64,000 bases of DNA from a virus (lineage: Duplodnaviria > Heunggongvirae > Uroviricota > Caudoviricetes), in the IMG/VR virus record IMGVR_UViG_3300039208_000295. The stretch is one strand, 5' to 3'. Numbering within the stretch: position 1 is the first letter of the stretch; each line of letters starts with the position of its first letter. The notes beneath the pieces are model-generated. The model was not told the DNA's origin and did no database searches. It saw only the letters and a program-made list of their open reading frames with translations. Made by a program: the position numbers and the translations under genes. Positions 1 to 64,000 of the stretch are shown here, piece by piece.

Positions 1-6901: not shown

Positions 6902-6976
6902 GCGTCCGTGGCCAAATTGGACTAAGGCATCCGGCTACGAACCGGAAGATTGTAGGTTCAAGTCCTACCGGGCGTA
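6902..6976 (+). tRNA. tRNA-Arg (anticodon ACG)
   Basis: Acceptor gcgtccg pairs with cgggcgt. Anticodon arm tccgg-ctacgaa-ccgga. T-arm gtagg-ttcaagt-cctac. Discriminator A, with CCA encoded. Confidence 0.65.
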
Positions 6977-6994
6977 CCAATTCACTTTGTAAAT

Positions 6995-7234
6995 ATGAAT
7001 ACTTGTGACGTTTGTGAGAAACAAACCACAAATATGCGTACATGTAACGTATGTCTAAGATATGACGAAATATATGAACGCATTCAGGATGTAAGCCTAA
7101 TTCGTAAACGCCTGGCATACATGATGCGATTTTTGCGAGACCTTGAAAAAGGTCGAGCAATGGGTTCTATCGATCAAACTAAAACTGAAATTAGAGTACT
7201 ACGCTGGGTATTAAATAATGAGCAACAAGCCTGA
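6995..7234 (+). CDS. Small zinc-finger protein
   Basis: CDVCEK...CNVC pairs. 79 aa. Confidence 0.4.
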   Translation: MNTCDVCEKQTTNMRTCNVCLRYDEIYERIQDVSLIRKRLAYMMRFLRDLEKGRAMGSIDQTKTEIRVLRWVLNNEQQA

Positions 7235-7688
7235 TTCTCCGTTGGTAACAGTCGATATTGTTATCCTGCTTAGACATGAGTCGCAACGTAGATGTGTACT
7301 GGTAAAACGTAAGAATGAGCCTCACGGATGGGCTCTTCCTGGTGGCGTAATTGACCCCGGCGAATCAGGAATTGCTGCCGCTATTCGAGAGACTGAAGAA
7401 GAAACGGGATGTCGTCTTGCCAATGTGAGGCAATTTCATACTTACACAGATCCGAAACGTGATCCTCGCGGGCCTGCGGTATCAATCGTTTATACGGCCG
7501 AAACTATCGATACACCAGTTGCAAATGATGACGCAGCAGCGATTGGATATTTTGACTTTACGAGCATGCAGGCATATAGCAATGTTCATAATGCTCTTGA
7601 ACATAAAGAGCTTTGTTTTGACCATCCTCAAATTTTGATGGACATCAATCATTTCTATCTGACCCAAGAACGTCCGACTCGTGAGTGA
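7218..7688 (+). CDS. Nudix hydrolase
   Basis: Nudix box GGVIDPGESGIAAAIRETEEETG. Confidence 0.8.
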   Translation: MSNKPDSPLVTVDIVILLRHESQRRCVLVKRKNEPHGWALPGGVIDPGESGIAAAIRETEEETGCRLANVRQFHTYTDPKRDPRGPAVSIVYTAETIDTPVANDDAAAIGYFDFTSMQAYSNVHNALEHKELCFDHPQILMDINHFYLTQERPTRE

Positions 7689-8100
7689 AAAGCTTCATAT
7701 TTTGATTCTGGAAGATGATCCGGAACGTATTCAAATATTCCGGCGTAAGATCCGTGGTGTCAATTTTCAAATTGATTACGCGGAAACTGCTGAAGAAGCT
7801 ATTCGTCTTTGGGAAGCTAGAAACTACGACGTAGTATTTCTAGATCACGATTTGGGTGGTGAATGTTACGTAGACACTAGTCATAAAAACACTGGTAGTG
7901 AAGTTGTTCGCTGGGCTATCACTCGCCAACAAACGTTTCCCCTAGACCAGCCTTATATTATTATTCATTCTCTTAATACACCCGCCGCACAGGACATGGA
8001 AGATAGATTAAAGCGTGATGGTTTTGAGAATGTACATCGTATTCCATTTACTAATCTCATGAGAGATTATCTAGACGATCCGAGTTTTCTATCATGTTAG
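7681..8100 (+). CDS. Stand-alone response-regulator receiver (REC) domain protein
   Basis: ILILEDD near the N-terminus and DVVFLDHDLGG, the phospho-acceptor Asp region. GTG start overlaps the Nudix stop. Confidence 0.6.
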   Translation: MSEKLHILILEDDPERIQIFRRKIRGVNFQIDYAETAEEAIRLWEARNYDVVFLDHDLGGECYVDTSHKNTGSEVVRWAITRQQTFPLDQPYIIIHSLNTPAAQDMEDRLKRDGFENVHRIPFTNLMRDYLDDPSFLSC

Positions 8101-9551
8101 ACCTTCAAAAAATCAATTTGCTGGCATACGGCACTGACAGTTATAAGGTTTCCCACTGGAATTTCTACCCAGAGGGAACTACTCTCGTTTATTCTTACGG
8201 TGAACCGCGTAACGGCGGCATGTTTCCCAACGTTACATTTTTCGGTCTCCAATATATTCTAACCCACCTTGAAGGTGAGTTTGTAACTACCGAACGCATT
8301 GACGAAGCCGAGCGGGTTGCTGAAGACCATATTGGTCCCTACGTATTCAATCGTGCTGGTTGGGAGTACATCCGCGACAACTTTAATGGACGTATTCCGC
8401 TTCGCATTCGTGCTCTCCCCGAAGGCATGACTATTCCCGAAAGCAATTGTCTATTTACGGTAGAAAATCTTGGGGGCGAAGCCACCAAGTGGCTTACTAA
8501 CTGGTTTGAAACCATTATCTCGCACGCTTGGTATCCTACGACTGTAATGACTTCTAGTCGCGAAATTCGTAAAGTGATTTTGAAATACCTTGAAAAGACA
8601 GGCGACCCTGCTGGGTTGCCGTTCAAGATTCACGATTTCGGTATGCGTGGTGTATCTTGCCTAGAACAGGCTGCCATTGGTGGCGGTGCCCACCTTGCTA
8701 CGGGTGCCATGGGCACCGACACCATGATTGCTTTGTGGTGGTTAAAGGAATACTATGGTGCCAATGAAATGCCGGCATTTAGTATTCGTGCAACTGAACA
8801 CTCTATCATGACCGCGAGAGGCGAAGAAGGCGAGGCCGACGTGGTTCGTCAAGTGCTCGATAACACCCCGAGCGACCAAATGGTCGCCATGGTTGGTGAT
8901 TCGTATGATATGCTTCGATTCGTACGAGAGATTTTGGCTTTGCCCGACATTAAGGCTCGTATCGAAGCCCGCACGGCACCTGTTGTGGTCCGTCCCGATT
9001 CTGGAACTCTACCCAAAATTGATGTAGATGTTTACTGGGCACTGGTTGACGTGTTTGGTGATTCTATTAATGACAAGGGCTACAGCGTTCTTGCACCTTG
9101 TGTCGCAATGATTCAAGGCGATGGTATTAAGTGGAACCGAGTTCAATGTACTTCTGGTCCTGCTTATGTTCACACTGTAGAAATTATTCTTGAAGCTTTC
9201 GAACGTCAGGGTATCTCTGCTGATAATATCGCTTTCGGTAGTGGTGGTGGATTACTGCAACAATTCGACCGTGACTCGCAACGTTTCGCTATCAAGTGCT
9301 CTTATGCTGAGCGTGATGGTAAAGGGTTTGACATCTACAAACGACCGGCAACTGATCCCACTAAGAATTCGAAGCGTGGTCGCCTTGCCGTAGTGCCCTG
9401 CGTTGAGAAGGAATTTGTAACTGTATCGGAAGCAGAGGGTGCAGAACTTTGCCTGATGCATACCGTATTTGAAACTGGAGAACGTCAAAATCTTACTACC
9501 CTAAACGAGGTTCGTGAACGTGCAGCACTCCGTGTCAATGCAAGCGTTTAG
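8094..9551 (+). CDS. nadV: Nicotinamide phosphoribosyltransferase (NAMPT / NadV)
   Basis: 485-aa ORF with NAMPT-family signature stretches: GTDSYKVSHW, FGMRGVS, RPDSG. Confidence 0.8.
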   Translation: MLDLQKINLLAYGTDSYKVSHWNFYPEGTTLVYSYGEPRNGGMFPNVTFFGLQYILTHLEGEFVTTERIDEAERVAEDHIGPYVFNRAGWEYIRDNFNGRIPLRIRALPEGMTIPESNCLFTVENLGGEATKWLTNWFETIISHAWYPTTVMTSSREIRKVILKYLEKTGDPAGLPFKIHDFGMRGVSCLEQAAIGGGAHLATGAMGTDTMIALWWLKEYYGANEMPAFSIRATEHSIMTARGEEGEADVVRQVLDNTPSDQMVAMVGDSYDMLRFVREILALPDIKARIEARTAPVVVRPDSGTLPKIDVDVYWALVDVFGDSINDKGYSVLAPCVAMIQGDGIKWNRVQCTSGPAYVHTVEIILEAFERQGISADNIAFGSGGGLLQQFDRDSQRFAIKCSYAERDGKGFDIYKRPATDPTKNSKRGRLAVVPCVEKEFVTVSEAEGAELCLMHTVFETGERQNLTTLNEVRERAALRVNASV

Positions 9552-10695
9552 AGAAGCACTAAATAAATCCAACTGGGCGGGGTTTATTTTTGAGGCTGGT
9601 ATTGGTCTTGAATTCTCTGCACAAATGGTGACGGGTGACGGGGCGTCAAAAAATATCCTTGGTGTCGAATGTGATTACGCTGCTATTAACGTAAGATCTG
9701 GTGTCAAAGCGGTTTCTTTAGAAAACGTCAAAGAGCAATCACAAAGGGCCTTCAATAAGGCACGTCAAGTGATTAGTCAAGGACTTATCGATCCTAGGCA
9801 CGGACCAAATCCTGATGCAAAACCTTTTGGACTAGTTATTTCTGGTCGACATAACCATGAAGCGTCTCACGCTTGGATTGCACTTACTACACCTGATTGG
9901 ACTGCTCATATGCACCTACGTTTACCTGCTGGTGAACGAGACGAAGTTAGCAAGACTTTGGCAGAAAACGTAGAGTATTTTGTTGGTCACTGTCTTTTCC
10001 CAAGGGCACCGTGGAGCACTCTTGTTAATCGTGGGCATCATGTGGGTGTAGATGTTATTCAGGCTCCTGGCTTGAGTGAAATTGAGCATCTAATGCTTCT
10101 TGGGTCTCAAAATCCACTAGTTTATCATCATGGACAGTTTCAAAGAGTAGAAGATTACCTGCGACAAACTAGCGTAATTTTCCCTGGCTCTTTTAATCCG
10201 CCTACTGCCAAGCATCTCAAGCCTAACCATGTGCTGTATGAAATTACACAAACACATTGTTATAAAGGCAGCCTTTCTTTACTGGATCTTTATCATCGCA
10301 TGAAAATGCTGGATGCTGCTGGTAAACCCGTGCTACTAACTAGCTCTCCCCGTTTTATCGACAAAGACGAAATTCTACGCAGTTTAGTTAATCAAGATTA
10401 CACTTATCTCATTGGTGCGGATGCTTGGAATGCAACGATTGCCCATCATCAATATCCGAATGAAGAGTGGCTTGGAAATAAATTAAAGGGATCACGTTTT
10501 AGGATTCAACCCAGACCCGGTGTGGAAATTTCCGAGAATCAGGTTGCCAGACACTTGAGTCATGTTATAATCGATGGCGACAACGACGAACACAACAGTA
10601 CGGCTGTTCGTACGTCAGACAATCCGAGTAGTCACCCCTTCCTTACTGACGAAGTGGCAGACTACATTCGTAGAATGGGATTATATCAATCATAA
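9514..10695 (+). CDS. Nicotinamide-nucleotide adenylyltransferase-like protein with an uncharacterised N-terminal domain
   Basis: C-terminal half carries the nucleotidyltransferase motif VIFPGSFNPPTAKHL (G-x-F-x-P-x-T/H-x-x-H). Adjacent to NAMPT, as in known phage NAD salvage pairs. Confidence 0.55.
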   Translation: MNVQHSVSMQAFREALNKSNWAGFIFEAGIGLEFSAQMVTGDGASKNILGVECDYAAINVRSGVKAVSLENVKEQSQRAFNKARQVISQGLIDPRHGPNPDAKPFGLVISGRHNHEASHAWIALTTPDWTAHMHLRLPAGERDEVSKTLAENVEYFVGHCLFPRAPWSTLVNRGHHVGVDVIQAPGLSEIEHLMLLGSQNPLVYHHGQFQRVEDYLRQTSVIFPGSFNPPTAKHLKPNHVLYEITQTHCYKGSLSLLDLYHRMKMLDAAGKPVLLTSSPRFIDKDEILRSLVNQDYTYLIGADAWNATIAHHQYPNEEWLGNKLKGSRFRIQPRPGVEISENQVARHLSHVIIDGDNDEHNSTAVRTSDNPSSHPFLTDEVADYIRRMGLYQS

Positions 10696-10697
10696 AC

Positions 10698-10770
10698 GCC
10701 CTTATCGTATAATGGCTTATTACTCCGGTTTTGTAATCCGGCAATGTGGGTTCGATTCCTACTAGGGGCT
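10698..10770 (+). tRNA. tRNA-Thr (anticodon UGU)
   Basis: Acceptor gccctta pairs with taggggc. D-arm gta-taatggcttat-tac. Anticodon loop tttgtaa. T-arm gtggg-ttcgatt-cctac. Discriminator U, with CCA encoded. Confidence 0.6.
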
Positions 10771-10964
10771 CCAATACACGAGGAAGTTATGTTCTCTATT
10801 CCGGCAATGATCAATTCGGTGTGGTGCTTTTTCAGACTTCACAGTTATAATAACTGGAAAACGGTTGGTGTGTCTGGTGCGACTAAGCGTAAGCCTCGTC
10901 GATACCAACAAACCAGAACTTGCGTTTGTTGTCTAAAAAAGCAGGAACGCTGGATCTAATACAG

Positions 10965-11036
10965 GGGCCATTAGTTCACTGGCTAGAATATCGGCCTGTC
11001 GAGCCGAAGAAGAGGGATCGATACCCTCATGGCCCG
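10965..11036 (+). tRNA. tRNA-Asp (anticodon GUC)
   Basis: Acceptor gggccat pairs with atggccc. Anticodon arm tcggc-ctgtcga-gccga. T-arm gaggg-atcgata-ccctc. Discriminator G, with CCA encoded. Confidence 0.65.
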
Positions 11037-11040
11037 CCAA

Positions 11041-11114
11041 GGCTGAGTAGCTCAGACGGTAAGAGCACCCGGTTGAAGCCCGGGAGGTCGTAAGCTCGAA
11101 ACTTACCTCAGCCA
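11041..11114 (+). tRNA. tRNA-Phe (anticodon GAA)
   Basis: Acceptor ggctgag pairs with ctcagcc. D-arm gctc-agacggtaa-gagc. Anticodon arm cccgg-ttgaagc-ccggg. Discriminator A, with CCA encoded. Confidence 0.7.
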
Positions 11115-11125
11115 CCAAAACATAA

Positions 11126-11225
11126 GTAGAATGAGTCTACGGCAGTTCGACTCTGTAAGTGGCAACAGCTAGGCGAATAGGTTGGGGTTGATCGCCCCTC
11201 CCGGTTCGAATCCGGGCATTCTACT
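11126..11225 (+). ncRNA. Over-long (100-nt) tRNA-like element with internal insertions
   Basis: Acceptor gtagaat pairs with attctac. T-arm cccgg-ttcgaat-ccggg. About 30 extra nt lie between the D-region and the T-arm, including a gggg-ttgatcg-cccc hairpin and an internal gttcgact T-loop-like segment. No CCA. Confidence 0.3.
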
Positions 11226-11269
11226 TAGTACATTAATTAATAAAACTGAAAAAAAAGAAAGAATTAAAA

Positions 11270-11977
11270 ATGAAGAATCAGTGAAGAGGAAACGACACCG
11301 GAATCGTTGTCGAAATCCAGGCCGGTGAAGGTGGAGACGATTCAAAACTATTTGTTGACGACTTATTTTCTGCATACTTAAAATATGCGGAGACTAATAA
11401 TGCCAAGACAGAACTAGTCTATAAGTCGCACGGCAAAGTGGGCTTTAAAGTATTGGGAAATAAGGCTGCCAAGTTATTTAAACACGAAACCGGCAAGCAT
11501 GTAGTGCAACGGTGTCCGCCAACAGAGAATAAGGGAAGGCGGCATACCAGCACTATTACTGTTTCTATTCTTCCTATTCTTAGCTCATCTTCTTTTACTC
11601 TGAAAGAGCAAGATATTGAGACAAAAACCCAACGTGGCCATGGGCCTGGTGGACAACACCAGAATACAACCGATTCAGCCGTCCGTATGGTTCATAAACC
11701 CACGGATACAGTTGTTTTCATCAATGGGCGAGATCAGCATTCCAATAAGCGTTTAGCACGTCAAATTCTGGAAGCTAGAGTGGCCGAGAAAATCCGAGGC
11801 CGCCAAAACCGTGAACGATCTGAAAATAAACGAGAACAGGTTGACGGTGGCGGCCGAGGCAACAAAACTCGAACATACAATTTCCTTGACAGTCGAGTTG
11901 TAGACCATATACTTGGTACTCGCACGAGCAAGATCAAACAGGTCATGAAGGGCCGATTCGATTTACTCTGGAAATAA
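11270..11977 (+). CDS. Class-I release-factor homolog (RF1/RF2 domains 2-4 with GGQ), interrupted by an in-frame TGA at codon 5 (11282-11284). Either recoding or a pseudogene.
   Basis: ATG at 11270, then AAG AAT CAG TGA, continuing in the same frame. RGNDTGIVVEIQAGEGGDDSKLFVDDLF... matches RF1 E-I-R-A-G-T-G-G-D-E-A-A-L-F-A-G-D-L-F. KHETGKHVVQRCP matches E-S-G-G-H-R-V-Q-R-V-P. GHGPGGQHQNTTDSAVR is the GGQ motif. GGGRGNKTRTYNF matches the RF1 C-terminus. No in-frame ATG, GTG or TTG lies between the TGA and the GTG at 11438. Confidence 0.55.
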
Positions 11978-11978
11978 T

Positions 11979-12422
11979 ATGCAAACTTTTCTACCCTACG
12001 AAAGCATGGACATGTCTTTGGCGTGCCTTGATTATCGTCGTCTAGGCAAGCAACGCGTAGAGGCGTTTCAATTACTTTGTGCCAATGGGGACGAATGGGC
12101 ACTAGCCGAACGCACACGACGAACAGGTAAGACTACGCCGCCCGCAGGCTGGCGTAATCACCCCGCTGCCATTATGTGGCGTAATTATTCTGACGCTTTG
12201 CGTCGATATTACAATGTGTCAATTGCTCAATGGATCGAGCGAGGTTACAATAATACTATGCAATATGCACCGCATGTAGCCGACCCAAAAGTTCCCCATT
12301 GGATGGGTGACTCTACGTTTCATGCTTCGCATCGTAGTAACTTGCTTCGAAAAGATCCTGTTTATTATGGTAAATTTGGCTGGACCGAAGGACCAGACAT
12401 GGAGTATGTATGGCCCTCTTAA
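11979..12422 (+). CDS. Pyrimidine-dimer DNA glycosylase-like (Pyr_excise family) protein
   Basis: The N-terminus MQTFLPY...LDYRRLGKQRVEAFQLL recalls family members that begin M-x-x-F-x-P-Y...L-D-x-K-R-L-x-K-Q-R-x-E. Confidence 0.45.
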   Translation: MQTFLPYESMDMSLACLDYRRLGKQRVEAFQLLCANGDEWALAERTRRTGKTTPPAGWRNHPAAIMWRNYSDALRRYYNVSIAQWIERGYNNTMQYAPHVADPKVPHWMGDSTFHASHRSNLLRKDPVYYGKFGWTEGPDMEYVWPS

Positions 12423-12745
12423 TCTGGATTATGTTCGCCCATTTCATGGCGGACTTCATGTTTCAATGTGAGAAATTTCAATACCTTAAAAGTCAAAGCG
12501 TCTTTTGGTTGACAGCTCACGTTGTTACGTACACATTTGTTTTGTGGCTGTTTCTACTTCCAACTTCGCTGGGCTGGCAATTTGCATTATTTAATGGTGC
12601 ATTTCACTGGATGGTTGATGCGGTTACTAGCAAAATTACGTCTTACGCCTACAAACGTAAAAACATGTGGTTGTTCTGGCGAACCATTGGATTCGATCAG
12701 TTTCTACATATCGCGGCACTAATCTATTTTTCCGGGGTAGCCTAG
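12410..12745 (+). CDS. DUF3307-like membrane protein
   Basis: Hydrophobic 111-aa ORF (HFMADFMFQ...). The TAG stop lies inside tRNA-Gln. Confidence 0.5.
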   Translation: MALLIWIMFAHFMADFMFQCEKFQYLKSQSVFWLTAHVVTYTFVLWLFLLPTSLGWQFALFNGAFHWMVDAVTSKITSYAYKRKNMWLFWRTIGFDQFLHIAALIYFSGVA

Positions 12746-12803
12746 TGGACTAAGGCTATGGACTTTGACTCCATGATCGTGGGTTCGAATCCCACCCCCG
12801 GTG
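12731..12803 (+). tRNA. tRNA-Gln (anticodon UUG)
   Basis: Acceptor tccgggg pairs with ccccggt, with a U1-U72 mismatch. D-arm gcct-agtggacta-aggc. Anticodon arm atgga-ctttgac-tccat. T-arm gtggg-ttcgaat-cccac. Discriminator G, with CCA encoded. Confidence 0.6.
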
Positions 12804-13019
12804 CCAATTCATTATGATGTTTCGATCATTAGTTTGTTTTGAAGTCGAACGTGACGACTATTGGTATGTTTGTGTTCCCGGCTGGGGATTGCAAGCTTTA
12901 ATCGGTGTCATTACAACTGACTTACCTGACTTTATTCGTGAAAACATTCAGCCTGGATTTAGATGTTACGCTAAAATTAACCTTGGCGAAGAAGATCCCT
13001 TGAATGTTCGTTTTGAAAA

Positions 13020-13232
13020 TTGGGAATTGCCATGCAACTAGAAATTGGCTGGATTTGTGAAATTTGCTATCGAGCATTGCCGCTTATTGACCTACCTACT
13101 GATTGGGACTTGGTCTTTCAATCTGCGATTTGTCCCAAATGTCTTGAATACGCTAAAGAAAATGATATTCCGTTTTGCGATTTAGTGTGTGGAAGTCGTG
13201 CGTGTGGACCTGATCCTAGAGCAAAACGGTAG
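13020..13232 (+). CDS. Small Cys-rich (zinc-binding) protein
   Basis: CEICYR...CPKCLEY...CDLVCGSRAC. 70 aa. Confidence 0.4.
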   Translation: MGIAMQLEIGWICEICYRALPLIDLPTDWDLVFQSAICPKCLEYAKENDIPFCDLVCGSRACGPDPRAKR

Positions 13233-13310
13233 GTTGGCAGAGTGGTAATGCAGCGGATTGCTAATCCGTAGAGTCTTCGGGCTCCATAGGTTCGAATCCT
13301 ATACCTACCG
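13228..13310 (+). tRNA. tRNA-Ser (anticodon GCU), class II
   Basis: Acceptor ggtaggt pairs with acctacc. Anticodon arm gcgga-ttgctaa-tccgt. Long variable arm gagtc-ttcg-ggctc. T-arm atagg-ttcgaat-cctat. Discriminator G, with CCA encoded. Confidence 0.65.
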
Positions 13311-13443
13311 CCATGAATAAAGAAGAAATTATACTTCGTATTAAGAGAATCAACAAGCTACTTGCTTGGTGTTCTCCCAAACACACCGAATTTCGTAGGT
13401 CTCTCGTAAGAGACCGCAAACAACTTCAAAGAGATTTACAAAA

Positions 13444-13737
13444 ATGTCAGTAGTAACCGATTATTTTGGTAATGAAATTAGGCCGGGTGATATTGTGGCA
13501 TATGCCACTCGTCAATCTTCTACTACCACCATGCACCATGGCGAAGTAATTGCCGTAAACCAAAAACCTCACGCTTGGCGTGAAAACGAAACGGTCACCA
13601 CATTGCAAGTGAAGCATCTTGGGCTTGCTAATTGGGGTGATATGAAACCCTGCTTGACTTCTCGTCCTGTGACTATTTCCTGCATTAATCGCGTTATCAA
13701 TCTGACGGCTTATGCTGACTCCCACCAACGCTGCTAA
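13444..13737 (+). CDS. Hypothetical protein
   Basis: 97-aa ORF. Confidence 0.4.
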   Translation: MSVVTDYFGNEIRPGDIVAYATRQSSTTTMHHGEVIAVNQKPHAWRENETVTTLQVKHLGLANWGDMKPCLTSRPVTISCINRVINLTAYADSHQRC

Positions 13738-14212
13738 AATTACCGACCTAGCTTCCTGGAAGGAAGTAGTAGGAAAACGTTTTCGTCTTTCTAAAGAAGA
13801 AAAGGCTTGCGGTTTAACGCCTGAAAGGGCGTTGGCCGAGCGTGTTCGCGAGGCCCTACTAAGTCAGAAACCTCAAGAGGAAATTCCGCTTTCGTCTGGC
13901 GAGATTGTTATTCGGATTGTTCCTCAACGTGGGGTCGATTTGCAAGGACTTCGGTTGCCTGACGGAAGTTTTACAATCGAGCAAGACGACAAGTTCTACA
14001 ATTGGCTTGACACTCTTCTCACAGGACCGTATAATGAATTCGGTGCCACTGTCTTAATTAAGCACCTGATTCATGTGGGACATGGGGAACTCCTTACGTC
14101 TGTAAGTTTCCCTAGGGATGTTGCAGATTACGAAGGAATTGCGTATGAGAACGATGACGTGGATGGGGCTGGCCCTGCTATTGATGGGCCTGGCGGCTCC
14201 TCAGAGCAATAG
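13712..14212 (+). CDS. Hypothetical protein
   Basis: 166-aa ORF. Confidence 0.4.
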   Translation: MLTPTNAAKITDLASWKEVVGKRFRLSKEEKACGLTPERALAERVREALLSQKPQEEIPLSSGEIVIRIVPQRGVDLQGLRLPDGSFTIEQDDKFYNWLDTLLTGPYNEFGATVLIKHLIHVGHGELLTSVSFPRDVADYEGIAYENDDVDGAGPAIDGPGGSSEQ

Positions 14213-14555
14213 GTTGACAATCGATTATAGGCAACGCGGTAACGTTGTCGAATGGTCTGGGGGAACCCAAATCAAGGTCCCTACGGGTCCGCATATTCTG
14301 CGTGCTAAAGTAGGTGGTCGACTAGTTGGCGGACCCGTAAAGTTTTGCTGGCGACGTGTTCGCGACGGAGCGTTAGTCGGCACGCAAGGCACGTTTAACG
14401 GATGTGATTCTGGTACAGTAAGCGTTTCTCCCACGCTTGTAGAAATTTCTGGACCTGTAGTTCTAGAATTGGTCGTATGGGGTGAGTACGAAAAGTTTAT
14501 GATGCATCCAAGTATGACGTATGGGCTTATGGAGGCTACAAATGACCCCCGGTAG
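14145..14555 (+). CDS. Hypothetical secreted protein
   Basis: Signal-peptide-like MTWMGLALLLMGLAAP. Start chosen at the internal Met. Confidence 0.35.
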   Translation: MRTMTWMGLALLLMGLAAPQSNRLTIDYRQRGNVVEWSGGTQIKVPTGPHILRAKVGGRLVGGPVKFCWRRVRDGALVGTQGTFNGCDSGTVSVSPTLVEISGPVVLELVVWGEYEKFMMHPSMTYGLMEATNDPR

Positions 14556-14733
14556 AGTAATTAAGAAAGATAGTTGGTACGACGATCCTCAATATAGTGA
14601 CAAAAACGACGCTCATCTCCAGCCCAATATGAGTTGGGGTGAATGGGGACGTGAGTGGCTTAAAACATTTATTATTGCAGTTCCAATTGTTGCTGGTATT
14701 ATTATTTTTGCATGGTTTATGAGCAATGCTTAG
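14521..14733 (+). CDS. Small membrane protein
   Basis: C-terminal TM segment IIAVPIVAGIIIFAWF. Confidence 0.4.
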   Translation: MGLWRLQMTPGRVIKKDSWYDDPQYSDKNDAHLQPNMSWGEWGREWLKTFIIAVPIVAGIIIFAWFMSNA

Positions 14734-14950
14734 TTACTTTGAATTCCAAGGTATCGTAGCGGCTTTCGAAAAAGAAATCCAGCGTACAAACGATGAAGCT
14801 AACAGAGCACGTAAAGCTTCACAACAAAAAGACAGTAATCCCAATTATGTATCCTCCATGCAAAACGAGGCTCGTAGTTGCGAAGCCTACGCTCGTGCTC
14901 TTCAGTGGGGATTGCGACAAGTAAAGAAATTGTCGCACCAAGAAAGATAA
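14726..14950 (+). CDS. Hypothetical protein
   Basis: 74-aa ORF. Confidence 0.4.
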   Translation: MLSYFEFQGIVAAFEKEIQRTNDEANRARKASQQKDSNPNYVSSMQNEARSCEAYARALQWGLRQVKKLSHQER

Positions 14951-15040
14951 GGAAGGCGTCCGGCTGGACGAGGAACTAGTCTTGAAAACTAGCAGGGCTG
15001 TGGCGACATGGCCTTTAGGGTTCGAGTCCCTAGCCTTCCT
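14951..15040 (+). tRNA. tRNA-Ser (anticodon UGA), class II
   Basis: Acceptor ggaaggc pairs with gccttcc. Anticodon arm ctagt-cttgaaa-actag. About 20-nt variable arm. T-arm taggg-ttcgagt-cccta. Discriminator U, with CCA encoded. The D-arm is irregular. Confidence 0.55.
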
Positions 15041-15058
15041 CCAATTTCATATAATATT

Positions 15059-15334
15059 ATGCAATTAAAAAACAGAACTCTTGCTATTGCTACACTTGTT
15101 ACCATCGCATCAATCTTTCTAATTTTCGTTGCATTGCAACTTAATAAGATGCGAGTCGCTACTGAGCGAGTTACTGACACCATTCAAGAGGTCGGTGGAG
15201 TAGCCACAGATACTCTCGAACAAGTTACCGATCATGTCGATGCGGCCGAGCTTGGTAGTGGTCTTACCGAGGGAGCTAAACAGATCGGAGCAAAGTTTAG
15301 GGACAAAGTTCTTGACAAGATCGATGAACGGTGA
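15059..15334 (+). CDS. Small membrane protein
   Basis: Internal ATG (MQLKNRTLAIATLVTIASIFLIFVALQL) downstream of the tRNA. Confidence 0.4.
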   Translation: MQLKNRTLAIATLVTIASIFLIFVALQLNKMRVATERVTDTIQEVGGVATDTLEQVTDHVDAAELGSGLTEGAKQIGAKFRDKVLDKIDER

Positions 15335-15644
15335 TAAACCTTATCTACTCTGTGTTGGATGCGGAGCACTAGGATGGTCTGGTGAGCATTTTCAGCACAA
15401 TAAGAATTGCTCAGAATATAAAGAAGGTAAGGTTGTAGGTGGTCTAACTATTTACAAGATTCGCAAAAAGAGTACTGGCGAATTTAAAAATAAGACTACC
15501 GGATTTTCCAAAAAAGGCGGCCAAACTTATCGATCAAAAGGGTCTGCCATGTCTGCTATGAAGAGTTCGAGAGGATATCATGAAAATCCCGGCGACTACG
15601 AAGTAGTAGAGTTAGTAACGCAAGAAATTAGGACTTACAAATGA
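15324..15644 (+). CDS. Hypothetical basic protein
   Basis: MNGDKPYLLCVGCGALGW... Cys-containing, Lys-rich. Confidence 0.4.
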   Translation: MNGDKPYLLCVGCGALGWSGEHFQHNKNCSEYKEGKVVGGLTIYKIRKKSTGEFKNKTTGFSKKGGQTYRSKGSAMSAMKSSRGYHENPGDYEVVELVTQEIRTYK

Positions 15645-15811
15645 TCTTTGCAATTGCAATTGTTGGCTGCCTTTGCCTTGGTGTTGGTTATGCCTGGGGC
15701 CGGGCAGCACAATATTCTAACGCCCGTGAACGACTTCGTCTTCGTGTGATGGAGTCTAATATTAACGGTCTTTCCGAAAACGATATTCAACGAATTCTGG
15801 ACGAACTATGA
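15641..15811 (+). CDS. Small membrane protein (56 aa)
   Basis: MIFAIAIVGCLCLGVGYAWG... ORF not in the supplied track because it is under 60 aa. Joined to the next gene by an ATGA overlap. Confidence 0.35.
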   Translation: MIFAIAIVGCLCLGVGYAWGRAAQYSNARERLRLRVMESNINGLSENDIQRILDEL

Positions 15812-16680
15812 GAAACCCTCTTACTTTTATTGTGCCCATCGTAGCCGTTCTTGGCTTCGGGCTTTTCGCGGCTATGTTTATGACCGAAACGGTCGATCCT
15901 GGACATTCTGCCGCTGGATCGATTTTTGGTGACGTTGCCGAGACGCCTCTTGGTCCTGGTTTTCATATTGTGAATCCTCTTATGGATTTCACGCACTATG
16001 ATTGCCGTCAAAAAACTCACCTTGAGGCCGGTGTTGCTGTCCCGTCGCAGGATAAGCTCGTTACGATGATGGACGTTTCGGTTCAATATCATCTTAACGA
16101 ATCGATGACACCTACCATGTTGGACAGCACGGGCGATACGGTTGCAGTGATTAACACGCACCTTATCCCTAAACTACGCAGTTTGCTTCGTGAGCAAGGT
16201 AAGACGGTAGAGCGTGCAGAAGAATTCTTCCTTGAGGAAACACAAACTGCTCTTCAGGCCAATGTCTTGAGCCACCTTTCAGAATTCTGTAACCCGAATG
16301 GTATTGCGATTGATGCTATTCTGATTCGAGATATCACGCTTCCGCAGGTTATCGTGAACGCGGTTGAACAGACGAAAGAGCGTCAAGAACAAACGGAACG
16401 TGAGCAGGCTGAATTTGAGCGTTTTGAAATTGAGCAACAAAAGCAAGTTGCTGCTGCTGCCGCTCAACGTGAAGCTGCCGAAGAAGAGGCCGCTCGTAAG
16501 CGTACGCTTGCCGATGCTGCTGCTTATGAAATCGAAACTCGTGGTCAAGCTCTTCGTGAGAACCCCGAAATTCTCCAACTTGAATCTATCCAGCGGTGGG
16601 ACGGTGTGCTCCCCCGTTTTGTTGGCGGCGAAGCCGGTAACATGCAATTTCTTATGCCTCTTGACACTAAGAACCAATAA
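15808..16680 (+). CDS. SPFH / band-7 (prohibitin-HflC-like) membrane protein
   Basis: N-terminal TM segment, the band-7 core (GFHIVNPLMDFTHYDCRQ...), and a C-terminal coiled coil rich in E, Q and A. Confidence 0.65.
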   Translation: MRNPLTFIVPIVAVLGFGLFAAMFMTETVDPGHSAAGSIFGDVAETPLGPGFHIVNPLMDFTHYDCRQKTHLEAGVAVPSQDKLVTMMDVSVQYHLNESMTPTMLDSTGDTVAVINTHLIPKLRSLLREQGKTVERAEEFFLEETQTALQANVLSHLSEFCNPNGIAIDAILIRDITLPQVIVNAVEQTKERQEQTEREQAEFERFEIEQQKQVAAAAAQREAAEEEAARKRTLADAAAYEIETRGQALRENPEILQLESIQRWDGVLPRFVGGEAGNMQFLMPLDTKNQ

Positions 16681-16694
16681 ATCTACGAAGTAAT

Positions 16695-17606
16695 ATGAAA
16701 ATCAAAGCTATCCTTTTGACCGCTCTTATGGCGGTCGTCGCCATCGGCGACACTGTTGACGCTCAGCGTCGCTCTCGTTCTCGTTCGACGAGTCGTCCTC
16801 GGATTTCGAAACCGGCAAAACCGAAGGTGTCGAAACCGAAACCGACTACGCAGCGTCGCACCACAACTACTCGCAGTAAGCCGACCACTACTGCCAAGCC
16901 GAGTGCGACTACAACGAATCGTAATACGAAGGCTACTAAGCCCTCGACTACTACGGCTCGTCCGGCTACGAAGCCCACGGCTTCGGCTAAATACGATAGT
17001 AAAGCAGCTACTGCCGCTCGTCGTTCGAGCAGCCAGGCTTCCTACCAAGCTAACAAGCAAAAGTATACTGCAAAGCAGTCGGCAAACCGTTCTCGTATCT
17101 CTAGCGTAAGCGGTAATACTGGTCGTACTTATTCGCGTAATGACTTCAATACTCGCGATACTCGTCGACAAACTGTGGTTTATAACACCTATGTTGGTCG
17201 ATCGTATCCGGGGCACTGGGGTGGTTACAATGATGGCATTAGTCCTTTCTTTTGGATGTGGATGATGTCTGAAATGAACAGCAATCAGCAAGCTGCTTAT
17301 ATCCACAATCATGGTGCTTCGCTCGATCAAGCCCGTTTGAACGAACTGTATGCTCAAAACGCTCAGCTTGAGGCTCAAGTTGCTCATCTGCGAGCTTCCG
17401 GCGTGGCTCCGGATCCGAGTGTCCTTCCGGAAGGAATGGACGCAGCTAATGCTGACCTCATGTTTAGCGATGATTTCGCAGCCGATGCCGCTGGCTTAAA
17501 TGCTCCTCTTCCGCCGGAAGAAGACGGCCTTGGTTTCTTTGGTTGGTTTATGATTCTTGTTGGTGCTGGTGGAATCATCTTCCTATTTACTAAAGTTCGA
17601 TTCTAA
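16695..17606 (+). CDS. Secreted or membrane-anchored low-complexity protein
   Basis: Signal peptide, RSRSRSTSRPRISKPAKPKVSKPKPTT repeats, Thr/Pro/Ala-rich, and a C-terminal TM segment. Confidence 0.5.
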   Translation: MKIKAILLTALMAVVAIGDTVDAQRRSRSRSTSRPRISKPAKPKVSKPKPTTQRRTTTTRSKPTTTAKPSATTTNRNTKATKPSTTTARPATKPTASAKYDSKAATAARRSSSQASYQANKQKYTAKQSANRSRISSVSGNTGRTYSRNDFNTRDTRRQTVVYNTYVGRSYPGHWGGYNDGISPFFWMWMMSEMNSNQQAAYIHNHGASLDQARLNELYAQNAQLEAQVAHLRASGVAPDPSVLPEGMDAANADLMFSDDFAADAAGLNAPLPPEEDGLGFFGWFMILVGAGGIIFLFTKVRF

Positions 17607-18220
17607 TGACCCGCACTAAACGGACTCTCTGGGGGCACCTCAGAGAGAAAGCTAAGGGACCCGTCGAATATCGACACAGTAACCCCCTTAAAGTCAAGTG
17701 TCAAGACTGTATGATGTTTGACAGCACCGGCTACTCTGGCAAGGTGTTTGCTGTAGAAGGTATTCGTGAAGTAACTCGCACTGTTCTAGAAGAAGCATTC
17801 GTGTTTACGGATTATGATCTAACAGACGGTCTTCGTCTACGTCATAACGATGGCACGCTTCTTCTACTAGAAAAAGCCAGTGAATTCGAATATGATGATA
17901 GCTTTCATCATGAGTTAAATACTGGTGAAAGTATCCATCATGAAGACTACGAAGAAAATCTTCATGAATACTGGCGAGTTAATGACGTAAAAGATTCCTT
18001 TTCGGCTGAGACACTTTTTATCTCTGATAAAAATGGTGACGGCACAGTCGAAGCCGAAGAAATTGTTCGCGGAAATATTGAATATTGGGACTATTGGCGA
18101 AAAGAGGAAGAGTCCGGTCGCCTCTATTTCGTGATCATTGAAATGGATAAAGATACCGGGTTCTTTACTGTGTGGGATGGATTTGAAACCCACGAAAACC
18201 TTATTCAGGCAGGAAAATGA
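17606..18220 (+). CDS. Hypothetical acidic protein
   Basis: 204-aa ORF. Confidence 0.45.
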   Translation: MTRTKRTLWGHLREKAKGPVEYRHSNPLKVKCQDCMMFDSTGYSGKVFAVEGIREVTRTVLEEAFVFTDYDLTDGLRLRHNDGTLLLLEKASEFEYDDSFHHELNTGESIHHEDYEENLHEYWRVNDVKDSFSAETLFISDKNGDGTVEAEEIVRGNIEYWDYWRKEEESGRLYFVIIEMDKDTGFFTVWDGFETHENLIQAGK

Positions 18221-18840
18221 TTAATAAACTTGTACTGGTCGTTAGGACTATCTTCGAATTTATTTTCGGAGGATTTATGCGAATGTTTCCGGGGCATGCT
18301 GCTCGGGCCGCTCTTCGGGAGCGTTCTGGTAACTTGGCAGAAGCTCGTCAAAATGCCGGGGCTAATCAGGGGATGATTGAGGATCTTCGGTCCGAGATTA
18401 CAGCTCAAGAAGCTGAAGAAACTGAGTGGCTTGCATCTGGTAAAAAGGCTCACGCTAATGGCGACGACGCCGAAAAGCAACGTGCTGCACGCAAGCTAAG
18501 TCGAATTCGTGAGACTCTAACCGATCTTCGTTCGCAACTAGAAACGGCCGAAGCTCGTCAGGCTGGTTACATGGAAACGCTGGCGAATGCCGGTGATCAA
18601 CTTGAAGACGATCGCCGGGACGTTCGTAGTGCTGATATGCGTAACCGCATGGCTAAAAGCGAAGCTTCACTTCAAACGGGCTTTGCCGATGATGACAATA
18701 ATTTTGATGAAGCTATGCGGAATCTCAATTCGCAGGCTAATCGTGCGGAAGGACAGGTTGCTGTTAACCGGCAACTTAAAAGTGGTCCGAAATATTCGGG
18801 CGGTGCTGGTGTAGACGACATTCTTGGAGAATTTGAATAA
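18217..18840 (+). CDS. PspA/IM30-like coiled-coil protein
   Basis: About 207 aa. The extended coiled coil and its size suggest the PspA/Vipp1 family. Confidence 0.4.
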   Translation: MINKLVLVVRTIFEFIFGGFMRMFPGHAARAALRERSGNLAEARQNAGANQGMIEDLRSEITAQEAEETEWLASGKKAHANGDDAEKQRAARKLSRIRETLTDLRSQLETAEARQAGYMETLANAGDQLEDDRRDVRSADMRNRMAKSEASLQTGFADDDNNFDEAMRNLNSQANRAEGQVAVNRQLKSGPKYSGGAGVDDILGEFE

Positions 18841-19127
18841 TGAGTAACTTTCGAAGTATTCCGGACGGCCGGGAATTCACGTATAATGGTCGCCGTTATC
18901 GTCGGCGTGGAACTCGGGCTATTGCTATGGGGGACTACGCTGATCTTGGTCACGACATTCTCGATACCGTTGTGGATTTCGTTATCCTTGACATTGTCAG
19001 CGATGGTGAACTCGATGGTGACTTTACTGTCGATTCCGAACCTGAAACTCGTGACTTCGGTGGTGGCGGGTATGAGTCTAGCTACGACAGTGGATTCGAC
19101 TCTGGCGGGTCCGATTTCGGAGACTGA
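18840..19127 (+). CDS. Hypothetical acidic protein
   Basis: 95-aa ORF. Confidence 0.4.
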   Translation: MSNFRSIPDGREFTYNGRRYRRRGTRAIAMGDYADLGHDILDTVVDFVILDIVSDGELDGDFTVDSEPETRDFGGGGYESSYDSGFDSGGSDFGD

Positions 19128-19132
19128 TTAAA

Positions 19133-19837
19133 ATGTGGTTACGCCTTCTAGTCTATATTTCAGTACTTTTTTACTTGGTTGAGCTGACCCTTGGGGCAGC
19201 GAACAGTCTAGAAGGTAATCCGTTCTTTCTGTGGACAGAACGGATGATTGCCACAGTATTTACTTGCGAATATGTCGTCCGTCTCAAGAGGGGCGGACGA
19301 CAGTACGCACGATCTGGTCTCGGTATTGTAGATGCTATTGCCGTGATCCCATTTTGGGCTGGCTTTTTTGTGCCAGCCGCTTGGCTTGGTCCTGTGCGGG
19401 CCATGCGTATTCTGCGACTACTTAAGTTATTCAGATATAATCCATCTTTACAACTAGTCGCAAGAGGCTTTAAACGTGCTTGGCCAATGTGTAGAGCACT
19501 ATCAATAGCAACACTGATTTTCTGGCTATTCTCGTCCGTTGTGATCTTTGAGCTGGAAAAGACTGCACAACCAGATGACTTCACGCTTTATCAAAGTTTC
19601 TGGTTTACAGCCGTCACGATGACGACAGTAGGGTATGGTGATATGTCTCCCCAGACTCCACCTGGGCAAGCATTCTCTATGGGGATGTTCATCGTGGCCC
19701 TGGCTTTGTATTCTGGAGTGCTTGGAACTATTGCGACAGCTCTATCAGAGGAAGTAAAAGATACTAATGAGCGATCTACTAGTGAATGTGGTACAAGTGA
19801 ACGAAGTCAAACCCCATCCGAATGCGGATCGGCTTGA
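19133..19837 (+). CDS. Potassium channel with a voltage-sensor-like S4 segment
   Basis: Selectivity filter TVGYGD in AVTMTTVGYGDMSP. An upstream Arg/Lys-periodic helix AMRILRLLKLFR resembles S4. Several TM helices. Confidence 0.7.
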   Translation: MWLRLLVYISVLFYLVELTLGAANSLEGNPFFLWTERMIATVFTCEYVVRLKRGGRQYARSGLGIVDAIAVIPFWAGFFVPAAWLGPVRAMRILRLLKLFRYNPSLQLVARGFKRAWPMCRALSIATLIFWLFSSVVIFELEKTAQPDDFTLYQSFWFTAVTMTTVGYGDMSPQTPPGQAFSMGMFIVALALYSGVLGTIATALSEEVKDTNERSTSECGTSERSQTPSECGSA

Positions 19838-20852
19838 ACTTGTTTGTATCGACGGCTGGGAAATTATTTCAGGCAAGGGTAACTATTCTGCGGGCGATAC
19901 CGTAGTACATGTTCCACCCGACGCTATGGTGCCAATGGCACGAGCCCAAGGATGGGGTGTAGACAAATACCTGTCCTTCCGTGGACAAGCCGAAATGGGC
20001 CGAGTCAAGGCCCAGAAACTACGTGGCGTAGTTAGCTTCGGCTTCCTGGTTCCTAACGATACACAATCGGAGGTCGGCACCGACCTACGCGAACATTATG
20101 GCATCGAAAAATACGAACCACCGGCACCTGGGATGGACGCTGGTAGAGTGCGTCATTGTCATCCTTTGTTTCATCGGTATACTAACATCCAAAATCTTCG
20201 AAACCATACTAGGAAACTCGATTACGAACAAGAATTAATTGTAACCGAGAAAATTCACGGTACGAATAGTCGTGTTGGATGGGTTCGGCGTCTAGATCCC
20301 GCCGAAGGCGAGTCTGAATTCGAAAAGGTTGTAGGAACCCACAATACTCAACGGAAGTTGGAAGAGTGTGGTATTTACGGACTGCCTTTTGAATTGTACG
20401 ATGACCAATTGGAACACATATTTCTTGAGGCACAAAAATACTGCCCGCCTGGTGAGCAACTAAATTCTCTAATTATTTTTGGTGAAATCTACGGTGCTGG
20501 CGTTCAAGACCTTCATTACGGTAAAAAAGAACAAAAGGGATATCGTGTTTTCGACATTACCCTGAACGGTCGATACATTCCGTGGAAGACTATGGCCGCT
20601 TTGTGCGACGTTTATCGAGTACCTACCGTAGAAGTTCTAGAACGTGGCTACTTTGGTTTCGATGACCTAAAGGCACTTGCCGAAGGCAATACTCTACACG
20701 ACGATTCGCATATTCGTGAAGGAATTGTGGTGCGTCCGTTCGACCAAGAACTAACCTGGGGTCGCACAGAACGCGTCAACGACCGTCGCATGATTTTCAA
20801 ACTAATTAATCCAGATTACTTGCTTCGCAAGGGTGGATCGGAGTATCACTGA
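19767..20852 (+). CDS. Rnl2-family RNA ligase fused to an N-terminal tRNA-binding OB domain
   Basis: Ligase motif I EKIHGTN (K-x-H-G-T). N-terminus VNEVKPHPNADRLELV matches the Trbp111 / MetRS C-terminal tRNA-binding fold (K-H-P-N-A-D-K-L). Overlaps the channel gene by 71 nt. Confidence 0.7.
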   Translation: MSDLLVNVVQVNEVKPHPNADRLELVCIDGWEIISGKGNYSAGDTVVHVPPDAMVPMARAQGWGVDKYLSFRGQAEMGRVKAQKLRGVVSFGFLVPNDTQSEVGTDLREHYGIEKYEPPAPGMDAGRVRHCHPLFHRYTNIQNLRNHTRKLDYEQELIVTEKIHGTNSRVGWVRRLDPAEGESEFEKVVGTHNTQRKLEECGIYGLPFELYDDQLEHIFLEAQKYCPPGEQLNSLIIFGEIYGAGVQDLHYGKKEQKGYRVFDITLNGRYIPWKTMAALCDVYRVPTVEVLERGYFGFDDLKALAEGNTLHDDSHIREGIVVRPFDQELTWGRTERVNDRRMIFKLINPDYLLRKGGSEYH

Positions 20853-21121
20853 TGTTTAAAGTAGAATGCGGATCTTGTGGCGGAACCGGCCTCTATAAAG
20901 GATTTGCCGAACCTGAAGGATATGCGGTGATTTGTCGCAATTGTGGTGGTAAAGGATACACGGAAGCTACCCACGTTAGCTCCGAAGCGAAAATCTTTGA
21001 ACGCCGGAAACGCAAAAATGGCATTAGATATGTTATGACAGATGGCGGTGCATGGTTTGTGCGTGGAGCGGCCAGTCAAACTCCACATATTACAATCGAC
21101 GAATTCAACGAACGTTACTAG
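20852..21121 (+). CDS. DnaJ-type CxxCxGxG zinc-finger protein
   Basis: CGSCGGTG...CRNCGGKG repeats. Confidence 0.5.
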   Translation: MFKVECGSCGGTGLYKGFAEPEGYAVICRNCGGKGYTEATHVSSEAKIFERRKRKNGIRYVMTDGGAWFVRGAASQTPHITIDEFNERY

Positions 21122-21192
21122 GGGCGTAGCCAAGTGGTAAAGGCTCTGCTCTGATAAAGCAGGATGCGGAGGTTCAATCCCTCCCGCCCCTA
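21120..21192 (+). tRNA. tRNA-Ile (anticodon GAU)
   Basis: Acceptor aggggcg pairs with cgcccct. D-arm gcc-aagtggtaaa-ggc. Anticodon arm ctgct-ctgataa-agcag. T-arm ggagg-ttcaatc-cctcc. Discriminator A, with CCA encoded. Confidence 0.7.
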
Positions 21193-21326
21193 CCAGCTCA
21201 CCGAAGGTTCGCAATGGGATGGATAACCGATATTTATATTGAGGGTAATTACCTATATGTGATTACCCGAAATATTAATGATATTTATCACGAATTAAGC
21301 TCACGAGATTTTTATAAAATTCCGTT

Positions 21327-21722
21327 ATGAGAGAGCCTAACGAAAGAGACGAAATGGTTCGGGTTATGGCCATCCAAAATGGTTGTGAACCATACTGGCA
21401 TAATGGTATTTTTGGATGGGCCTATCATTGTGGATGTGACGACGGATTGCACAATTGCGACCAACAATGTTCAATGATTGACGAAACGTCCGCAGGCCGT
21501 AAACGTAAAAAAGCGGCAGTAGCTCCTGAGCCACAAGCATTTACGTTAATTATTGAAGTTGATCCACAAAAATGTGGTGGCCGCCCGGTTATTGTTGGCA
21601 CTCGATTTCCGGTACAACAATTGTGTACCGAATTGGCTGCTGGCGAAATGACAGTAGAAGAGATCTTTGAAGATTTTGATCTTCCTAAAACAGCATACAT
21701 GAAATTTAAGGAAAGAACGTGA
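21327..21722 (+). CDS. Hypothetical Cys/His-rich protein
   Basis: 131-aa ORF. Confidence 0.4.
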   Translation: MREPNERDEMVRVMAIQNGCEPYWHNGIFGWAYHCGCDDGLHNCDQQCSMIDETSAGRKRKKAAVAPEPQAFTLIIEVDPQKCGGRPVIVGTRFPVQQLCTELAAGEMTVEEIFEDFDLPKTAYMKFKERT

Positions 21723-21743
21723 TTGGTATATACAACATCATTG

Positions 21744-21816
21744 GGCCCTGTAGCTCAGTGGTGAGAGCAGCATTCTTATAAAGTGAAGGTCGGAGGTTCA
21801 ATTCCTCCCAGGGCTA
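21744..21816 (+). tRNA. tRNA with anticodon UAU (Ile-type, would read AUA); anticodon stem imperfect
   Basis: Acceptor ggccctg pairs with cagggct. D-arm gctc-agtggtga-gagc. Loop cttataa. T-arm ggagg-ttcaatt-cctcc. Discriminator A, with CCA encoded. Confidence 0.5.
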
Positions 21817-21821
21817 CCAAT

Positions 21822-22016
21822 ATGTTAGGAACATTGACGGCGATTATCCTATATCTCATAGGTATTAGTGGATGGTATTGGGTCTTTCAAGAGGACACAA
21901 CTGTTAATCGACTACAAGTACTAATATTAGCTGTACTATGGCCAGCCGTTGTTTTTGTCATGGAAGTATTTGTGGTCATTTTTTGGTTATTCGAAAATCG
22001 TGAAAAAACATCGTAA
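21822..22016 (+). CDS. Small membrane protein
   Basis: MLGTLTAIILYLIGISGWYWVF... Internal ATG after the tRNA. Confidence 0.35.
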   Translation: MLGTLTAIILYLIGISGWYWVFQEDTTVNRLQVLILAVLWPAVVFVMEVFVVIFWLFENREKTS

Positions 22017-22305
22017 AAAATCAAAAGATCAAGATCGCCATGCCCGAGAACGCTGCAAAGAAAGATTTGGGGTTAGCCTGGACACGAACTTACTGGTAAG
22101 CAAAATTCAGAAAAATCAACTAAGTGTAATTTGTCGTCAATCGCTTAGATTAACTGTATATCGTTATGAAATTGCCGGACAAGATGCTGCTGTAGTTTAT
22201 GATAAACAACGCAAAACTATTGTTACGGTGATGCCATACGAGTGGACATTAAGTGACGATTTTCAGAACACAAGAGAAGCAAGTCCAAAATGCAGCTCAC
22301 GCTAA
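21949..22305 (+). CDS. Hypothetical protein (start uncertain)
   Basis: 118-aa ORF overlapping the previous one. No clear ATG with an SD. Confidence 0.25.
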   Translation: MFLSWKYLWSFFGYSKIVKKHRKKSKDQDRHARERCKERFGVSLDTNLLVSKIQKNQLSVICRQSLRLTVYRYEIAGQDAAVVYDKQRKTIVTVMPYEWTLSDDFQNTREASPKCSSR

Positions 22306-22450
22306 CAAAAGAGTTTATTGATTTAGTAAGAGGCGTTTATAGCGATCCAGATCCATTCTCGGTTGGATTTGCTATGGCACTTACATTAGGATCACTTACT
22401 ATCGTTCCTATTACTGTTATTGCAGATACTGTTCTGGCGATTGTTAGACA

Positions 22451-23326
22451 ATGCAAATCCACATCGTAGCTAAAGGTAACTATTTCGAGCATTACGGCAA
22501 GGCATTAACTAATGCTTGTCGTGAGCTTGGACATGATGTACACTGGTTTAAAGAGGATACTTACGAGGTGCCCTACTTTAAGGCAGATTTACATATTGTA
22601 GTTGGTCCTAATGTTTATAATCATCAAACTGTTTTACGGCTAGACGGGCACCGAGTAGGAATTCTCACCGAACAACTACCACATATTGAGGCTCCGCTCT
22701 CTCCTTTTGTTATTGACCGAGCCCAACAATTTCAACGTCATTATCCGGTATATCATCGTTATGTAGACTGGAGTGCTGCACACTGCGGCTGGCTACGAGT
22801 AACCTTTCCGGGTATTAACCTCATTTATTTTCCCCACGGCTGGATTGATCATGGGCTCACGCCCGTAAAGTCGTCAGATTGCAAATATGACATTTGTTTT
22901 CTCGGAGAGAATAGTCGCCGCCGAGAGATGATCTTAGATCAAATTAAGGCCCTCGGCCTTAGTGTGTATCCTCGAAGCAGAGGAGTTTGGGGACAAGAAA
23001 AATTAGAAGCAATTCGTAACTCTAAACTTATTCTCAATGTTCATTTCTCAGACGGCCCAAAATCATTTGAAGCTCATCGTATTTTTGATGCTGCATCATT
23101 GGGCCGCCCCTTCCTTTCAGAAGAGATGAACGCATACGGATTCGAAGACATTATTCTGCAAGCAGAATATGAAAAGATTCCCCAAAGAGCTAGAGTGTTA
23201 TTGCGAAGCAATCGACAATTAGATAAAAGAGGAAGGCTGCAAATAGAAGAATTAAGTAAGTTTAAATTAACTACGCTGATCGACGCTCTCGTAAATAATA
23301 AGGAGCACGCATATGGCGAAGGGTGA
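22451..23326 (+). CDS. Hypothetical protein
   Basis: 291-aa ORF. No confident motif. Confidence 0.45.
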   Translation: MQIHIVAKGNYFEHYGKALTNACRELGHDVHWFKEDTYEVPYFKADLHIVVGPNVYNHQTVLRLDGHRVGILTEQLPHIEAPLSPFVIDRAQQFQRHYPVYHRYVDWSAAHCGWLRVTFPGINLIYFPHGWIDHGLTPVKSSDCKYDICFLGENSRRREMILDQIKALGLSVYPRSRGVWGQEKLEAIRNSKLILNVHFSDGPKSFEAHRIFDAASLGRPFLSEEMNAYGFEDIILQAEYEKIPQRARVLLRSNRQLDKRGRLQIEELSKFKLTTLIDALVNNKEHAYGEG

Positions 23327-23987
23327 TCCTTTAGTCCGCCAGCGAATGCTTGAGCTTGGATGTGGAGATAATCCACGTCCTGAGCGTGGTTTTAGATATT
23401 GGGGCGTAGATAACGCGGAAGGTTTTGTTCCAGCTTGTCAACGCAAATTGGCTGATCAAGGGTTCGAAGTCTATACTCATACAGATTTTGTGCCCGAAAT
23501 GCGTGAAGAACGATACCCAAACATTGTTCATTTCTTTAATGGTTGTAATCTGGCGGATGGACATTCTCTTAGGAATCTATTTCCTTTAAATTGGTTCGAT
23601 AGAGTGTTGGCCGATCAGGTTTTGGAGCACATTCCGAGAGTTGCTCAAAAGACTTGGGGCAATAAGCCACAAGCAGAGACGTTTAATCCAGTAATTGCAC
23701 TACTTAATCAAATTTGGCTGGTATGTAAGTCAAATGCGTACGTACAATTTAATGTGCCAAAATGGAATAGTGCGGAAATGTGGCAAGATCCAACTCATGT
23801 AAATCCTGTCCCGCCGCAGTTTTGGAAATATTGGGATCCTGCCGATGAATGGAATTTAAAGAAGTCTTACGGAATTAATGCCAGCTTCCGCCTCGATGAG
23901 GTGGTAGACTGTGGCTGGTACCACATCTTTAGGCTTACAACGATCAAAAAACCTGAACAAGAAAGGTTTTGGCACAACAGGGAGTAG
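23313..23987 (+). CDS. Class I SAM-dependent methyltransferase-like protein
   Basis: Motif I-like LELGCGDNP. Confidence 0.5.
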   Translation: MAKGDPLVRQRMLELGCGDNPRPERGFRYWGVDNAEGFVPACQRKLADQGFEVYTHTDFVPEMREERYPNIVHFFNGCNLADGHSLRNLFPLNWFDRVLADQVLEHIPRVAQKTWGNKPQAETFNPVIALLNQIWLVCKSNAYVQFNVPKWNSAEMWQDPTHVNPVPPQFWKYWDPADEWNLKKSYGINASFRLDEVVDCGWYHIFRLTTIKKPEQERFWHNRE

Positions 23988-24052
23988 CTCAGTCTGGTTA
24001 GAGCGGGCGGTTTGGAACCGTCAGGCCGGGGGTTCAAATCCCTCCTCCCTGA
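23978..24052 (+). tRNA. tRNA-Pro (anticodon UGG)
   Basis: Acceptor cagggag pairs with ctccctg. D-arm gctc-agtctggtta-gagc. Anticodon arm ggcgg-tttggaa-ccgtc. T-arm ggggg-ttcaaat-ccctc. Discriminator A, with CCA encoded. Confidence 0.7.
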
Positions 24053-24192
24053 CCAATACATAGTATGATTGCTAAATTCGACACTTTTATGGATCGAGCC
24101 GTCAGTGGTCTCTGGCGAATTGGCGGCTTGATTATTTTCTTATGGGTGGTTAAATTGCTAGTCGCCATGTCTATGGGACTATTCGTGCTCTG

Positions 24193-24423
24193 ATGATCTG
24201 GCAAGACGCAGTTTTTGCAACCGGAACTTTGTTCATGGCAATTTCTACGTTGCCAATCATCTTTAACAAAGATTCAAAAGTTCCTCGATCGGCAAGTTTG
24301 ATCAGATCGACAGTATACACTGTATTTACATATACCTATATTTCTCTTTCTTTCTATTGGTCAGCAGCTCTTATGTTTCTTGATTTGCTCTGCTGGCTCT
24401 TTATAGCTTGGAAACGTGTGTGA
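24193..24423 (+). CDS. Small membrane protein
   Basis: 76 aa with two hydrophobic segments. Confidence 0.35.
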   Translation: MIWQDAVFATGTLFMAISTLPIIFNKDSKVPRSASLIRSTVYTVFTYTYISLSFYWSAALMFLDLLCWLFIAWKRV

Positions 24424-24425
24424 CT

Positions 24426-24499
24426 GGGTCCTTGGTGTTAACGGATAGCATAGCAGACTCTTAATCTGTCAGGTCTAGGTTCAAATCCTAGAGGACCCA
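24426..24499 (+). tRNA. tRNA-Lys (anticodon CUU)
   Basis: Acceptor gggtcct pairs with aggaccc. Anticodon arm gcaga-ctcttaa-tctgt. T-arm ctagg-ttcaaat-cctag. Discriminator A, with CCA encoded. Confidence 0.65.
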
Positions 24500-24554
24500 C
24501 CATATTTTGCTTCGCAAATAGTGTATTATCTCCTGAGGCCCACTTAATCGTGGG

Positions 24555-25403
24555 GTGTCGTATGGCATGACGTTTTTGAGGAGAAAGATAATGAGTTTAC
24601 AAGCAAGATCTGGTATTATTGAAGATAATTGGCAATTAATTCCGTTTCTAAACGTAAAGTATGGCCCTGAAGACTGGGAATACTTAGATCAATATCGCAC
24701 GCCTGGCAATTCTGGCGTAGCAGTGGTTTGGTTCCATGGTGGCGGTGGTGTCATTGGCACTAACGATATCGATGTCGCGAATCATCCGTTTGATGCATTC
24801 CGCAACGCAAAGCAGGATGTTGTATCTGTTAAATACGGCCTTTCTGACGAAGGGGCGACTTACCCAAAACAGCAGATTTCTGCTGGACGTGCCATCAAAT
24901 GGTGTTATGATGAAGGGTACACCAAGGTTGTCGTATTCGGCAACTCTTGGGGTGGCATGATTGCGGGTCTCGCTACGCTCGACGCTGATAAAGCGGCGAT
25001 TAAGCGTGCCGATGCTCAAGTTCTTTGGGGTGTTCCTACTGACTTCTGGACCGTGACAAGCCCAGACGCCAGCGGTAGTTTGCCGGCATACTTCACCGGA
25101 AATTATTCCGGTGTTGCTATTCCGCATTCGACACTAACTGAATCTCAGTTAAAAAGCGTTTCTATGTGGTGGATCGCTGAAAGCGGTCAACTGCACGTTC
25201 CGACGTTTTGTAGTTATTATAGACGAGTTGGAGTTTCTGGTGAAATCTTCAATCCGCATGATGGTTATTACGCTCAACATATCATTGACAAAATGATCGC
25301 GTTGGGTGAAACAAATACTGAATCTGAAAACACATCAAGTACCGGTGGTATCCTAGCGATTGATGCTAGTGGTATCGCTAACTGGATCGATAATCTGGGC
25401 TAA
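24555..25403 (+). CDS. Alpha/beta-hydrolase (fold-3 esterase/lipase-like)
   Basis: HGGG oxyanion motif (WFHGGGGV) and nucleophile elbow GNSWGG (G-x-S-x-G). Confidence 0.6.
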   Translation: MSYGMTFLRRKIMSLQARSGIIEDNWQLIPFLNVKYGPEDWEYLDQYRTPGNSGVAVVWFHGGGGVIGTNDIDVANHPFDAFRNAKQDVVSVKYGLSDEGATYPKQQISAGRAIKWCYDEGYTKVVVFGNSWGGMIAGLATLDADKAAIKRADAQVLWGVPTDFWTVTSPDASGSLPAYFTGNYSGVAIPHSTLTESQLKSVSMWWIAESGQLHVPTFCSYYRRVGVSGEIFNPHDGYYAQHIIDKMIALGETNTESENTSSTGGILAIDASGIANWIDNLG

Positions 25404-25415
25404 ATAGTCCATGGT

Positions 25416-25502
25416 GGGGGCGTTTACCGAGCGGTCGAAGGTATCCGGCTTTTAACCGGGCGGGCGAAAGCCCCATCGTGGGTTCGAATCCTACCGCCCT
25501 CA
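25416..25502 (+). tRNA. tRNA with anticodon UUU (Lys-type) carrying an extra GAAA hairpin in the variable region
   Basis: Acceptor gggggcg pairs with cgccctc. D-arm tacc-gagcggtcgaa-ggta. Anticodon arm tccgg-cttttaa-ccggg. A gggc-gaaa-gccc hairpin precedes the T-arm gtggg-ttcgaat-cctac. Discriminator A, with CCA encoded. Confidence 0.45.
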
Positions 25503-25555
25503 CCAACTAAATTTTACGAAGACTCTCTTGACAATACGACAAAGTCGTGTAGAAT

Positions 25556-25918
25556 GTGGACACTATGACTACGAAACGAACCAAGAAGAAGTTTCCCCTG
25601 GCGGACGTACTCACCATCGTTTGTGGCATCGAACTTGGCGAATCTGGCCGAGAGGGTGCCCTGAAAGTTGCTCGTTTTTTCATGGATGAGAAAGATATGT
25701 CCATGGAAGAGTTAGAGCAACGCGGCTATGATATTCAGCAGTTGCTTCGAATTCAATTGACGCAATTTTCACAAATTGACGCTGAGGTTGATCAATACGA
25801 GAAATTCCTAGCAGCCGCAGAAGATCAGTCACAGGCCGACTCGCTTGCGGACGATTTCGTTACGCAACAGATGCATACTCACGGAGAAACTGTAGAAGTA
25901 CATAAAATGGGGTCGTAG
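25556..25918 (+). CDS. Hypothetical acidic protein
   Basis: 120-aa ORF. The TAG stop lies inside the next tRNA. Confidence 0.4.
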   Translation: MDTMTTKRTKKKFPLADVLTIVCGIELGESGREGALKVARFFMDEKDMSMEELEQRGYDIQQLLRIQLTQFSQIDAEVDQYEKFLAAAEDQSQADSLADDFVTQQMHTHGETVEVHKMGS

Positions 25919-25982
25919 CCCAATCGGCAGAGGCAACAGACTTAAAATCTGTCAAGTGTGGGTTCGAGTCCCACCGACCCTA
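25909..25982 (+). tRNA. tRNA-Leu (anticodon UAA) with a short, class-I-like variable loop
   Basis: Acceptor ggggtcg pairs with cgaccct. D-arm gcc-caatcggcaga-ggc. Anticodon arm acaga-cttaaaa-tctgt. Variable loop caagt. T-arm gtggg-ttcgagt-cccac. Discriminator A, with CCA encoded. Confidence 0.6.
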
Positions 25983-26055
25983 CCAATCAGGTGAAGGACT
26001 TTATCCGAAGATTCGGATTTACTATTCACGTATTAGTATTCTGGATTGTCGCTTC

Positions 26056-26301
26056 TTGTCTGATAACTATAATCTTAACCTTGTTATGAATGACACCACT
26101 AACTGGATTGACGTTTATGTCAGATCTAACGACGACTTTCTTGCACGGGAACGTTGGCCTTCGGTGCTTTGCTGTCGACCATTAACCGGGGAATGTATAG
26201 AAGCAGATTCTAAAAAACTTGGTAAAGTTTGCCGTGTTACGCACCGAAGAAAATCAGATGGTTCTCCTTATTTGGAGATTGAAGTAACAAAACTAGTTTA
26301 G
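26056..26301 (+). CDS. Hypothetical small protein
   Basis: 81-aa ORF. Confidence 0.35.
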   Translation: MSDNYNLNLVMNDTTNWIDVYVRSNDDFLARERWPSVLCCRPLTGECIEADSKKLGKVCRVTHRRKSDGSPYLEIEVTKLV

Positions 26302-26308
26302 AACAAAT

Positions 26309-26381
26309 GCACGAGTAGCCCAACGGCAGAGGCACATGGCTTAGGACCATGCAAGTGTGGGTTCGAATCCCACCTCGTGTA
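26309..26381 (+). tRNA. tRNA-Leu (anticodon UAG) with a short variable loop
   Basis: Acceptor gcacgag pairs with ctcgtgt. Anticodon arm catgg-cttagga-ccatg. T-arm gtggg-ttcgaat-cccac. Discriminator A, with CCA encoded. Confidence 0.6.
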
Positions 26382-26399
26382 CCATACATTTTGTGTAAA

Positions 26400-26711
26400 A
26401 TGCCGAAAGTAACTGCACAAGACTTGGATTTTTGCGTTGAGCAAATCGTTGAAGCTGCTACCAATTGGAATACTTATCCTGGATTTGGTGGAGAACGTTG
26501 TGGTGGTTGCTATGCGGAAGCAAATGTTTTAGCTGATGGACCAGGATGGTTTTGTCCTTGTGGACATTGGAACATGCAATGCAGAAATCATCAACGTCCT
26601 CACGAAGAACCCACTTTTGGCCCCATGGCTTGTACGATCAAAAGGGCACATCGGATTGTGACTAGTGTTTATGCTGGTCACCAAAAAGGTAAAAGGTGGA
26701 TTAAAAAATGA
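26400..26711 (+). CDS. Hypothetical Cys-rich protein
   Basis: MPKVTAQDLDF... Internal ATG after the tRNA. CGGCY...CPCGHW motifs. Confidence 0.4.
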   Translation: MPKVTAQDLDFCVEQIVEAATNWNTYPGFGGERCGGCYAEANVLADGPGWFCPCGHWNMQCRNHQRPHEEPTFGPMACTIKRAHRIVTSVYAGHQKGKRWIKK

Positions 26712-27040
26712 GATTTGATAACATGAAGTCTACCGGCACACAATACTGTGGCCGTGACGTTTATGAAATGCAGACTTCGGCCAACACATTTGATAGTGGC
26801 ATCTTAATTCGTGGAAGTAAATCTCAGTTACAAAGAATTAAAAAAGCTCTCAATCGACCCGTGGGGCAATATATCGTGCTTATTAACGACGCTAATAACG
26901 CCATGCGACCCTATGGGCCATTTGAAACATATAAAGACGCACAAGAATATGTAGATAGACGTAAGCAATCGAGAGCAAGAACTGCTCCTAGTGTTCATGA
27001 GGGCAATTATATTATTCAATATCTATGTGAAGTCAAATGA
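26708..27040 (+). CDS. Hypothetical protein
   Basis: 110-aa ORF. Confidence 0.4.
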   Translation: MRFDNMKSTGTQYCGRDVYEMQTSANTFDSGILIRGSKSQLQRIKKALNRPVGQYIVLINDANNAMRPYGPFETYKDAQEYVDRRKQSRARTAPSVHEGNYIIQYLCEVK

Positions 27041-27324
27041 CAGATCATACCGAAGAAATCGCCGAGCTTGAGCAACGTGTACGTCGTCTCAAAGAAGAGC
27101 AACGTGCATTTAATAACCTATCTAAGGCACAAAAAATTGCCGATGCTCTGCACGGCAAGTTATGTCGCCAAAACCATACGGACGGATGTGGTTGGGGATA
27201 TGAAAGCTGGGATAAGCCAGGCCATGCCAAAAAAAGATATCTTGACGCAGCAGAAAAAGTGCTGCGTCAAGTGGACTATCCCCGAGCAGTAAAAATTGTG
27301 GAAGCACTTGACAGGCTTGCATAG
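27037..27324 (+). CDS. Hypothetical protein
   Basis: 95-aa ORF. Confidence 0.4.
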   Translation: MTDHTEEIAELEQRVRRLKEEQRAFNNLSKAQKIADALHGKLCRQNHTDGCGWGYESWDKPGHAKKRYLDAAEKVLRQVDYPRAVKIVEALDRLA

Positions 27325-27336
27325 CGTGATATAATG

Positions 27337-27407
27337 GGGGAGATGGTGTAATGGCAGCACGACGGTCTCATAAGCCGTTAGTTCAAGTTCGAATCTTGAT
27401 CTCCCTA
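27337..27407 (+). tRNA. tRNA-Met (anticodon CAU; elongator or Ile2-type, not an initiator)
   Basis: Acceptor ggggaga pairs with tctccct. D-arm gtgt-aatggca-gcac. Anticodon arm acggt-ctcataa-gccgt. T-arm tcaag-ttcgaat-cttga. Discriminator A, with CCA encoded. Confidence 0.6.
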
Positions 27408-27417
27408 CCAAAATAGA

Positions 27418-27606
27418 ATGACTAATAACGATAAAACTCTCTGTAATTGGTGGGAACTCCATCACTGGGGCCCTTGGGAACAAGTTCATGAAACGATTAT
27501 AGAACCCGAGGGATATGCTGACGGTGAGTATACAATTATTCAAAAACGCGTTTGTAAAAAATGCGGTTTCACTAAACTTAATAAACAATCTCAAATAATT
27601 TCTTAA
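27418..27606 (+). CDS. Small zinc-ribbon protein
   Basis: 62-aa ORF with a CKKCGF motif. Confidence 0.35.
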   Translation: MTNNDKTLCNWWELHHWGPWEQVHETIIEPEGYADGEYTIIQKRVCKKCGFTKLNKQSQIIS

Positions 27607-27608
27607 TT

Positions 27609-27941
27609 ATGGCTAATAAAATCGCAGTTGTCGATCCCGCTCACGTTCGTAACGGTCAAACCCGCAGTGCGGTTGCTAATATCAATCGTCTTCTTAGCCA
27701 ACTGTGGCGAAGCCACATGGCCAATGACGATAGTCCGGGACTTGTAATTAAGTCTCGCTTTTTGGATCGCAGAAGCGTGCGTCAAAACGTTGTCAAGCTT
27801 TTTAGTGACCAAGGCTGGACCGTTACACCCGAACTTATTACATATGGTGGCGAAGAAAACGGTAAACCCATCAAAAACACTGCCGGTCAGGTTCGTCCTC
27901 TCTTCAATGTTTGGTGGCTACGTTTTCAGCTAGAAAGCTGA
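27609..27941 (+). CDS. Hypothetical protein
   Basis: 110-aa ORF. Confidence 0.4.
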   Translation: MANKIAVVDPAHVRNGQTRSAVANINRLLSQLWRSHMANDDSPGLVIKSRFLDRRSVRQNVVKLFSDQGWTVTPELITYGGEENGKPIKNTAGQVRPLFNVWWLRFQLES

Positions 27942-27952
27942 TCTAAAATCAG

Positions 27953-28023
27953 GGGCGATTAGTTTAATGGCAAAACTCCCGGCTTACATCCGGAAGATGG
28001 GGGTTCGATTCCCTCATCGCCTA
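27953..28023 (+). tRNA. tRNA-Val (anticodon UAC)
   Basis: Acceptor gggcgat pairs with atcgcct. D-arm gttt-aatggca-aaac. Loop cttacat. T-arm ggggg-ttcgatt-ccctc. Discriminator A, with CCA encoded. Confidence 0.6.
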
Positions 28024-28027
28024 CCAA

Positions 28028-28098
28028 AGGTCGTTAGTGTAGTGGTAACACAACAGATTCCAAATCTGTATACCGGGGTTCGATTCCTCGGCGGCCTG
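28028..28098 (+). tRNA. tRNA-Trp (anticodon CCA)
   Basis: Acceptor aggtcgt pairs with gcggcct (two G-U pairs). D-arm gtgt-agtggta-acac. Anticodon arm acaga-ttccaaa-tctgt. T-arm cgggg-ttcgatt-cctcg. Discriminator G, with CCA encoded. Confidence 0.65.
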
Positions 28099-28115
28099 CC
28101 AATACGGAGCAATTA

Positions 28116-28307
28116 ATGCCAACATACGATTACAAGTGTATGGCCTGTGGCCATAGCCTGGAAATTTTCCAGAAAATCACCGAAGGTGCCAAACGAAAAT
28201 GCCCCGAGTGTGGAGCACTCAAGCTAAAGCGGCAGATTGGCACCGGAGGTGCTATTATTTTCAAAGGTGAAGGATTTCACTGCAACGACTATCCGAAAAA
28301 TGAGTAA
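28116..28307 (+). CDS. FmdB-family zinc-ribbon protein
   Basis: MPTYDYKCMACGH...CPECG matches the family pattern M-P-x-Y-E-Y-x-C-x-x-C-G...C-P-x-C-G. Confidence 0.6.
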   Translation: MPTYDYKCMACGHSLEIFQKITEGAKRKCPECGALKLKRQIGTGGAIIFKGEGFHCNDYPKNE

Positions 28308-28797
28308 CTTAGAACTTGAATTAGAAAAGGCGATCAAAATTGCCCTAGAAGCTCATGCGGGCCAAATGGATAAGGCGGGGCAACCCTATATTCTTCATCC
28401 TTTGGCGGTTATGGGTATGGTGGCCACAACCGCCGAAAAAATCGTTGCAGTACTACATGACGTAATCGAAGATACTGACGTAACAATGCTTATTCTCCGA
28501 GGAGCCCTTGCTGTCGGAGAAGAGATTTTTGAAGCTATTGAAGCAATTACAAAACGCAAAAATAAAGAGTCATATCTCGAATACATGAATCGGGTGCGTG
28601 CCAGTAAAATCGCTACAATTGTAAAATTGGCCGATATGGCCCATAACACCGATCCGGACAGAATTAGCTATTTGAGCATTCAAAAGCAATTGCGTCTTGT
28701 AGCTAAATACGCCCGTGGACGCCATTATCTCAAAACTGGCGAATGGCACTCTACTCGCCAATTAGAAGAATTGATTAGGGCGGGATATAGACAGTAA
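28303..28797 (+). CDS. HD-domain (p)ppGpp hydrolase-like protein (SpoT/Mesh1-type small alarmone hydrolase)
   Basis: HAGQMDKAGQPYILHPLAV...VAVLHDVIEDT matches the H-x-x-Q...Y-x-x-H-P-L...L-L-H-D-x-x-E-D-T pattern of the SpoT hydrolase domain. Confidence 0.55.
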   Translation, partial: SNLELELEKAIKIALEAHAGQMDKAGQPYILHPLAVMGMVATTAEKIVAVLHDVIEDTDVTMLILRGALAVGEEIFEAIEAITKRKNKESYLEYMNRVRASKIATIVKLADMAHNTDPDRISYLSIQKQLRLVAKYARGRHYLKTGEWHSTRQLEELIRAGYRQ

Positions 28798-28849
28798 AGG
28801 CCCTGAGGAGCAAAATCTACTAAATACCCCTTCCTCCGAATTCTGTAAT

Positions 28850-29578
28850 ATGCCGACACACGACTTTTGGGAAGTAGCAGACAATCGCGGTAGTCTCCGC
28901 TACGTAGAATACTTCCGACTTATTTTTGACACGATTCCGCCCCTCACTCGCGGCTGGTTGGCGGGAGGAGCCCTCCGACGACTATTTGAGGGCCAAGTAT
29001 TTGGCGGCCATGACTTTGATCTTTTCTTTCAAAGACAAGAAGACTCACAAGCTTATGCTGCTCTATTAGAGCAATGCGGTGCTGAAGAAAAGTATCGATC
29101 TGGTAATGCTATTACTTACCTTCTCAATATCGAAGGAAATGATTTTTATTTACAGGTAGTCACAGGATTCTATTCGGATACTGCCGAGGAATTATTGGGT
29201 AAATTTGACTTTACAGTTTGTCAATTCGCGACCGACGGAAAGGTACTGACCACCGGTCACGATAGTTTTGATCATCTCGACAATAAGGTGGTCGAAATCG
29301 ATCACGCCGCCATCCATTCTGCTAGTTCAACAATCCATCGTTTATGTAAATTGGCAGCCGATGGATATAAGCCCGACAAAACAATGATTATTAGGATTTG
29401 TGGCACATTAGTTTCCAATCCGGAAACATTAACTGCAATGGGAGTCGTTAGTGGTGGTCCCGATCAAACAAATCCTTGCTTAACTCAGTATGAAAAGGCT
29501 GTTGCTACGGCAAAAGAAATGTCGAATATAGCTAATCAAGTTAAAAGCACTATCTTAGATGAGTCTGCTAATTTTTGA
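28850..29578 (+). CDS. Pol-beta-superfamily nucleotidyltransferase-domain protein
   Basis: GGALRRLFEG...HDFDLFF fits the G-G-x-x-R-D...D-x-D pattern of minimal CCA/poly(A)-type nucleotidyltransferases. Confidence 0.45.
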   Translation: MPTHDFWEVADNRGSLRYVEYFRLIFDTIPPLTRGWLAGGALRRLFEGQVFGGHDFDLFFQRQEDSQAYAALLEQCGAEEKYRSGNAITYLLNIEGNDFYLQVVTGFYSDTAEELLGKFDFTVCQFATDGKVLTTGHDSFDHLDNKVVEIDHAAIHSASSTIHRLCKLAADGYKPDKTMIIRICGTLVSNPETLTAMGVVSGGPDQTNPCLTQYEKAVATAKEMSNIANQVKSTILDESANF

Positions 29579-29583
29579 AACAT

Positions 29584-29656
29584 GCCCTCATAGTGTAATG
29601 GACCAGCACAAGTGTCTTCTAAACATTTAGTCCAGGTTCGAATCCTGGTGGGGGTA
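29584..29656 (+). tRNA. tRNA-Arg (anticodon UCU)
   Basis: Acceptor gccctca pairs with tgggggt. D-arm gtgt-aatggacca-gcac. Anticodon arm agtgt-cttctaa-acatt. T-arm ccagg-ttcgaat-cctgg. Discriminator A, with CCA encoded. Confidence 0.6.
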
Positions 29657-29679
29657 CCAACTCACTTCGTTCGTAGTAC

Positions 29680-29997
29680 ATGAGTAGTAAAAAGAAATTA
29701 TACATTAGAAAGTTCTTAAACAAACGCGGAAATCACGGAATGGCGTCAGTTTTGGCGTCGATTTACGTTGGTGATTATGGCATTAAGGACAAACCAAGCC
29801 CCTATATTGACGCTACTTTTGACATTTCTGATTGCAGTCGTGTGATCAGTTTGGACTTTCATGGGTCTGACAAAAGTAGTATTGAAAACAATCTTTTCAA
29901 GTTAGATACACTCATTGGAGCCCTTCATAAGTTCCGTGAAGTATACGAGTTAGAGCAACGAAAGATTCTTGAAAAGGACAGTGACAACACCGAGTAA
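29680..29997 (+). CDS. Hypothetical protein
   Basis: 105-aa ORF. Confidence 0.4.
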   Translation: MSSKKKLYIRKFLNKRGNHGMASVLASIYVGDYGIKDKPSPYIDATFDISDCSRVISLDFHGSDKSSIENNLFKLDTLIGALHKFREVYELEQRKILEKDSDNTE

Positions 29998-30050
29998 CGC
30001 GGCATCATAGCTCTGCGTAAACGCCCCAATTATAAACCAACAGGAGCAAT

Positions 30051-30584
30051 ATGGATACTGTACAAGATATTACATTAGAAAATTTCAAGGAGCGTACCGG
30101 AGCACGCTTTCGCATGACGGAAGAACAGCGGGCTCGTGTCGTTCTTACCGGTTTTTCTGACGAGCAGCGAGCAACGCTCGCAAGCTTGTCAGATATTGAA
30201 TCTGAATTGGCGGACTTCTTTAATGAAAAGAAGTATCGTAAATGGATGGGCAAAGCTCATGGCCTGGCGGGACAATGGACTGCCGAACTAGAGCTGAATA
30301 GAGAGGGTGCATTTAGGGAGTTTGTCGAACAAGGTGGACTCGAACGTGTACGCACCCGTCAACCGGTTATTCCTCTGTCTGTTTGGGTGGACCCTGATCT
30401 CACTTTAGAGAATTTCGCGGCAAAGGTCCAAGAGGCAACAGGCGTAGCCAATCGTAAGTTTCGTCGGCTCAAAGAACACTTTGCGAGGAACAACTCGCAA
30501 CTCGAACGTGATCTGACACCTGCCGAAGCTTTGTTAGATGTTATTTCACGTAAACGTATTGAATTCACTAAGGAAAATCAATGA
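30051..30584 (+). CDS. Hypothetical protein
   Basis: 177-aa ORF. Confidence 0.45.
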   Translation: MDTVQDITLENFKERTGARFRMTEEQRARVVLTGFSDEQRATLASLSDIESELADFFNEKKYRKWMGKAHGLAGQWTAELELNREGAFREFVEQGGLERVRTRQPVIPLSVWVDPDLTLENFAAKVQEATGVANRKFRRLKEHFARNNSQLERDLTPAEALLDVISRKRIEFTKENQ

Positions 30585-30979
30585 ATCTAAATACCGTTAT
30601 TCTTCAGGGCAACCTCGTTTCTGATCCGGAATTTGTTGGCGAGAACGGTAGTGTTGCTCGCTTTACTATCGCTTCCAACAGTGGCTTCGGTGAGAAACGC
30701 GAAGTCGATTATATCGATTGCGTCGCCTTTGGCAAGCAGGTCGATATCATTCGTCAATACTCTGGTAAAGGTCGCTTCGTGACCGTTCGTGGTCGTCTCC
30801 GTCAGAACCGCTGGCAGACCCCAGAAGGCGAGAACCGTTCGAAATTAGAAGTTCGGTTGGACAACTTTGACGGCTTCTATCTCGGCCCCCGTGGCAGCAA
30901 CGCCGATGAGAGCAACGTTGCCGAGCCTACCGTTACTGCTGGAGCCGAAGGCGGAAGCGGTGAGCAACCGCTTTTCTAA
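30581..30979 (+). CDS. ssb: Single-stranded DNA-binding protein (SSB)
   Basis: OB-fold-like N-terminus (MNLNTVILQGNLVSDPEF...), about 130 aa, and an acidic or Gly-rich tail ending in PLF. Confidence 0.55.
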   Translation: MNLNTVILQGNLVSDPEFVGENGSVARFTIASNSGFGEKREVDYIDCVAFGKQVDIIRQYSGKGRFVTVRGRLRQNRWQTPEGENRSKLEVRLDNFDGFYLGPRGSNADESNVAEPTVTAGAEGGSGEQPLF

Positions 30980-31015
30980 GAAACGACTTGACTGATCTCC
31001 TGTAGGGGATATACT

Positions 31016-31048
31016 AGTGCGGGGTCATAGTGCCCCGCACTATTTTTA
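31016..31048 (+). terminator. Rho-independent terminator after ssb
   Basis: agtgcgggg-tcatagtg-ccccgcact (9-bp GC-rich stem) followed by TATTTTTAT. Confidence 0.6.
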
Positions 31049-31052
31049 TACA

Positions 31053-31520
31053 ATGAAAAAACTCATTATCATTCGCGGTCCTAGCGGTTCTGGTAAAACT
31101 ACGATTGCTGCTAGCATTGGTCGTCACCAGGATTATAGTGTGTCTTGGCATGAAGCTGACGATTTTTTCGTTGGTGAAGATGGAGAGTATCATTTTAATC
31201 CTCAGTATCTTGGACAAGCTCACAAGTCATGCCAGGATTCTGTTCGCGTTGAAATGTGTTACGAACGCTCGATTATTGTGGTTAGTAATACTTCAATGAA
31301 GCGTTGGGAGATGAATCCCTATTTGCAGCTCGCACGAGAATTTGATTATGACATCGAAGTAATTCGTACGCCTGGCCCGTGGAACGCACAAGAGAGCTTT
31401 GAGCGTAACCTGCATGGTGTGCCCCTAACAACTATCGAAAAACAAATCGCTAAATACGAACCCTATGAGGGGGAGTTTGAGTGGCCTGATATTACTTATG
31501 AACGACGAGAACAAGAATAA
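31053..31520 (+). CDS. Polynucleotide 5'-kinase (Pnk kinase domain only)
   Basis: MKKLIIIRGPSGSGKTT resembles the T4 Pnk N-terminus MKKIILTIGCPGSGKST. About 155 aa with no phosphatase domain. Confidence 0.6.
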   Translation: MKKLIIIRGPSGSGKTTIAASIGRHQDYSVSWHEADDFFVGEDGEYHFNPQYLGQAHKSCQDSVRVEMCYERSIIVVSNTSMKRWEMNPYLQLAREFDYDIEVIRTPGPWNAQESFERNLHGVPLTTIEKQIAKYEPYEGEFEWPDITYERREQE

Positions 31521-31827
31521 CCTGTCGGCTAAGAAAAGTCTTTGTTATACTTGCAAGCATGGTTTGTGTATTGCACAACAAATGCACGCACAGGTGCTCG
31601 GGGAAATTACAGAACAAGAAGTCGAGAGTGAAGACCTCTTAGATATTCCGTGGGACGACGGAACCGAACCGGCTTCGGAGATTCCGCACGGAATGCAGCA
31701 TCTTCAGATGGACAGAGTGTGCTCGCTGTGTTACTATAACCCGCCGGGTCGCACTGATCCCCCCACTATCAATGCTGCCGTTATCACGGATTGCAACCGA
31801 TATGAACGAGACGATTCTATCCAATAA
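31498..31827 (+). CDS. Hypothetical Cys-rich protein
   Basis: Internal ATG (MNDENKNNLS...) with CYTCKHGLC and CSLCYY motifs. Confidence 0.35.
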   Translation: MNDENKNNLSAKKSLCYTCKHGLCIAQQMHAQVLGEITEQEVESEDLLDIPWDDGTEPASEIPHGMQHLQMDRVCSLCYYNPPGRTDPPTINAAVITDCNRYERDDSIQ

Positions 31828-33109
31828 ACACATTGATCTATGTACGGGACTCCGAGATGTTGGGGCGACTCCCTACATTGTCGGTGGTTGTGTACGTGAT
31901 ATGTTGTTAGGGCGTCGTCCCAAAGATATCGACATTGTTGTTGTCGGTATTGACGAGAACGATTTAATCGACAGAATGGATGCCGCTGGATGGAACATCA
32001 AGTGTGTCGGTGCAGCATTTCCTGTATATCTAATTAATGATATCGAAGTGGCCTTGGCTCGTAAAGAACACAAGGTCGCGGAAGGGCATCGTGGTTTCGA
32101 ATGCGACACTGCAAATATTACGCTGGAAGAAGATCTCTTCCGTCGTGACCTGACTATTAATGCTATTGCAATGGACCCATTTAGTGGAGACATTATCGAT
32201 CCATACAATGGCGTACAACACATTAAGGGACAAATTCTAAACCCTGTTAGTCAACATTTTGCAGAGGACCCGCTACGTGTCCTGCGGGCGGCACGTTTCG
32301 CTGCACAACTAGATTTCAATAGTACAGATGAACTAAAACTGGCGGCAGCCAATGTTCTCCCTGAATTAATTGATCTATCCGGTGAACGTGTATTTGGAGA
32401 ACTACTAAAAGCTCTCCGTAGTGATCGTCCTAGTAAATTCATTACAGTATTGGATGAACTTGGTGCCCTGGAAATTGTATTCCCTGAGATCTACAATCTC
32501 AAAGGGCGTGTTCAACCAGAGAAATATCATCCCGAGGGTGATGCATACGTACATACATTACTTGTTCTAGATCGCTGCCGTGCTCTCGGGGGTGACGATG
32601 AAACAATGTATGCAGCCTTATTACATGATTTAGGTAAGGCGGTCACCCCCGACGACAATTTACCTCACCATTATGATCACGAGCGTCTCGGCGTTCCTCT
32701 TGTGAGGACCTTATCCGAACGCATTAAGGCTCCCACAAGCTTTCGCAAAACTGCTGAAACTGCTTCGCGGGAACATCTTAACGTGCATCGTTTTGATACA
32801 ATGAAACCGATTAAGAAGGTGAGAATGATTGTGAGGCTCGGGGCCTTACAAAATGATCTACTATTGCGTAGGGTGGCTCTCGCCTCACAGGCTGACGCTC
32901 AGGGACGTGGTCCTGATTTTATTGATGCCCCTTATCCAAGCAGAATCAATCTGATTAAGGCGGCTGAAGTTGCTCGCAGTGTAAGGGGTCATGAGTTTGC
33001 CCACCTAAAGAACGGGCGAGTTATTGCACAGAAAATGGAGGCCGCTAGAGCTAAGGCTTTAGAGGCCGCAGGATTCCGTAAGGTAGGAAATAGTTATGGT
33101 AACAATTAA
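31772..33109 (+). CDS. cca: tRNA nucleotidyltransferase (CCA-adding enzyme) with an HD domain
   Basis: Head motifs GGCVRDMLLGRRPKDIDIVV and FRRDLTINA. HD motif LLHDLGK. Confidence 0.8.
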   Translation: MLPLSRIATDMNETILSNKHIDLCTGLRDVGATPYIVGGCVRDMLLGRRPKDIDIVVVGIDENDLIDRMDAAGWNIKCVGAAFPVYLINDIEVALARKEHKVAEGHRGFECDTANITLEEDLFRRDLTINAIAMDPFSGDIIDPYNGVQHIKGQILNPVSQHFAEDPLRVLRAARFAAQLDFNSTDELKLAAANVLPELIDLSGERVFGELLKALRSDRPSKFITVLDELGALEIVFPEIYNLKGRVQPEKYHPEGDAYVHTLLVLDRCRALGGDDETMYAALLHDLGKAVTPDDNLPHHYDHERLGVPLVRTLSERIKAPTSFRKTAETASREHLNVHRFDTMKPIKKVRMIVRLGALQNDLLLRRVALASQADAQGRGPDFIDAPYPSRINLIKAAEVARSVRGHEFAHLKNGRVIAQKMEAARAKALEAAGFRKVGNSYGNN

Positions 33110-33469
33110 AGCTATCGAAGAAAAACTAGTAGAGTACGGCTATAAGCCGCGTTGGGAAAAGCGAGGACCATTGTGGCGATTCTATGCGTGTAACGCTATT
33201 TGGTCACAAGAAAAAACTCGCCATGCTGCTGCCGTCAGAGTTCAAAAACTAGTTTTTGAGAACGATGACTGATATAAAAGATGTCTTTAGAGGTATTATT
33301 CCTAAATGGCATGAAGTTTTGCTGTTTGTGCTATCTTTAATTGCTCTTGGGGTAATGGTTGGAGCACTCTTATGAGTGCTATCGACGAGAAGGTTAATGA
33401 AATCAGGCGTCAAGTCATACTTATTGTCGTAATTATATTTCTTCTTGGTCTTATTGCTGGGGTCATCTT

Positions 33470-33751
33470 ATGAACGAAAGTCAACCCTCACTTCGACGGT
33501 TCCTATTTGTTCGCGACGAAGACGTTTCTGGTGTTAGTGGCGTAGGCGTTGTAGCAGAAGGAACCGAATTTACAGACGGCTCAATTGTGATTCGGTGGCT
33601 TAGTCACATGGCATCGTTTGGTACATTTGCTAATATCAAAGCCTTCCAGTCTATCCATGGTCATAATGGCAAGGGCAAGATTGAATGGCTAGATCCAGAG
33701 CCCACCGACGAAGAGCCAAAGAAAAGTACTTCAAAAAGAAAAAGTAAGTAG
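33470..33751 (+). CDS. Hypothetical protein
   Basis: 93-aa ORF with a Lys-rich tail. Confidence 0.4.
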   Translation: MNESQPSLRRFLFVRDEDVSGVSGVGVVAEGTEFTDGSIVIRWLSHMASFGTFANIKAFQSIHGHNGKGKIEWLDPEPTDEEPKKSTSKRKSK

Positions 33752-33770
33752 TGTACTCATCCTCCATGGG

Positions 33771-34295
33771 TTGGATTGTCCAACCCTATTCAACAGGAGG
33801 AATTGTATGAGTGCATTAACACAATCGCAAATTGATACTCTGGCCGAAGGCTGGAAACTGAAGGTAGCGGGCCAAGCTCAGTATGAATATCATCGTATGA
33901 GCGAAATCGCTAAGTTAATCTCGGAGGAAAATTGGGATGAGGTAAAGGTCCAGTTAACATTTGGTAAAGATAAGTACGTGGTTCATACGCTTGCTTTGGA
34001 TATCTTTTATCTAATGTTACAAAGTGCTCTGGGCAGACGAGTTCCCGAGGAGGAGGCTGTCGGTGACTTATCTGAGCAGGATATGCTTTTCCTGGAAAAC
34101 AAATATAACGAATTTGCTCCCACGGTACCTGTTATTATCGCCAATCTTGAATCTCTTTTGACCTTCTTAAACTCGGGCAATACTGGCCCGGAGTTTATTT
34201 TACTATTTGACACTACTAAGTTGCTAACGCACGAGCTGTTTGTGAAAGAGCAAGCATGGACTCACCACTTCCAGGCGTTAGCTTATGAGCAATGA
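33771..34295 (+). CDS. Hypothetical protein
   Basis: 174-aa ORF. Confidence 0.4.
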   Translation: MDCPTLFNRRNCMSALTQSQIDTLAEGWKLKVAGQAQYEYHRMSEIAKLISEENWDEVKVQLTFGKDKYVVHTLALDIFYLMLQSALGRRVPEEEAVGDLSEQDMLFLENKYNEFAPTVPVIIANLESLLTFLNSGNTGPEFILLFDTTKLLTHELFVKEQAWTHHFQALAYEQ

Positions 34296-35365
34296 AAGAC
34301 AGTCTACTTTTAAATAAAATTTGGAAAGAGGTGGAGGCTGGCAATGTGTCCGCCAGCCGCACCGACAACCTTACTATATTCAAATATACTCAGGATTGTC
34401 ATATTCAGGGTAATTGGAATGACGTTAATCGTCAGTGTCGAGGAATCATATTCCGCGATGACGGCACCGTTGTAGCTAGACCCTTTTCTAAATTTTTCAA
34501 TTTAAATGAGCTTCCTGAAACTGAGCCTCGAAATCTCCCATGGCGTGAGGGGATAGAGGTATACGAAAAGCTCGATGGTAGCTGTGGCACGGGGTATCGT
34601 AAAGAAACGTGGGATGCTGGTATTGGTACACATACGAAATGGTTTATAGCAACGCCAGGCAGCATGGAATCAGACCAGGCTGTCGAGGGTACTGCCATGC
34701 TTGGTATGTACAATCTAGAATTCATGCCACAAAACTGTACACCAGTATTCGAGATTATCTATCCTGATAATAGAATTGTCGTAGATTATAACGGTTTTCG
34801 TGGATTGGTATTGTTAGCTATCTTCGATCACAACGGAGAAGAGTGGCATCCACGTCGTGTAGACAGTATTGCTGAAGTTTGTGGTTTCCGCAGACCAAAA
34901 GTATATGACATCGATATTCGTGGAGAGATTCCTTTTGAGGATAACGCTGAAGGCTATGTCGCAAGATTTGGTTGTGGCACGCGTGTGAAAATCAAAAGCC
35001 CAGCTTACCTCAGGATTCATAGATTGTTGGATCGTCTCTCGCCCAAAGGAGTTATCGAACTAATGCAGGGCAGAGAATACGGTATGACTGTGCGTCAATT
35101 ACCTGACTCTATCGCCAAGGATTTCGACGATATCCGTGCTCATGTCCAGGGAGTCTTTAACTCTGTTCTTACAGAAGTTGGCGAGAAATATCGTGACATG
35201 ATGGAGACCGTTGGTCAACATGCGAATCGAAAAGCCTATGCTATGTGGATTGCGGAGAACGCACCGCAAGAACTTGCTGGCTTTGTTTTTGCTATGATGG
35301 ATGGCAAAGATTTCGATCATAAGATTTGGAAGCTAGTATTAGAGAAAGTTACCAATGGTTCATAA
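34292..35365 (+). CDS. rnlA: RNA ligase 1 (T4 RnlA-like)
   Basis: CRGIIFRDDGTVVARPFSKFFNLNE matches the T4 Rnl1 stretch C-R-G-I-M-F-E...R-P-M-E-K-F-F-N-L-N-E. Motif I EKLDGS. Confidence 0.8.
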   Translation: MKDSLLLNKIWKEVEAGNVSASRTDNLTIFKYTQDCHIQGNWNDVNRQCRGIIFRDDGTVVARPFSKFFNLNELPETEPRNLPWREGIEVYEKLDGSCGTGYRKETWDAGIGTHTKWFIATPGSMESDQAVEGTAMLGMYNLEFMPQNCTPVFEIIYPDNRIVVDYNGFRGLVLLAIFDHNGEEWHPRRVDSIAEVCGFRRPKVYDIDIRGEIPFEDNAEGYVARFGCGTRVKIKSPAYLRIHRLLDRLSPKGVIELMQGREYGMTVRQLPDSIAKDFDDIRAHVQGVFNSVLTEVGEKYRDMMETVGQHANRKAYAMWIAENAPQELAGFVFAMMDGKDFDHKIWKLVLEKVTNGS

Positions 35366-35843
35366 GACAGTTTATCTCGCAGGACCAATTGATGGTCTCT
35401 CATACCGAGACGGTATTGAATGGCGAGATGCGGCTAGAGAAGAACTAGCTAAATATGGCATCAAGGCGATGTCTCCCCAACGCGGTAAGGGATACATTAT
35501 GTCACATGAGGCTATTGCTGACGAAATGGATTTTTCTAAGCAAGAGGCTCACTTTGCAGATGACCCAATGAGTACAGCTCGTGGCGTATTGACACGCGAT
35601 AAGTTTGATGCTCTAAATTGTAGCGTTCTCCTGGTTAATTTCTTGGGAGCCAAACGCGTATCAATTGGCACAGTAATGGAAATTGCTTGGGCGTATCTAC
35701 AAGGGAAACCTATCGTAGTGGTAATTGAAGATGATAATCAATTACATGGTGTACACCCTATGTTAAGAGAAACATTTTCATTCCGAGTTAATAACTTGGA
35801 AAAGGGTGTCGAAATTGTTCAGGGTATCTTCCAGGGATACTAG
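35355..35843 (+). CDS. Nucleoside 2-deoxyribosyltransferase-like protein
   Basis: N-terminal VYLAGPI motif of the NDT/Rcl family. Confidence 0.45.
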   Translation: MVHKTVYLAGPIDGLSYRDGIEWRDAAREELAKYGIKAMSPQRGKGYIMSHEAIADEMDFSKQEAHFADDPMSTARGVLTRDKFDALNCSVLLVNFLGAKRVSIGTVMEIAWAYLQGKPIVVVIEDDNQLHGVHPMLRETFSFRVNNLEKGVEIVQGIFQGY

Positions 35844-35880
35844 TAAGGAAAACACAGGGACTTCCAGCATTTTTTAGAAC

Positions 35881-36618
35881 ATGAATCCAATAGACCGTTT
35901 AGCAAAGACTGACGAAGAGTACTTTGACCGCACGCAAGGCGTGCAGGGGACAGAGAGAGTGCCAAAAAACACCCCCGGTACCTATTTTATTGCACTTTCT
36001 GGTAAAAAGCAGTGTGGTAAAAATACTGCTGCTGAAATCATTCAACGGCTACTCGGCCCTTACAACATGAGTAGCGAAGTTGTCGCATTCGCAGACATTA
36101 TCAAGGATATTTCTATCAATATATTGGGATTTGATAGAGATCTTGTTTATGGCAGCGATGAAGACAAAAACACGATGACGCATATTAGGTGGGACAATTT
36201 TCCCATGGAAATCCGATTGCGTTATAGTCGTGACAAACCAAGTCTTGTTGCTGATCTTACGCAACGCACACCTCGCAGTGGGAATATGACAATTCGTGAA
36301 GTGCTACAGGTAATGGGCACCGATGTGTTTCGTCAAATGTTTTTCCAAGACATTTGGGCCCAAGCACCGTTCCGCAAACAATACTCTCAAGACGTTGTAT
36401 TGTTAGCCGACTGTCGTTTCCCAAACGAAAAAGAGGCAACCGAGGGTAACGGTGGCATAGTTATCCGGCTAGAGCGGGACACTGGAATGATTGATAAACA
36501 CCCGAGCGAAACAGCTCTAGACGGCTATCAATTTGATTACTCTTTTAATAACAATGGCACACTTGAAGAGCTGGAGAACTTTCTAAAGAGTGTATTGCGA
36601 GACGTTGGATTACTATGA
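35881..36618 (+). CDS. Deoxynucleoside monophosphate kinase (T4 gp1-like)
   Basis: LSGKKQCGKNT against T4 gp1 L-S-G-V-K-R-S-G-K-D-T. LQVMGTD against Q-A-L-G-T-D. C-terminal NGTLEEL against D-G-S-L-E-E-L. Confidence 0.65.
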   Translation: MNPIDRLAKTDEEYFDRTQGVQGTERVPKNTPGTYFIALSGKKQCGKNTAAEIIQRLLGPYNMSSEVVAFADIIKDISINILGFDRDLVYGSDEDKNTMTHIRWDNFPMEIRLRYSRDKPSLVADLTQRTPRSGNMTIREVLQVMGTDVFRQMFFQDIWAQAPFRKQYSQDVVLLADCRFPNEKEATEGNGGIVIRLERDTGMIDKHPSETALDGYQFDYSFNNNGTLEELENFLKSVLRDVGLL

Positions 36619-36777
36619 ACGAAAATAACATCAATATTACTGGTGATGAAGCTCGTTTGCTTCTTCAAACTATGGCCAGTCATCCTATTGTACAATTATT
36701 TCTAAAATTACAGCAGCTTAGTCTAGTACAACCGGCTAACCCTGTTACACCACAACAAACGACGGAGGCAACTCAAA

Positions 36778-37236
36778 ATGACCCGACTCGACAGGGATAA
36801 TCTCAGATTCTCATTTCGCCCGAAAGCCCGAGTGGCTATTGGCGTTTATACGCTCGATGGTCGTGCATACATTGCAGCGGCTTTTGCCAATGATGGAGTC
36901 AAGGGTGACGTTATCAATCCAGATCGTCGTGACAATTGGTGTCGTCGTACGGCTCGCACAATTATCTCGCAACGTATTTCTAGCTACTTAGATGGTAATG
37001 ATCGCGTGCGTTTCGTACGAGAAATCGATGCTGGTAGTCTAAGTGCCGTGGGTATTGTGAACGCCTTGCGAAACAGCTTTAAACCAGATCCGGAAGAAAG
37101 CGATATGACTTTTTATGGGTATCATGACACCCTTGGGGCTCCTATCACATATCGTCTACCTGTAGACGACATGTGGGAGGGAATTCTTGGAATGATCGAC
37201 AGTATTGACGTACCCCATGCGAGTTCTCGTTTATGA
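36778..37236 (+). CDS. Hypothetical protein
   Basis: 152-aa ORF. Confidence 0.4.
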   Translation: MTRLDRDNLRFSFRPKARVAIGVYTLDGRAYIAAAFANDGVKGDVINPDRRDNWCRRTARTIISQRISSYLDGNDRVRFVREIDAGSLSAVGIVNALRNSFKPDPEESDMTFYGYHDTLGAPITYRLPVDDMWEGILGMIDSIDVPHASSRL

Positions 37237-37816
37237 TACTGAAACCGGGGGCACTAACCCGGACAAACATAGCTTGTTATCTTTGGGAGCCCTTGCTGGC
37301 GACCTAGATACCGGCGAGGTATTCGGTCAGTTTGAACTATTACATAAATTGCCTTCTTTAGATGACTATGTTATCGATCAAGGTGCTATTGAAGTTCATG
37401 GCATTACTGCTGCTCAATGTATGGCAGAAGGAGTGCTTACAGATCAAATTCGAGATCAATTTGCTGACCTGTATTATGACAACAATTGTGTTCTGTTAGG
37501 TGGACACAACGTTGTCTTCGACGAAAACTTTGTCGCTAGACAACTGTTTGGTATTTCAAATTCCGAGTTTGAGCAAACATTTACTTACTCTAAATTAGAT
37601 ACGCTGCCGGTTATTCGCTTCTTTGCTGGTGTTGAAAAAATGAAACAGGGTGCTACCCTGAAACAAACAACAAAAGCACTCGGTATTGATATGAGCGATA
37701 TTAAGTCTGGTGGTTATCACGCAGCCCTATTCGATGTTATTGCCACCTTCCGTATTATGTGTAAGTTTAGGAAGGTACTATCCGACCAAGCGGTCGTGGA
37801 GATGTTAACAAAATGA
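37205..37816 (+). CDS. DnaQ-like 3'-5' exonuclease
   Basis: Exo I motif VLVYDTETGG (D-x-E), and a later Exo III-type YHAALFD. Confidence 0.65.
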   Translation: MTYPMRVLVYDTETGGTNPDKHSLLSLGALAGDLDTGEVFGQFELLHKLPSLDDYVIDQGAIEVHGITAAQCMAEGVLTDQIRDQFADLYYDNNCVLLGGHNVVFDENFVARQLFGISNSEFEQTFTYSKLDTLPVIRFFAGVEKMKQGATLKQTTKALGIDMSDIKSGGYHAALFDVIATFRIMCKFRKVLSDQAVVEMLTK

Positions 37817-37991
37817 GACGAAGAGATATACAACGTAAGTTCCTGCGTCGTCATCGCTGGAAGGCCGTACATGGTATGAAGCAAAACGGCAAGTTTAAGT
37901 GGGTTTGGATTTATCCCGGCTGTAGCACCGCTTATTCGCGAGAAGAAGCGTATGCAATTGAAATTCAGCGACAAACCCCAAAAATCTCTGT

Positions 37992-38483
37992 ATGAATAGG
38001 CGATTTGATTATCGCAGCAAAGAAGAATTCAAACGAGAGATTAAGGATCGCACCGAGCAAGAGCGTCTTCTATTTCTTAGGTGGATTAAGATTTTAGAGG
38101 CGGAAGCCGGTGGAATCACCCCCAAGTATCAGGACAATGGTTGTGGACAGCATGGTGAATTCTTAGAGAACCATGAAGTCTCGCTTGATGCTGACTTTGT
38201 TGTAGATGGGTACGGCCCACTTGAGGTAAAATTTGCCAAACCGTTATTGAAGGATGTATTTCATCTTAAAGTAGGACAGACTAAGTCTTACATTAAGCAG
38301 GGAGCAACTGTCTTAATGGTGAATGGTGCCGATGAATTGGTGCCAGATTACGTGCTACTAAATCCAGAGGTTCTGCAAAATATCGTGGATAACTGTCCGG
38401 TAGTACGATGGGGTGGGTTTGGCGGTAAACCATCTTACCGAATTAAGGTTGATAAATATATTTGGAGACCTCTGTTACCATGA
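37992..38483 (+). CDS. Hypothetical protein
   Basis: 163-aa ORF. Confidence 0.4.
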   Translation: MNRRFDYRSKEEFKREIKDRTEQERLLFLRWIKILEAEAGGITPKYQDNGCGQHGEFLENHEVSLDADFVVDGYGPLEVKFAKPLLKDVFHLKVGQTKSYIKQGATVLMVNGADELVPDYVLLNPEVLQNIVDNCPVVRWGGFGGKPSYRIKVDKYIWRPLLP

Positions 38484-39046
38484 TGTTCGATGTTATTATC
38501 CCCACTATCGATAGAGAAACCTTAGATCGTGCGGTTGAATCAGTAATTGCACAGACATACCAAGATTGGCGTCTTCAATTAGTGTTTCATGGTGTTCCTA
38601 CTCGTCATTTTGACGACTATAGAGTGCGTAGTTGGTACGTGCCAAAAGACCAGCCTGATTATGGAGCATCTGCCCGCAACTTTGGTTACGCCAGAGGTGT
38701 CGCTCCCTGTATTGCTTATTTAGATGACGATGATATTTGGCATCCAAATCATTTGGAAACAATTCATAAGTTAATTGAAAGTGATCCATACGCCAACATG
38801 TTTAAAACGGCGGCTCAAGAAATGCGAGTCAGGCATGATCGTCTTACTCGCAACCGTATTCGATTTCGTACCGTTAATAGCACTGACCCACTGACTATTA
38901 CTATCGCACATAGTCGCAGCCTTTTCCTGAGAACTCAGGGGTGGCAACCCGTGGACAATCACGATCATCTTTTGTGGAAAGAAATGCTAGACAGCGGTGG
39001 CACGCCCCTATATAGCGATGAAGTAACGGCGGCCTTTGCAAGATGA
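38462..39046 (+). CDS. Glycosyltransferase family 2-like protein
   Basis: IIPTIDRETLDRAVESV and the D-x-D region AYLDDDDIW. Confidence 0.55.
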   Translation: METSVTMMFDVIIPTIDRETLDRAVESVIAQTYQDWRLQLVFHGVPTRHFDDYRVRSWYVPKDQPDYGASARNFGYARGVAPCIAYLDDDDIWHPNHLETIHKLIESDPYANMFKTAAQEMRVRHDRLTRNRIRFRTVNSTDPLTITIAHSRSLFLRTQGWQPVDNHDHLLWKEMLDSGGTPLYSDEVTAAFAR

Positions 39047-40143
39047 AAATTATTAATTTTTATAGTGAGAACGTTAAACGTTTACGAGCCGTAGACATTA
39101 CACCCTCCGCAGACGACAATGTAGTAATTTTATCTGGTGGAAATGAAGCTGGCAAAAGTTCTGTTTTGGATGCTATTTGGTTGGCCCTAGACTACAGTGC
39201 TGCCAAAAAAGACAATCCACAACCATTAAGGGCTGGTGCTCAGCGTGGCAAAGCTGTCATTGATATGGGCGAATATATTGTCACCCGTATTTTTAGAGAT
39301 AGTGGAACTAGTGCTCTACAAATTACAACTCCAGACCAGAGCAAAATTGCCCAGCCTCAGAAACTCCTCGACGGCTTAATTGGTGATCTATCATTTGACC
39401 CATGGGATTTCGCCAGACAAAGCGAGAAAGAGCAACGAGAAATTCTGGCGGATGTTATTTATCGAGCCACAAATGGTCAAGTAGACCTCAATGATTTTGA
39501 CGCCAGGCATAAGAAGTTATATGACGAGAGAACTGACCTCAATCGTACTAAAAAACGGCTGTCGGCCACACTGAGTGGGATGACAGTACCAGCTCCCGAC
39601 ACGCCGACAGAGGAGATTGATATTAGTGCTCTTACTCAGCAATTAGAAACGATTAGGCAACAGTTAGAGCAGGCGACCACCCATAACCGACGCGTCGAAG
39701 ATGCCAAAAAATATCGCGAAATGCATGCGGAACTAACGCAGACAGATAAAGCAATTGATGGATTGAATAGAGCTATAGAATTAAATAAAATTAATAAAGA
39801 AGAGGCTCTTGAAGACGCATTGGCTGAAGGTCCGTTCAAAATCAAGGGGTTGAAACTTACTGAGGACGGCCTTATGATTGAGAACGAAGAGGGGCAATTA
39901 GTGCCATTCAAGCAAGGATCTGCGGCTCGTCAGATTCGAATTTCCTTGGGAATTGGAATGGCTGCGAACCCCAAACTAAGAGTAATGTACATTCGAGATG
40001 GCTCCTTATTGAACGACAAGAACATGCAAATCGTACGAGAAATGGCAGAGGAAAACGACTATCAGGTATGGGTTGAAGTAGTATCTCGAAATGAGAACGA
40101 TAAAATGGGGGTTTACATCGAAGACGGTCGTGTTGCAAATTAG
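39043..40143 (+). CDS. SMC/SbcC/RecF-like AAA ATPase
   Basis: Walker A LSGGNEAGKSS. Central coiled coil. C-terminal signature-like SAARQIRISLGIG and a Walker B / D-loop VMYIRDGSLL. Confidence 0.55.
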   Translation: MKIINFYSENVKRLRAVDITPSADDNVVILSGGNEAGKSSVLDAIWLALDYSAAKKDNPQPLRAGAQRGKAVIDMGEYIVTRIFRDSGTSALQITTPDQSKIAQPQKLLDGLIGDLSFDPWDFARQSEKEQREILADVIYRATNGQVDLNDFDARHKKLYDERTDLNRTKKRLSATLSGMTVPAPDTPTEEIDISALTQQLETIRQQLEQATTHNRRVEDAKKYREMHAELTQTDKAIDGLNRAIELNKINKEEALEDALAEGPFKIKGLKLTEDGLMIENEEGQLVPFKQGSAARQIRISLGIGMAANPKLRVMYIRDGSLLNDKNMQIVREMAEENDYQVWVEVVSRNENDKMGVYIEDGRVAN

Positions 40144-40172
40144 TGTAGTCTTCTTAGAAGGAGGCTGTCTAC

Positions 40173-40565
40173 ATGGCCATTAAACTTAATTGGGAAACGG
40201 TGTGTAAAGTTAATGAGCGTCTTACTAATGAGATGAAAATCCCCGCAGATGCTCCCATTACTTTTAACTTATTGCTGACTGACAACAAAATCGTAAAACG
40301 CACGATTCGATTCGAACACTTCCTAAAGTTCTTTTGGGATATTTCTGAAACTAATAGCGTGCAAGTTATCGGTCTAGTTATTACCGATCGGCAGGGACAC
40401 GTACTTTATCGTCACAAGCAAGTCACTGCCGGATCAGAAGAAATTCCTTCCGTTGGCAATCCTTCAATTCTGGAAGGCTGGAATGAGCTTTCCGACCAAG
40501 CAAAACAAACATATCTAGAAATCACCATCGCTCAAATCAATGCTGCTAATGAACCAACCGACTGA
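40173..40565 (+). CDS. Hypothetical protein
   Basis: 130-aa ORF. Confidence 0.4.
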   Translation: MAIKLNWETVCKVNERLTNEMKIPADAPITFNLLLTDNKIVKRTIRFEHFLKFFWDISETNSVQVIGLVITDRQGHVLYRHKQVTAGSEEIPSVGNPSILEGWNELSDQAKQTYLEITIAQINAANEPTD

Positions 40566-41079
40566 GCCGCTACAAACAATTCCTGCCCAAGAATGGGACG
40601 CACTGATTGGTAATATCGTAAAACGCTTTACTCCGTTTTGTTACATGGAGTCTACCGTTGATCGTGACGATTTAGTACAAGAGGCGTGGGTAGCCCTATT
40701 GCGTGCGTGTGCAAACTTCAAGCCCGAATTGGCTGGTAACTGTAAGTTTACCACATATGCTTACACGTACATTAACGGATCGCTTTGCCGACTTGTCGGC
40801 AAGCGTAAACAAACCGTTGACACCGTTGGTCTTGATCCTGACCACACAAACATCCCAATGAAGCTCGAAGATACTATCGAGCGTGATGATCTACGTAAAA
40901 AGATATTCGGCCTTGTTGAAGACGAAGAATACGTAGAGTTAATTCACAAGCACTTCATTGATGGAAAGTCATATAGAGAATTAGCTAAAGAGTATGGCTG
41001 TTCTCACAACTCTATCAATATTAGAATCCAGAAGTTGCTTGCGGTTTTGAACCACAGATTGCAAAATGAAAACCGTTGA
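40540..41079 (+). CDS. RNA polymerase sigma factor (sigma-70 family)
   Basis: Region 2 DDLVQEAWVALLRA. Region 4 HTH SYRELAKEYGCSHNSINIRIQKL. Confidence 0.7.
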   Translation: MLLMNQPTEPLQTIPAQEWDALIGNIVKRFTPFCYMESTVDRDDLVQEAWVALLRACANFKPELAGNCKFTTYAYTYINGSLCRLVGKRKQTVDTVGLDPDHTNIPMKLEDTIERDDLRKKIFGLVEDEEYVELIHKHFIDGKSYRELAKEYGCSHNSINIRIQKLLAVLNHRLQNENR

Positions 41080-41269
41080 ATTACTAGAGTGCAGAACGTG
41101 TAATGGCACGTATTATGCTGGCGACAAAGATGTCACGTTAAAAGCTGGTGACGAACGCACTTTACCTGACGAACTTTACATTGCAGTTCGTAAGGTTCGT
41201 ATGTGTGCTAGTTGCAAACAACGTGAAGACCGTTCGTTAAGCGGCAAAAGAAAAAGGTTTAATCAATGA
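41066..41269 (+). CDS. Small zinc-finger protein
   Basis: CRTCNG...CASC. Confidence 0.4.
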   Translation: MKTVELLECRTCNGTYYAGDKDVTLKAGDERTLPDELYIAVRKVRMCASCKQREDRSLSGKRKRFNQ

Positions 41270-42216
41270 TCGATACCTACACGCCTATCGAACATTGGCA
41301 GGCTGGCCAGAGTCTTGATACCGTATTTATGGTGGACTCTGTTTCTCAAGGACACACAAGAGAAAATAAGCCATTTATTAGACTCACGCTTAAGGATGTT
41401 ACCGGCACAATTGAAGGTAATGTTTGGGGGGCTTCCCTAAAAACTACCAGGGATTTATTTGTACCCGGCGAGTATATTAGAGCTAGTCTAGCATTACACT
41501 TCTACCAAAATCAGTTACAATTTAAAACAACTCTTGACAAGATTCAGAAATATCGCGGCATTCCCGAAAACATTCATGATTATGTTTTGGGTCCCAATGA
41601 GAATGTTCTAGATGTATATCAAGACGATTTATCTGCACTCTTAGATGATGTAGATGACGCAGAGTACAGAGATATTATTGGCTCTGCTAGGGCTCGTGGC
41701 GGTATTTTGAATACGCTACGAACCACACCATACGGTCTCGATGGACCGTTAGCGTACAGAGGTGGGCTAATGATTCATACACTGAAGTCCACAAACCTGG
41801 CGATGGCGGCAATCGAGGATTTCGATGCTACCATTAGTCGTTCCCTCGTTGTTGCCGGTTGCCTATTCCGAAATATCGGATGGGCAACCACAACCTTCTT
41901 TGAAGGCAACATCCTGCGTCCTAAGGACGCATTCTATATGACTGGTCTCTATCGGGCGTCAGCCCGATATGTAGACCATACAATGCTAAACGTAGAGTCT
42001 GATCTCAATATTGAAATTCCCGAAGGCAAAAAACAGGCTCTTCATAATCTCTGTAACAAAGCAGATCACATTAATACAGTAGAAGGTCGTGTTGTGGCTC
42101 AGGCTAATTACATGGTTGACATACTACAACACAGCGAAGAAAAACTACGAAAAATTGCAAAGGGTAACTGGAGACCCGACCATGTCCACGGAATCTTTGT
42201 CGGACATCACGGATAG
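41266..42216 (+). CDS. OB-fold plus HD-domain phosphohydrolase (YhaM-like)
   Basis: N-terminal OB-like segment, then HD motif region MIHTLKSTNLAMAAIEDF. Confidence 0.45.
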   Translation: MIDTYTPIEHWQAGQSLDTVFMVDSVSQGHTRENKPFIRLTLKDVTGTIEGNVWGASLKTTRDLFVPGEYIRASLALHFYQNQLQFKTTLDKIQKYRGIPENIHDYVLGPNENVLDVYQDDLSALLDDVDDAEYRDIIGSARARGGILNTLRTTPYGLDGPLAYRGGLMIHTLKSTNLAMAAIEDFDATISRSLVVAGCLFRNIGWATTTFFEGNILRPKDAFYMTGLYRASARYVDHTMLNVESDLNIEIPEGKKQALHNLCNKADHINTVEGRVVAQANYMVDILQHSEEKLRKIAKGNWRPDHVHGIFVGHHG

Positions 42217-42961
42217 ATTAGATAAATTCGGAAACCCCAGGTGTCGGGTTTGTGGAGGATATTCTACAGCACAAACATGTCATCCGTGTACGGTAAAAGC
42301 AATACAGTCGGGAGAAATTTTACAAGTGCAAAAAGAATCCATGATGCAAGAATCAGTATCCGACGAAACAACTAGAACATTATTGGCGAGTCTTGCACTT
42401 AAAATGCATAGTTGTACCGACTGTCAACTTTGCGAAAACAGGACAAAGGTGGTTTTTGGAGTAGGAGCTGTCGCACCAAAACCATCTGTCCTGATTGTCG
42501 GAGAAGCCCCCGGAGAAGATGAAGATAAAGTCGGTATTCCGTTTGTTGGTGCCGCTGGTCAAAAGCTACAAAAAATGCTAGACTTTGCAGGTATCTCTCG
42601 TGAAACAAACGCATATATCACTAACGCTGTTTTATGTAGACCGCCTGGTAATCGTAACCCCACTCACGCAGAGCTAGCAGCATGTAGACATCGACTTCTA
42701 TTTCAAATCGAGTTACTAGAACCTAAACTAATTATTGTTTTAGGACGTGTCGCTACCGAACAACTTAAGGGCCACGCCGTGAGAGGTGCCCTTAAGCAAT
42801 TCTTTAAGGATGAATTTTATGAATTCAGAGCTGCTGCTCATACATGCAAATTGATCGTCACATATCATCCGTCTTATCATCTCAGGTCGCCTAAACAGGC
42901 ATATAAAGAAACACTTCCCCACTGGACTAAAATTAAAGAATGGGTTGCTAGTAATGGATAA
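42182..42961 (+). CDS. Uracil-DNA glycosylase, family 4, with an N-terminal Cys4 zinc ribbon
   Basis: GEAPGEDEDKVGIPFVGAAGQKL matches G-E-A-P-G...G-x-P-F-x-G-x-A-G. Fe-S Cys cluster CTDCQLC. Confidence 0.65.
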   Translation: MSTESLSDITDRLDKFGNPRCRVCGGYSTAQTCHPCTVKAIQSGEILQVQKESMMQESVSDETTRTLLASLALKMHSCTDCQLCENRTKVVFGVGAVAPKPSVLIVGEAPGEDEDKVGIPFVGAAGQKLQKMLDFAGISRETNAYITNAVLCRPPGNRNPTHAELAACRHRLLFQIELLEPKLIIVLGRVATEQLKGHAVRGALKQFFKDEFYEFRAAAHTCKLIVTYHPSYHLRSPKQAYKETLPHWTKIKEWVASNG

Positions 42962-43724
42962 ACTAGAGGCAATGCGATACGCCGGTCGTGTTAATCGTGA
43001 TGCCATTAATTACGGCTTTAGAATGGCTGTGCCAGGCACCACTCTCTTAGAGCTTGATTCTTATATTGAGGGCTATATTAGAGACCACAACTGCTCACCC
43101 GCATTTAAGGGTTATCGTGGCTTTCCTGGAACGGCCTGTTTGTCCATTAATGAGGTCGCAGTACATGGTTTACCCAACGGACAAATTATTAGAGAGGGCG
43201 ACTTGCTGACAATTGATGTTGGGTCTATTCATGAAGACTGGTACGTAGATGCAGCCGAAACCAGAATGGTTGGGGCTCCTGCTAAAGACGCGTTTGACGA
43301 AAATCACTTACTAAAGGTAGGAAGAGCTGCCCTAGATGCCCAAATCCAGACCGTCAGGTCCGGCGTTAGTTTACTAGATTTGGTACGAGCATCCGAAAAC
43401 GCTGTGGTAAACACTGGGGTTAATATTATTCATCTTCTAACTGGTCACCAAATTGGTAGTACAGTTCATGAAGACCCTAAGATTCCAGCAGCTATCGATC
43501 CAAATCTACGCAGTATTCAAAAACAACTATGCGAACGACAATTGGATAAAATTAAACTATATGAAGGACAAACTATTTGTCTAGAACCTGTTGTCACTTT
43601 GGGAATGCCAGACATCATATTAGACGACGACCAATGGACCTGTCGCACTATCGACGGGGCTCTGTCGGCTCATTTTGAAAACTGTATGATCGTTACGAAT
43701 ACTGGATGCGAGATCTTATCATGA
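42945..43724 (+). CDS. map: Methionine aminopeptidase type I
   Basis: FKGYRGFPGTACLSINEVAVHG...GDLLTIDVG pita-bread motifs. Confidence 0.75.
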   Translation: MLVMDKLEAMRYAGRVNRDAINYGFRMAVPGTTLLELDSYIEGYIRDHNCSPAFKGYRGFPGTACLSINEVAVHGLPNGQIIREGDLLTIDVGSIHEDWYVDAAETRMVGAPAKDAFDENHLLKVGRAALDAQIQTVRSGVSLLDLVRASENAVVNTGVNIIHLLTGHQIGSTVHEDPKIPAAIDPNLRSIQKQLCERQLDKIKLYEGQTICLEPVVTLGMPDIILDDDQWTCRTIDGALSAHFENCMIVTNTGCEILS

Positions 43725-44311
43725 ACAATTTAATTATCACACCGATGGACGCTCAACGATTCCCTCTGCTAGAAATGGAATCACAGCCTTGTGGTTTACC
43801 TCTCTCTGATGAGGACGCCGAGGTCGTCGGTTACATGGATGCAGCACTAACGGATTTGGGAGCAGGGGCAGTGGGCCTAGCCGCCATCCAGATTGGTTAT
43901 CCAAAACGCATCTTCATGCTTCGTGTTGGAGACGAGAATCGTGTCTTTATTAATCCACGAATCATTTCACAAGGCGGTGGTCTCCAGAAACGTGGAGAAG
44001 CCTGTCTGTCACTACCAAATTTTGGCGTACGGATTCCTCGACACAAGCAAGTTGAAATCGAATACTTCAATATTGCTGGAGATTCCTGCACTGAAAAGTT
44101 TACTGGTCTATTGGCTCAGGCCGTATTCCATGAAATGGATCACCTCAATGGTGTTCTGTTAAGTCACCACTTGGAGAGTATTGCTACCAAACAAGCACCA
44201 CGCACCAAGTGGGGTATGAAGCTCACCCCTCATCGTTTAAATGTCATCGCCAATCGGCGAAAGAAAAATAAGGCGGCTAAGGCTGCGAGAAAGAGGCAGA
44301 GACAAACATGA
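43706..44311 (+). CDS. def: Peptide deformylase
   Basis: Motif I GLAAIQIG, motif II EACLS, motif III HEMDHLNG. Confidence 0.85.
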   Translation: MRDLIMNNLIITPMDAQRFPLLEMESQPCGLPLSDEDAEVVGYMDAALTDLGAGAVGLAAIQIGYPKRIFMLRVGDENRVFINPRIISQGGGLQKRGEACLSLPNFGVRIPRHKQVEIEYFNIAGDSCTEKFTGLLAQAVFHEMDHLNGVLLSHHLESIATKQAPRTKWGMKLTPHRLNVIANRRKKNKAAKAARKRQRQT

Positions 44312-44988
44312 AGGGAACAAGCGTGAAACAGTCGTTCGTGAATATTCGACCAAGAAAAGGCCAAGAAGACTATCACGACTCACTAGATAATAACACGCTT
44401 ACTATTTGCACTGGAATCGCTGGTACCGGCAAAACATTTTTAGCACTTAAAAAAGCCCTCAAAGAACTATACAACAAGACAAGTAAGATCGATCGTGTTG
44501 TAGTTATCAGACCCTATATTCAATCCAACACAGGAGAGAAATTAGGGGCTCTTCCAGGCGACCTAAGAGAAAAGGTCAGCCCCTATGTAGAGAGTATTAA
44601 AGATAATTTACGCGAGATGATTAAAAATGAGGGAGAAATAGCAAGGCTGATAAATGAAAAGTTTGAGTTCACAGTCTTGAGCATGTGTCGAGGGCGATCT
44701 TTTAATAACGCATTTGTCATTGTTGAAGAAGCTCAGAACGTACCTCTCGATGGGGCGGCCATGAAGATGATCTTAACTCGTATTGGCCGTAACTGCAAAA
44801 TGGTCATTGCTGGTGACTTAGATCAGTGTGATATTCCGACCGAAAACAGTGCTCTGGCAGAAGCTATTAATTTGCTTGACGGTATGTCAAATGTTGGCAT
44901 TATAGAAATGAATGATGTCGCGACCGTTCAACGGAGTCCCCTGGTACGGGATATCTTGGTGAGATACGACCAGGGATTAGAGTATTAA
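44308..44988 (+). CDS. phoH: PhoH-like ATPase
   Basis: Walker A GIAGTGKTFLAL. Walker B FVIVEEAQN. Confidence 0.8.
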   Translation: MKGTSVKQSFVNIRPRKGQEDYHDSLDNNTLTICTGIAGTGKTFLALKKALKELYNKTSKIDRVVVIRPYIQSNTGEKLGALPGDLREKVSPYVESIKDNLREMIKNEGEIARLINEKFEFTVLSMCRGRSFNNAFVIVEEAQNVPLDGAAMKMILTRIGRNCKMVIAGDLDQCDIPTENSALAEAINLLDGMSNVGIIEMNDVATVQRSPLVRDILVRYDQGLEY

Positions 44989-44993
44989 TAAGC

Positions 44994-45620
44994 ATGGCAC
45001 AAAGAACTATTCAAGAATGTGATCTCTGCAAGGGCGAATATGATCCTCATGGAGATAGTTATAATTTAACTTTCAAGAAGGCTGGCAAAAAGGGCACTGG
45101 GCACAAATATGATCTATGTCCTGTCTGTGCTGAGAAAATTCAACAGCAATTAGTGGCTCAATCTAGTGAGAAACTAGATGTTCAATGGGGATTTAAAAAT
45201 GTCCCTCCGCATGACCTTGATGAACCAATTGCCATTCACAACACTAACGAACCGTCTGCGGCCGAACGTAGAGCCGCCATGCAAGAAGAATCTGAGCGTG
45301 TAACGGATCCAGACGATGCGTTTATCGCTCAAAAACAACGCGAACGAGCTGCCCAAGAAGCAAAGTCTAAAGAAAGCGGCACAGAAGCTCAGCCTATTAC
45401 TGAAGAAACAAATCACCTAGAAATGAACCGTAGCAAATCTGGGTGTCGTCACCTTAATAAGGGACGTGCAACTCTGATGACTGTTGGTGACAAGAAAGGC
45501 TTTTATCAACGTTGTACAGAATGCAAAGAACCGATTCCTGTGCGTTCAGCAGAGGAAAAGGCAAAGTATTTAAATGCTAAACCCGACAAGGGTGTCGTAG
45601 TCGGAAGACGAGGAGATTAA
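44994..45620 (+). CDS. Hypothetical zinc-finger protein
   Basis: CDLCKG...CPVC and CTECK motifs. 208 aa. Confidence 0.45.
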   Translation: MAQRTIQECDLCKGEYDPHGDSYNLTFKKAGKKGTGHKYDLCPVCAEKIQQQLVAQSSEKLDVQWGFKNVPPHDLDEPIAIHNTNEPSAAERRAAMQEESERVTDPDDAFIAQKQRERAAQEAKSKESGTEAQPITEETNHLEMNRSKSGCRHLNKGRATLMTVGDKKGFYQRCTECKEPIPVRSAEEKAKYLNAKPDKGVVVGRRGD

Positions 45621-45624
45621 TCTC

Positions 45625-46095
45625 ATGAAATTTTTAGGTTGGTTACTAGCTGGCGTGCTATCGCTAGGTACCGTCATGATGGGAACGTCGTGCGTTACGC
45701 TAGATGATGGTAACCAGGGGCTTGAATCTGTCGAAGAAATGACAGAGGACGAGTTCATTGAATTAAAAGTGTATGTCCAATTAGGGCTCAGTCAAGCATT
45801 GAAGGCAATTAACGCAGACCCGGCGGATCTGCAAGAAGCAGCGGACCTTGTAAGACAAGTCACCACTACTCCGGTTGACGATGACGTAACTCTGTTTATT
45901 ACGTCTGCTCTACAAGAAGCTGGCTTCCAAAACGAGGAGCTAATGCTTGCATTACTGCTTGTGGAAACTGAATTGCTTGGCGAAGTATTCCTTGATTACG
46001 TAAATGTCGATGGCACTCTAAAGCTATCGGAACGCTCAGAAGAACTACTTCTTCTATTGGCTGACGAGCTTGAGGACGCTGCCCTGGGAGTCTGA
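45625..46095 (+). CDS. Putative lipoprotein
   Basis: Signal peptide followed by a lipobox-like GTSC. Confidence 0.45.
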   Translation: MKFLGWLLAGVLSLGTVMMGTSCVTLDDGNQGLESVEEMTEDEFIELKVYVQLGLSQALKAINADPADLQEAADLVRQVTTTPVDDDVTLFITSALQEAGFQNEELMLALLLVETELLGEVFLDYVNVDGTLKLSERSEELLLLLADELEDAALGV

Positions 46096-46559
46096 TGGTC
46101 AGTATCTATTGTAATACTGACGGATATTACATTAAGGGGGAGGGGATGGAGATCGCTCTGTCCTGCTCCCCCGCTTTTGAAGAAGAAGTCCACCATATTT
46201 ACGCGGTTATTTTTAGAGCATTGCAAGAGCTTCGCGACAAAGAGTTGACCGAAGATATTATTGTGTACAATGACACGCGAGTGATGGACGAGCTGGGCGG
46301 GCAAGTCTTTCCTGAGGACGCCACATCCCGAGAGTTCTATTTTTCTATTCGCAGAAAGCTACTTCCTTCTTTAGACTCTATGGTCTTCTTTAGAAAGCTT
46401 GATGCAAAAAGAATCAGAGCCAAAGTGGGTCATGGCATTAATACCATGGTTAATGATGTAAGCAAAGACATGGTGCGTGAAAAGATAGAAACATCAATTA
46501 AAAACCGCAAAGCTAAAGTAGTACAAAAATTAAAGGATGGATGGTTGAACAATGAGTGA
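46095..46559 (+). CDS. Hypothetical protein
   Basis: 154-aa ORF. Confidence 0.4.
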   Translation: MVSIYCNTDGYYIKGEGMEIALSCSPAFEEEVHHIYAVIFRALQELRDKELTEDIIVYNDTRVMDELGGQVFPEDATSREFYFSIRRKLLPSLDSMVFFRKLDAKRIRAKVGHGINTMVNDVSKDMVREKIETSIKNRKAKVVQKLKDGWLNNE

Positions 46560-46785
46560 TAATGTAGAACATATTTTAGATCGTATCTTGCGTGAAAGAT
46601 TAGACCAATTTAAGGTTCCGGTCGAAGTGCGTAATGAGATTGCACAGGAGTTCCTGTCAATCATGGGCCGCCCAGAACGTACTAAATACGGTGCAGCGAT
46701 TATGACTCCTGAGGCCAGCTTAGCAGCAGACAAGCAACGCGAGCGTGGAGCCAGAGGAGATGACGCAAAGCCGAAAATTATCTGA
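46552..46785 (+). CDS. Hypothetical protein
   Basis: 77-aa ORF. Confidence 0.4.
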   Translation: MSDNVEHILDRILRERLDQFKVPVEVRNEIAQEFLSIMGRPERTKYGAAIMTPEASLAADKQRERGARGDDAKPKII

Positions 46786-46990
46786 TGCGAGCTTACGGCG
46801 AAATCAAGATTCGGCATATTGTTCCGAAGCACCAGAAATGTGCAATTTGTTTCCCTGGTACAGATAAGAAGACAGGAAGGGCTAGGGAAAGAAGAAAGAA
46901 TAAGGTAAGCACAGGACGCCTAATCAACGTCCGAAAGGCTCCGTGACGGGAGGGTAAAATCGTCTGGTGGAGGGCCTGCCCCGCATGCCC

Positions 46991-47036
46991 CTAAAAAATA
47001 AGGCCCGGAGGTTACAAACCTCCGGGCCTTTTATAT
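46991..47036. terminator. Bidirectional rho-independent terminator at the convergence point of the plus- and minus-strand blocks
   Basis: ctaaaaaataa, then ggcccggaggt-tacaa-acctccgggcc, then ttttat. An 11-bp GC-rich stem flanked by an A-run upstream and a T-run downstream. Confidence 0.7.
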
Positions 47037-47051
47037 TTCAAGATAAGTTAA

Positions 47052-48596
47052 TCAAACAACTTCATTGTTGATGATATGAACGCTGTCATTAGCTTTACCA
47101 ACCGTGTTTTGTTTAACACGTAAGTCAGGTTCCACCAACAGTGATTCATCAAAACCTAATTCCAGTGCGTTGTTTCTCACCTGTGTAGTATTATTACCTT
47201 CCCAGATAATCTCACCAACGCCAGCATCTTTCGGCTTATCAAGATCGTCATCCCAGCTCGATAGTAAATCGATTGGCTTGGAGCCATATACACCATTACC
47301 ACGACACTCTGCCTTGAGGATACTGTCAAGTTTCAGGATCGGACGGTTACCGTCCAACTGAATAAATAAGTTGTCCGTCAGAACAAGATTACCGTTGGCA
47401 TATTTGCCGGCTTCGGCAATAGGGCCAGCTCCGTCGAGCGGCTCACCTGTCATTGAGTAGTAAGATCCGCCGTCCCAAGAAACAAGAGCACCATAAACGT
47501 CATCAGAATGATCTGTGTCATAGAAAACGTTATTTACAATTTCCCAATCGTGGGTCGAGCCCGCGATGGTAATGGCATAAGATGCCCGTGAGTCGTCCTT
47601 GTGATAACCCGTGCAGTAATTACCAATAAGCTTGGTAGTACCGTTTGGATATCCCATGAACGGCCCTTCGGTAACACGACCGACTTCTTGCCAAACCTGT
47701 CCACCACACGCCTTAACCGTGCAATTAATCATGCATGAATCCTTGTACGGATTACGCAGATAAACAGCATGCTCTTGCGAATGTGGTAGATCCCATAAGC
47801 ATTCCTCGAATGAAAGGGCAACTTGGTTAGCAGAAATAGGGCGTGTAGTTGTTACAGAAGCAAGCGGATGATCAAAGAATCGACAACGCTTGAATCTAAT
47901 ATCTTTCATTGGTAATATGTCATCAGATCCATATTGACCAATAGATGCAAGATTTGCACCACTAGCTTCAAAGTCGAGATCTAAGAAGTGAACTCGGCCA
48001 CCCCATAGGCCACCGCCATCCAAGGTTGCCCTTAGTTCAAGAGTCGCTCCCCATCCATCATTATCGTGTACAGGAATAATTCTACTACCGTCGGGGTGTC
48101 CAACATAAACTACAGTTGCTTCGCCCCACCAAGGGTCGATTTCGTCTAACGGAGTCCATCCAGAACCACCAATACGTACGGCTTTATATTCTCCTTCTGG
48201 GAGAAAGATAGGAATTAGATCACCTTCTTTCGGGGCTGGCCAATCTTTTTTGACTTGTTCAGTAAGGTAAACGAATGGGTTTTGTCCAGCCGGAACAAAG
48301 ATGTCTCCGCCGGGGTGAATAGGATCACCTGAAACTCCACCATCGATCAGATTCTGAATATCACACGCAACCTCTCCAAGAGCCTCAACAGACTTCTTGT
48401 GGGCTAAAGCACTACGCGAAATACCACGTACCAGCTTAACCGGGTCTAGCTCTTCAGCTAGAGGTTTACCGGTTAGAGCTTCAATTTGATGTTTGTAAGC
48501 TAGAGCTAATTGTACAAGAGCCATGCCACCTTGTTTCCAAGGTTCCATAGATCTAAATACAAATTGGACTAGCTGATCAATTTCGGGACAATTCAT
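47052..48596 (-). CDS. Tail fiber or tailspike-like structural protein
   Basis: 514 aa, Gly/Asn/Asp-rich. Last gene of the minus-strand structural block. Confidence 0.45.
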   Translation of the reverse strand: MNCPEIDQLVQFVFRSMEPWKQGGMALVQLALAYKHQIEALTGKPLAEELDPVKLVRGISRSALAHKKSVEALGEVACDIQNLIDGGVSGDPIHPGGDIFVPAGQNPFVYLTEQVKKDWPAPKEGDLIPIFLPEGEYKAVRIGGSGWTPLDEIDPWWGEATVVYVGHPDGSRIIPVHDNDGWGATLELRATLDGGGLWGGRVHFLDLDFEASGANLASIGQYGSDDILPMKDIRFKRCRFFDHPLASVTTTRPISANQVALSFEECLWDLPHSQEHAVYLRNPYKDSCMINCTVKACGGQVWQEVGRVTEGPFMGYPNGTTKLIGNYCTGYHKDDSRASYAITIAGSTHDWEIVNNVFYDTDHSDDVYGALVSWDGGSYYSMTGEPLDGAGPIAEAGKYANGNLVLTDNLFIQLDGNRPILKLDSILKAECRGNGVYGSKPIDLLSSWDDDLDKPKDAGVGEIIWEGNNTTQVRNNALELGFDESLLVEPDLRVKQNTVGKANDSVHIINNEVV

Positions 48597-48853
48597 TAGC
48601 TAATCTCCTCTAATAGAGCCTCCAACTGCTGTGTTAGCAGAGCAAGCTCAGCTACTTTTGTGACATGTGAAATCGTAGAGTTCCACATGGCCTGACTAGC
48701 AGGCTCGGGATCGGGCACGTTAGCAAGACCCAGCTCATCGGCCTCATTTTTCAGTTCTTCTGCCTTTACGTCTAATTCCGTAAGGGCGTCTGTCCATTGA
48801 ACCGATGAACTAATAATGGCCTTAATAATAGCCTCTAGTAGATCATCATTCAT
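48596..48853 (-). CDS. Hypothetical small protein
   Basis: 85 aa. The ORF's first base coincides with the last base of the downstream gene. Confidence 0.35.
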   Translation of the reverse strand: MNDDLLEAIIKAIISSSVQWTDALTELDVKAEELKNEADELGLANVPDPEPASQAMWNSTISHVTKVAELALLTQQLEALLEEIS

Positions 48854-49159
48854 TTAAGATTTCCTTTCGAGTCGCTCAATAGCTTCCTTAATACTAGTGA
48901 TACAACCCGTCAACGAACCAATAACACTAGTGTTCTTTTGTACTAATTCCGTGTATTCGTGAACCAAATCCTTGTACGCCTCAACTTGCTTGTCGGCGTT
49001 CTCGTCGTTCCTTTCTTCTAACTCCCGCATACGCTTTTGTTGTTTGTGATATAGCCAATAAATAGCGACAGCAAGTCCGCCGCTGACACCATACTTATCG
49101 AGGATCATTTGGATTAGGTCCACCTCGCCCCCGAGTTGCCCTACCTCTTCTTCAATCAT
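48854..49159 (-). CDS. Hypothetical small protein
   Basis: 101 aa. Coiled-coil or TM-like segments. Confidence 0.35.
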   Translation of the reverse strand: MIEEEVGQLGGEVDLIQMILDKYGVSGGLAVAIYWLYHKQQKRMRELEERNDENADKQVEAYKDLVHEYTELVQKNTSVIGSLTGCITSIKEAIERLERKS

Positions 49160-52100
49160 TGTAATTGCCCCCTTGGTGGTCCAAGATATTCCAAATATAA
49201 AGTACTTTCTGTACTCGCTGCAACCACAGTAGCCCCAGCAGAACCTTTAGATGCCTCTAATGTTACCTGATCTCTAGTTTGCAGGTTTACAACAGCGTGG
49301 CATGAGAACCCAATAAAGTTGTTGGCCAGAACAGGCCCAGCCTCTCGACTACCATTGATAATAGTACCATTAACTTCAATCCATGAGTATAACGTGGTTG
49401 TCGTGTTAGATGACAAGAATGTATGTCCAGTTACTCTGTACAAGCCAGGCACAAATACTCGCGGGCCACCACCAGTAGCGTCAAATTCAGAGAATTTATC
49501 ATCTTCAAAGCGTTGAGAGTCCATATCAACGGTTGTCGATGCTGGGAAGGTACCAGTAATAACTGTAGCACTATCATCGCGATATTTTTGAATACCAGAA
49601 CATGTTGTTAACGCAACAATACCAGATCCTGTATCTAAACTAAATGTAGACGGACCAAGAGATCTTGCTTGAACAGTAGCTAATGTCGTTTGTCCCTGAG
49701 GATCATACACATGCGTGTGACCCAAGAAAGCCAAGTCTCCTGTTGCCAAATTTGTATCAGGCGGTTCTACAACACCTTGAATATTGATAACTGATTCAGT
49801 GGTCTGCGGAACAAAGCTTGTCTTGTCCGCAGTGATAGTAATTTCATCTGCTGCGAGCAGACTAATATCATCACCAGCATCTAAGTTAATGTCACCATCT
49901 GTATTAGTAAAGTTAAGAGTGCCACTAGTTAAAATAGTTGCAGTCTGCGGGCCACTCGCCAGGTATCCCATAAATACTGTATGGGCCGCAGCGTTCGGAT
50001 TATCAACGCCTAGAATACCAGAACTCTTAATTGCTAATCCCATAGAAGTCAGCTTGGCGAAGCCGAATGTAGATGGATTATTTTGATCACCAGCGTGGAA
50101 ACCACTTACGGCCACACCGTATCGATTCACTAATTCTGGTAAGCTTGTTCCTTCAGATAACAGCCCGATAGGTTCTTTAACTAAAATACCCTGATAGTCA
50201 CCATCATTGTACGGTGGAGCGATTTCGTTACCGCCGTCATAAGCGTCTTGTAGATCATTAACACTACCGCCGCCAGAGTTTTCCAGAATCATCTGGATAA
50301 TTTGTCCCGAAGGAACAAGTGGATTAAATCCATCGCCAAATGGACCACTCGTAGACGAATGACTCGTCTTCATATACCATGATTGATGTGGCCCAAAACG
50401 ATACTCTAAGACACCACTCGCGTCAAAAGCCTCTAAAAGAATTTGTCCACCAAGATCGCTAGATCCAAGCGTACCAGCTCTCAGATCAACATCTCCTGTA
50501 GCCGATCCAAAAGTAACATCATCAGTTGCACTAAACGAAATACTGCCACCAGCAGCGGCAGTCCAAGAATTCGAGCACGAAAAGTCAATCGATCCTAGAG
50601 AACCAGCACTTCCAATCGCCTGGAAGAACAAACCACCACTACTAGAAATTCGTGGTAAGGACGGTGAACCGGTTTGGAAACCAACAAATAGACTGGTTGC
50701 TGGCGTGAAAGCAGTACCCGAGCTTTTAACAGTTAAGCCATTTTGACTTAACTTCGCAAATTCATAAGTTGCTGGATTGTCTGGTGTGGGATTGTAGCCA
50801 CTAACCGCAAAACCATAACTATTAATTTCAGTACCCAAGATTGGTGTTACGGCATCACTTTGTACACCAGGATCTGTGCGTACCAAAACACCCTCAGCAT
50901 TAATGCCGCCATTACCATTGATTGTAGCGGCATTACCGCCGTCGTACGCAGCTTGAATAGTATGGCTACCGCCTCCACCCGCAACGGCGGTAGCGATCAT
51001 CTGGGCTACGTGACCAGAGTGAGCAATAGGAACAAGGTTAGTGTCTCCAAACCCATTAGTAGTATGCCACGACTCAAATGGGCCGAAACGATAAGTGAAT
51101 TGACCACTACCACTCCAGCTATTTAAGCGAACTTGGTTGAAAGTTGAGTTAATAGTTGCATTAGCGTTGACTGCGGTCATCACCGCAGATTGCACACCAC
51201 CAAGAGCAAGGTCATCTCCGGCTAAGATATCAATATCAGCCTCTGCATCCATTGTAATGTTTGCAGTAGCAGCAGTTCCAGTAACGTCAATATCAAGACC
51301 GTTCTTGAGACGCATTAATAGTCCCTGTGTAGTACCACTCGCAGTAATCACGGGGAATAAATCTGGTTCAAAAATATCGCGGATATTAGTGACACCTTCT
51401 AAGAAACCGATATGAATTTCAGCCGGACCCTGAGCTGTTCCAAGACCAGCGGGAGCACCAGATCCTCTTACGTAAAGACCATTAGATGCTAAAGCGGCCA
51501 AACCAGCAGTCTCTGGATCTGTTGGTGTTAAGCTAAAGCCGCTAACGGCAATACCAAAATTCTTTACACCAACATTCTCGCTCTCAGTGAATCTATCACG
51601 AATGACTTTTTCACCAAGGTTTTCTTCAAGAATAGTAATGCCGACCTGTTCATTAAGAGACGAGTTCTTAACTAAATCAATTTCATTACCGCCATCATAC
51701 GACGCTTGTAACGAATCGCTTCCTGCACCTGGAGCTTGCTCCAGAATCATTTGGACGATTTGACCAGAGTGCGGAATTGGATGATAACCGTCACCTTGTG
51801 GACCGTCTGTTAATGGTGAATAACTTGGACGCCAATACCAAGCTTCATGTGGACCAAAACGATATTCTAGCGTACCACTAGAATTGAACGGCTGGAACTT
51901 GATTTGCCCGCCCTCACCTTTACCATTACCAACACCATTGAAAATAATGTTAGAATTAAATCCACCATTATTATTGAAAATCAATGAGTTCTCAGCGTTG
52001 AACAAAAACAGGCCACTGGCAGATGCAAGTGTTCCAAAGTTCAAGCTTTCTAGAATGAAGCTAGGTGGCCTTGTGCCAGTGGCTGTACCAGAGGCTTGCA

Positions 52101-52626
52101 AAGAAAAGAAGCCAGGACCAATGGCAGTATATGCATACGAATTTCTGACATTCGGAGTAAGTGTGAAACCACTTGCCACAATTGCCGCATCTTCAAGTCC
52201 CAAAACGTCAGTATGACCAGGAATCGAACCGCCGCCCGGTGTAACCTGTTTAATAACAACAGGGATTTGTTTCGTTTCAAAACTAGAATCAGCAGAAAAG
52301 ATGCTTGTCTCACTATGCTGGTCGATCTCATTGCCACCATCATACGCTTCGTCTAGATCCGTAACGCCCCCACCGGCTCCTGCTCCAATGGCACTGAATG
52401 TAACGCCTCCATCAACAGACTGCTCAAAACGAGCTAAAGCCTGATTGAATCGAATCACTCCCGATTGACCAAGCATTGGGTCATGCCACACGCCGCTTGT
52501 CAAGTGAATATTTCCATACGGAATTAATTCATCATGACTAAACGAACCAACCTGGGAACCGCCATCGATTCCCAAGTGTGCTCTACCGCTTGCTCTCGGA
52601 ACTAAATCACCTGTCGAGAAGGCCAT
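49156..52626 (-). CDS. Large repetitive tail-fiber protein (1156 aa)
   Basis: About four internal repeats of ~250 aa. Each contains (L/I)Q(A/D)(A/S)YDGGNEI and YRFGP(H/F)E(A/S)WY...SGQ(I/V)(V/I)QMI. The N-terminal domain is shared with paralogs. Confidence 0.6.
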   Translation of the reverse strand: MAFSTGDLVPRASGRAHLGIDGGSQVGSFSHDELIPYGNIHLTSGVWHDPMLGQSGVIRFNQALARFEQSVDGGVTFSAIGAGAGGGVTDLDEAYDGGNEIDQHSETSIFSADSSFETKQIPVVIKQVTPGGGSIPGHTDVLGLEDAAIVASGFTLTPNVRNSYAYTAIGPGFFSLQASGTATGTRPPSFILESLNFGTLASASGLFLFNAENSLIFNNNGGFNSNIIFNGVGNGKGEGGQIKFQPFNSSGTLEYRFGPHEAWYWRPSYSPLTDGPQGDGYHPIPHSGQIVQMILEQAPGAGSDSLQASYDGGNEIDLVKNSSLNEQVGITILEENLGEKVIRDRFTESENVGVKNFGIAVSGFSLTPTDPETAGLAALASNGLYVRGSGAPAGLGTAQGPAEIHIGFLEGVTNIRDIFEPDLFPVITASGTTQGLLMRLKNGLDIDVTGTAATANITMDAEADIDILAGDDLALGGVQSAVMTAVNANATINSTFNQVRLNSWSGSGQFTYRFGPFESWHTTNGFGDTNLVPIAHSGHVAQMIATAVAGGGGSHTIQAAYDGGNAATINGNGGINAEGVLVRTDPGVQSDAVTPILGTEINSYGFAVSGYNPTPDNPATYEFAKLSQNGLTVKSSGTAFTPATSLFVGFQTGSPSLPRISSSGGLFFQAIGSAGSLGSIDFSCSNSWTAAAGGSISFSATDDVTFGSATGDVDLRAGTLGSSDLGGQILLEAFDASGVLEYRFGPHQSWYMKTSHSSTSGPFGDGFNPLVPSGQIIQMILENSGGGSVNDLQDAYDGGNEIAPPYNDGDYQGILVKEPIGLLSEGTSLPELVNRYGVAVSGFHAGDQNNPSTFGFAKLTSMGLAIKSSGILGVDNPNAAAHTVFMGYLASGPQTATILTSGTLNFTNTDGDINLDAGDDISLLAADEITITADKTSFVPQTTESVINIQGVVEPPDTNLATGDLAFLGHTHVYDPQGQTTLATVQARSLGPSTFSLDTGSGIVALTTCSGIQKYRDDSATVITGTFPASTTVDMDSQRFEDDKFSEFDATGGGPRVFVPGLYRVTGHTFLSSNTTTTLYSWIEVNGTIINGSREAGPVLANNFIGFSCHAVVNLQTRDQVTLEASKGSAGATVVAASTESTLYLEYLGPPRGQLQ

Positions 52627-53221
52627 GTTTCTTCAAAACACTTTCGATAATTTTAACTACTTGTTTTTCATTCGGAATTAAAAGTTGCTCAGGACCCTCA
52701 CTATTTCGCATATACCAGCCTTCGCGAAGAGGCCCCTTATCTAAACAATATTCTAATTGTCCTTTACCATTATACGCACTGAGACGCAACTGACCATCTT
52801 TATTTTCGATTAATATCTCACCATCTCCACCATTCTGGTTGATGGTCAGTCGTCCATTGGCACTTAAAATTACGTGCCCTTCGCCAGCAATCGAGGCAAA
52901 ATTACCACTAAAATCTCCATTGCCAGCATTCATTGTCAGGCTTGCAGATCCGACACCCGACCCCTGCATAGCAAAAAAGCCAGGACCAAGGGCGGTATAA
53001 GCTGCATCTGGGCAGCACCCGCTAGCCAGCAACGACGCATCGTAATATGCTAAAACTTTATCATAACCAACTAGGCTACCAGCTCCTGGAGTATCTTGTA
53101 ATAAGGTAACTGGTTGGTGTCCTACTGGAAATACGGATAAAGGAAACCCGTCAGGCAATTCCTGTGTTTCCAATCTAATTACATGATCAGCATCATATGC
53201 AGCTTGAAGTCCACTAACCAT
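52607..53221 (-). CDS. Fiber-family paralog (one repeat unit)
   Basis: LQAAYDADHVIRL and EYCLDKGPLREGWY correspond to the repeat motifs of the large fiber. Confidence 0.45.
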   Translation of the reverse strand: MVSGLQAAYDADHVIRLETQELPDGFPLSVFPVGHQPVTLLQDTPGAGSLVGYDKVLAYYDASLLASGCCPDAAYTALGPGFFAMQGSGVGSASLTMNAGNGDFSGNFASIAGEGHVILSANGRLTINQNGGDGEILIENKDGQLRLSAYNGKGQLEYCLDKGPLREGWYMRNSEGPEQLLIPNEKQVVKIIESVLKKHGLLDR

Positions 53222-53273
53222 GAGATTCCTACCTCTCTACTTCCGGGGGCTCTTGTAGAGCCCCCGGATATTA

Positions 53274-53594
53274 TCAGTCTAACAGGTCGTCAGCAATTAC
53301 CGACTTAATATAGTCAGCAAGCTTGACACCGTCAATTTTCCAACCGTCAGCCTCAGTATGCTCCAAGGTTCCCGGGTTAGAAGTCGGCTGGTTCGCACGA
53401 ACCACAAAATCTCCAAACGAAAGAATCGAAACAATACCAGGATCACCAGTTCCATTGATGGTAACACCACCAGAACCAGCAATGTCAACCACCGTCTCCG
53501 ACAGAATCACAAGGTTCTGCTCGGCCGTGTATTGTGCCGTCGTAGTAGACGCAAGGCAAATACCACTGGCGGTTAGATCAATTTGTCCACTCAT
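53274..53594 (-). CDS. Hypothetical structural protein
   Basis: 106-aa ORF. Confidence 0.4.
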   Translation of the reverse strand: MSGQIDLTASGICLASTTTAQYTAEQNLVILSETVVDIAGSGGVTINGTGDPGIVSILSFGDFVVRANQPTSNPGTLEHTEADGWKIDGVKLADYIKSVIADDLLD

Positions 53595-53609
53595 AGAGAA
53601 ACTCCTAAA

Positions 53610-54263
53610 TTAAGCACCACATCCAATAATCACTACCCTGCCCGCTTGGGCAACATTAAATTGCACTGTTACCGTATTGGCATCAGTTGCCTGAATTCTA
53701 TCGGGGAAAAGAACACGACGTGGACTATTGTCGTCAAACACTTCCACAACCACGTCAGTTGTCCCGAGGTTATGAGTAGCCGTCCACGTCGTAGCAGCAG
53801 TAAACGTTTCTGCATAGCAGTGTGGTACGCTATCGAAACCTAAAGCTGGGAAGTTCCACAATCCCGACAGACCTAAAGTATCTACAGACCATAAAAGTGG
53901 AGACGCGTCAGAGCTATCTTCAATAACGATGAATCCACTTGCAGGACTTGCAAAATCAACATTGCCGGTTAGGTTTGTGTCACCAAGAACTCCAACACTA
54001 TCAACGCCAGCTCCAGCACTAAGGTTTAGGAATGTAGCCCCACCGTCAACAGATACCTGGAAGGCACCTTGTTCATGATTAAACCTTAAAACACCAGACT
54101 GACCAAGCAATGGGTCGTGGAAAACACCGCTAACTTGATGAACATGATTAAAAGGAGCTAATGTGGTAATATCGAATGCATTTTGAGCATTCGGACCCAC
54201 ATTTACACCTAAGTTAGCAAAGCCACTTGCACCCGGCAATAAGTCGCCATTAATTCTTACCAT
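53610..54263 (-). CDS. Fiber-family paralog sharing the N-terminal domain
   Basis: GVFHDPLLGQSGVLRFNHEQGAFQVSVDGGATF closely matches GVWHDPMLGQSGVIRFNQALARFEQSVDGGVTF of the large fiber. Confidence 0.5.
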   Translation of the reverse strand: MVRINGDLLPGASGFANLGVNVGPNAQNAFDITTLAPFNHVHQVSGVFHDPLLGQSGVLRFNHEQGAFQVSVDGGATFLNLSAGAGVDSVGVLGDTNLTGNVDFASPASGFIVIEDSSDASPLLWSVDTLGLSGLWNFPALGFDSVPHCYAETFTAATTWTATHNLGTTDVVVEVFDDNSPRRVLFPDRIQATDANTVTVQFNVAQAGRVVIIGCGA

Positions 54264-54292
54264 GGTTGATATCCCCCTAAACAGAGATTACA

Positions 54293-54766
54293 CTAAACAA
54301 TTACCACCCTACCCGACTGGGGGCGATTAAACACCAGGCTAACTTGGTCTAAATTTTCGATAACAATAAAATCTGGAATAAGCACACGACCGCCGCCCGA
54401 AGCATTGTCGCGTACTTGTACAACCACATCTAACGTTCCTAAAGAATGAGTAAAGATTCCGCTGGTAATGTTGCTAAATGTAGCAGCAAATTTGGTAACA
54501 CCGCCACCAGCACCCGAAGCTCCCACACCATCAATAACGAGTTGATTGTCTACAATAGAAACAGAAATGCCATTAACGCCGATGGCATCAACACCAATGT
54601 TAATTGTAGATGCGGAAACTGGTGCAACCTGCACGCCACTTGTGCCCACAAGTGTTACGTCAGGTCCAACTAACCCATTGAAGGTTTGGATACCGCTGTT
54701 AGAGCCACCGCTCCCGCCAGAACCACCGAACCCACCAACAGATACAACACCCCCAACATTAACCAT
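54293..54766 (-). CDS. Hypothetical structural protein (Gly-rich N-terminus)
   Basis: GGFGGSGGSGGSNSG. Its C-terminus resembles that of the 53610 ORF. Confidence 0.4.
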   Translation of the reverse strand: MVNVGGVVSVGGFGGSGGSGGSNSGIQTFNGLVGPDVTLVGTSGVQVAPVSASTINIGVDAIGVNGISVSIVDNQLVIDGVGASGAGGGVTKFAATFSNITSGIFTHSLGTLDVVVQVRDNASGGGRVLIPDFIVIENLDQVSLVFNRPQSGRVVIV

Positions 54767-55209
54767 TATGCAAACTCCATAATGCGAACGTCAGATGTAC
54801 CACCAGAAATTCCATACACGGCTGTGTTTGGATTTCCAGTTAAATCAATAGCAATTTTCTCGCCTGCGGCAAGAGGAAACCCATCGGCAGTTGTAACCGC
54901 TGAAGAGTGTCCTAAATATAGGACAGATGCACCATCATTATGAATAACAATGGCTCTTCTATACTCCAGTGGACTAGGTGTTAGTTCTACAGCAGATGCC
55001 GTAACGTTCAATTGGCTTGATCTTAAACCAATACTAACTGAAAAATCCGCTGGATTACTAACTGCGACAGATTCTGCACGTCGGTTCCGAAGCGTGTCTT
55101 TGGCATTCGGAACTGGAAATGTTCCCTCGGGGAAGCTATAGACGGGACTCATCGGCTGCATATTTGCAACCGTGCCGCTTCCCGCAACAGTATTAACTTC
55201 GGTTGACAT
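54766..55209 (-). CDS. Hypothetical structural protein
   Basis: 147-aa ORF. Confidence 0.4.
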   Translation of the reverse strand: MSTEVNTVAGSGTVANMQPMSPVYSFPEGTFPVPNAKDTLRNRRAESVAVSNPADFSVSIGLRSSQLNVTASAVELTPSPLEYRRAIVIHNDGASVLYLGHSSAVTTADGFPLAAGEKIAIDLTGNPNTAVYGISGGTSDVRIMEFA

Positions 55210-55242
55210 AAGAGCCTCCTTTCGCTATGGAAGGGAGACCCC

Positions 55243-55677
55243 TTAGTAAACGATAAACTTTACTGTCGTAGTTCCTGTTGCGGTTCTGCCGAATAGGGAA
55301 ACATTATGTAACAATGGCAGCGTGATTCTATTATTTGGTGCCGATGTAGCCAATTCAAACGCTTCTGCATCTGCAAAGTCAGCAAAGTGCCCAATCAATA
55401 GAGCTTGTCCGCCCGTATTTTCTAAGACCACTTCTCGCGATCTCGGGAGCGGATTAATGTTGGGAGCAATAAGCTCAACCGCAGTCGTGCTAACGACCAC
55501 ACCCGAAGTGGCAACGGCATCTACCGCAACCACATCCTCCGGATTAATCACAACAACATTTGTGCCACGACGCTCTCCACAAGCTTCGTCGTTTTGGCCA
55601 CGCTGTTCTGTCGATAAAATTTGCGTAGTAAACGGAAGAGTTCCAGAGCCCACGCTAGTTGAAGACTCATAAGCCAT
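55243..55677 (-). CDS. Hypothetical structural protein
   Basis: 144-aa ORF. First gene of the structural block. Confidence 0.4.
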   Translation of the reverse strand: MAYESSTSVGSGTLPFTTQILSTEQRGQNDEACGERRGTNVVVINPEDVVAVDAVATSGVVVSTTAVELIAPNINPLPRSREVVLENTGGQALLIGHFADFADAEAFELATSAPNNRITLPLLHNVSLFGRTATGTTTVKFIVY

Positions 55678-55750
55678 TACATAACCTCCTTAAATTTAAG
55701 TACATACCGCATTGCGGTAAACAAAACTAGGCTGTTATGATAATACACTA

Positions 55751-55782
55751 AAGGCCGTCGCGGCTTTCGCCGCTCCGGCCTT
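55751..55782 (-). terminator. GC-rich hairpin downstream of thyX on the minus strand; putative terminator
   Basis: aaggccg-t-cgcggc-tttc-gccgc-t-ccggcctt, about 12 bp with bulges. Followed, in the minus sense, by moderately U-rich sequence. Confidence 0.4.
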
Positions 55783-55844
55783 AAGATAGTGCGTCAGAAG
55801 CGTCACATTAGACGCAATATAGGCTATAATGAGTCAGATTTGTC

Positions 55845-56606
55845 TCATCGCACGAGTGCTTTGAACGCGTTGGGGAATTCTCGTTCCGTTAACGTCTGGA
55901 TAGCCTTCGCATATTCCTGGATTTCCCACTGGGCTCCTTCGTGGATACGAAGTTTACAAAAATGAGCTACAGCTTGAAGAGAAACAGTCCAATAAAGCTC
56001 AGTATAAAAAGTAATAGGAAGTACCATACGAGCCTGTTCTTTGGCGACTCCCGCCTCCAACATGGCCTCATACGTCCTATACGAATTGCTGAGATTCTGA
56101 TCATAAATCTCCCGGACGCTGAGTGGATTATTTAACATTTCATTATCCACCATACCAGTCAATTCATCGGACAAATCACCTTCATCGCTGGCTTGTTTAT
56201 TGTCTTTCGACTGCGGTCGGAAGACTTCAGGCACGTAAAATTCTGGCTCAAATTCTACGTAACGACCAGACAGTTCATTCCATGCTGTATCTTTAAAGGA
56301 TCCCTGGCCAGCAGTCCATTCGCATCCAATGATGTGCTTCCACCATTGTCTCAAAACAACTTCAGGAGCCTTAATGTGAAATTGAATAACCGCGTGACGA
56401 TAAGGAGAAGTATGCCCGTGGCTGGCTAGATAATCTAGTAACTTACCATCCTTTTCCGGATCAAACTCTGCAACCTCTTTGCCGAAAGAAATCCTGGCAG
56501 CATTTACTGGCGTAATATCAGAACCTAATTTGTCCTTGACTGCCACGAAACCCTTGTCTAATACCGGCACCGCATTTTCCGGGATCGATGTTTTGGTTAC
56601 CCTCAT
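55845..56606 (-). CDS. thyX: Flavin-dependent thymidylate synthase (ThyX)
   Basis: HTSPYRHAVIQF and NELSGRY stretches match the ThyX R-H-R / S-x-R-Y signature region. Confidence 0.8.
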   Translation of the reverse strand: MRVTKTSIPENAVPVLDKGFVAVKDKLGSDITPVNAARISFGKEVAEFDPEKDGKLLDYLASHGHTSPYRHAVIQFHIKAPEVVLRQWWKHIIGCEWTAGQGSFKDTAWNELSGRYVEFEPEFYVPEVFRPQSKDNKQASDEGDLSDELTGMVDNEMLNNPLSVREIYDQNLSNSYRTYEAMLEAGVAKEQARMVLPITFYTELYWTVSLQAVAHFCKLRIHEGAQWEIQEYAKAIQTLTEREFPNAFKALVR

Positions 56607-56738
56607 ATAAAATTTGTCCTTTTTCGTTTTCTACGTGCGTTCCAATATGGTCGGCGTATTGCCATGCACGGTGTTTAAATTTCGCAATAAATGCTGCCTT
56701 GCCAGGCACCACAGTTAACGGCACAAAATAGAGTTCAC

Positions 56739-57041
56739 TCATGGGGTTACTAGTTCTTTGTTGGGCTGGATAAGTCCACTCTGAGCACGCTTGAGAACCT
56801 CAATAAGCTCAGCAGTAACTTCTTCCTCGTCGAAAGTTTTCGCAATAATAATTTCACAACTATAAGCACCGAGCGGCTGAATCATATCAATACCATCGGC
56901 CTTCATAAGCTCTTCAATGAAATTCTTAATTCTCTTTTTCGCAGTTAATACAAACCTTGTTTTTACTTCTTCCTCGGTTTGATCTTTTTCGTTAACGCGT
57001 TTGGCGTATTCAATGTGATAATCTCGTTTAGCGTTTACCAT
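56739..57041 (-). CDS. Hypothetical protein
   Basis: 100-aa ORF. Confidence 0.4.
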   Translation of the reverse strand: MVNAKRDYHIEYAKRVNEKDQTEEEVKTRFVLTAKKRIKNFIEELMKADGIDMIQPLGAYSCEIIIAKTFDEEEVTAELIEVLKRAQSGLIQPNKELVTP

Positions 57042-57050
57042 AATTTAGTC

Positions 57051-59090
57051 CTAAATAGTACAAGCGTCTCCGTCGCAGAATTTTGGTACAGCGTCTTCGT
57101 CTCGACTGCCGTTAAAAACAATTGGTTTCAAGTCTTTACAAGCCTCATTATATTGAGCTTGCGTAATTTCCTCATAAGGAGCCTGCACGTAGCCATGCTC
57201 GCTCAGAGGTAGGAAAGAGATACCCTTAAGCGTGTCCTCATTAAGTTCGAGAACATGTTGAATATCCCCTTGCTCTTCGGGTTTAAATGTCACTGTAATA
57301 GACACTTGGTTGTCTGCCCAGTATTTCTGGTAAACCACAGCATTATTAACCTGTTCCCAAATAGACACATCGTTCTTAGAACGAACGAAATCTTTTTCAT
57401 GAACTGGAAATGCTACAACAACGCTAGAATCTTCTTTGCCAACCTCTGGCTCGATAAAGTAGCCAGCATCGTCTAACAACTTAACAAGTGGCGAATTAAT
57501 ACTGAGGCGAATACGCCTCAGGTAGTATTCAGAGTGCGGATAGTGAATGCCCGGCGGCTCGCCCGGCAGTAGAGATACTGTACCACTAGGCTTAACAGAA
57601 GTTCTCTTAATTGATCTCGGAACGCCCAGCCAATCAGAGTAGATTGTGTCAAGCGTGTCGAGGAATCTATATCCCTCGTCACACCAACGAATCATCTCGC
57701 GACGACCCTGCTTAGCAAAGGCCCGAATGATGCCGCTCTGGCTTAGTCCAATTCTGCGATTTTTCGTCATAACAGCATTGGTTTCTTTCCAGTGCGTGGG
57801 CACCAGTGTAACCGTCTTGGCATACAGATACGCCACCTTCAATGTTTCCGTATATTCCTCGAATGTCTCGTGTCTTGCCGGGAAAGTTTCCACCAACGTA
57901 CAAAGCTCATAATTGTGTAGAGTTTGCTCAAGGCACGGATTGCCACCCACAGCATTTTTATCTTTCCAATTGGGCGGATCAACCATCCGACCATACGCAC
58001 GAGCATTGTCCAGCCATTCATAACCAGGCTCTCCATTAATTGCGGTTTGCTTGGCATGCCAAGAGTAATCCATACCAACCTTGGCAAAAATAGAGTTATT
58101 GCTTGCCCAGCGATGGTGCATCAGCTTCTCGTTGTCTTGCTTCAATTGAGCAAATTCTTTGTCTGTGGGCTCTCCAAAGATAATCTCGGCAGAACGTCGC
58201 ACATTACCGGCCACAACACAACGACCAATTAAATTACCAATATCTACAATATCGGCAGTACCCAAAACATCTTCGATTTTGGCGTCTAGGATCTCTTTAA
58301 TATAATCGTGCATTTCCTTCAGCGGCTCTGGACCACTTGAAAGACCACCGAATCCCTTAATCGGCTCGCCCGCTTCACGTAACTTACTATAATCAAATTC
58401 CGGTAAAGGAAGGCCCTTGGAATAAGAAAGTAATAGAATACGTAGGCTGTCGACCCAACCTTCGCGGGTGTCCGGAATTGCGAATGTTAAAATACCCTGG
58501 CGAAGACTTAAAGTTCTCTTGTCTGAGAGTTTATATGTCTCGCGAAGATCCATTAGTTGGCCATCTTCTACGTCTTCGGGAGGGAAGGCACCTAAGACTT
58601 GTAGTTTTCCCGCTCCACGAACATCGAAGCCAACGCCAACGCCGACCATAGACATATCCATAACGAACTCTGCCCACATTGAGGGTTCTTCGTCGATATT
58701 TTCTGTGCTGACAAAGCCACAGTTATTTAGACAGGCACCGCCGCGTTCTGCGACATAGTCCGTACCCATGGCCCACATACCTCGACCGGGCGGTAGAAAT
58801 TTAAAGTCCCACATAAGCTCAAACATTCGTTTGGCTGTACGTTGAGCCTTGCGTTCGTCCCAAGGTAAGTGATTGGCGTCACAGTGATTTTTCTGAATCG
58901 AAAACGTGCCTTCGACAATACGTTTAACTGTTTCCCAATACTCTTCAGTACGACTTTCGCCATCAACGGGGCGAGCATACGTTCTTTTAAAGGTAAAGAA
59001 ACCTAGCGGCCCCCATTCCGGCTGCTTGTTTCTATACTTTTTAAGAAATGTTTCCGGAAGATCGAAAGAGTGTTGAGCAATATTAAACAT
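57051..59090 (-). CDS. Ribonucleotide reductase, probably class II (NrdJ-like)
   Basis: 679 aa. Active-site-type motif GGNPCLEQTL (N-P-C-x-E). C-terminal Cys pairs. Confidence 0.7.
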   Translation of the reverse strand: MFNIAQHSFDLPETFLKKYRNKQPEWGPLGFFTFKRTYARPVDGESRTEEYWETVKRIVEGTFSIQKNHCDANHLPWDERKAQRTAKRMFELMWDFKFLPPGRGMWAMGTDYVAERGGACLNNCGFVSTENIDEEPSMWAEFVMDMSMVGVGVGFDVRGAGKLQVLGAFPPEDVEDGQLMDLRETYKLSDKRTLSLRQGILTFAIPDTREGWVDSLRILLLSYSKGLPLPEFDYSKLREAGEPIKGFGGLSSGPEPLKEMHDYIKEILDAKIEDVLGTADIVDIGNLIGRCVVAGNVRRSAEIIFGEPTDKEFAQLKQDNEKLMHHRWASNNSIFAKVGMDYSWHAKQTAINGEPGYEWLDNARAYGRMVDPPNWKDKNAVGGNPCLEQTLHNYELCTLVETFPARHETFEEYTETLKVAYLYAKTVTLVPTHWKETNAVMTKNRRIGLSQSGIIRAFAKQGRREMIRWCDEGYRFLDTLDTIYSDWLGVPRSIKRTSVKPSGTVSLLPGEPPGIHYPHSEYYLRRIRLSINSPLVKLLDDAGYFIEPEVGKEDSSVVVAFPVHEKDFVRSKNDVSIWEQVNNAVVYQKYWADNQVSITVTFKPEEQGDIQHVLELNEDTLKGISFLPLSEHGYVQAPYEEITQAQYNEACKDLKPIVFNGSRDEDAVPKFCDGDACTI

Positions 59091-60306
59091 GACGCGTTGG
59101 AAAGAATAGAGAAGCCCCAGGAATGTCGGTTTTACCTTTAAGTAAAAGATCTCTCATGATAACGCTAGACAAGAAGGCGTGCGAAATTCCATAGCCATTA
59201 AAGCCAGCCATGATATATTCGTTGGGCCTGTCAGGAAGTTGTCCAACTAGCGGCAAACCATCTTTTGTCTCACACATGATGCCACCCCATGTGTGTGTAA
59301 CTTTCGTGTTGACAAAAGGTAAAGACTCATTCAAGAAATCTCTTAGCCTACTAAAGACGGCCTGACTAACTTCTCCATCGTAAATAATGTTACGTTGAGC
59401 ACCACGAACGGCATTTCTCTTGCCACCAATTAATAGACGGTTGCCATAAGTACGAAAATACTCAGAACCGTAGTTGCAAGACATGCTCATGGTGGGTAAC
59501 TTATTCAAGGACTCTTCGGGCAATACGTCTGTCGAAATCATTTGCCCTCGAAATGGAACCATAAAGTCCTTGAATTCCGGGAGCAGCTCAGGCGTGTAGG
59601 CATTTGTACAGTACACTACTTTTTTCGCTCTGATAACACCCTTGTGTCGAATTGACACACTTAAACTACCGTCACTTTGTGGCGTAACAGACTCAATCGT
59701 TGCGTTCGTATAAATACGTGGACCAACTGACTCAATACTGCGACGAATATTATTGACAAGTTTGTATGGATTCAGTGTGGCTTCGATTGGAATGTAAGCT
59801 CCACCAACAAAAGTATCACTGGGAATAATAGACTTAATGGCTGATCTATCAAGAGTGATGCAGTTAGTGTCCGGAGCAATCTTGTTGATAAATTTTACTT
59901 CAGCTTCTAGCTTCCGAAATTCTTCTTCATCACAAGCTAATCTTAGTCCACCACCGACATGTAAGTCTACGTCTGCATTAGTGGTTTGAAGAATACGTGT
60001 AAATCGACGAATGTTGTGAGTTAAAAACAACGCATAAGCTCGGGCCACTGACGCGTCTTCGAAATCCGTAAAGTATTTGCTGCCACGTAACATAAGCTGG
60101 CCACTGCTGCGACCAGACGCATGGTAGCCAACCGCAGATTCTTCTGCGAGATAGACGTTATTGGACTTACTGCGAGCTAACTGGAAAAGTAGACTCATTC
60201 CAGAAATACCACCGCCAACAATTAGTACGTCTACATTTTTAACGAAGCTTACGCCATTAACGTGACGACTATCGCAGGTTTCAAACCAGTAGTTACTGTG
60301 TTTCAT
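59083..60306 (-). CDS. FAD-dependent oxidoreductase (DAO family)
   Basis: N-terminal dinucleotide-binding fold VDVLIVGGGISGMS. Confidence 0.6.
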   Translation of the reverse strand: MKHSNYWFETCDSRHVNGVSFVKNVDVLIVGGGISGMSLLFQLARSKSNNVYLAEESAVGYHASGRSSGQLMLRGSKYFTDFEDASVARAYALFLTHNIRRFTRILQTTNADVDLHVGGGLRLACDEEEFRKLEAEVKFINKIAPDTNCITLDRSAIKSIIPSDTFVGGAYIPIEATLNPYKLVNNIRRSIESVGPRIYTNATIESVTPQSDGSLSVSIRHKGVIRAKKVVYCTNAYTPELLPEFKDFMVPFRGQMISTDVLPEESLNKLPTMSMSCNYGSEYFRTYGNRLLIGGKRNAVRGAQRNIIYDGEVSQAVFSRLRDFLNESLPFVNTKVTHTWGGIMCETKDGLPLVGQLPDRPNEYIMAGFNGYGISHAFLSSVIMRDLLLKGKTDIPGASLFFPTRHV

Positions 60307-60478
60307 AGATGAGTTATGAGATAAAGCAGGGAACCCGTAAAGACTCCCAAGAGAATAGCATTACGATATCTAACAATAAAGTCAATCATCTAAGCAAGAA
60401 GTACTGATAAAATAATAGCAATAATAAAAAGACCAACCATAATCTCACCACCACCAAGAATGTCGCCACGTTCTGCCA

Positions 60479-60820
60479 TTACAGCATTTCCTCAAGAGAC
60501 GGTCCATCAACGCTTTCGCCCTCGGCAGCGGCCTTCATAGCCTGGAGCACTTTCTTAGCTTCTGTTTTAGTTGGCTGGAAATACAAACGATAATTACGTT
60601 GCTCACAAGACACACAAATATCGGTCAGTAATTCTACCTCATCACCAGATCTTGTCGTATACTTTTGTTTCTCTAAGTTAATTTCGTGACCATGTGGGCG
60701 ACGCATGCGAGGCTTGCCACATTGAGGACAAAACATGGCACGCACGCCATTAGTTTTTGTAAACTCCTCAACTTGACGTTGACGCTTAGCTGCTCGTGCT
60801 TCTTTAGTTCTTTTACTCAT
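60479..60820 (-). CDS. Zinc-ribbon protein
   Basis: CPQCGK...CVSCEQ. Confidence 0.4.
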   Translation of the reverse strand: MSKRTKEARAAKRQRQVEEFTKTNGVRAMFCPQCGKPRMRRPHGHEINLEKQKYTTRSGDEVELLTDICVSCEQRNYRLYFQPTKTEAKKVLQAMKAAAEGESVDGPSLEEML

Positions 60821-61284
60821 CCCGAACTACCAAACCCTTTCTCGCCTCGTGCCTTTTCTTCGGCCAATTCGTTGAATGTTTGTGGACCGATATCCTTAAT
60901 CCAAACTCCATTACGCTTTACTAACTCGCCTTGAACAATCTTCTGACCCTTTTCGATACAAAAAGGAGTAACGCCAGGAGAATAAGCAAGGCCACGAGGA
61001 TGTAAATAACGCAAGACAACGCCAAGAAGACCGGTATACCCTTCGTCAATTACACCAGCACCAACAATAATGCCCTTAGTGGCAAGACCAGAACGTTCTC
61101 GCAGTTCAAGGCCATATCCTTCAGGCAAAATTAGTCGAATGCCAGTTTGGATTACTTTAGTTTCTCCTGGCCGCAGCTCCACATATTCGGCCGCATAAAA
61201 ATCAAGGCACTGATCTGACTCATGTGCCTTGGTGGGGAGCTTAGCGTCGGGATGTTCCCGATACACTTGGATAGGTAGATTCAT
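60817..61284 (-). CDS. dut: dUTPase
   Basis: GIIVGAGVIDEGYTG motif. Confidence 0.8.
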   Translation of the reverse strand: MNLPIQVYREHPDAKLPTKAHESDQCLDFYAAEYVELRPGETKVIQTGIRLILPEGYGLELRERSGLATKGIIVGAGVIDEGYTGLLGVVLRYLHPRGLAYSPGVTPFCIEKGQKIVQGELVKRNGVWIKDIGPQTFNELAEEKARGEKGFGSSG

Positions 61285-61592
61285 TTCTTACCTACTACCA
61301 CCTCTTCTGTTCCATTCCAGCGAACCCACTCTTTCGGGAAGAGCGAACCACCCTGTTTGTGTTGACCATACGTGAGCTTAGCACCGCAATCAGCACAACG
61401 CACTTCATAGAAATTGTTGCTATCTACGCTACGCACCGCAAACCGCAGATTCTCTTTTCCACACGCCCCGCATGCGGAAACATCAAAAACCTCTTGGAAA
61501 ATAGCAAGTTGCGTGAAGACCGACTTCTGATCGTCGCCCTCAATTTCTACGGACATTCTACCATTCGGTGTAGTAAATCTTACTTTCATCAT
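61281..61592 (-). CDS. Zinc-ribbon protein
   Basis: CGACGK...CADCGA. Confidence 0.4.
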   Translation of the reverse strand: MMKVRFTTPNGRMSVEIEGDDQKSVFTQLAIFQEVFDVSACGACGKENLRFAVRSVDSNNFYEVRCADCGAKLTYGQHKQGGSLFPKEWVRWNGTEEVVVGKK

Positions 61593-62215
61593 TTTTCTCC
61601 TGCTTCTAGTTCAGCCTTACGTGCCGCACGTTTCGAGATCTTTGCCTTTGGCTTGGCTTCATTTAAATACGCCATTGCTCGTTGGCCCTCTACTGTGGTC
61701 AGTTGGCTAAGTTCAGCAATTTGTGAAGCCCTTACCGGGTCTTCAACACTTTCATTAATAACAGTAATTACGTCAATACTCTTCGACGTACACAGTTGCT
61801 CAATAGCACGTACAATGTTAGCATCAATAGACTTATTGGGTGAGGCATCAGTATTACCAAACCCAATCTCTTCCGCCGACAAAATACGAATTCCTAATGC
61901 GTCCTTTAGACAGCGTGCCTGTGCCCGAGCCTGGGCAATAGCAGTAGGATATTTGCGAAACTCGCCTTCTAAAGATGCAGCAGTAGCATCTGCTGCGGCC
62001 TCCCAAGAGGTGCCATCTTCAAATACGGCAGTAAATACACACTGCACCATCGTGGTGGCTGGCGTGAATACTTGGCATCCAGTCTTAATTAAACCAGCCT
62101 CGTCAGCAAGTCGCTTCAGGCCATTCAATAAAACGACAGTCTTGCCGTTCATCTCTGCCTTTTCCTCGGGGTCTAGTTTCGCTTCCCAGTCAATACCTTT
62201 ACGTTGTGCTGTCAT
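61589..62215 (-). CDS. Hypothetical protein
   Basis: 208-aa ORF. Confidence 0.4.
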   Translation of the reverse strand: MTAQRKGIDWEAKLDPEEKAEMNGKTVVLLNGLKRLADEAGLIKTGCQVFTPATTMVQCVFTAVFEDGTSWEAAADATAASLEGEFRKYPTAIAQARAQARCLKDALGIRILSAEEIGFGNTDASPNKSIDANIVRAIEQLCTSKSIDVITVINESVEDPVRASQIAELSQLTTVEGQRAMAYLNEAKPKAKISKRAARKAELEAGEK

Positions 62216-62231
62216 GTTGATATACTGTCTT

Positions 62232-64000: not shown

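What the first reader, a model, noticed from the sequence alone, without database searches (positions are those of the whole stretch)
11270..11977. Release-factor (GGQ) homolog interrupted by an in-frame TGA at codon 5: a second recoding candidate in a termination-related gene
The frame reads ATG AAG AAT CAG TGA and then continues RGNDTGIVVEIQAGEGGDDSKLFVDDLF...KHETGKHVVQRCP...GHGPGGQHQNTTDS...GGGRGNKTRTYNF. This matches RF1/RF2 domains 2 to 4 on both sides of the first possible internal start, GTG at 11438. The conserved beta-strand region upstream of that GTG must therefore be translated through the TGA. This parallels the PTH2 TAG case and recalls prfB autoregulation, although here the continuation is in frame (read-through) rather than +1. 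A phage RF-like protein made only when UGA is read through could sense or manipulate host termination capacity.
Basis: partly seen in the sequence, partly recalled or inferred. Interest (0 to 1): 0.85.

Follow-up and report, generated by a model that had tools for sequence, protein, structure and literature searches.

The report
Stop-codon-gated phage release factor gene
A huge phage carries a shortened copy of the bacterial protein that ends translation (release factor 1), and a stop codon (UGA) at codon 5 gates its own gene, an arrangement once proposed for bacterial release-factor genes but, per a 2016 review, never found in them.

Summary
ATG 11270, three sense codons and TGA 11282-11284 are followed by 230 open codons. 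These encode an RF1-type release factor (PCRF and RF-1 domains, PPT and GGQ motifs) that lacks domain 1. Homology starts four residues after the TGA. The first canonical in-frame start, GTG 11438, lies 51 codons further on.

It is not an error, a pseudogene or a reassigned code:
- Eight related phage loci at 56-67% identity all have ATG, 1-5 sense codons, an in-frame TGA and then the conserved domain.
- dN/dS upstream of the GTG is about 0.2.
- TGA is the commonest real terminator in the window (39 of 81 ORFs).

Sister lineages carry literal prfB-type +1 frameshift sites (SD-like element, 3-nt spacer, CUU UGA C or CUU UAG C). Others carry in-frame UGA or UAG deep inside domain 2. In my sample, 128 of 134 domain-1-less RF1-like genes need recoding, against 1 of 15 full-length RF1 genes.

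Best reading (confidence about 0.6): translation starts at ATG 11270 and the protein is made only when UGA is read through, so output depends on termination efficiency. Read-through versus restart is unproven, and the decoder and the factor's codon specificity are unknown. I found no published description.

The parts
11249..11269 (+). A-rich untranslated leader (AAAAAAAAGAAAGAATTAAAA) in front of the leader ATG. It is the probable ribosome-loading region.
   Evidence: Sequence. Similar A-rich leaders precede other + strand genes of the window. Orthologs have clear SDs before the same ATG: L181 TAGGAG, L178 TAAGGA, L018 TAAAGG.
11270..11281 (+). Four-codon leader, ATG AAG AAT CAG (MKNQ), in frame with the release-factor ORF.
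   Evidence: Orthologous leaders are 2-6 sense codons including the ATG (MN, MSK, MKN, MNKQ, MN, MSN, MDMNKS).
11282..11284 (+). In-frame TGA, the recoding 'gate'.
   Evidence: TGA is conserved in 8 of 8 subclade members. TGA is nevertheless the commonest true terminator in the window, ending 39 of 81 ORFs.
11285..11293 (+). Conserved 3' context AGA GGA AAC (consensus TGA AGA GGT AAC). It is purine-rich and resembles a Shine-Dalgarno sequence.
   Evidence: Alignment A2. The same TGA-AGAG context recurs at internal in-frame stops of distant relatives. dS is lower here than in the rest of the gene.
11285..11977 (+). RF1-type class-I release factor ORF without domain 1. It has 230 codons plus TAA, or 235 residues if read from ATG 11270 through the TGA.
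   Evidence: Pfam PCRF and RF-1, NCBIfam prfA model positions 103-334 of 347, PDB RF1 residues 106-332. dN/dS is about 0.2 for codons 1-51.
11303..11305 (+). ATC (Ile), first residue of the conserved strand IVVEIQAG. It is the only near-cognate candidate for the rival downstream start.
   Evidence: It lies 14 nt from the GAGG core here but 7 nt in L018, and the codon is GTC in L178.
11301..11343 (+). Possible stem (GAATCGT at 11301-11307 pairing with ACGATTC at 11337-11343) that starts 16 nt after the TGA. Its significance is doubtful.
   Evidence: RNAalifold predicts 7 pairs with one compensatory change, in L178. The single-sequence z-score is only -0.5, and the spacing differs in L018.
11438..11440 (+). 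GTG, the first canonical in-frame start and the start used in the public gene call (P0001, 179 aa). It would delete 51 conserved residues.
11516..11524 (+). PPT tripeptide, an RF1-type PxT 'anticodon' motif.
   Evidence: PPT is nearly invariant across the phage family.
11648..11656 (+). GGQ peptidyl-tRNA hydrolysis motif.
28028..28101 (+). Phage tRNA-Trp(CCA), a candidate near-cognate decoder of the UGA. It has a U11-A24 pair in the D stem.
   Evidence: A tRNA-Trp(CCA) lies within about 1 kb upstream of the RF gene in L179, L180 and L181. Its role is inference only.

Best explanation
The gene encodes a phage RF1-type peptide release factor made of domains 2-4 only.

Proposed mechanism:
1. Ribosomes load at the A-rich leader and start at ATG 11270.
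2. After four codons they meet UGA 11282 in the context UGA-AGAGGA.
3. Most ribosomes terminate there, presumably through host RF2, the only factor known to read UGA.
4. A fraction insert an amino acid and continue in frame, making a protein of about 235 residues. The inserted residue is most likely Trp, from near-cognate tRNA-Trp(CCA), of which the phage carries its own copy.

The amount of phage factor is therefore set by the competition between termination and decoding at one leaky stop codon. The gene reads out termination capacity in the infected cell. Related phages achieve the same thing with prfB-type +1 frameshift cassettes or with in-frame stops inside domain 2.

Shown: the anatomy, its conservation, purifying selection on the region upstream of GTG 11438, the absence of genome-wide TGA reassignment, and the family-wide presence of premature stops.

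Inferred: that read-through rather than restart is the event, the identity of the decoder, the dependence on RF2, and the benefit to the phage.
For: 1. Eight of eight subclade members have ATG, 1-5 sense codons and an in-frame TGA. The stop is always TGA. Leader length and post-TGA length differ only by whole codons.
2. Several leader ATGs have good SDs: TAGGAG, TAAGGA, TAAAGG.
3. Seven of the eight have no ATG, GTG or TTG between the TGA and the conserved strand.
4. dN/dS is about 0.2 for the 51 codons upstream of GTG 11438. The N-terminal segment scores 72 bits against the family HMM.
5. Thirty-eight more distant relatives have one or two in-frame stops 33-48 codons into domain 2, where a restart cannot rescue the protein. 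At the same alignment column the stop is TGA in some and TAG in others, and I saw no sense codon at those columns among the relatives listed. Ten to twelve of these sites share the window's TGA-AGAG/AAAG context.
6. Eighty-three relatives have +1 sites. The commonest are CTT TGA C and CTT TAG C. No locus needs a -1 or +2 shift. An SD-like element lies upstream at 62 of 83 sites against 16 of 83 control windows, with a modal spacer of 3 nt.
7. Gate stops are mainly TGA, whereas the genes' true terminators are TAA 94, TAG 13 and TGA 23. Flanking ORFs end in TAA 139, TAG 79 and TGA 192.
8. TGA ends 39 of 81 window ORFs.
Against: - There is no experimental evidence of read-through.
- The SD-like AGAGG directly after the TGA is also what a termination-restart site would look like.
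- No tRNA with a UCA anticodon is present among the 23 tRNAs of the window, so decoding would depend on near-cognate reading, which is usually only a few percent efficient.
- The product looks RF1-type (PxT, Gln of VQR) and should not read UGA, so the loop is not self-regulating in the prfB sense.
- The six codons just after the TGA show only weak codon periodicity and dN/dS of about 0.5 on very few sites.
- The frame relation between TGA and ORF rests on a single independent indel (L018).
Confidence: 0.6

Rival explanations
1. The leader is a regulatory mini-ORF. Ribosomes terminate at the UGA, are held by the SD-like AGAGG just downstream, and restart without a canonical start codon (for example at ATC 11303). 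Alternatively, ribosomes initiate there de novo. The protein would then begin at the conserved strand IVVEIQAG, as in relatives annotated with M-(x)-EIQFGEGG.
For: - AGAGG(A/T) follows the TGA in 6 of 8 members.
- Public gene calls for some family members start right at the strand, for example MEIQFGEGG and MVDIQAGEGG.
- L016 has a GTG one codon after the ATC.
- dS is reduced in the first six codons, which suggests constraint at the nucleotide level.
Against: - There is no canonical start in 7 of 8 members.
- The ATC is replaced by GTC in L178.
- Spacing from SD to ATC is 14 nt in six members but 7 nt in L018.
- The SD-like element is degenerate in L178 (AGCGG) and L180 (AAGAG).
- The same TGA-AGAG context occurs at internal stops where restart is impossible.
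- Many of the 'ordinary start' gene calls turned out to hide +1 sites just upstream.
Confidence: 0.2
2. The UGA is decoded by a dedicated phage suppressor, such as a tRNA with a UCA anticodon or an unusual tRNA encoded outside the 64-kb window. The factor would then be made only after the phage switches on opal suppression, as one step in a timed change of decoding.
For: - The phage already carries one suppressor, tRNA(CUA) at 2045-2121.
- The gene sits inside the tRNA array here and in relatives.
- Phage RF1 together with a TGA suppressor has been reported in TGA-recoded Jade phages (bioRxiv 10.1101/2021.08.26.457843).
- The public contig is at least 182 kb, so most of the genome was not examined.
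Against: - No UCA anticodon is present among the 23 tRNAs of the window or the 66 tRNAs in the flanks of 11 related loci.
- The odd tRNA-like element at 11126-11225 contains no TCA.
- TGA terminates about half of the window's genes, so efficient opal suppression would be costly.
- In relatives with +1 sites, a zero-frame suppressor would lower production rather than raise it.
Confidence: 0.12
3. The gene is dead or mis-assembled. The TGA would be a nonsense mutation or a sequencing error, and at most the 179-aa GTG-initiated fragment is made.
For: The public annotation calls only the 179-aa ORF from GTG 11438 (P0001).
Against: - The TGA and the open frame are conserved in eight independent assemblies at 56-67% identity.
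- dN/dS is about 0.2 upstream of the GTG.
- A start at the GTG would remove the conserved GEGGDD helix tip, which aligns with the RF1 segment GTGGEE.
Confidence: 0.02
4. The UGA encodes selenocysteine, or the ribosome hops or frameshifts over it.
For: A small conserved stem lies downstream of the UGA.
Against: - No SECIS or other Rfam family matched at E up to 10.
- The stem starts 16 nt after the UGA (10 nt in L018) and is not unusually stable.
- The position is in a variable N-terminal tail.
- The codon before the UGA is CAG, AAT, AAG, AAC or AGT, with no consistent matching landing codon.
- The only other open frame (NTG overlapping the TGA, ending at CGG TGA A) would mistranslate the conserved strand IVVEIQAG.
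Confidence: 0.02

Closest known systems
prfB (bacterial RF2) autoregulatory +1 programmed frameshift
   Same: Both have a premature stop codon early in a class-I release-factor gene that couples synthesis to termination efficiency. Sister lineages of the window gene carry the identical cassette: an SD-like element, a 3-nt spacer and CUU UGA C.
   Different: - In the window the ORF continues in frame, with no slippery codon and no frameshift.
- The protein is RF1-type and lacks domain 1.
- The gate sits before or inside domain 2, not in domain 1.
- Relatives use UAG and UAA as well as UGA. A 2025 survey did not detect TAG in prfB motifs and found no programmed frameshift in prfA (PMC12421855).
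- UGA is not a codon that an RF1-type factor should read, so self-feedback is not established.
Release-factor gene of a giant amoeba virus, expressed by read-through plus frameshifting (as cited in Atkins et al. 2016, PMC5009743)
   Same: A virus-encoded release factor whose own mRNA needs stop-codon recoding.
   Different: That case involves a virus of eukaryotes. From my own knowledge, not checked here, its factor is of the eukaryotic/archaeal eRF1 type. Here the factor is bacterial-type, the virus is a phage, and the three recoding forms are spread over a large family.
Phage-encoded RF1 in TGA-recoded 'Jade' phages (Borges et al., bioRxiv 10.1101/2021.08.26.457843)
   Same: A phage carries an RF1 gene next to tRNA genes as part of its manipulation of decoding.
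   Different: There the RF1 gene is reported to be written in standard code and the genome reads TGA as Trp. Here TGA is the main terminator and the RF gene itself carries the in-frame TGA. No TGA suppressor or TrpRS was seen in the window.
PrfH / RF-H (rescue factor without domain 1, paired with RtcB)
   Same: Both lack the N-terminal domain 1 and keep a codon-recognition-like domain plus GGQ.
   Different: Sequence similarity is far below the family cut-off (81.6 against 166.65 bits), and against solved PrfH it is confined to the GGQ domain. The window protein keeps the RF1 PxT motif. No RtcB was found among the flanking genes checked.
UGA read-through by tRNA-Trp in RNA phage Qbeta (A1 protein). 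This comparison is from my own knowledge and was not checked here.
   Same: A phage gene product that depends on low-level read-through of a UGA followed by A, by a near-cognate tRNA.
   Different: Qbeta extends a coat protein at its C-terminus. Here the stop lies at codon 5 and gates the whole protein.

Membership tests
RF1 (prfA; NCBIfam NF001859 / TIGR00019) | PCRF (codon-recognition) domain plus RF-1 (GGQ) domain | tested here: met
   Pfam PCRF 89.6 bits and RF-1 85.4 bits, both above their cut-offs.
RF1 (prfA; NCBIfam NF001859 / TIGR00019) | PxT tripeptide and GGQ motif | tested here: met
   PPT at 11516-11524 and GGQ at 11648-11656. The alignment to T. thermophilus RF1 keeps the Q of VQR and the HTS motif.
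RF1 (prfA; NCBIfam NF001859 / TIGR00019) | N-terminal domain 1 (about 100 residues) | tested here: not met
   Only model positions 103-334 of 347 are matched. The upstream DNA holds tRNA-Asp, tRNA-Phe and a tRNA-like element.
RF1 (prfA; NCBIfam NF001859 / TIGR00019) | Score above the curated equivalog cut-off | tested here: not met
   230.4 bits against a cut-off of 400, and 221 against 423.
RF1 (prfA; NCBIfam NF001859 / TIGR00019) | Peptide release at UAA and UAG but not UGA | not testable with these tools
   This needs in vitro release assays.
RF2 (prfB) | SPF tripeptide and a score above the cut-off | tested here: not met
   The motif is PPT, not SPF. The score is 154.3 bits against a cut-off of 370.
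RF2 (prfB) | CUU UGA C +1 frameshift site with an upstream SD | tested here: not met
   The window gene has no frameshift. The site is present in sister loci L017, L262 and many others.
PrfH (TIGR03072) | Lacks domain 1 | tested here: met
PrfH (TIGR03072) | Family score above the cut-off, and linkage to RtcB | tested here: not met
   The score is 81.6 bits against a cut-off of 166.65. The neighbours are NUDIX, cREC_REC, NAMPT, an NMNAT-like gene, tRNAs, a DenV-like gene and DUF3307, with no RtcB.
ArfB | GGQ domain only, with a C-terminal tail and no codon-recognition domain | tested here: not met
   The score is 28 bits against a cut-off of 100, and a PCRF domain is present.
Programmed stop-codon read-through | In-frame stop conserved among orthologs, with purifying selection downstream | tested here: met
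   TGA in 8 of 8 members. dN/dS is about 0.2 downstream.
Programmed stop-codon read-through | No alternative initiation site that could explain the downstream product | tested here: inconclusive
   There is no ATG, GTG or TTG in 7 of 8 members, but a near-cognate ATC and an SD-like AGAGG are present.
Programmed stop-codon read-through | A measured read-through product | not testable with these tools
   This needs a reporter assay, proteomics or ribosome profiling.
Genome-wide TGA reassignment (code 4 / 25) | TGA not used as a terminator, in-frame TGAs across many genes, and a tRNA(UCA) | tested here: not met
   TGA ends 39 of 81 ORFs. Standard-code ORFs of at least 90 aa cover 82% of the window. 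No UCA anticodon was found.

The most novel reading that the evidence does not exclude
Phage-encoded, domain-1-less RF1-like factors form a large and so far undescribed family whose genes are almost all gated by a premature stop codon. The gate takes one of four interchangeable forms:
- a leader in-frame UGA, as in this window;
- in-frame UGA or UAG inside domain 2;
- a +1 frameshift from a short leader ORF;
- a +1 frameshift inside domain 2.

On this reading the family is a termination-capacity sensor that phages use to tune release activity in the infected cell. The window type would be the first natural case of the long-hypothesised 'early in-frame UGA read-through' control of a bacterial-type release-factor gene. 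The CUU UAG C relatives would be the first RF1-side counterpart of prfB autoregulation.

Close relatives use UGA, UAG or UAA at the same site with the same PPT motif, so the factor may even read all three stop codons.
Probability: 0.4. Interest if true: 0.9.

Novelty: new variant of a known kind. Interest (0 to 1): 0.82.

Why it matters
Control of a release-factor gene by its own premature stop is a textbook case of recoding, but it is known essentially from one gene (prfB) and one mechanism (+1 frameshift at CUU UGA C).

The 2016 reference review states that an early in-frame UGA with the ORF continuing in the same frame has never been seen in RF2 genes, and that the RF1/UAG counterpart is unknown. 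A 2025 survey found no programmed frameshift in prfA and no TAG in prfB motifs.

This window and its relatives supply both missing cases, in phages. They form a natural series in which read-through and frameshifting replace one another at homologous positions. That makes several questions directly testable:
- What sets the balance between termination, read-through and +1 slippage?
- Why do phages need a release factor without domain 1?
- Do phages sense or rewire host termination?

There is also a practical point. Gene callers truncate or split nearly all of these genes.

Tried and rejected
- **tRNA-like element at 11126-11225 as an opal suppressor.** It contains no TCA. ARAGORN's default settings and the Rfam tRNA model do not call it. 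At low threshold it comes out as Tyr(GTA) with an 11-nt 'intron'. It does not align to the tRNA-Tyr of relatives.
- **SECIS or another known RNA.** Nothing in Rfam at E up to 10.
- **Read-through-stimulating structure.** There is one 7-bp stem with a single compensatory pair, but the z-score is -0.5 and the spacing varies. I kept it only as a note.
- **Hopping, or a frameshift in the window gene.** There is no slippery codon and no consistent take-off and landing pair. The -1-frame ORF that ends at CGG TGA A would destroy the conserved strand.
- **Code-4 test on flanks of relatives with internal TGAs.** The six-frame ORF gain was about two-fold in every group, controls included, so the test was uninformative. 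The alternation of TGA and TAG at one alignment column was the more useful argument.
- **tRNA-Trp with a 4-bp anticodon stem.** The stem is a normal 5 bp. The U11-A24 pair is noted but is not specific.
Not found with the L015 PTH2-like protein or by scanning for TAG-joined ORFs.
- **Literature.** Six full-text searches and six papers read gave no description of recoding in phage RF genes.

Full report
**1. The observation.** Window 11270-11284 reads ATG AAG AAT CAG TGA, and the frame then stays open for 230 codons to TAA 11975-11977. The first canonical start in that frame is GTG 11438.

The post-TGA translation matches Pfam PCRF (profile positions 99-194 of 194) and RF-1, both above their cut-offs. 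In NCBIfam it scores best against prfA (230 bits, model positions 103-334 of 347). It scores less against prfB (154 bits), PrfH (82 bits) and ArfB (28 bits), and is below every equivalog cut-off. The closest solved chain is T. thermophilus RF1, residues 106-332.

The protein has an RF1-type PxT motif (PPT) and GGQ, and it lacks domain 1. The DNA upstream holds tRNA-Thr, tRNA-Asp, tRNA-Phe and a tRNA-like element, so no domain 1 is encoded there. Homology starts 4-6 residues after the TGA, 45 or more codons before the GTG.

**2. Setting.** The window belongs to a large phage. It carries 23 tRNA genes, including an amber suppressor tRNA(CUA). NAD-salvage genes (NAMPT, an NMNAT-like gene, NUDIX) lie just upstream, and a DenV-like glycosylase lies just downstream. 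The nearest deposited phage is LR756511.1, an uncultured 595-kb phage (54% identity).

Standard-code ORFs of at least 90 aa cover 82% of the window, and TGA is the most frequent terminator (39 of 81 ORFs). TGA is therefore a real stop codon in this phage.

**3. Orthologs keep the TGA.** A protein search found more than 2,000 relatives at E up to 1e-20 (this count probably includes ordinary RF1s). Most of the 120 best hits listed are 200-250 residues long, too short to include domain 1. Gene callers had truncated the closest ones.

I fetched the DNA for eight members of the window's subclade, which share 56-67% identity: the window, L016, L018, L178, L179, L180, L181 and L263. All show the same layout: ATG, 1-5 sense codons, an in-frame TGA, 4-6 codons, and then (I/V)(I/V)(I/V)(E/D)IQAGEGG.
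- The stop is TGA in all eight.
- The consensus context is TGA AGA GGT AAC.
- Leader and spacer lengths differ only by whole codons.
- Only L016 has a canonical start (GTG) near the domain.
- Several leader ATGs have good Shine-Dalgarno sequences.
- dN/dS for the 51 codons between the TGA and the GTG-equivalent position is about 0.2.

Sequencing error, pseudogene and a GTG-started fragment are thus excluded.

**4. Sister lineages use prfB-type frameshifting.**
- In L014, L015 and L019 the gene starts M-K-D-(I/V)-L-V-E-I-Q-A-G-E-G-G and runs into TAT CTT TAG C after ...FSAYL. L017 has TAT CTT TGA C and L021 has CTT TAA A at the same place. The rest of the protein follows in the +1 frame.
- A larger and more distant group has the site about eight codons later, typically CGGAGGnnn CTT TGA C.
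- In the 45-61% identity group, which includes LR756511.1, the 'conserved peptide' VFD/VFE/VFS just after an apparent in-frame stop is simply CTT TGA C, CTT TGA G or CTT TAG C read in the RF frame. A short leader ORF such as MKTNRRCL* or MNNRRHL* feeds a +1 shift into domain 2.

Across 172 loci classified by frame, 67 needed a +1 shift inside the gene and none needed -1 or +2. An SD-like element lies within 15 nt upstream of the P-site codon at 62 of 83 sites, against 16 of 83 control windows. The modal spacer is 3 nt, as in prfB. As a positive control, my pipeline also recovered canonical prfB genes with CTT TGA C in Planctomycetota genomes.

**5. A third group uses in-frame stops inside domain 2.** The relatives at 36-44% identity that appeared to have ordinary starts carry one or two in-frame stops 33-48 codons into the protein. 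The totals are 57 TGA, 6 TAG and 1 TAA, and the contexts are mostly TGA-C (28) or TGA-A (26). At the same alignment column some phages have TGA and others TAG, and I saw no sense codon there among the relatives listed. About a dozen of these sites share the window's TGA-AGAG/AAAG context.

A restart cannot rescue these proteins, so read-through is in use in this family. This is the main reason I prefer read-through for the window.

**6. Census.** Of 134 unique domain-1-less genes:
- 57 have an internal +1 site;
- 26 have a leader +1 site;
- 38 have internal in-frame stops;
- 7 have the leader in-frame TGA (8 with L263);
- 6 look ordinary, and some of those are doubtful.

Of the 15 full-length RF1 genes picked up by the same scans, 14 have no premature stop.

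Gate stops at the +1 sites are TGA 57, TAG 20 and TAA 6. In contrast, the genes' true terminators are TAA 94, TAG 13 and TGA 23, while flanking ORFs end in TAA 139, TAG 79 and TGA 192. The gates therefore favour the leakiest stop and the real ends favour the tightest.

The same frameshifted gene also occurs in cultured bacterial genomes: Minicystis rosea, Pyxidicoccus fallax, Archangium gephyra and Thiobacillus denitrificans.

**7. Mechanism for the window.** I commit to the following, with confidence of about 0.6. Translation initiates at ATG 11270 and most ribosomes terminate at UGA 11282. A fraction read through in frame and produce the factor, so output follows termination efficiency at a UGA.

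The likeliest decoder is near-cognate tRNA-Trp(CCA). The phage encodes one, with U11-A24 in the D stem. In three relatives a tRNA-Trp gene lies within about 1 kb upstream of the RF gene. This step is inference.

The main rival (about 0.2) is termination followed by restart at a non-canonical codon, helped by the SD-like AGAGG. The arguments against it are:
- no start codon is conserved;
- the spacing varies (14 nt against 7 nt);
- the SD-like element is degenerate in two members;
- the same context occurs at internal stops.

A dedicated suppressor tRNA encoded outside the window (about 0.12) cannot be excluded. Selenocysteine, hopping and frameshifting are unlikely.

**8. What it senses.** This remains open. 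The product looks RF1-type and so should not read UGA. With a UGA gate the gene would report host RF2 activity rather than its own. However, close relatives with the same PPT motif use UAG or UAA at the same site. That fits three ideas: a general sensor of an empty A site at a stop codon, selection simply for leaky stops, or a factor with broader specificity. Only release assays can decide between them.

**9. Comparison with the literature.** The Atkins et al. 2016 review records that early in-frame UGA read-through was once proposed for RF2 genes but has never been found, and that the RF1/UAG counterpart is unknown. It notes one giant amoeba virus whose release-factor gene needs read-through and frameshifting.

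A 2025 survey of more than 12,000 genomes found no programmed frameshift in prfA and no TAG in prfB motifs. Borges et al. reported RF1 genes in TGA-recoded Jade phages, written in standard code. Burroughs and Aravind's survey of release-factor evolution mentions no phage at all (zero occurrences of 'phage'), and in the jumbo-phage comparative overview 'release factor' appears only in the reference list. GeneTack clusters list only RF2.

I found no description of recoding in phage RF genes. The library is incomplete, so this is absence of evidence only.

**10. Verdict.** The feature is real and conserved. It is a new variant of a known kind, namely release-factor genes gated by a premature stop.

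Noticed in passing
window 11126-11225 (+): A tRNA-like element directly upstream of the RF gene. It has an 8-bp acceptor stem (GTAGAATG/CATTCTAC), a perfect T arm (CCCGG-TTCGAAT-CCGGG) and an extra GGGG/CCCC hairpin. Neither ARAGORN's default settings nor the Rfam tRNA model calls it. At low threshold it is called tRNA-Tyr(GTA) with an 11-nt insert in the anticodon loop. The window's 23 tRNAs include no Tyr.
   Followed up: partly
window 2045-2121 (+): tRNA with anticodon CUA (an amber suppressor, labelled 'Pyl' by ARAGORN) in a phage where TAG still ends 15 of 81 ORFs.
   Followed up: partly
L001 (LR756511.1) 2906-2990: Two tandem +1 frameshift sites appear to be needed before domain 2. The leader MKKKVKNQVCL ends in CTT TAA C (2936-2942). 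The +1 frame then ends in CGT CTT TGA C (2982-2988), and a second +1 shift enters the RF frame. The related L104 has only the second site.
   Followed up: partly
L221 (Minicystis rosea CP016211.1), L223 (Pyxidicoccus fallax), L226 (Archangium gephyra NZ_CP102578.1), L211 (Thiobacillus denitrificans DSM 12475): Genomes of cultured bacteria carry the same RF1-like gene with an internal CTT TGA C or CTT TAG C +1 site. These would be tractable systems for experiments. I did not check whether the genes sit in prophages.
   Followed up: no
related loci, family-wide: True terminators of the domain-1-less RF genes are strongly biased to TAA (94 of 130) and depleted in TGA (23 of 130) relative to flanking ORFs (192 of 410 TGA). 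Their premature gate stops are mostly TGA.
   Followed up: yes
L179 980-1601, L180 862-1512, L181 1752-1902; window 28028-28101: tRNA-Trp(CCA) followed by tRNA-Gln(CUG) lies immediately upstream of the RF gene in three leader-TGA relatives. The tRNA-Trp of the window, L179 and L180 has U11-A24, the D-stem pairing created by the classical Hirsh UGA-suppressor mutation (the Hirsh comparison is from my own knowledge).
   Followed up: partly
window 11301-11307 / 11337-11343: GAATCGT and ACGATTC can pair, enclosing the GEGG codons. One compensatory change (A-U to G-C) is seen in L178. The stem is absent from relatives that lack the leader TGA. Its stability is not above shuffled controls.
   Followed up: partly
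window 7218-10695 and 28237-28797: An NAD-salvage and nucleotide module (NUDIX, a cREC_REC receiver-like protein, NAMPT, an NMNAT-like cytidylyltransferase) lies just upstream of the tRNA/RF block. An HD_4 (RelA/SpoT-type HD) gene at 28237-28797 is 50% identical to the HD_4 gene that sits two genes upstream of the RF gene in L015.
   Followed up: no
public gene calls P0001-P0031: Automatic annotation mishandles almost every member of this family. Typical errors are truncated N-termini (start at an internal Met or Val), out-of-frame N-termini such as VKAATIPNCSWTTCSPRIFSYC (the +1 reading of GEGGDDSKLFVDDLFSAY), and a separate 29-aa 'PCRF (weak)' ORF.
   Followed up: yes

What the first reader, a model, noticed from the sequence alone, without database searches (positions are those of the whole stretch)
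19133..19837. Phage-encoded K+ channel with a voltage-sensor-like arginine helix, overlapping the downstream ligase gene by 71 nt
TVGYGD is the canonical potassium selectivity filter. The helix AMRILRLLKLFR upstream has basic residues at every third position, resembling an S4 segment. Phage K+ channels are rare and usually minimal (Kcv-like). A sensor-containing one would be unusual. The long out-of-frame overlap with the ligase gene also needs an explanation.
Basis: partly seen in the sequence, partly recalled or inferred. Interest (0 to 1): 0.55.

Follow-up and report, generated by a model that had tools for sequence, protein, structure and literature searches.

The report
Phage voltage-gated potassium channel gene
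A large uncultured phage encodes a complete Shaker/KvAP-type voltage-gated potassium channel, sitting in a conserved phage gene block with a PspA-like membrane-repair protein, and its 71-base overlap with the next gene is best explained as a scar from a DNA insertion.

Summary
ORF 19133-19837 encodes a 234-aa protein with the TVGYGD filter and an S4 helix. The 71-nt overlap with the downstream gene, an RNA ligase, is real.

The protein is a complete minimal 6TM Kv channel:
- Pfam Ion_trans matches over the whole profile.
- It keeps 7 of the 8 classical sensor charges plus the charge-transfer Phe.
- The AlphaFold model (pLDDT 91) superposes on Kv4.2 at TM 0.8.
- The gene is under purifying selection.

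The genome is a ~182 kb phage. The rarity claim holds for the literature, which treats viral K+ channels as pore-only. It does not hold for databases: 311 IMG/VR contigs encode relatives, and 77 of the 79 best channel ORFs checked keep the sensor.

The overlap looks like an insertion scar. Homology to four relatives stops at the ligase ATG, which is the left edge of an ~8.2 kb window-specific segment. The run-on tail is unconserved and poorly modelled.

New here: the channel sits in a conserved large-phage block (membrane protein, EF-hand protein, divergent PspA/IM30, small acidic protein, Kv). No such neighbour was found beside 149 other homologues.

Proposed role, inferred only: controlling host membrane potential during infection.

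The parts
19133..19837 (+). Kv channel gene, 234 aa, TGA stop. Helices are S1 res 2-19, S2 30-52 (helix continues to 60), S3 62-76, S4 82-102, S4-S5 linker 104-117, S5 119-142, pore helix 152-164, S6 176-205.
   Evidence: ORF. Pfam Ion_trans 91.6 bits over the full profile. AF2 pLDDT 91.3 with this helix layout. Foldseek to Kv4.2 gives TMq 0.80-0.82. Purifying selection.
19376..19438 (+). S4 voltage-sensor helix (res 82-102) with R89, R92, R95, K98, R101. These correspond to Shaker R2, R3, R4, K5, R6. The R1 position is G86.
   Evidence: The Kv4.2 alignment puts these on Kv4.2's S4 R/R/R/K/R. R89, R92 and R101 are at least 90% conserved and K98 is invariant in 38 homologues. The Shaker numbering comes from my own knowledge.
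19238..19333 (+). S2-S3 counter-charges and charge-transfer centre: E36, F43, E46, R50 (S2) and D67 (S3).
   Evidence: R50 and D67 are invariant and E46 is at least 90% conserved in alignment A1. F43 is present in 76 of 79, E/D46 in 77 of 79 and D67 in 77 of 79 viral relatives.
19625..19642 (+). K+ selectivity filter TVGYGD (res 165-170), within TMTTVGYGDMSP.
   Evidence: Read directly from the sequence. VGYGD is invariant in 38 homologues.
19767..19837 (+). 71-nt out-of-frame overlap of the channel 3' end with the RNA ligase 5' end. It encodes the channel's unique tail (about res 213-234, STSECGTSERSQTPSECGSA).
   Evidence: The tail is absent from relatives, which end 8-10 codons after the breakpoint. 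pLDDT is 51-60 in the tail. DNA homology to L001, L002, L089 and L090 ends at 19739-19770.
19767..20852 (+). RNA ligase gene (361 aa), the first gene of the window-specific segment.
   Evidence: PF09414 1.9e-18 and PF21189 1.3e-12. PHROG 968 7.4e-49. Phage homologues align from residue 1.
19767..28037 (.). About 8.2 kb segment absent from relatives, holding the RNA ligase, small ORFs and 9-10 tRNA genes. Synteny resumes at the Zn-ribbon gene near 28.04-28.30 kb.
   Evidence: Protein synteny. tRNA genes. The corresponding gap is about 1.2 kb in L001 and about 0.4 kb in L002.
18217..18840 (+). Divergent PspA/IM30 (ESCRT-III superfamily) protein, 207 aa, two genes upstream of the channel.
   Evidence: hhalign against five phage PspA proteins gives 95.5% probability, E 1.6e-8 over 164 columns. 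The top nine Foldseek PDB hits are Vipp1/PspA. An HMM built from other phage PspA proteins hits this family at 9e-9 to 2e-5. No Pfam hit.
17606..18220 (+). 204-aa protein with a conserved EF-hand-type loop DKNGDGTVEAEE (res 141-152, nt 18026-18061).
   Evidence: The loop D-x-[DN]-x-[DN]-G-x-V-x-x-x-E is conserved in six orthologues. Pfam EF-hand match is weak, E 0.06. Orthologues lie next to the channel in L001, L002, L008, L012 and L017.
16695..17606 (+). 303-aa membrane protein with an N-terminal signal/TM helix, a long basic low-complexity region and a C-terminal TM helix.
   Evidence: Sequence. Orthologues lie upstream of the channel in L001, L002, L008, L012 and L017.
18840..19127 (+). 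95-aa acidic protein rich in G, S, D and Y, immediately upstream of the channel.
   Evidence: ORF. Orthologues in L001, L002 and L089.
15808..16680 (+). SPFH/Band 7 protein (290 aa) at the head of the same-strand gene run.
   Evidence: PF01145 2.2e-19. PHROG 200 1.2e-49.

Best explanation
ORF 19133-19837 encodes a functional, minimal (234 aa, no cytoplasmic domain) homotetrameric voltage-gated K+ channel of the Shaker/KvAP 6TM type. It is carried by a ~182 kb lytic-type phage, possibly of Planctomycetota. Shown: the family, the topology, the filter, a near-complete sensor, purifying selection and the phage context. Inferred: the protein inserts into the host cytoplasmic membrane during infection. 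S4 (R89, R92, R95, K98, R101) moves past the F43/E46/D67 charge-transfer centre when the membrane potential changes and, through the S4-S5 linker, opens the S6 gate so that K+ flows through TVGYGD. My preferred physiological reading is inferred and untested. The channel would be depolarisation-activated and act as a repolarising valve. It would work with the co-encoded PspA-like, SPFH and EF-hand proteins to keep the infected cell's membrane sealed and polarised until programmed lysis, for example against infection-induced leak, premature holin triggering or depolarising abortive-infection effectors. The 71-nt overlap is a by-product of the insertion or replacement of an ~8.2 kb RNA-ligase and tRNA segment whose left junction lies at the ligase ATG. 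The junction removed the channel's last 8-10 codons and its stop codon, so the ORF runs 22 codons into the ligase gene in another frame. This adds a disordered tail that is probably neutral.
For: - Identity: Pfam Ion_trans 91.6 bits over the full profile. phmmer against PDB gives Kv4.2 1e-18, Kv2.1, Kv1.2-2.1, and KvAP 1orq/2a0l 7.5e-9 to 3.4e-8 over residues 9-203. The AF2 model has pLDDT 91.3 with S1-S6 and a pore helix. Whole-subunit TM to Kv4.2 is 0.80-0.82.
- Sensor: R89, R92, R95, K98 and R101 align to the Kv4.2 S4 charges. E36, F43, E46, R50 and D67 are conserved.
- Benchmark: KvLm has only 3 of 8 conserved charges and is still steeply voltage-gated (PMC2151563 and PMC2585861 abstracts). 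This protein has 7 of 8.
- Selection: dN/dS is 0.07-0.18 among relatives. Against the window's copy pN is 0.16-0.19 while pS is 0.80-0.88.
- Phage context.
- Module: PspA(-like) lies within 6 kb of the channel in 5 of 5 assessable close relatives and in 7 of 14 loci of the large-phage subfamily. It was found beside none of 67 other viral, 4 cellular same-subfamily and 78 other cellular loci (Pfam confirmation; hhalign; fold).
- Overlap: DNA homology to four relatives ends at 19739-19770. Synteny resumes near 28.04 kb. None of the relatives has the ligase or a long overlap. An off-frame run of at least 22 codons has P = 0.21 in this genome. The tail has pLDDT 51-60.
Against: - No functional data exist. 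Gating polarity, conductance, membrane targeting and timing of expression are unknown.
- Tetramer assembly was not modelled.
- R1 is missing (G86) and the S3-S4 loop is very short, so gating could be atypical.
- The repolarising-valve role rests only on gene neighbourhood. The PspA assignment of the window's own neighbour relies on profile-profile and fold evidence, not on a Pfam hit.
- SPFH was found next to the module only in this phage.
- Five of the seven PspA hits in the large-phage subfamily were used to build the HMM, and the loci are not phylogenetically independent.
- The 'independent' assembly L088 may derive from the same sample.
- The Planctomycetota host link rests on two MAG contigs and one rough NJ tree.
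Confidence: 0.72

Rival explanations
1. The channel is hyperpolarisation-activated, as I recall for the archaeal 6TM channel MVP and plant KAT1-type inward rectifiers. It would serve K+ uptake or retention, replenishing K+ lost at infection so that translation and replication can proceed.
For: Sequence alone cannot give gating polarity, because the same S4 and charge-transfer-centre architecture is used by channels of both polarities (my own knowledge). Bacterial resting potentials are very negative, so a depolarisation-activated channel would be shut most of the time. [quoted passage not shown]
Against: The best sequence and structure matches are depolarisation-activated Kv4, Kv2, Kv1 and KvAP. 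The PspA/SPFH neighbourhood fits membrane-stress management at least as well. Nothing here tests polarity.
Confidence: 0.18
2. The sensor is vestigial, or the channel is effectively a leak. Its job would be to dissipate host K+ and turgor, for host shut-off, superinfection exclusion or lysis timing, analogous to the K+ efflux caused by chlorovirus Kcv.
For: Viral K+ channels studied so far act by K+ efflux or depolarisation (PMC12332018 and PMC6163359). R1 is lost (G86) in this clade and in most of the large-phage subfamily.
Against: Seven of eight sensor charges plus the charge-transfer Phe are kept under purifying selection across clades at only 37-47% identity, which is hard to explain for a vestigial domain. 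Opening a K+-selective pore drives the membrane towards E_K, so it hyperpolarises rather than depolarises. Co-encoded PspA is a membrane-sealing protein, not a membrane-breaching one.
Confidence: 0.08
3. The 71-nt overlap is functional. It would couple or throttle ligase translation to channel translation, or allow a frameshift product.
For: No promoter or terminator signal separates the genes. The genes upstream are tightly packed with 1-4 nt overlaps. The ligase start has no clear Shine-Dalgarno sequence.
Against: No relative shows the arrangement: five related contigs have other small genes downstream, with overlaps of 4 nt or less. Homology breaks at the ligase ATG. The tail is unconserved and disordered. 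The run-on length is what chance gives (P = 0.21). The channel stop lies 68 nt downstream of the ligase ATG, too far for termination-reinitiation coupling (established knowledge).
Confidence: 0.06
4. The gene is cellular, not viral, and reached the contig through mis-assembly, binning contamination or a prophage flank.
For: Cellular Planctomycetota and TARA contigs carry 41-44% identical channels. Many of the weaker IMG/VR hits sit close to the ends of prophage-sized contigs.
Against: The gene lies in the interior of a gene-dense phage region flanked by tRNA arrays and phage genes. The five-gene block is syntenic in a 175.5 kb contig and in several fragments. A second assembly is identical. 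The closest cellular homologue is only 44% identical, against 70-78% for phage relatives.
Confidence: 0.03

Closest known systems
KvAP (Aeropyrum pernix) and other minimal prokaryotic 6TM Kv channels
   Same: Both have S1-S6 with no cytoplasmic regulatory domain, a canonical GYGD filter and an S4 with basic residues every third position. Sequence matches to 1orq, 2a0l and 6uwm span residues 9-203 or 9-224 at E 1e-9 to 3e-8.
   Different: The gene is carried by a phage. The protein is shorter (234 aa against 223-287 aa crystallised constructs of a ~295 aa protein, the latter from my own knowledge). The S3-S4 loop is very short and R1 is absent. It matches eukaryotic Kv4, Kv2 and Kv1 better than KvAP by sequence (1e-18 against 1e-9). 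The whole-chain fit to Kv4.2, which I recall as domain-swapped, is TM 0.8.
Eukaryotic Shaker-family Kv channels (Kv4.2, Kv2.1, Kv1.2)
   Same: These are the best sequence and structure matches. The filter region TMTTVGYGDM is identical to Shaker's (my own knowledge). The S2 E/F/E/R, S3 D and S4 R2-R6 positions are shared.
   Different: There is no T1 domain, no N- or C-terminal regulatory region and no PVP motif in S6, where G195/G198 sit instead. Identity is only 21-26%.
KvLm (Listeria monocytogenes)
   Same: Both are small prokaryote-type, depolarisation-activated Kv channels without accessory domains (PMC2151562).
   Different: KvLm keeps only 3 of the 8 conserved sensor charges (PMC2151563, PMC2585861). 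This protein keeps 7 of 8.
Kcv and other miniature viral K+ channels (chloroviruses, EsV-1 Kesv, 2TM phage channels)
   Same: Both are virus-encoded and share the K+ filter and pore-module fold. BFVD returns them as partial matches.
   Different: They are pore-only 2TM proteins of roughly 80-125 aa without a sensor (PMC12332018, PMC6163359). This protein has a complete S1-S4 domain. The matches cover only the pore, at E 0.03 or worse and TMq 0.41 or lower.
Phage 'ion transport protein' genes (PHROG 7872; Lactobacillus phage PLE2, Listeria, Enterococcus and Acinetobacter phage records)
   Same: Same Pfam family, also phage-borne. PHROG 7872 matches at 1.8e-28 over residues 5-221. tblastn identity is 24-35%.
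   Different: They are only distantly related. Most sit on prophage-sized contigs near a contig end, retain R1 and have no PspA, EF-hand or membrane-protein neighbours (0 of 67). PHROG lists the family's function as unknown.
PspA/IM30/Vipp1 (for the neighbouring 207-aa gene)
   Same: Helix layout of alpha0, a long hairpin, then alpha4 and alpha5. The top fold hits are Vipp1 and PspA, and E. coli PspA 1-144 fits at rmsd 1.4 A. hhalign gives 95.5% against phage PspA proteins.
   Different: It falls below every Pfam threshold. Only five homologues exist, all in this phage clade.

Membership tests
Voltage-gated K+ channel, 6TM (Pfam PF00520 Ion_trans; VIC superfamily) | Ion_trans profile match above the curated cut-off, covering S1-S6 | tested here: met
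   91.6 bits against a cut-off of 25, profile positions 5-239 of 241
Voltage-gated K+ channel, 6TM | K+ selectivity signature T-V-G-Y-G-D after a pore helix, flanked by two TM helices | tested here: met
   TVGYGD at residues 165-170. S5 119-142, pore helix 152-164 and S6 176-205 in the pLDDT-91 model. Hydropathy agrees.
Voltage-gated K+ channel, 6TM | S4 with at least four basic residues at every third position | tested here: met
   R89, R92, R95, K98 and R101 aligned to the Kv4.2 S4 charges and conserved. The R1 position is G86.
Voltage-gated K+ channel, 6TM | Acidic counter-charges in S2 and S3 and the aromatic charge-transfer-centre residue | tested here: met
   E36, F43, E46 (S2) and D67 (S3). 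D67 is invariant and E46 at least 90% conserved. F43 is in 76 of 79 and D67 in 77 of 79 viral relatives.
Voltage-gated K+ channel, 6TM | Whole-subunit fold equivalent to solved Kv structures | tested here: met
   Foldseek against PDB: Kv4.2 TMq 0.80-0.82, E 5e-9. All top 50 hits are Kv channels.
Voltage-gated K+ channel, 6TM | Assembly as a tetramer around a central pore | not tested
   Only a monomer could be predicted, and the structure jobs were exhausted.
Voltage-gated K+ channel, 6TM | Voltage-dependent, K+-selective conductance | not testable with these tools
   Needs electrophysiology or a flux assay.
Kcv-type miniature viral K+ channels | Pore-only 2TM subunit of about 80-125 aa without a sensor domain | tested here: not met
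   234 aa with six TM helices. BFVD miniature channels match only the pore, at E 0.03 or worse.
Phage-encoded gene (as opposed to cellular) | Embedded in a phage genome and syntenic in related phage genomes | tested here: met
   182 kb contig. Phage gene content and 23 tRNA genes. Five-gene synteny with a 175.5 kb contig and with fragments. No virion gene was examined within 20 kb, and no isolate exists.
PspA/IM30 family (neighbour gene 18217-18840) | Pfam PF04012 match above the gathering score | tested here: not met
   No PF04012 hit even at E up to 5.
PspA/IM30 family (neighbour gene 18217-18840) | Profile-level homology and the ESCRT-III-type helical hairpin fold | tested here: met
   hhalign 95.5%, E 1.6e-8. 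An HMM of other phage PspA proteins hits at 9e-9. Top nine fold hits are Vipp1/PspA, E 1e-3 to 2e-2. The model is of moderate quality, pLDDT 72.
Selected or programmed long gene overlap | Overlap conserved in related genomes | tested here: not met
   L001, L002-4, L089 and L090 have no ligase downstream and overlaps of 4 nt or less. Homology breaks at the ligase ATG.

The most novel reading that the evidence does not exclude
Large phages, possibly of Planctomycetota, carry a dedicated and previously undescribed membrane-potential control cassette. Its parts are a canonical voltage-gated K+ channel, a PspA/ESCRT-III-like membrane sealer, a single-EF-hand protein that could be a Ca2+-sensing auxiliary subunit, a bitopic basic membrane protein and sometimes an SPFH scaffold. 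With it the virus would actively clamp the electrical state of the infected cell. That would be the first natural viral ion channel with a voltage sensor tied to a defined infection function.
Probability: 0.3. Interest if true: 0.72.

Novelty: new member of a known kind. Interest (0 to 1): 0.45.

Why it matters
Published work on viral K+ channels treats them as sensor-less pore modules. Those studies use them as models for how complex channels evolved, and a voltage sensor has even been fused artificially to Kcv (PMC3581695; PMC12332018). Here a virus carries a natural, very compact Kv channel (234 aa) with a near-complete sensor, and hundreds of related viral genes sit uncharacterised in databases. 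That gives structural and biophysical work a minimal Kv candidate. Through the specific linkage to PspA-like and EF-hand genes, it also gives a concrete, testable hypothesis that large phages manage host membrane potential. The physiological role of prokaryotic Kv channels is itself largely unknown, so a phage context with a defined infection timeline could make it approachable.

Tried and rejected
- Megablast of 7 kb against 50,697 phage genomes found no match, so the phage has no close sequenced relative.
- BFVD fold search found no 6TM viral model, only pore-only channels at E 0.03 or worse.
- For the 207-aa neighbour, Pfam at E up to 5, BLASTP against one PspA (E 2.7), a profile search of PDB sequences (Snf7, E 0.22) and hhalign against three PspA proteins (probability 10.6%) were all inconclusive. 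The question was resolved only with five phage PspA proteins.
- The promoter and terminator scan of 15-22 kb gave fewer sites than shuffled sequence, so no transcription-unit boundaries could be called.
- The listing of cluster members returned no organism names.
- Six literature searches found no description of a phage voltage-sensor K+ channel. The library does not cover subscription-only papers, so absence is not proof.
- Sequencing or assembly frameshift as the cause of the long tail: rejected, because a second assembly is identical and the frame is continuous from the conserved S6.
- Stop-codon recoding as the cause: rejected, because the channel ends in TGA while the only suppressor tRNA reads TAG.
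- A downstream alternative ligase start that removes the overlap: rejected, because the OB-fold domain starts at residue 5 and homologues align from residue 1. The GTG alternatives still overlap by 41-56 nt.
- Membership in the Kcv-like family: rejected on architecture.
Full report
**Observation**

The ORF at 19133-19837 (+) is real. It starts with ATG, ends with TGA and gives 234 aa. TVGYGD is residues 165-170.

The next gene, 19767-20852, begins inside channel codon 212 in the +1 frame, which gives a 71-nt overlap. It is an RNA ligase, with PF09414 and an N-terminal PHA02142 OB-fold domain starting at residue 5 and PHROG 968 at 7e-49. Annotated phage RNA ligases align from its first residue, and a homologue in L019 has an N-terminus of similar length, so the ATG is the credible start. 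Even the GTG chosen by another gene caller leaves 56 nt of overlap. A second assembly (L088) is 100% identical over 4.1 kb including the junction.

**What the protein is**

It is a whole 6TM voltage-gated-type channel, not a pore with a stray basic helix.

- Pfam Ion_trans scores 91.6 bits over profile positions 5-239 of 241.
- The best solved-structure sequence matches are Kv4.2 (1e-18), Kv2.1, the Kv1.2-2.1 chimera, Shaker, KCNQ, and KvAP over residues 9-203.
- An AlphaFold2 model built on 38 homologues has pLDDT 91.3. Its helices are 2-19 (S1), 30-60 (S2), 62-76 (S3), 82-102 (S4), 104-142 (linker plus S5), 152-164 (pore helix) and 176-224 (S6 and extension).
- The whole subunit superposes on Kv4.2 at TM 0.80-0.82, and all top 50 PDB hits are Kv channels.
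- Segment hydropathy agrees with this layout.

That criterion is not met, so the finding stands.

**The sensor**

In the Kv4.2 alignment, R89, R92, R95, K98 and R101 fall on Kv4.2's S4 R/R/R/K/R. In Shaker numbering (my own knowledge) these are R2, R3, R4, K5 and R6. R1 is G86.

S2 carries E36, F43, E46 and R50, and S3 carries D67. These are the outer and inner acidic counter-charges and the charge-transfer-centre Phe. D67, R50 and K98 are invariant, and E46, R89, R92 and R101 are at least 90% conserved among 38 homologues.

So 7 of the 8 classical charged positions are present. For comparison, KvLm has only 3 of 8 and is still steeply voltage-dependent (PMC2151563 and PMC2585861).

The gene is under purifying selection. 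dN/dS is 0.07-0.18 where synonymous sites are not saturated. Against the window's copy, pN is 0.16-0.19 while pS is 0.80-0.88.

**Is it phage-borne, and how unusual is that?**

The exact protein lies on a 182 kb contig. The window holds 23 tRNA genes. It also holds RNR, NAMPT, a CCA-adding enzyme, a DNA ligase, a T4-Rnl1-like ligase, PhoH, peptide deformylase, thymidylate synthase and a virion-protein match. No sequenced phage is close at the DNA level.

Relatives at 70-78% identity occur on a 175.5 kb contig and on several fragments, with the same four upstream genes.

The published view is that viral K+ channels are miniature pore modules. Greiner et al. 2018 list mostly 2TM phage channels, plus a 228-aa Vibrio phage set and a 259-aa Lactobacillus phage PLE protein with four predicted TMs, and never mention voltage. 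The 2025 review PMC12332018 calls viral K+ channel monomers minimal at under 100 aa, says Kcv lacks a sensor domain, and does not mention bacteriophages.

Databases tell a different story.
- PHROG 7872 ('unknown function') matches at 1.8e-28.
- Twelve GenBank phage records carry 24-35% identical 'ion transport protein' genes.
- 311 IMG/VR contigs encode a relative.
- 79 of the 80 best loci yielded a channel ORF, and 77 of those 79 keep 4-6 S4 charges together with the Phe/Glu/Asp triad. One retrieval pattern was the S4 motif itself, which biases this count upward.

The gene is therefore a new member of a known, under-described class and not a singular oddity.

**Origin**

Among 185,579 species genomes, only two contigs exceed 40% identity, and both are Planctomycetota MAGs. 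One of them is clearly chromosomal, with ThiG, glutathionylspermidine synthase, BatA/VWA and DUF58 as neighbours. All other genomes are at 34% or below.

Those two channels are 65-71% identical to the channel on a 340 kb, ORFan-rich IMG/VR contig. A rough NJ tree puts the window's clade in a subfamily made mostly of 83-408 kb viral contigs, with three cellular sequences interleaved. This suggests repeated exchange between host and phage, and tentatively a Planctomycetota host.

**The overlap**

DNA similarity between the window and L001, L002, L089 and L090 ends at window positions 19765, 19739, 19770 and 19764. That is at the ligase ATG, 19767. Protein synteny resumes only at about 28.04 kb, at the Zn-ribbon gene.

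The ligase is therefore the first gene of an ~8.2 kb window-specific segment that also holds 9-10 tRNA genes. In the relatives the equivalent gap is 0.4-1.2 kb of small ORFs, with overlaps of 4 nt or less.

The relatives' channels end 8-10 codons past the breakpoint, for example '...ETNERKLDIAA'. The window's copy reads 22 further codons of ligase sequence in another frame ('STSECGTSERSQTPSECGSA') before reaching TGA. That tail is unconserved and has pLDDT 51-60. An off-frame run of at least 22 codons occurs with P = 0.21 in this genome's genes.

The simplest reading is a recombination scar on a dispensable cytoplasmic tail. Stop-codon recoding is not involved: the stop is TGA, and the only suppressor tRNA has a CUA anticodon. 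A regulatory consequence, such as ribosomes on the channel mRNA occluding the ligase start, cannot be excluded, but nothing indicates selection for it.

**Neighbourhood**

The channel is the last gene of a tightly packed same-strand run.

| Coordinates | Product |
|---|---|
| 15808-16680 | SPFH/Band 7 |
| 16695-17606 | 303-aa membrane protein |
| 17606-18220 | 204-aa protein |
| 18217-18840 | 207-aa coiled-coil protein |
| 18840-19127 | 95-aa acidic protein |
| 19133-19837 | Kv channel |

The ORFs come and the SPFH assignment. No promoter or terminator signal exceeds the shuffled expectation.

The 204-aa protein has a canonical EF-hand loop, DKNGDGTVEAEE. The pattern D-x-[DN]-x-[DN]-G-x-V-x-x-x-E is conserved in six orthologues whose channels are only 37-47% identical to the window's in the more distant cases.

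The 207-aa protein has only five homologues, all in this clade, and no Pfam hit. Other evidence identifies it:
- The model shows alpha0, a long hairpin, then alpha4 and alpha5.
- The top nine PDB fold hits are Vipp1/PspA, including E. coli PspA 1-144 at rmsd 1.4 A.
- hhalign against five phage PspA proteins gives 95.5% probability, E 1.6e-8.
- Its positional equivalent in L017 is a true PspA_IM30 (36.5 bits against a 33.9 cut-off), and true PspA genes lie beside the channel in L010, L018 and L005.

HMM searches of the flanking DNA of all loci fetched up to that point give the distribution:

| Group of loci | PspA(-like) within ~6 kb of the channel |
|---|---|
| Assessable window-clade loci | 5 of 5 |
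| Large-phage subfamily | 7 of 14 |
| Other IMG/VR loci | 0 of 67 |
| Cellular, same subfamily | 0 of 4 |
| Other cellular genomes | 0 of 78 |

Two caveats apply. Five of the seven subfamily hits were used to build the HMM, and the loci are not independent.

**Mechanism**

Shown: the family, the topology, the filter, the sensor residues, selection, the phage context and the gene linkage.

Inferred: the protein tetramerises in the host inner membrane, and S4 movement past the F43/E46/D67 centre gates a K+-selective pore. I favour a depolarisation-activated channel that drives the membrane back towards E_K. Together with the PspA-like sealer and the SPFH scaffold, it would keep the infected cell energised until lysis.

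Rivals are a hyperpolarisation-activated K+ uptake channel and a leak or efflux device. Only electrophysiology can decide between them.

**Verdict**

The observation and the interpretation are confirmed. The rarity claim is overstated with respect to databases but fair with respect to the literature. The overlap is best explained as an insertion scar. The channel itself is an ordinary, if elegantly minimal, Kv channel. The phage-specific PspA/EF-hand/Kv block is the part worth following up.

Noticed in passing
window 2045-2121; also L016 7409-7480: A tRNA with a CUA anticodon (called 'Pyl' by ARAGORN, so an amber-suppressor type) sits among the window's 23 tRNA genes. Another lies about 1 kb from the channel homologue in a 179 kb IMG/VR contig. 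This may indicate TAG recoding in these phages. The channel itself ends in TGA.
   Followed up: partly
window 1503-29659: A 23-gene tRNA island spans about 28 kb and surrounds the membrane-gene block. The 6-10 kb flanks of the channel in relatives L001 and L002 contain no tRNA genes.
   Followed up: partly
window 17606-18220 (loop at 18026-18061): The 204-aa protein has a canonical single EF-hand loop, DKNGDGTVEAEE, conserved in six orthologues that all lie next to the channel. It could be a Ca2+-binding partner. Pfam support is only E 0.06.
   Followed up: partly
window 18217-18840: A divergent PspA/IM30 (ESCRT-III superfamily) protein is invisible to Pfam and has only five homologues in 5.8 billion proteins. 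It was recognised through profile-profile comparison, fold and gene position.
   Followed up: yes
window 15808-16680: An SPFH/Band 7 protein (PF01145 2e-19; PHROG 200, labelled 'lipoprotein') heads the same-strand gene run. It was not found in the fetched DNA around the channel at the other loci, apart from the identical L088.
   Followed up: partly
window 16695-17606 and 16683-17387 (-): The 303-aa protein has a signal/TM helix, a ~130-residue basic region rich in S, T, R, K and P, and a C-terminal TM helix. It is conserved upstream of the channel in L001, L002, L008, L012 and L017. The 234-aa antisense ORF over it is probably a low-complexity artefact.
   Followed up: partly
window 5591-6709, 19767-20852, 31772-33109, 34292-35365: The window carries a nucleic-acid repair set: an ATP-dependent DNA ligase, two different RNA ligases (one Rnl with a PHA02142 OB-fold domain and one T4 Rnl1/gp63-like) and a CCA-adding tRNA nucleotidyltransferase. 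This suggests a tRNA-repair capability alongside the tRNA island.
   Followed up: no
window 15783-20860 (start-codon contexts): Genes of the block have A/T-rich sequence immediately upstream of the ATG, and most show no clear Shine-Dalgarno motif. The channel start has a GGAG 10 nt upstream. This may fit a host that relies little on SD-led initiation. I did not analyse it statistically.
   Followed up: no
L009 (IMG/VR contig, 340 kb) against L091 and L092: The channel on a 340 kb ORFan-rich viral contig is 65-71% identical to chromosomal channels of two Planctomycetota MAGs. This points to recent host-phage exchange and gives a possible host clue for this phage group.
   Followed up: partly
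L005 16090-18687 and 19367-19747: Another large phage carrying a 45%-identical channel also encodes an 865-aa protein with Vault/MVP-shoulder domain hits and a MerC-like protein, near a true PspA.
   Followed up: no
L019 7828-8928: A homologue of the same RNA ligase (31% identity) lies about 1.2 kb downstream of the channel homologue in an unrelated 83 kb viral contig. This is probably coincidental co-location in an accessory region.
   Followed up: no
window 18840-19127; L017 (ORF upstream of the channel): A small acidic protein has a C-terminal G/S/D/Y-rich tail (DFGGGGYESSYDSGFDSGGSDFGD). A similar tail (GSSGDTGGWGGGDSGGSSYDSGGSYDSGG) ends a larger protein in the equivalent region of L017.
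   Followed up: no
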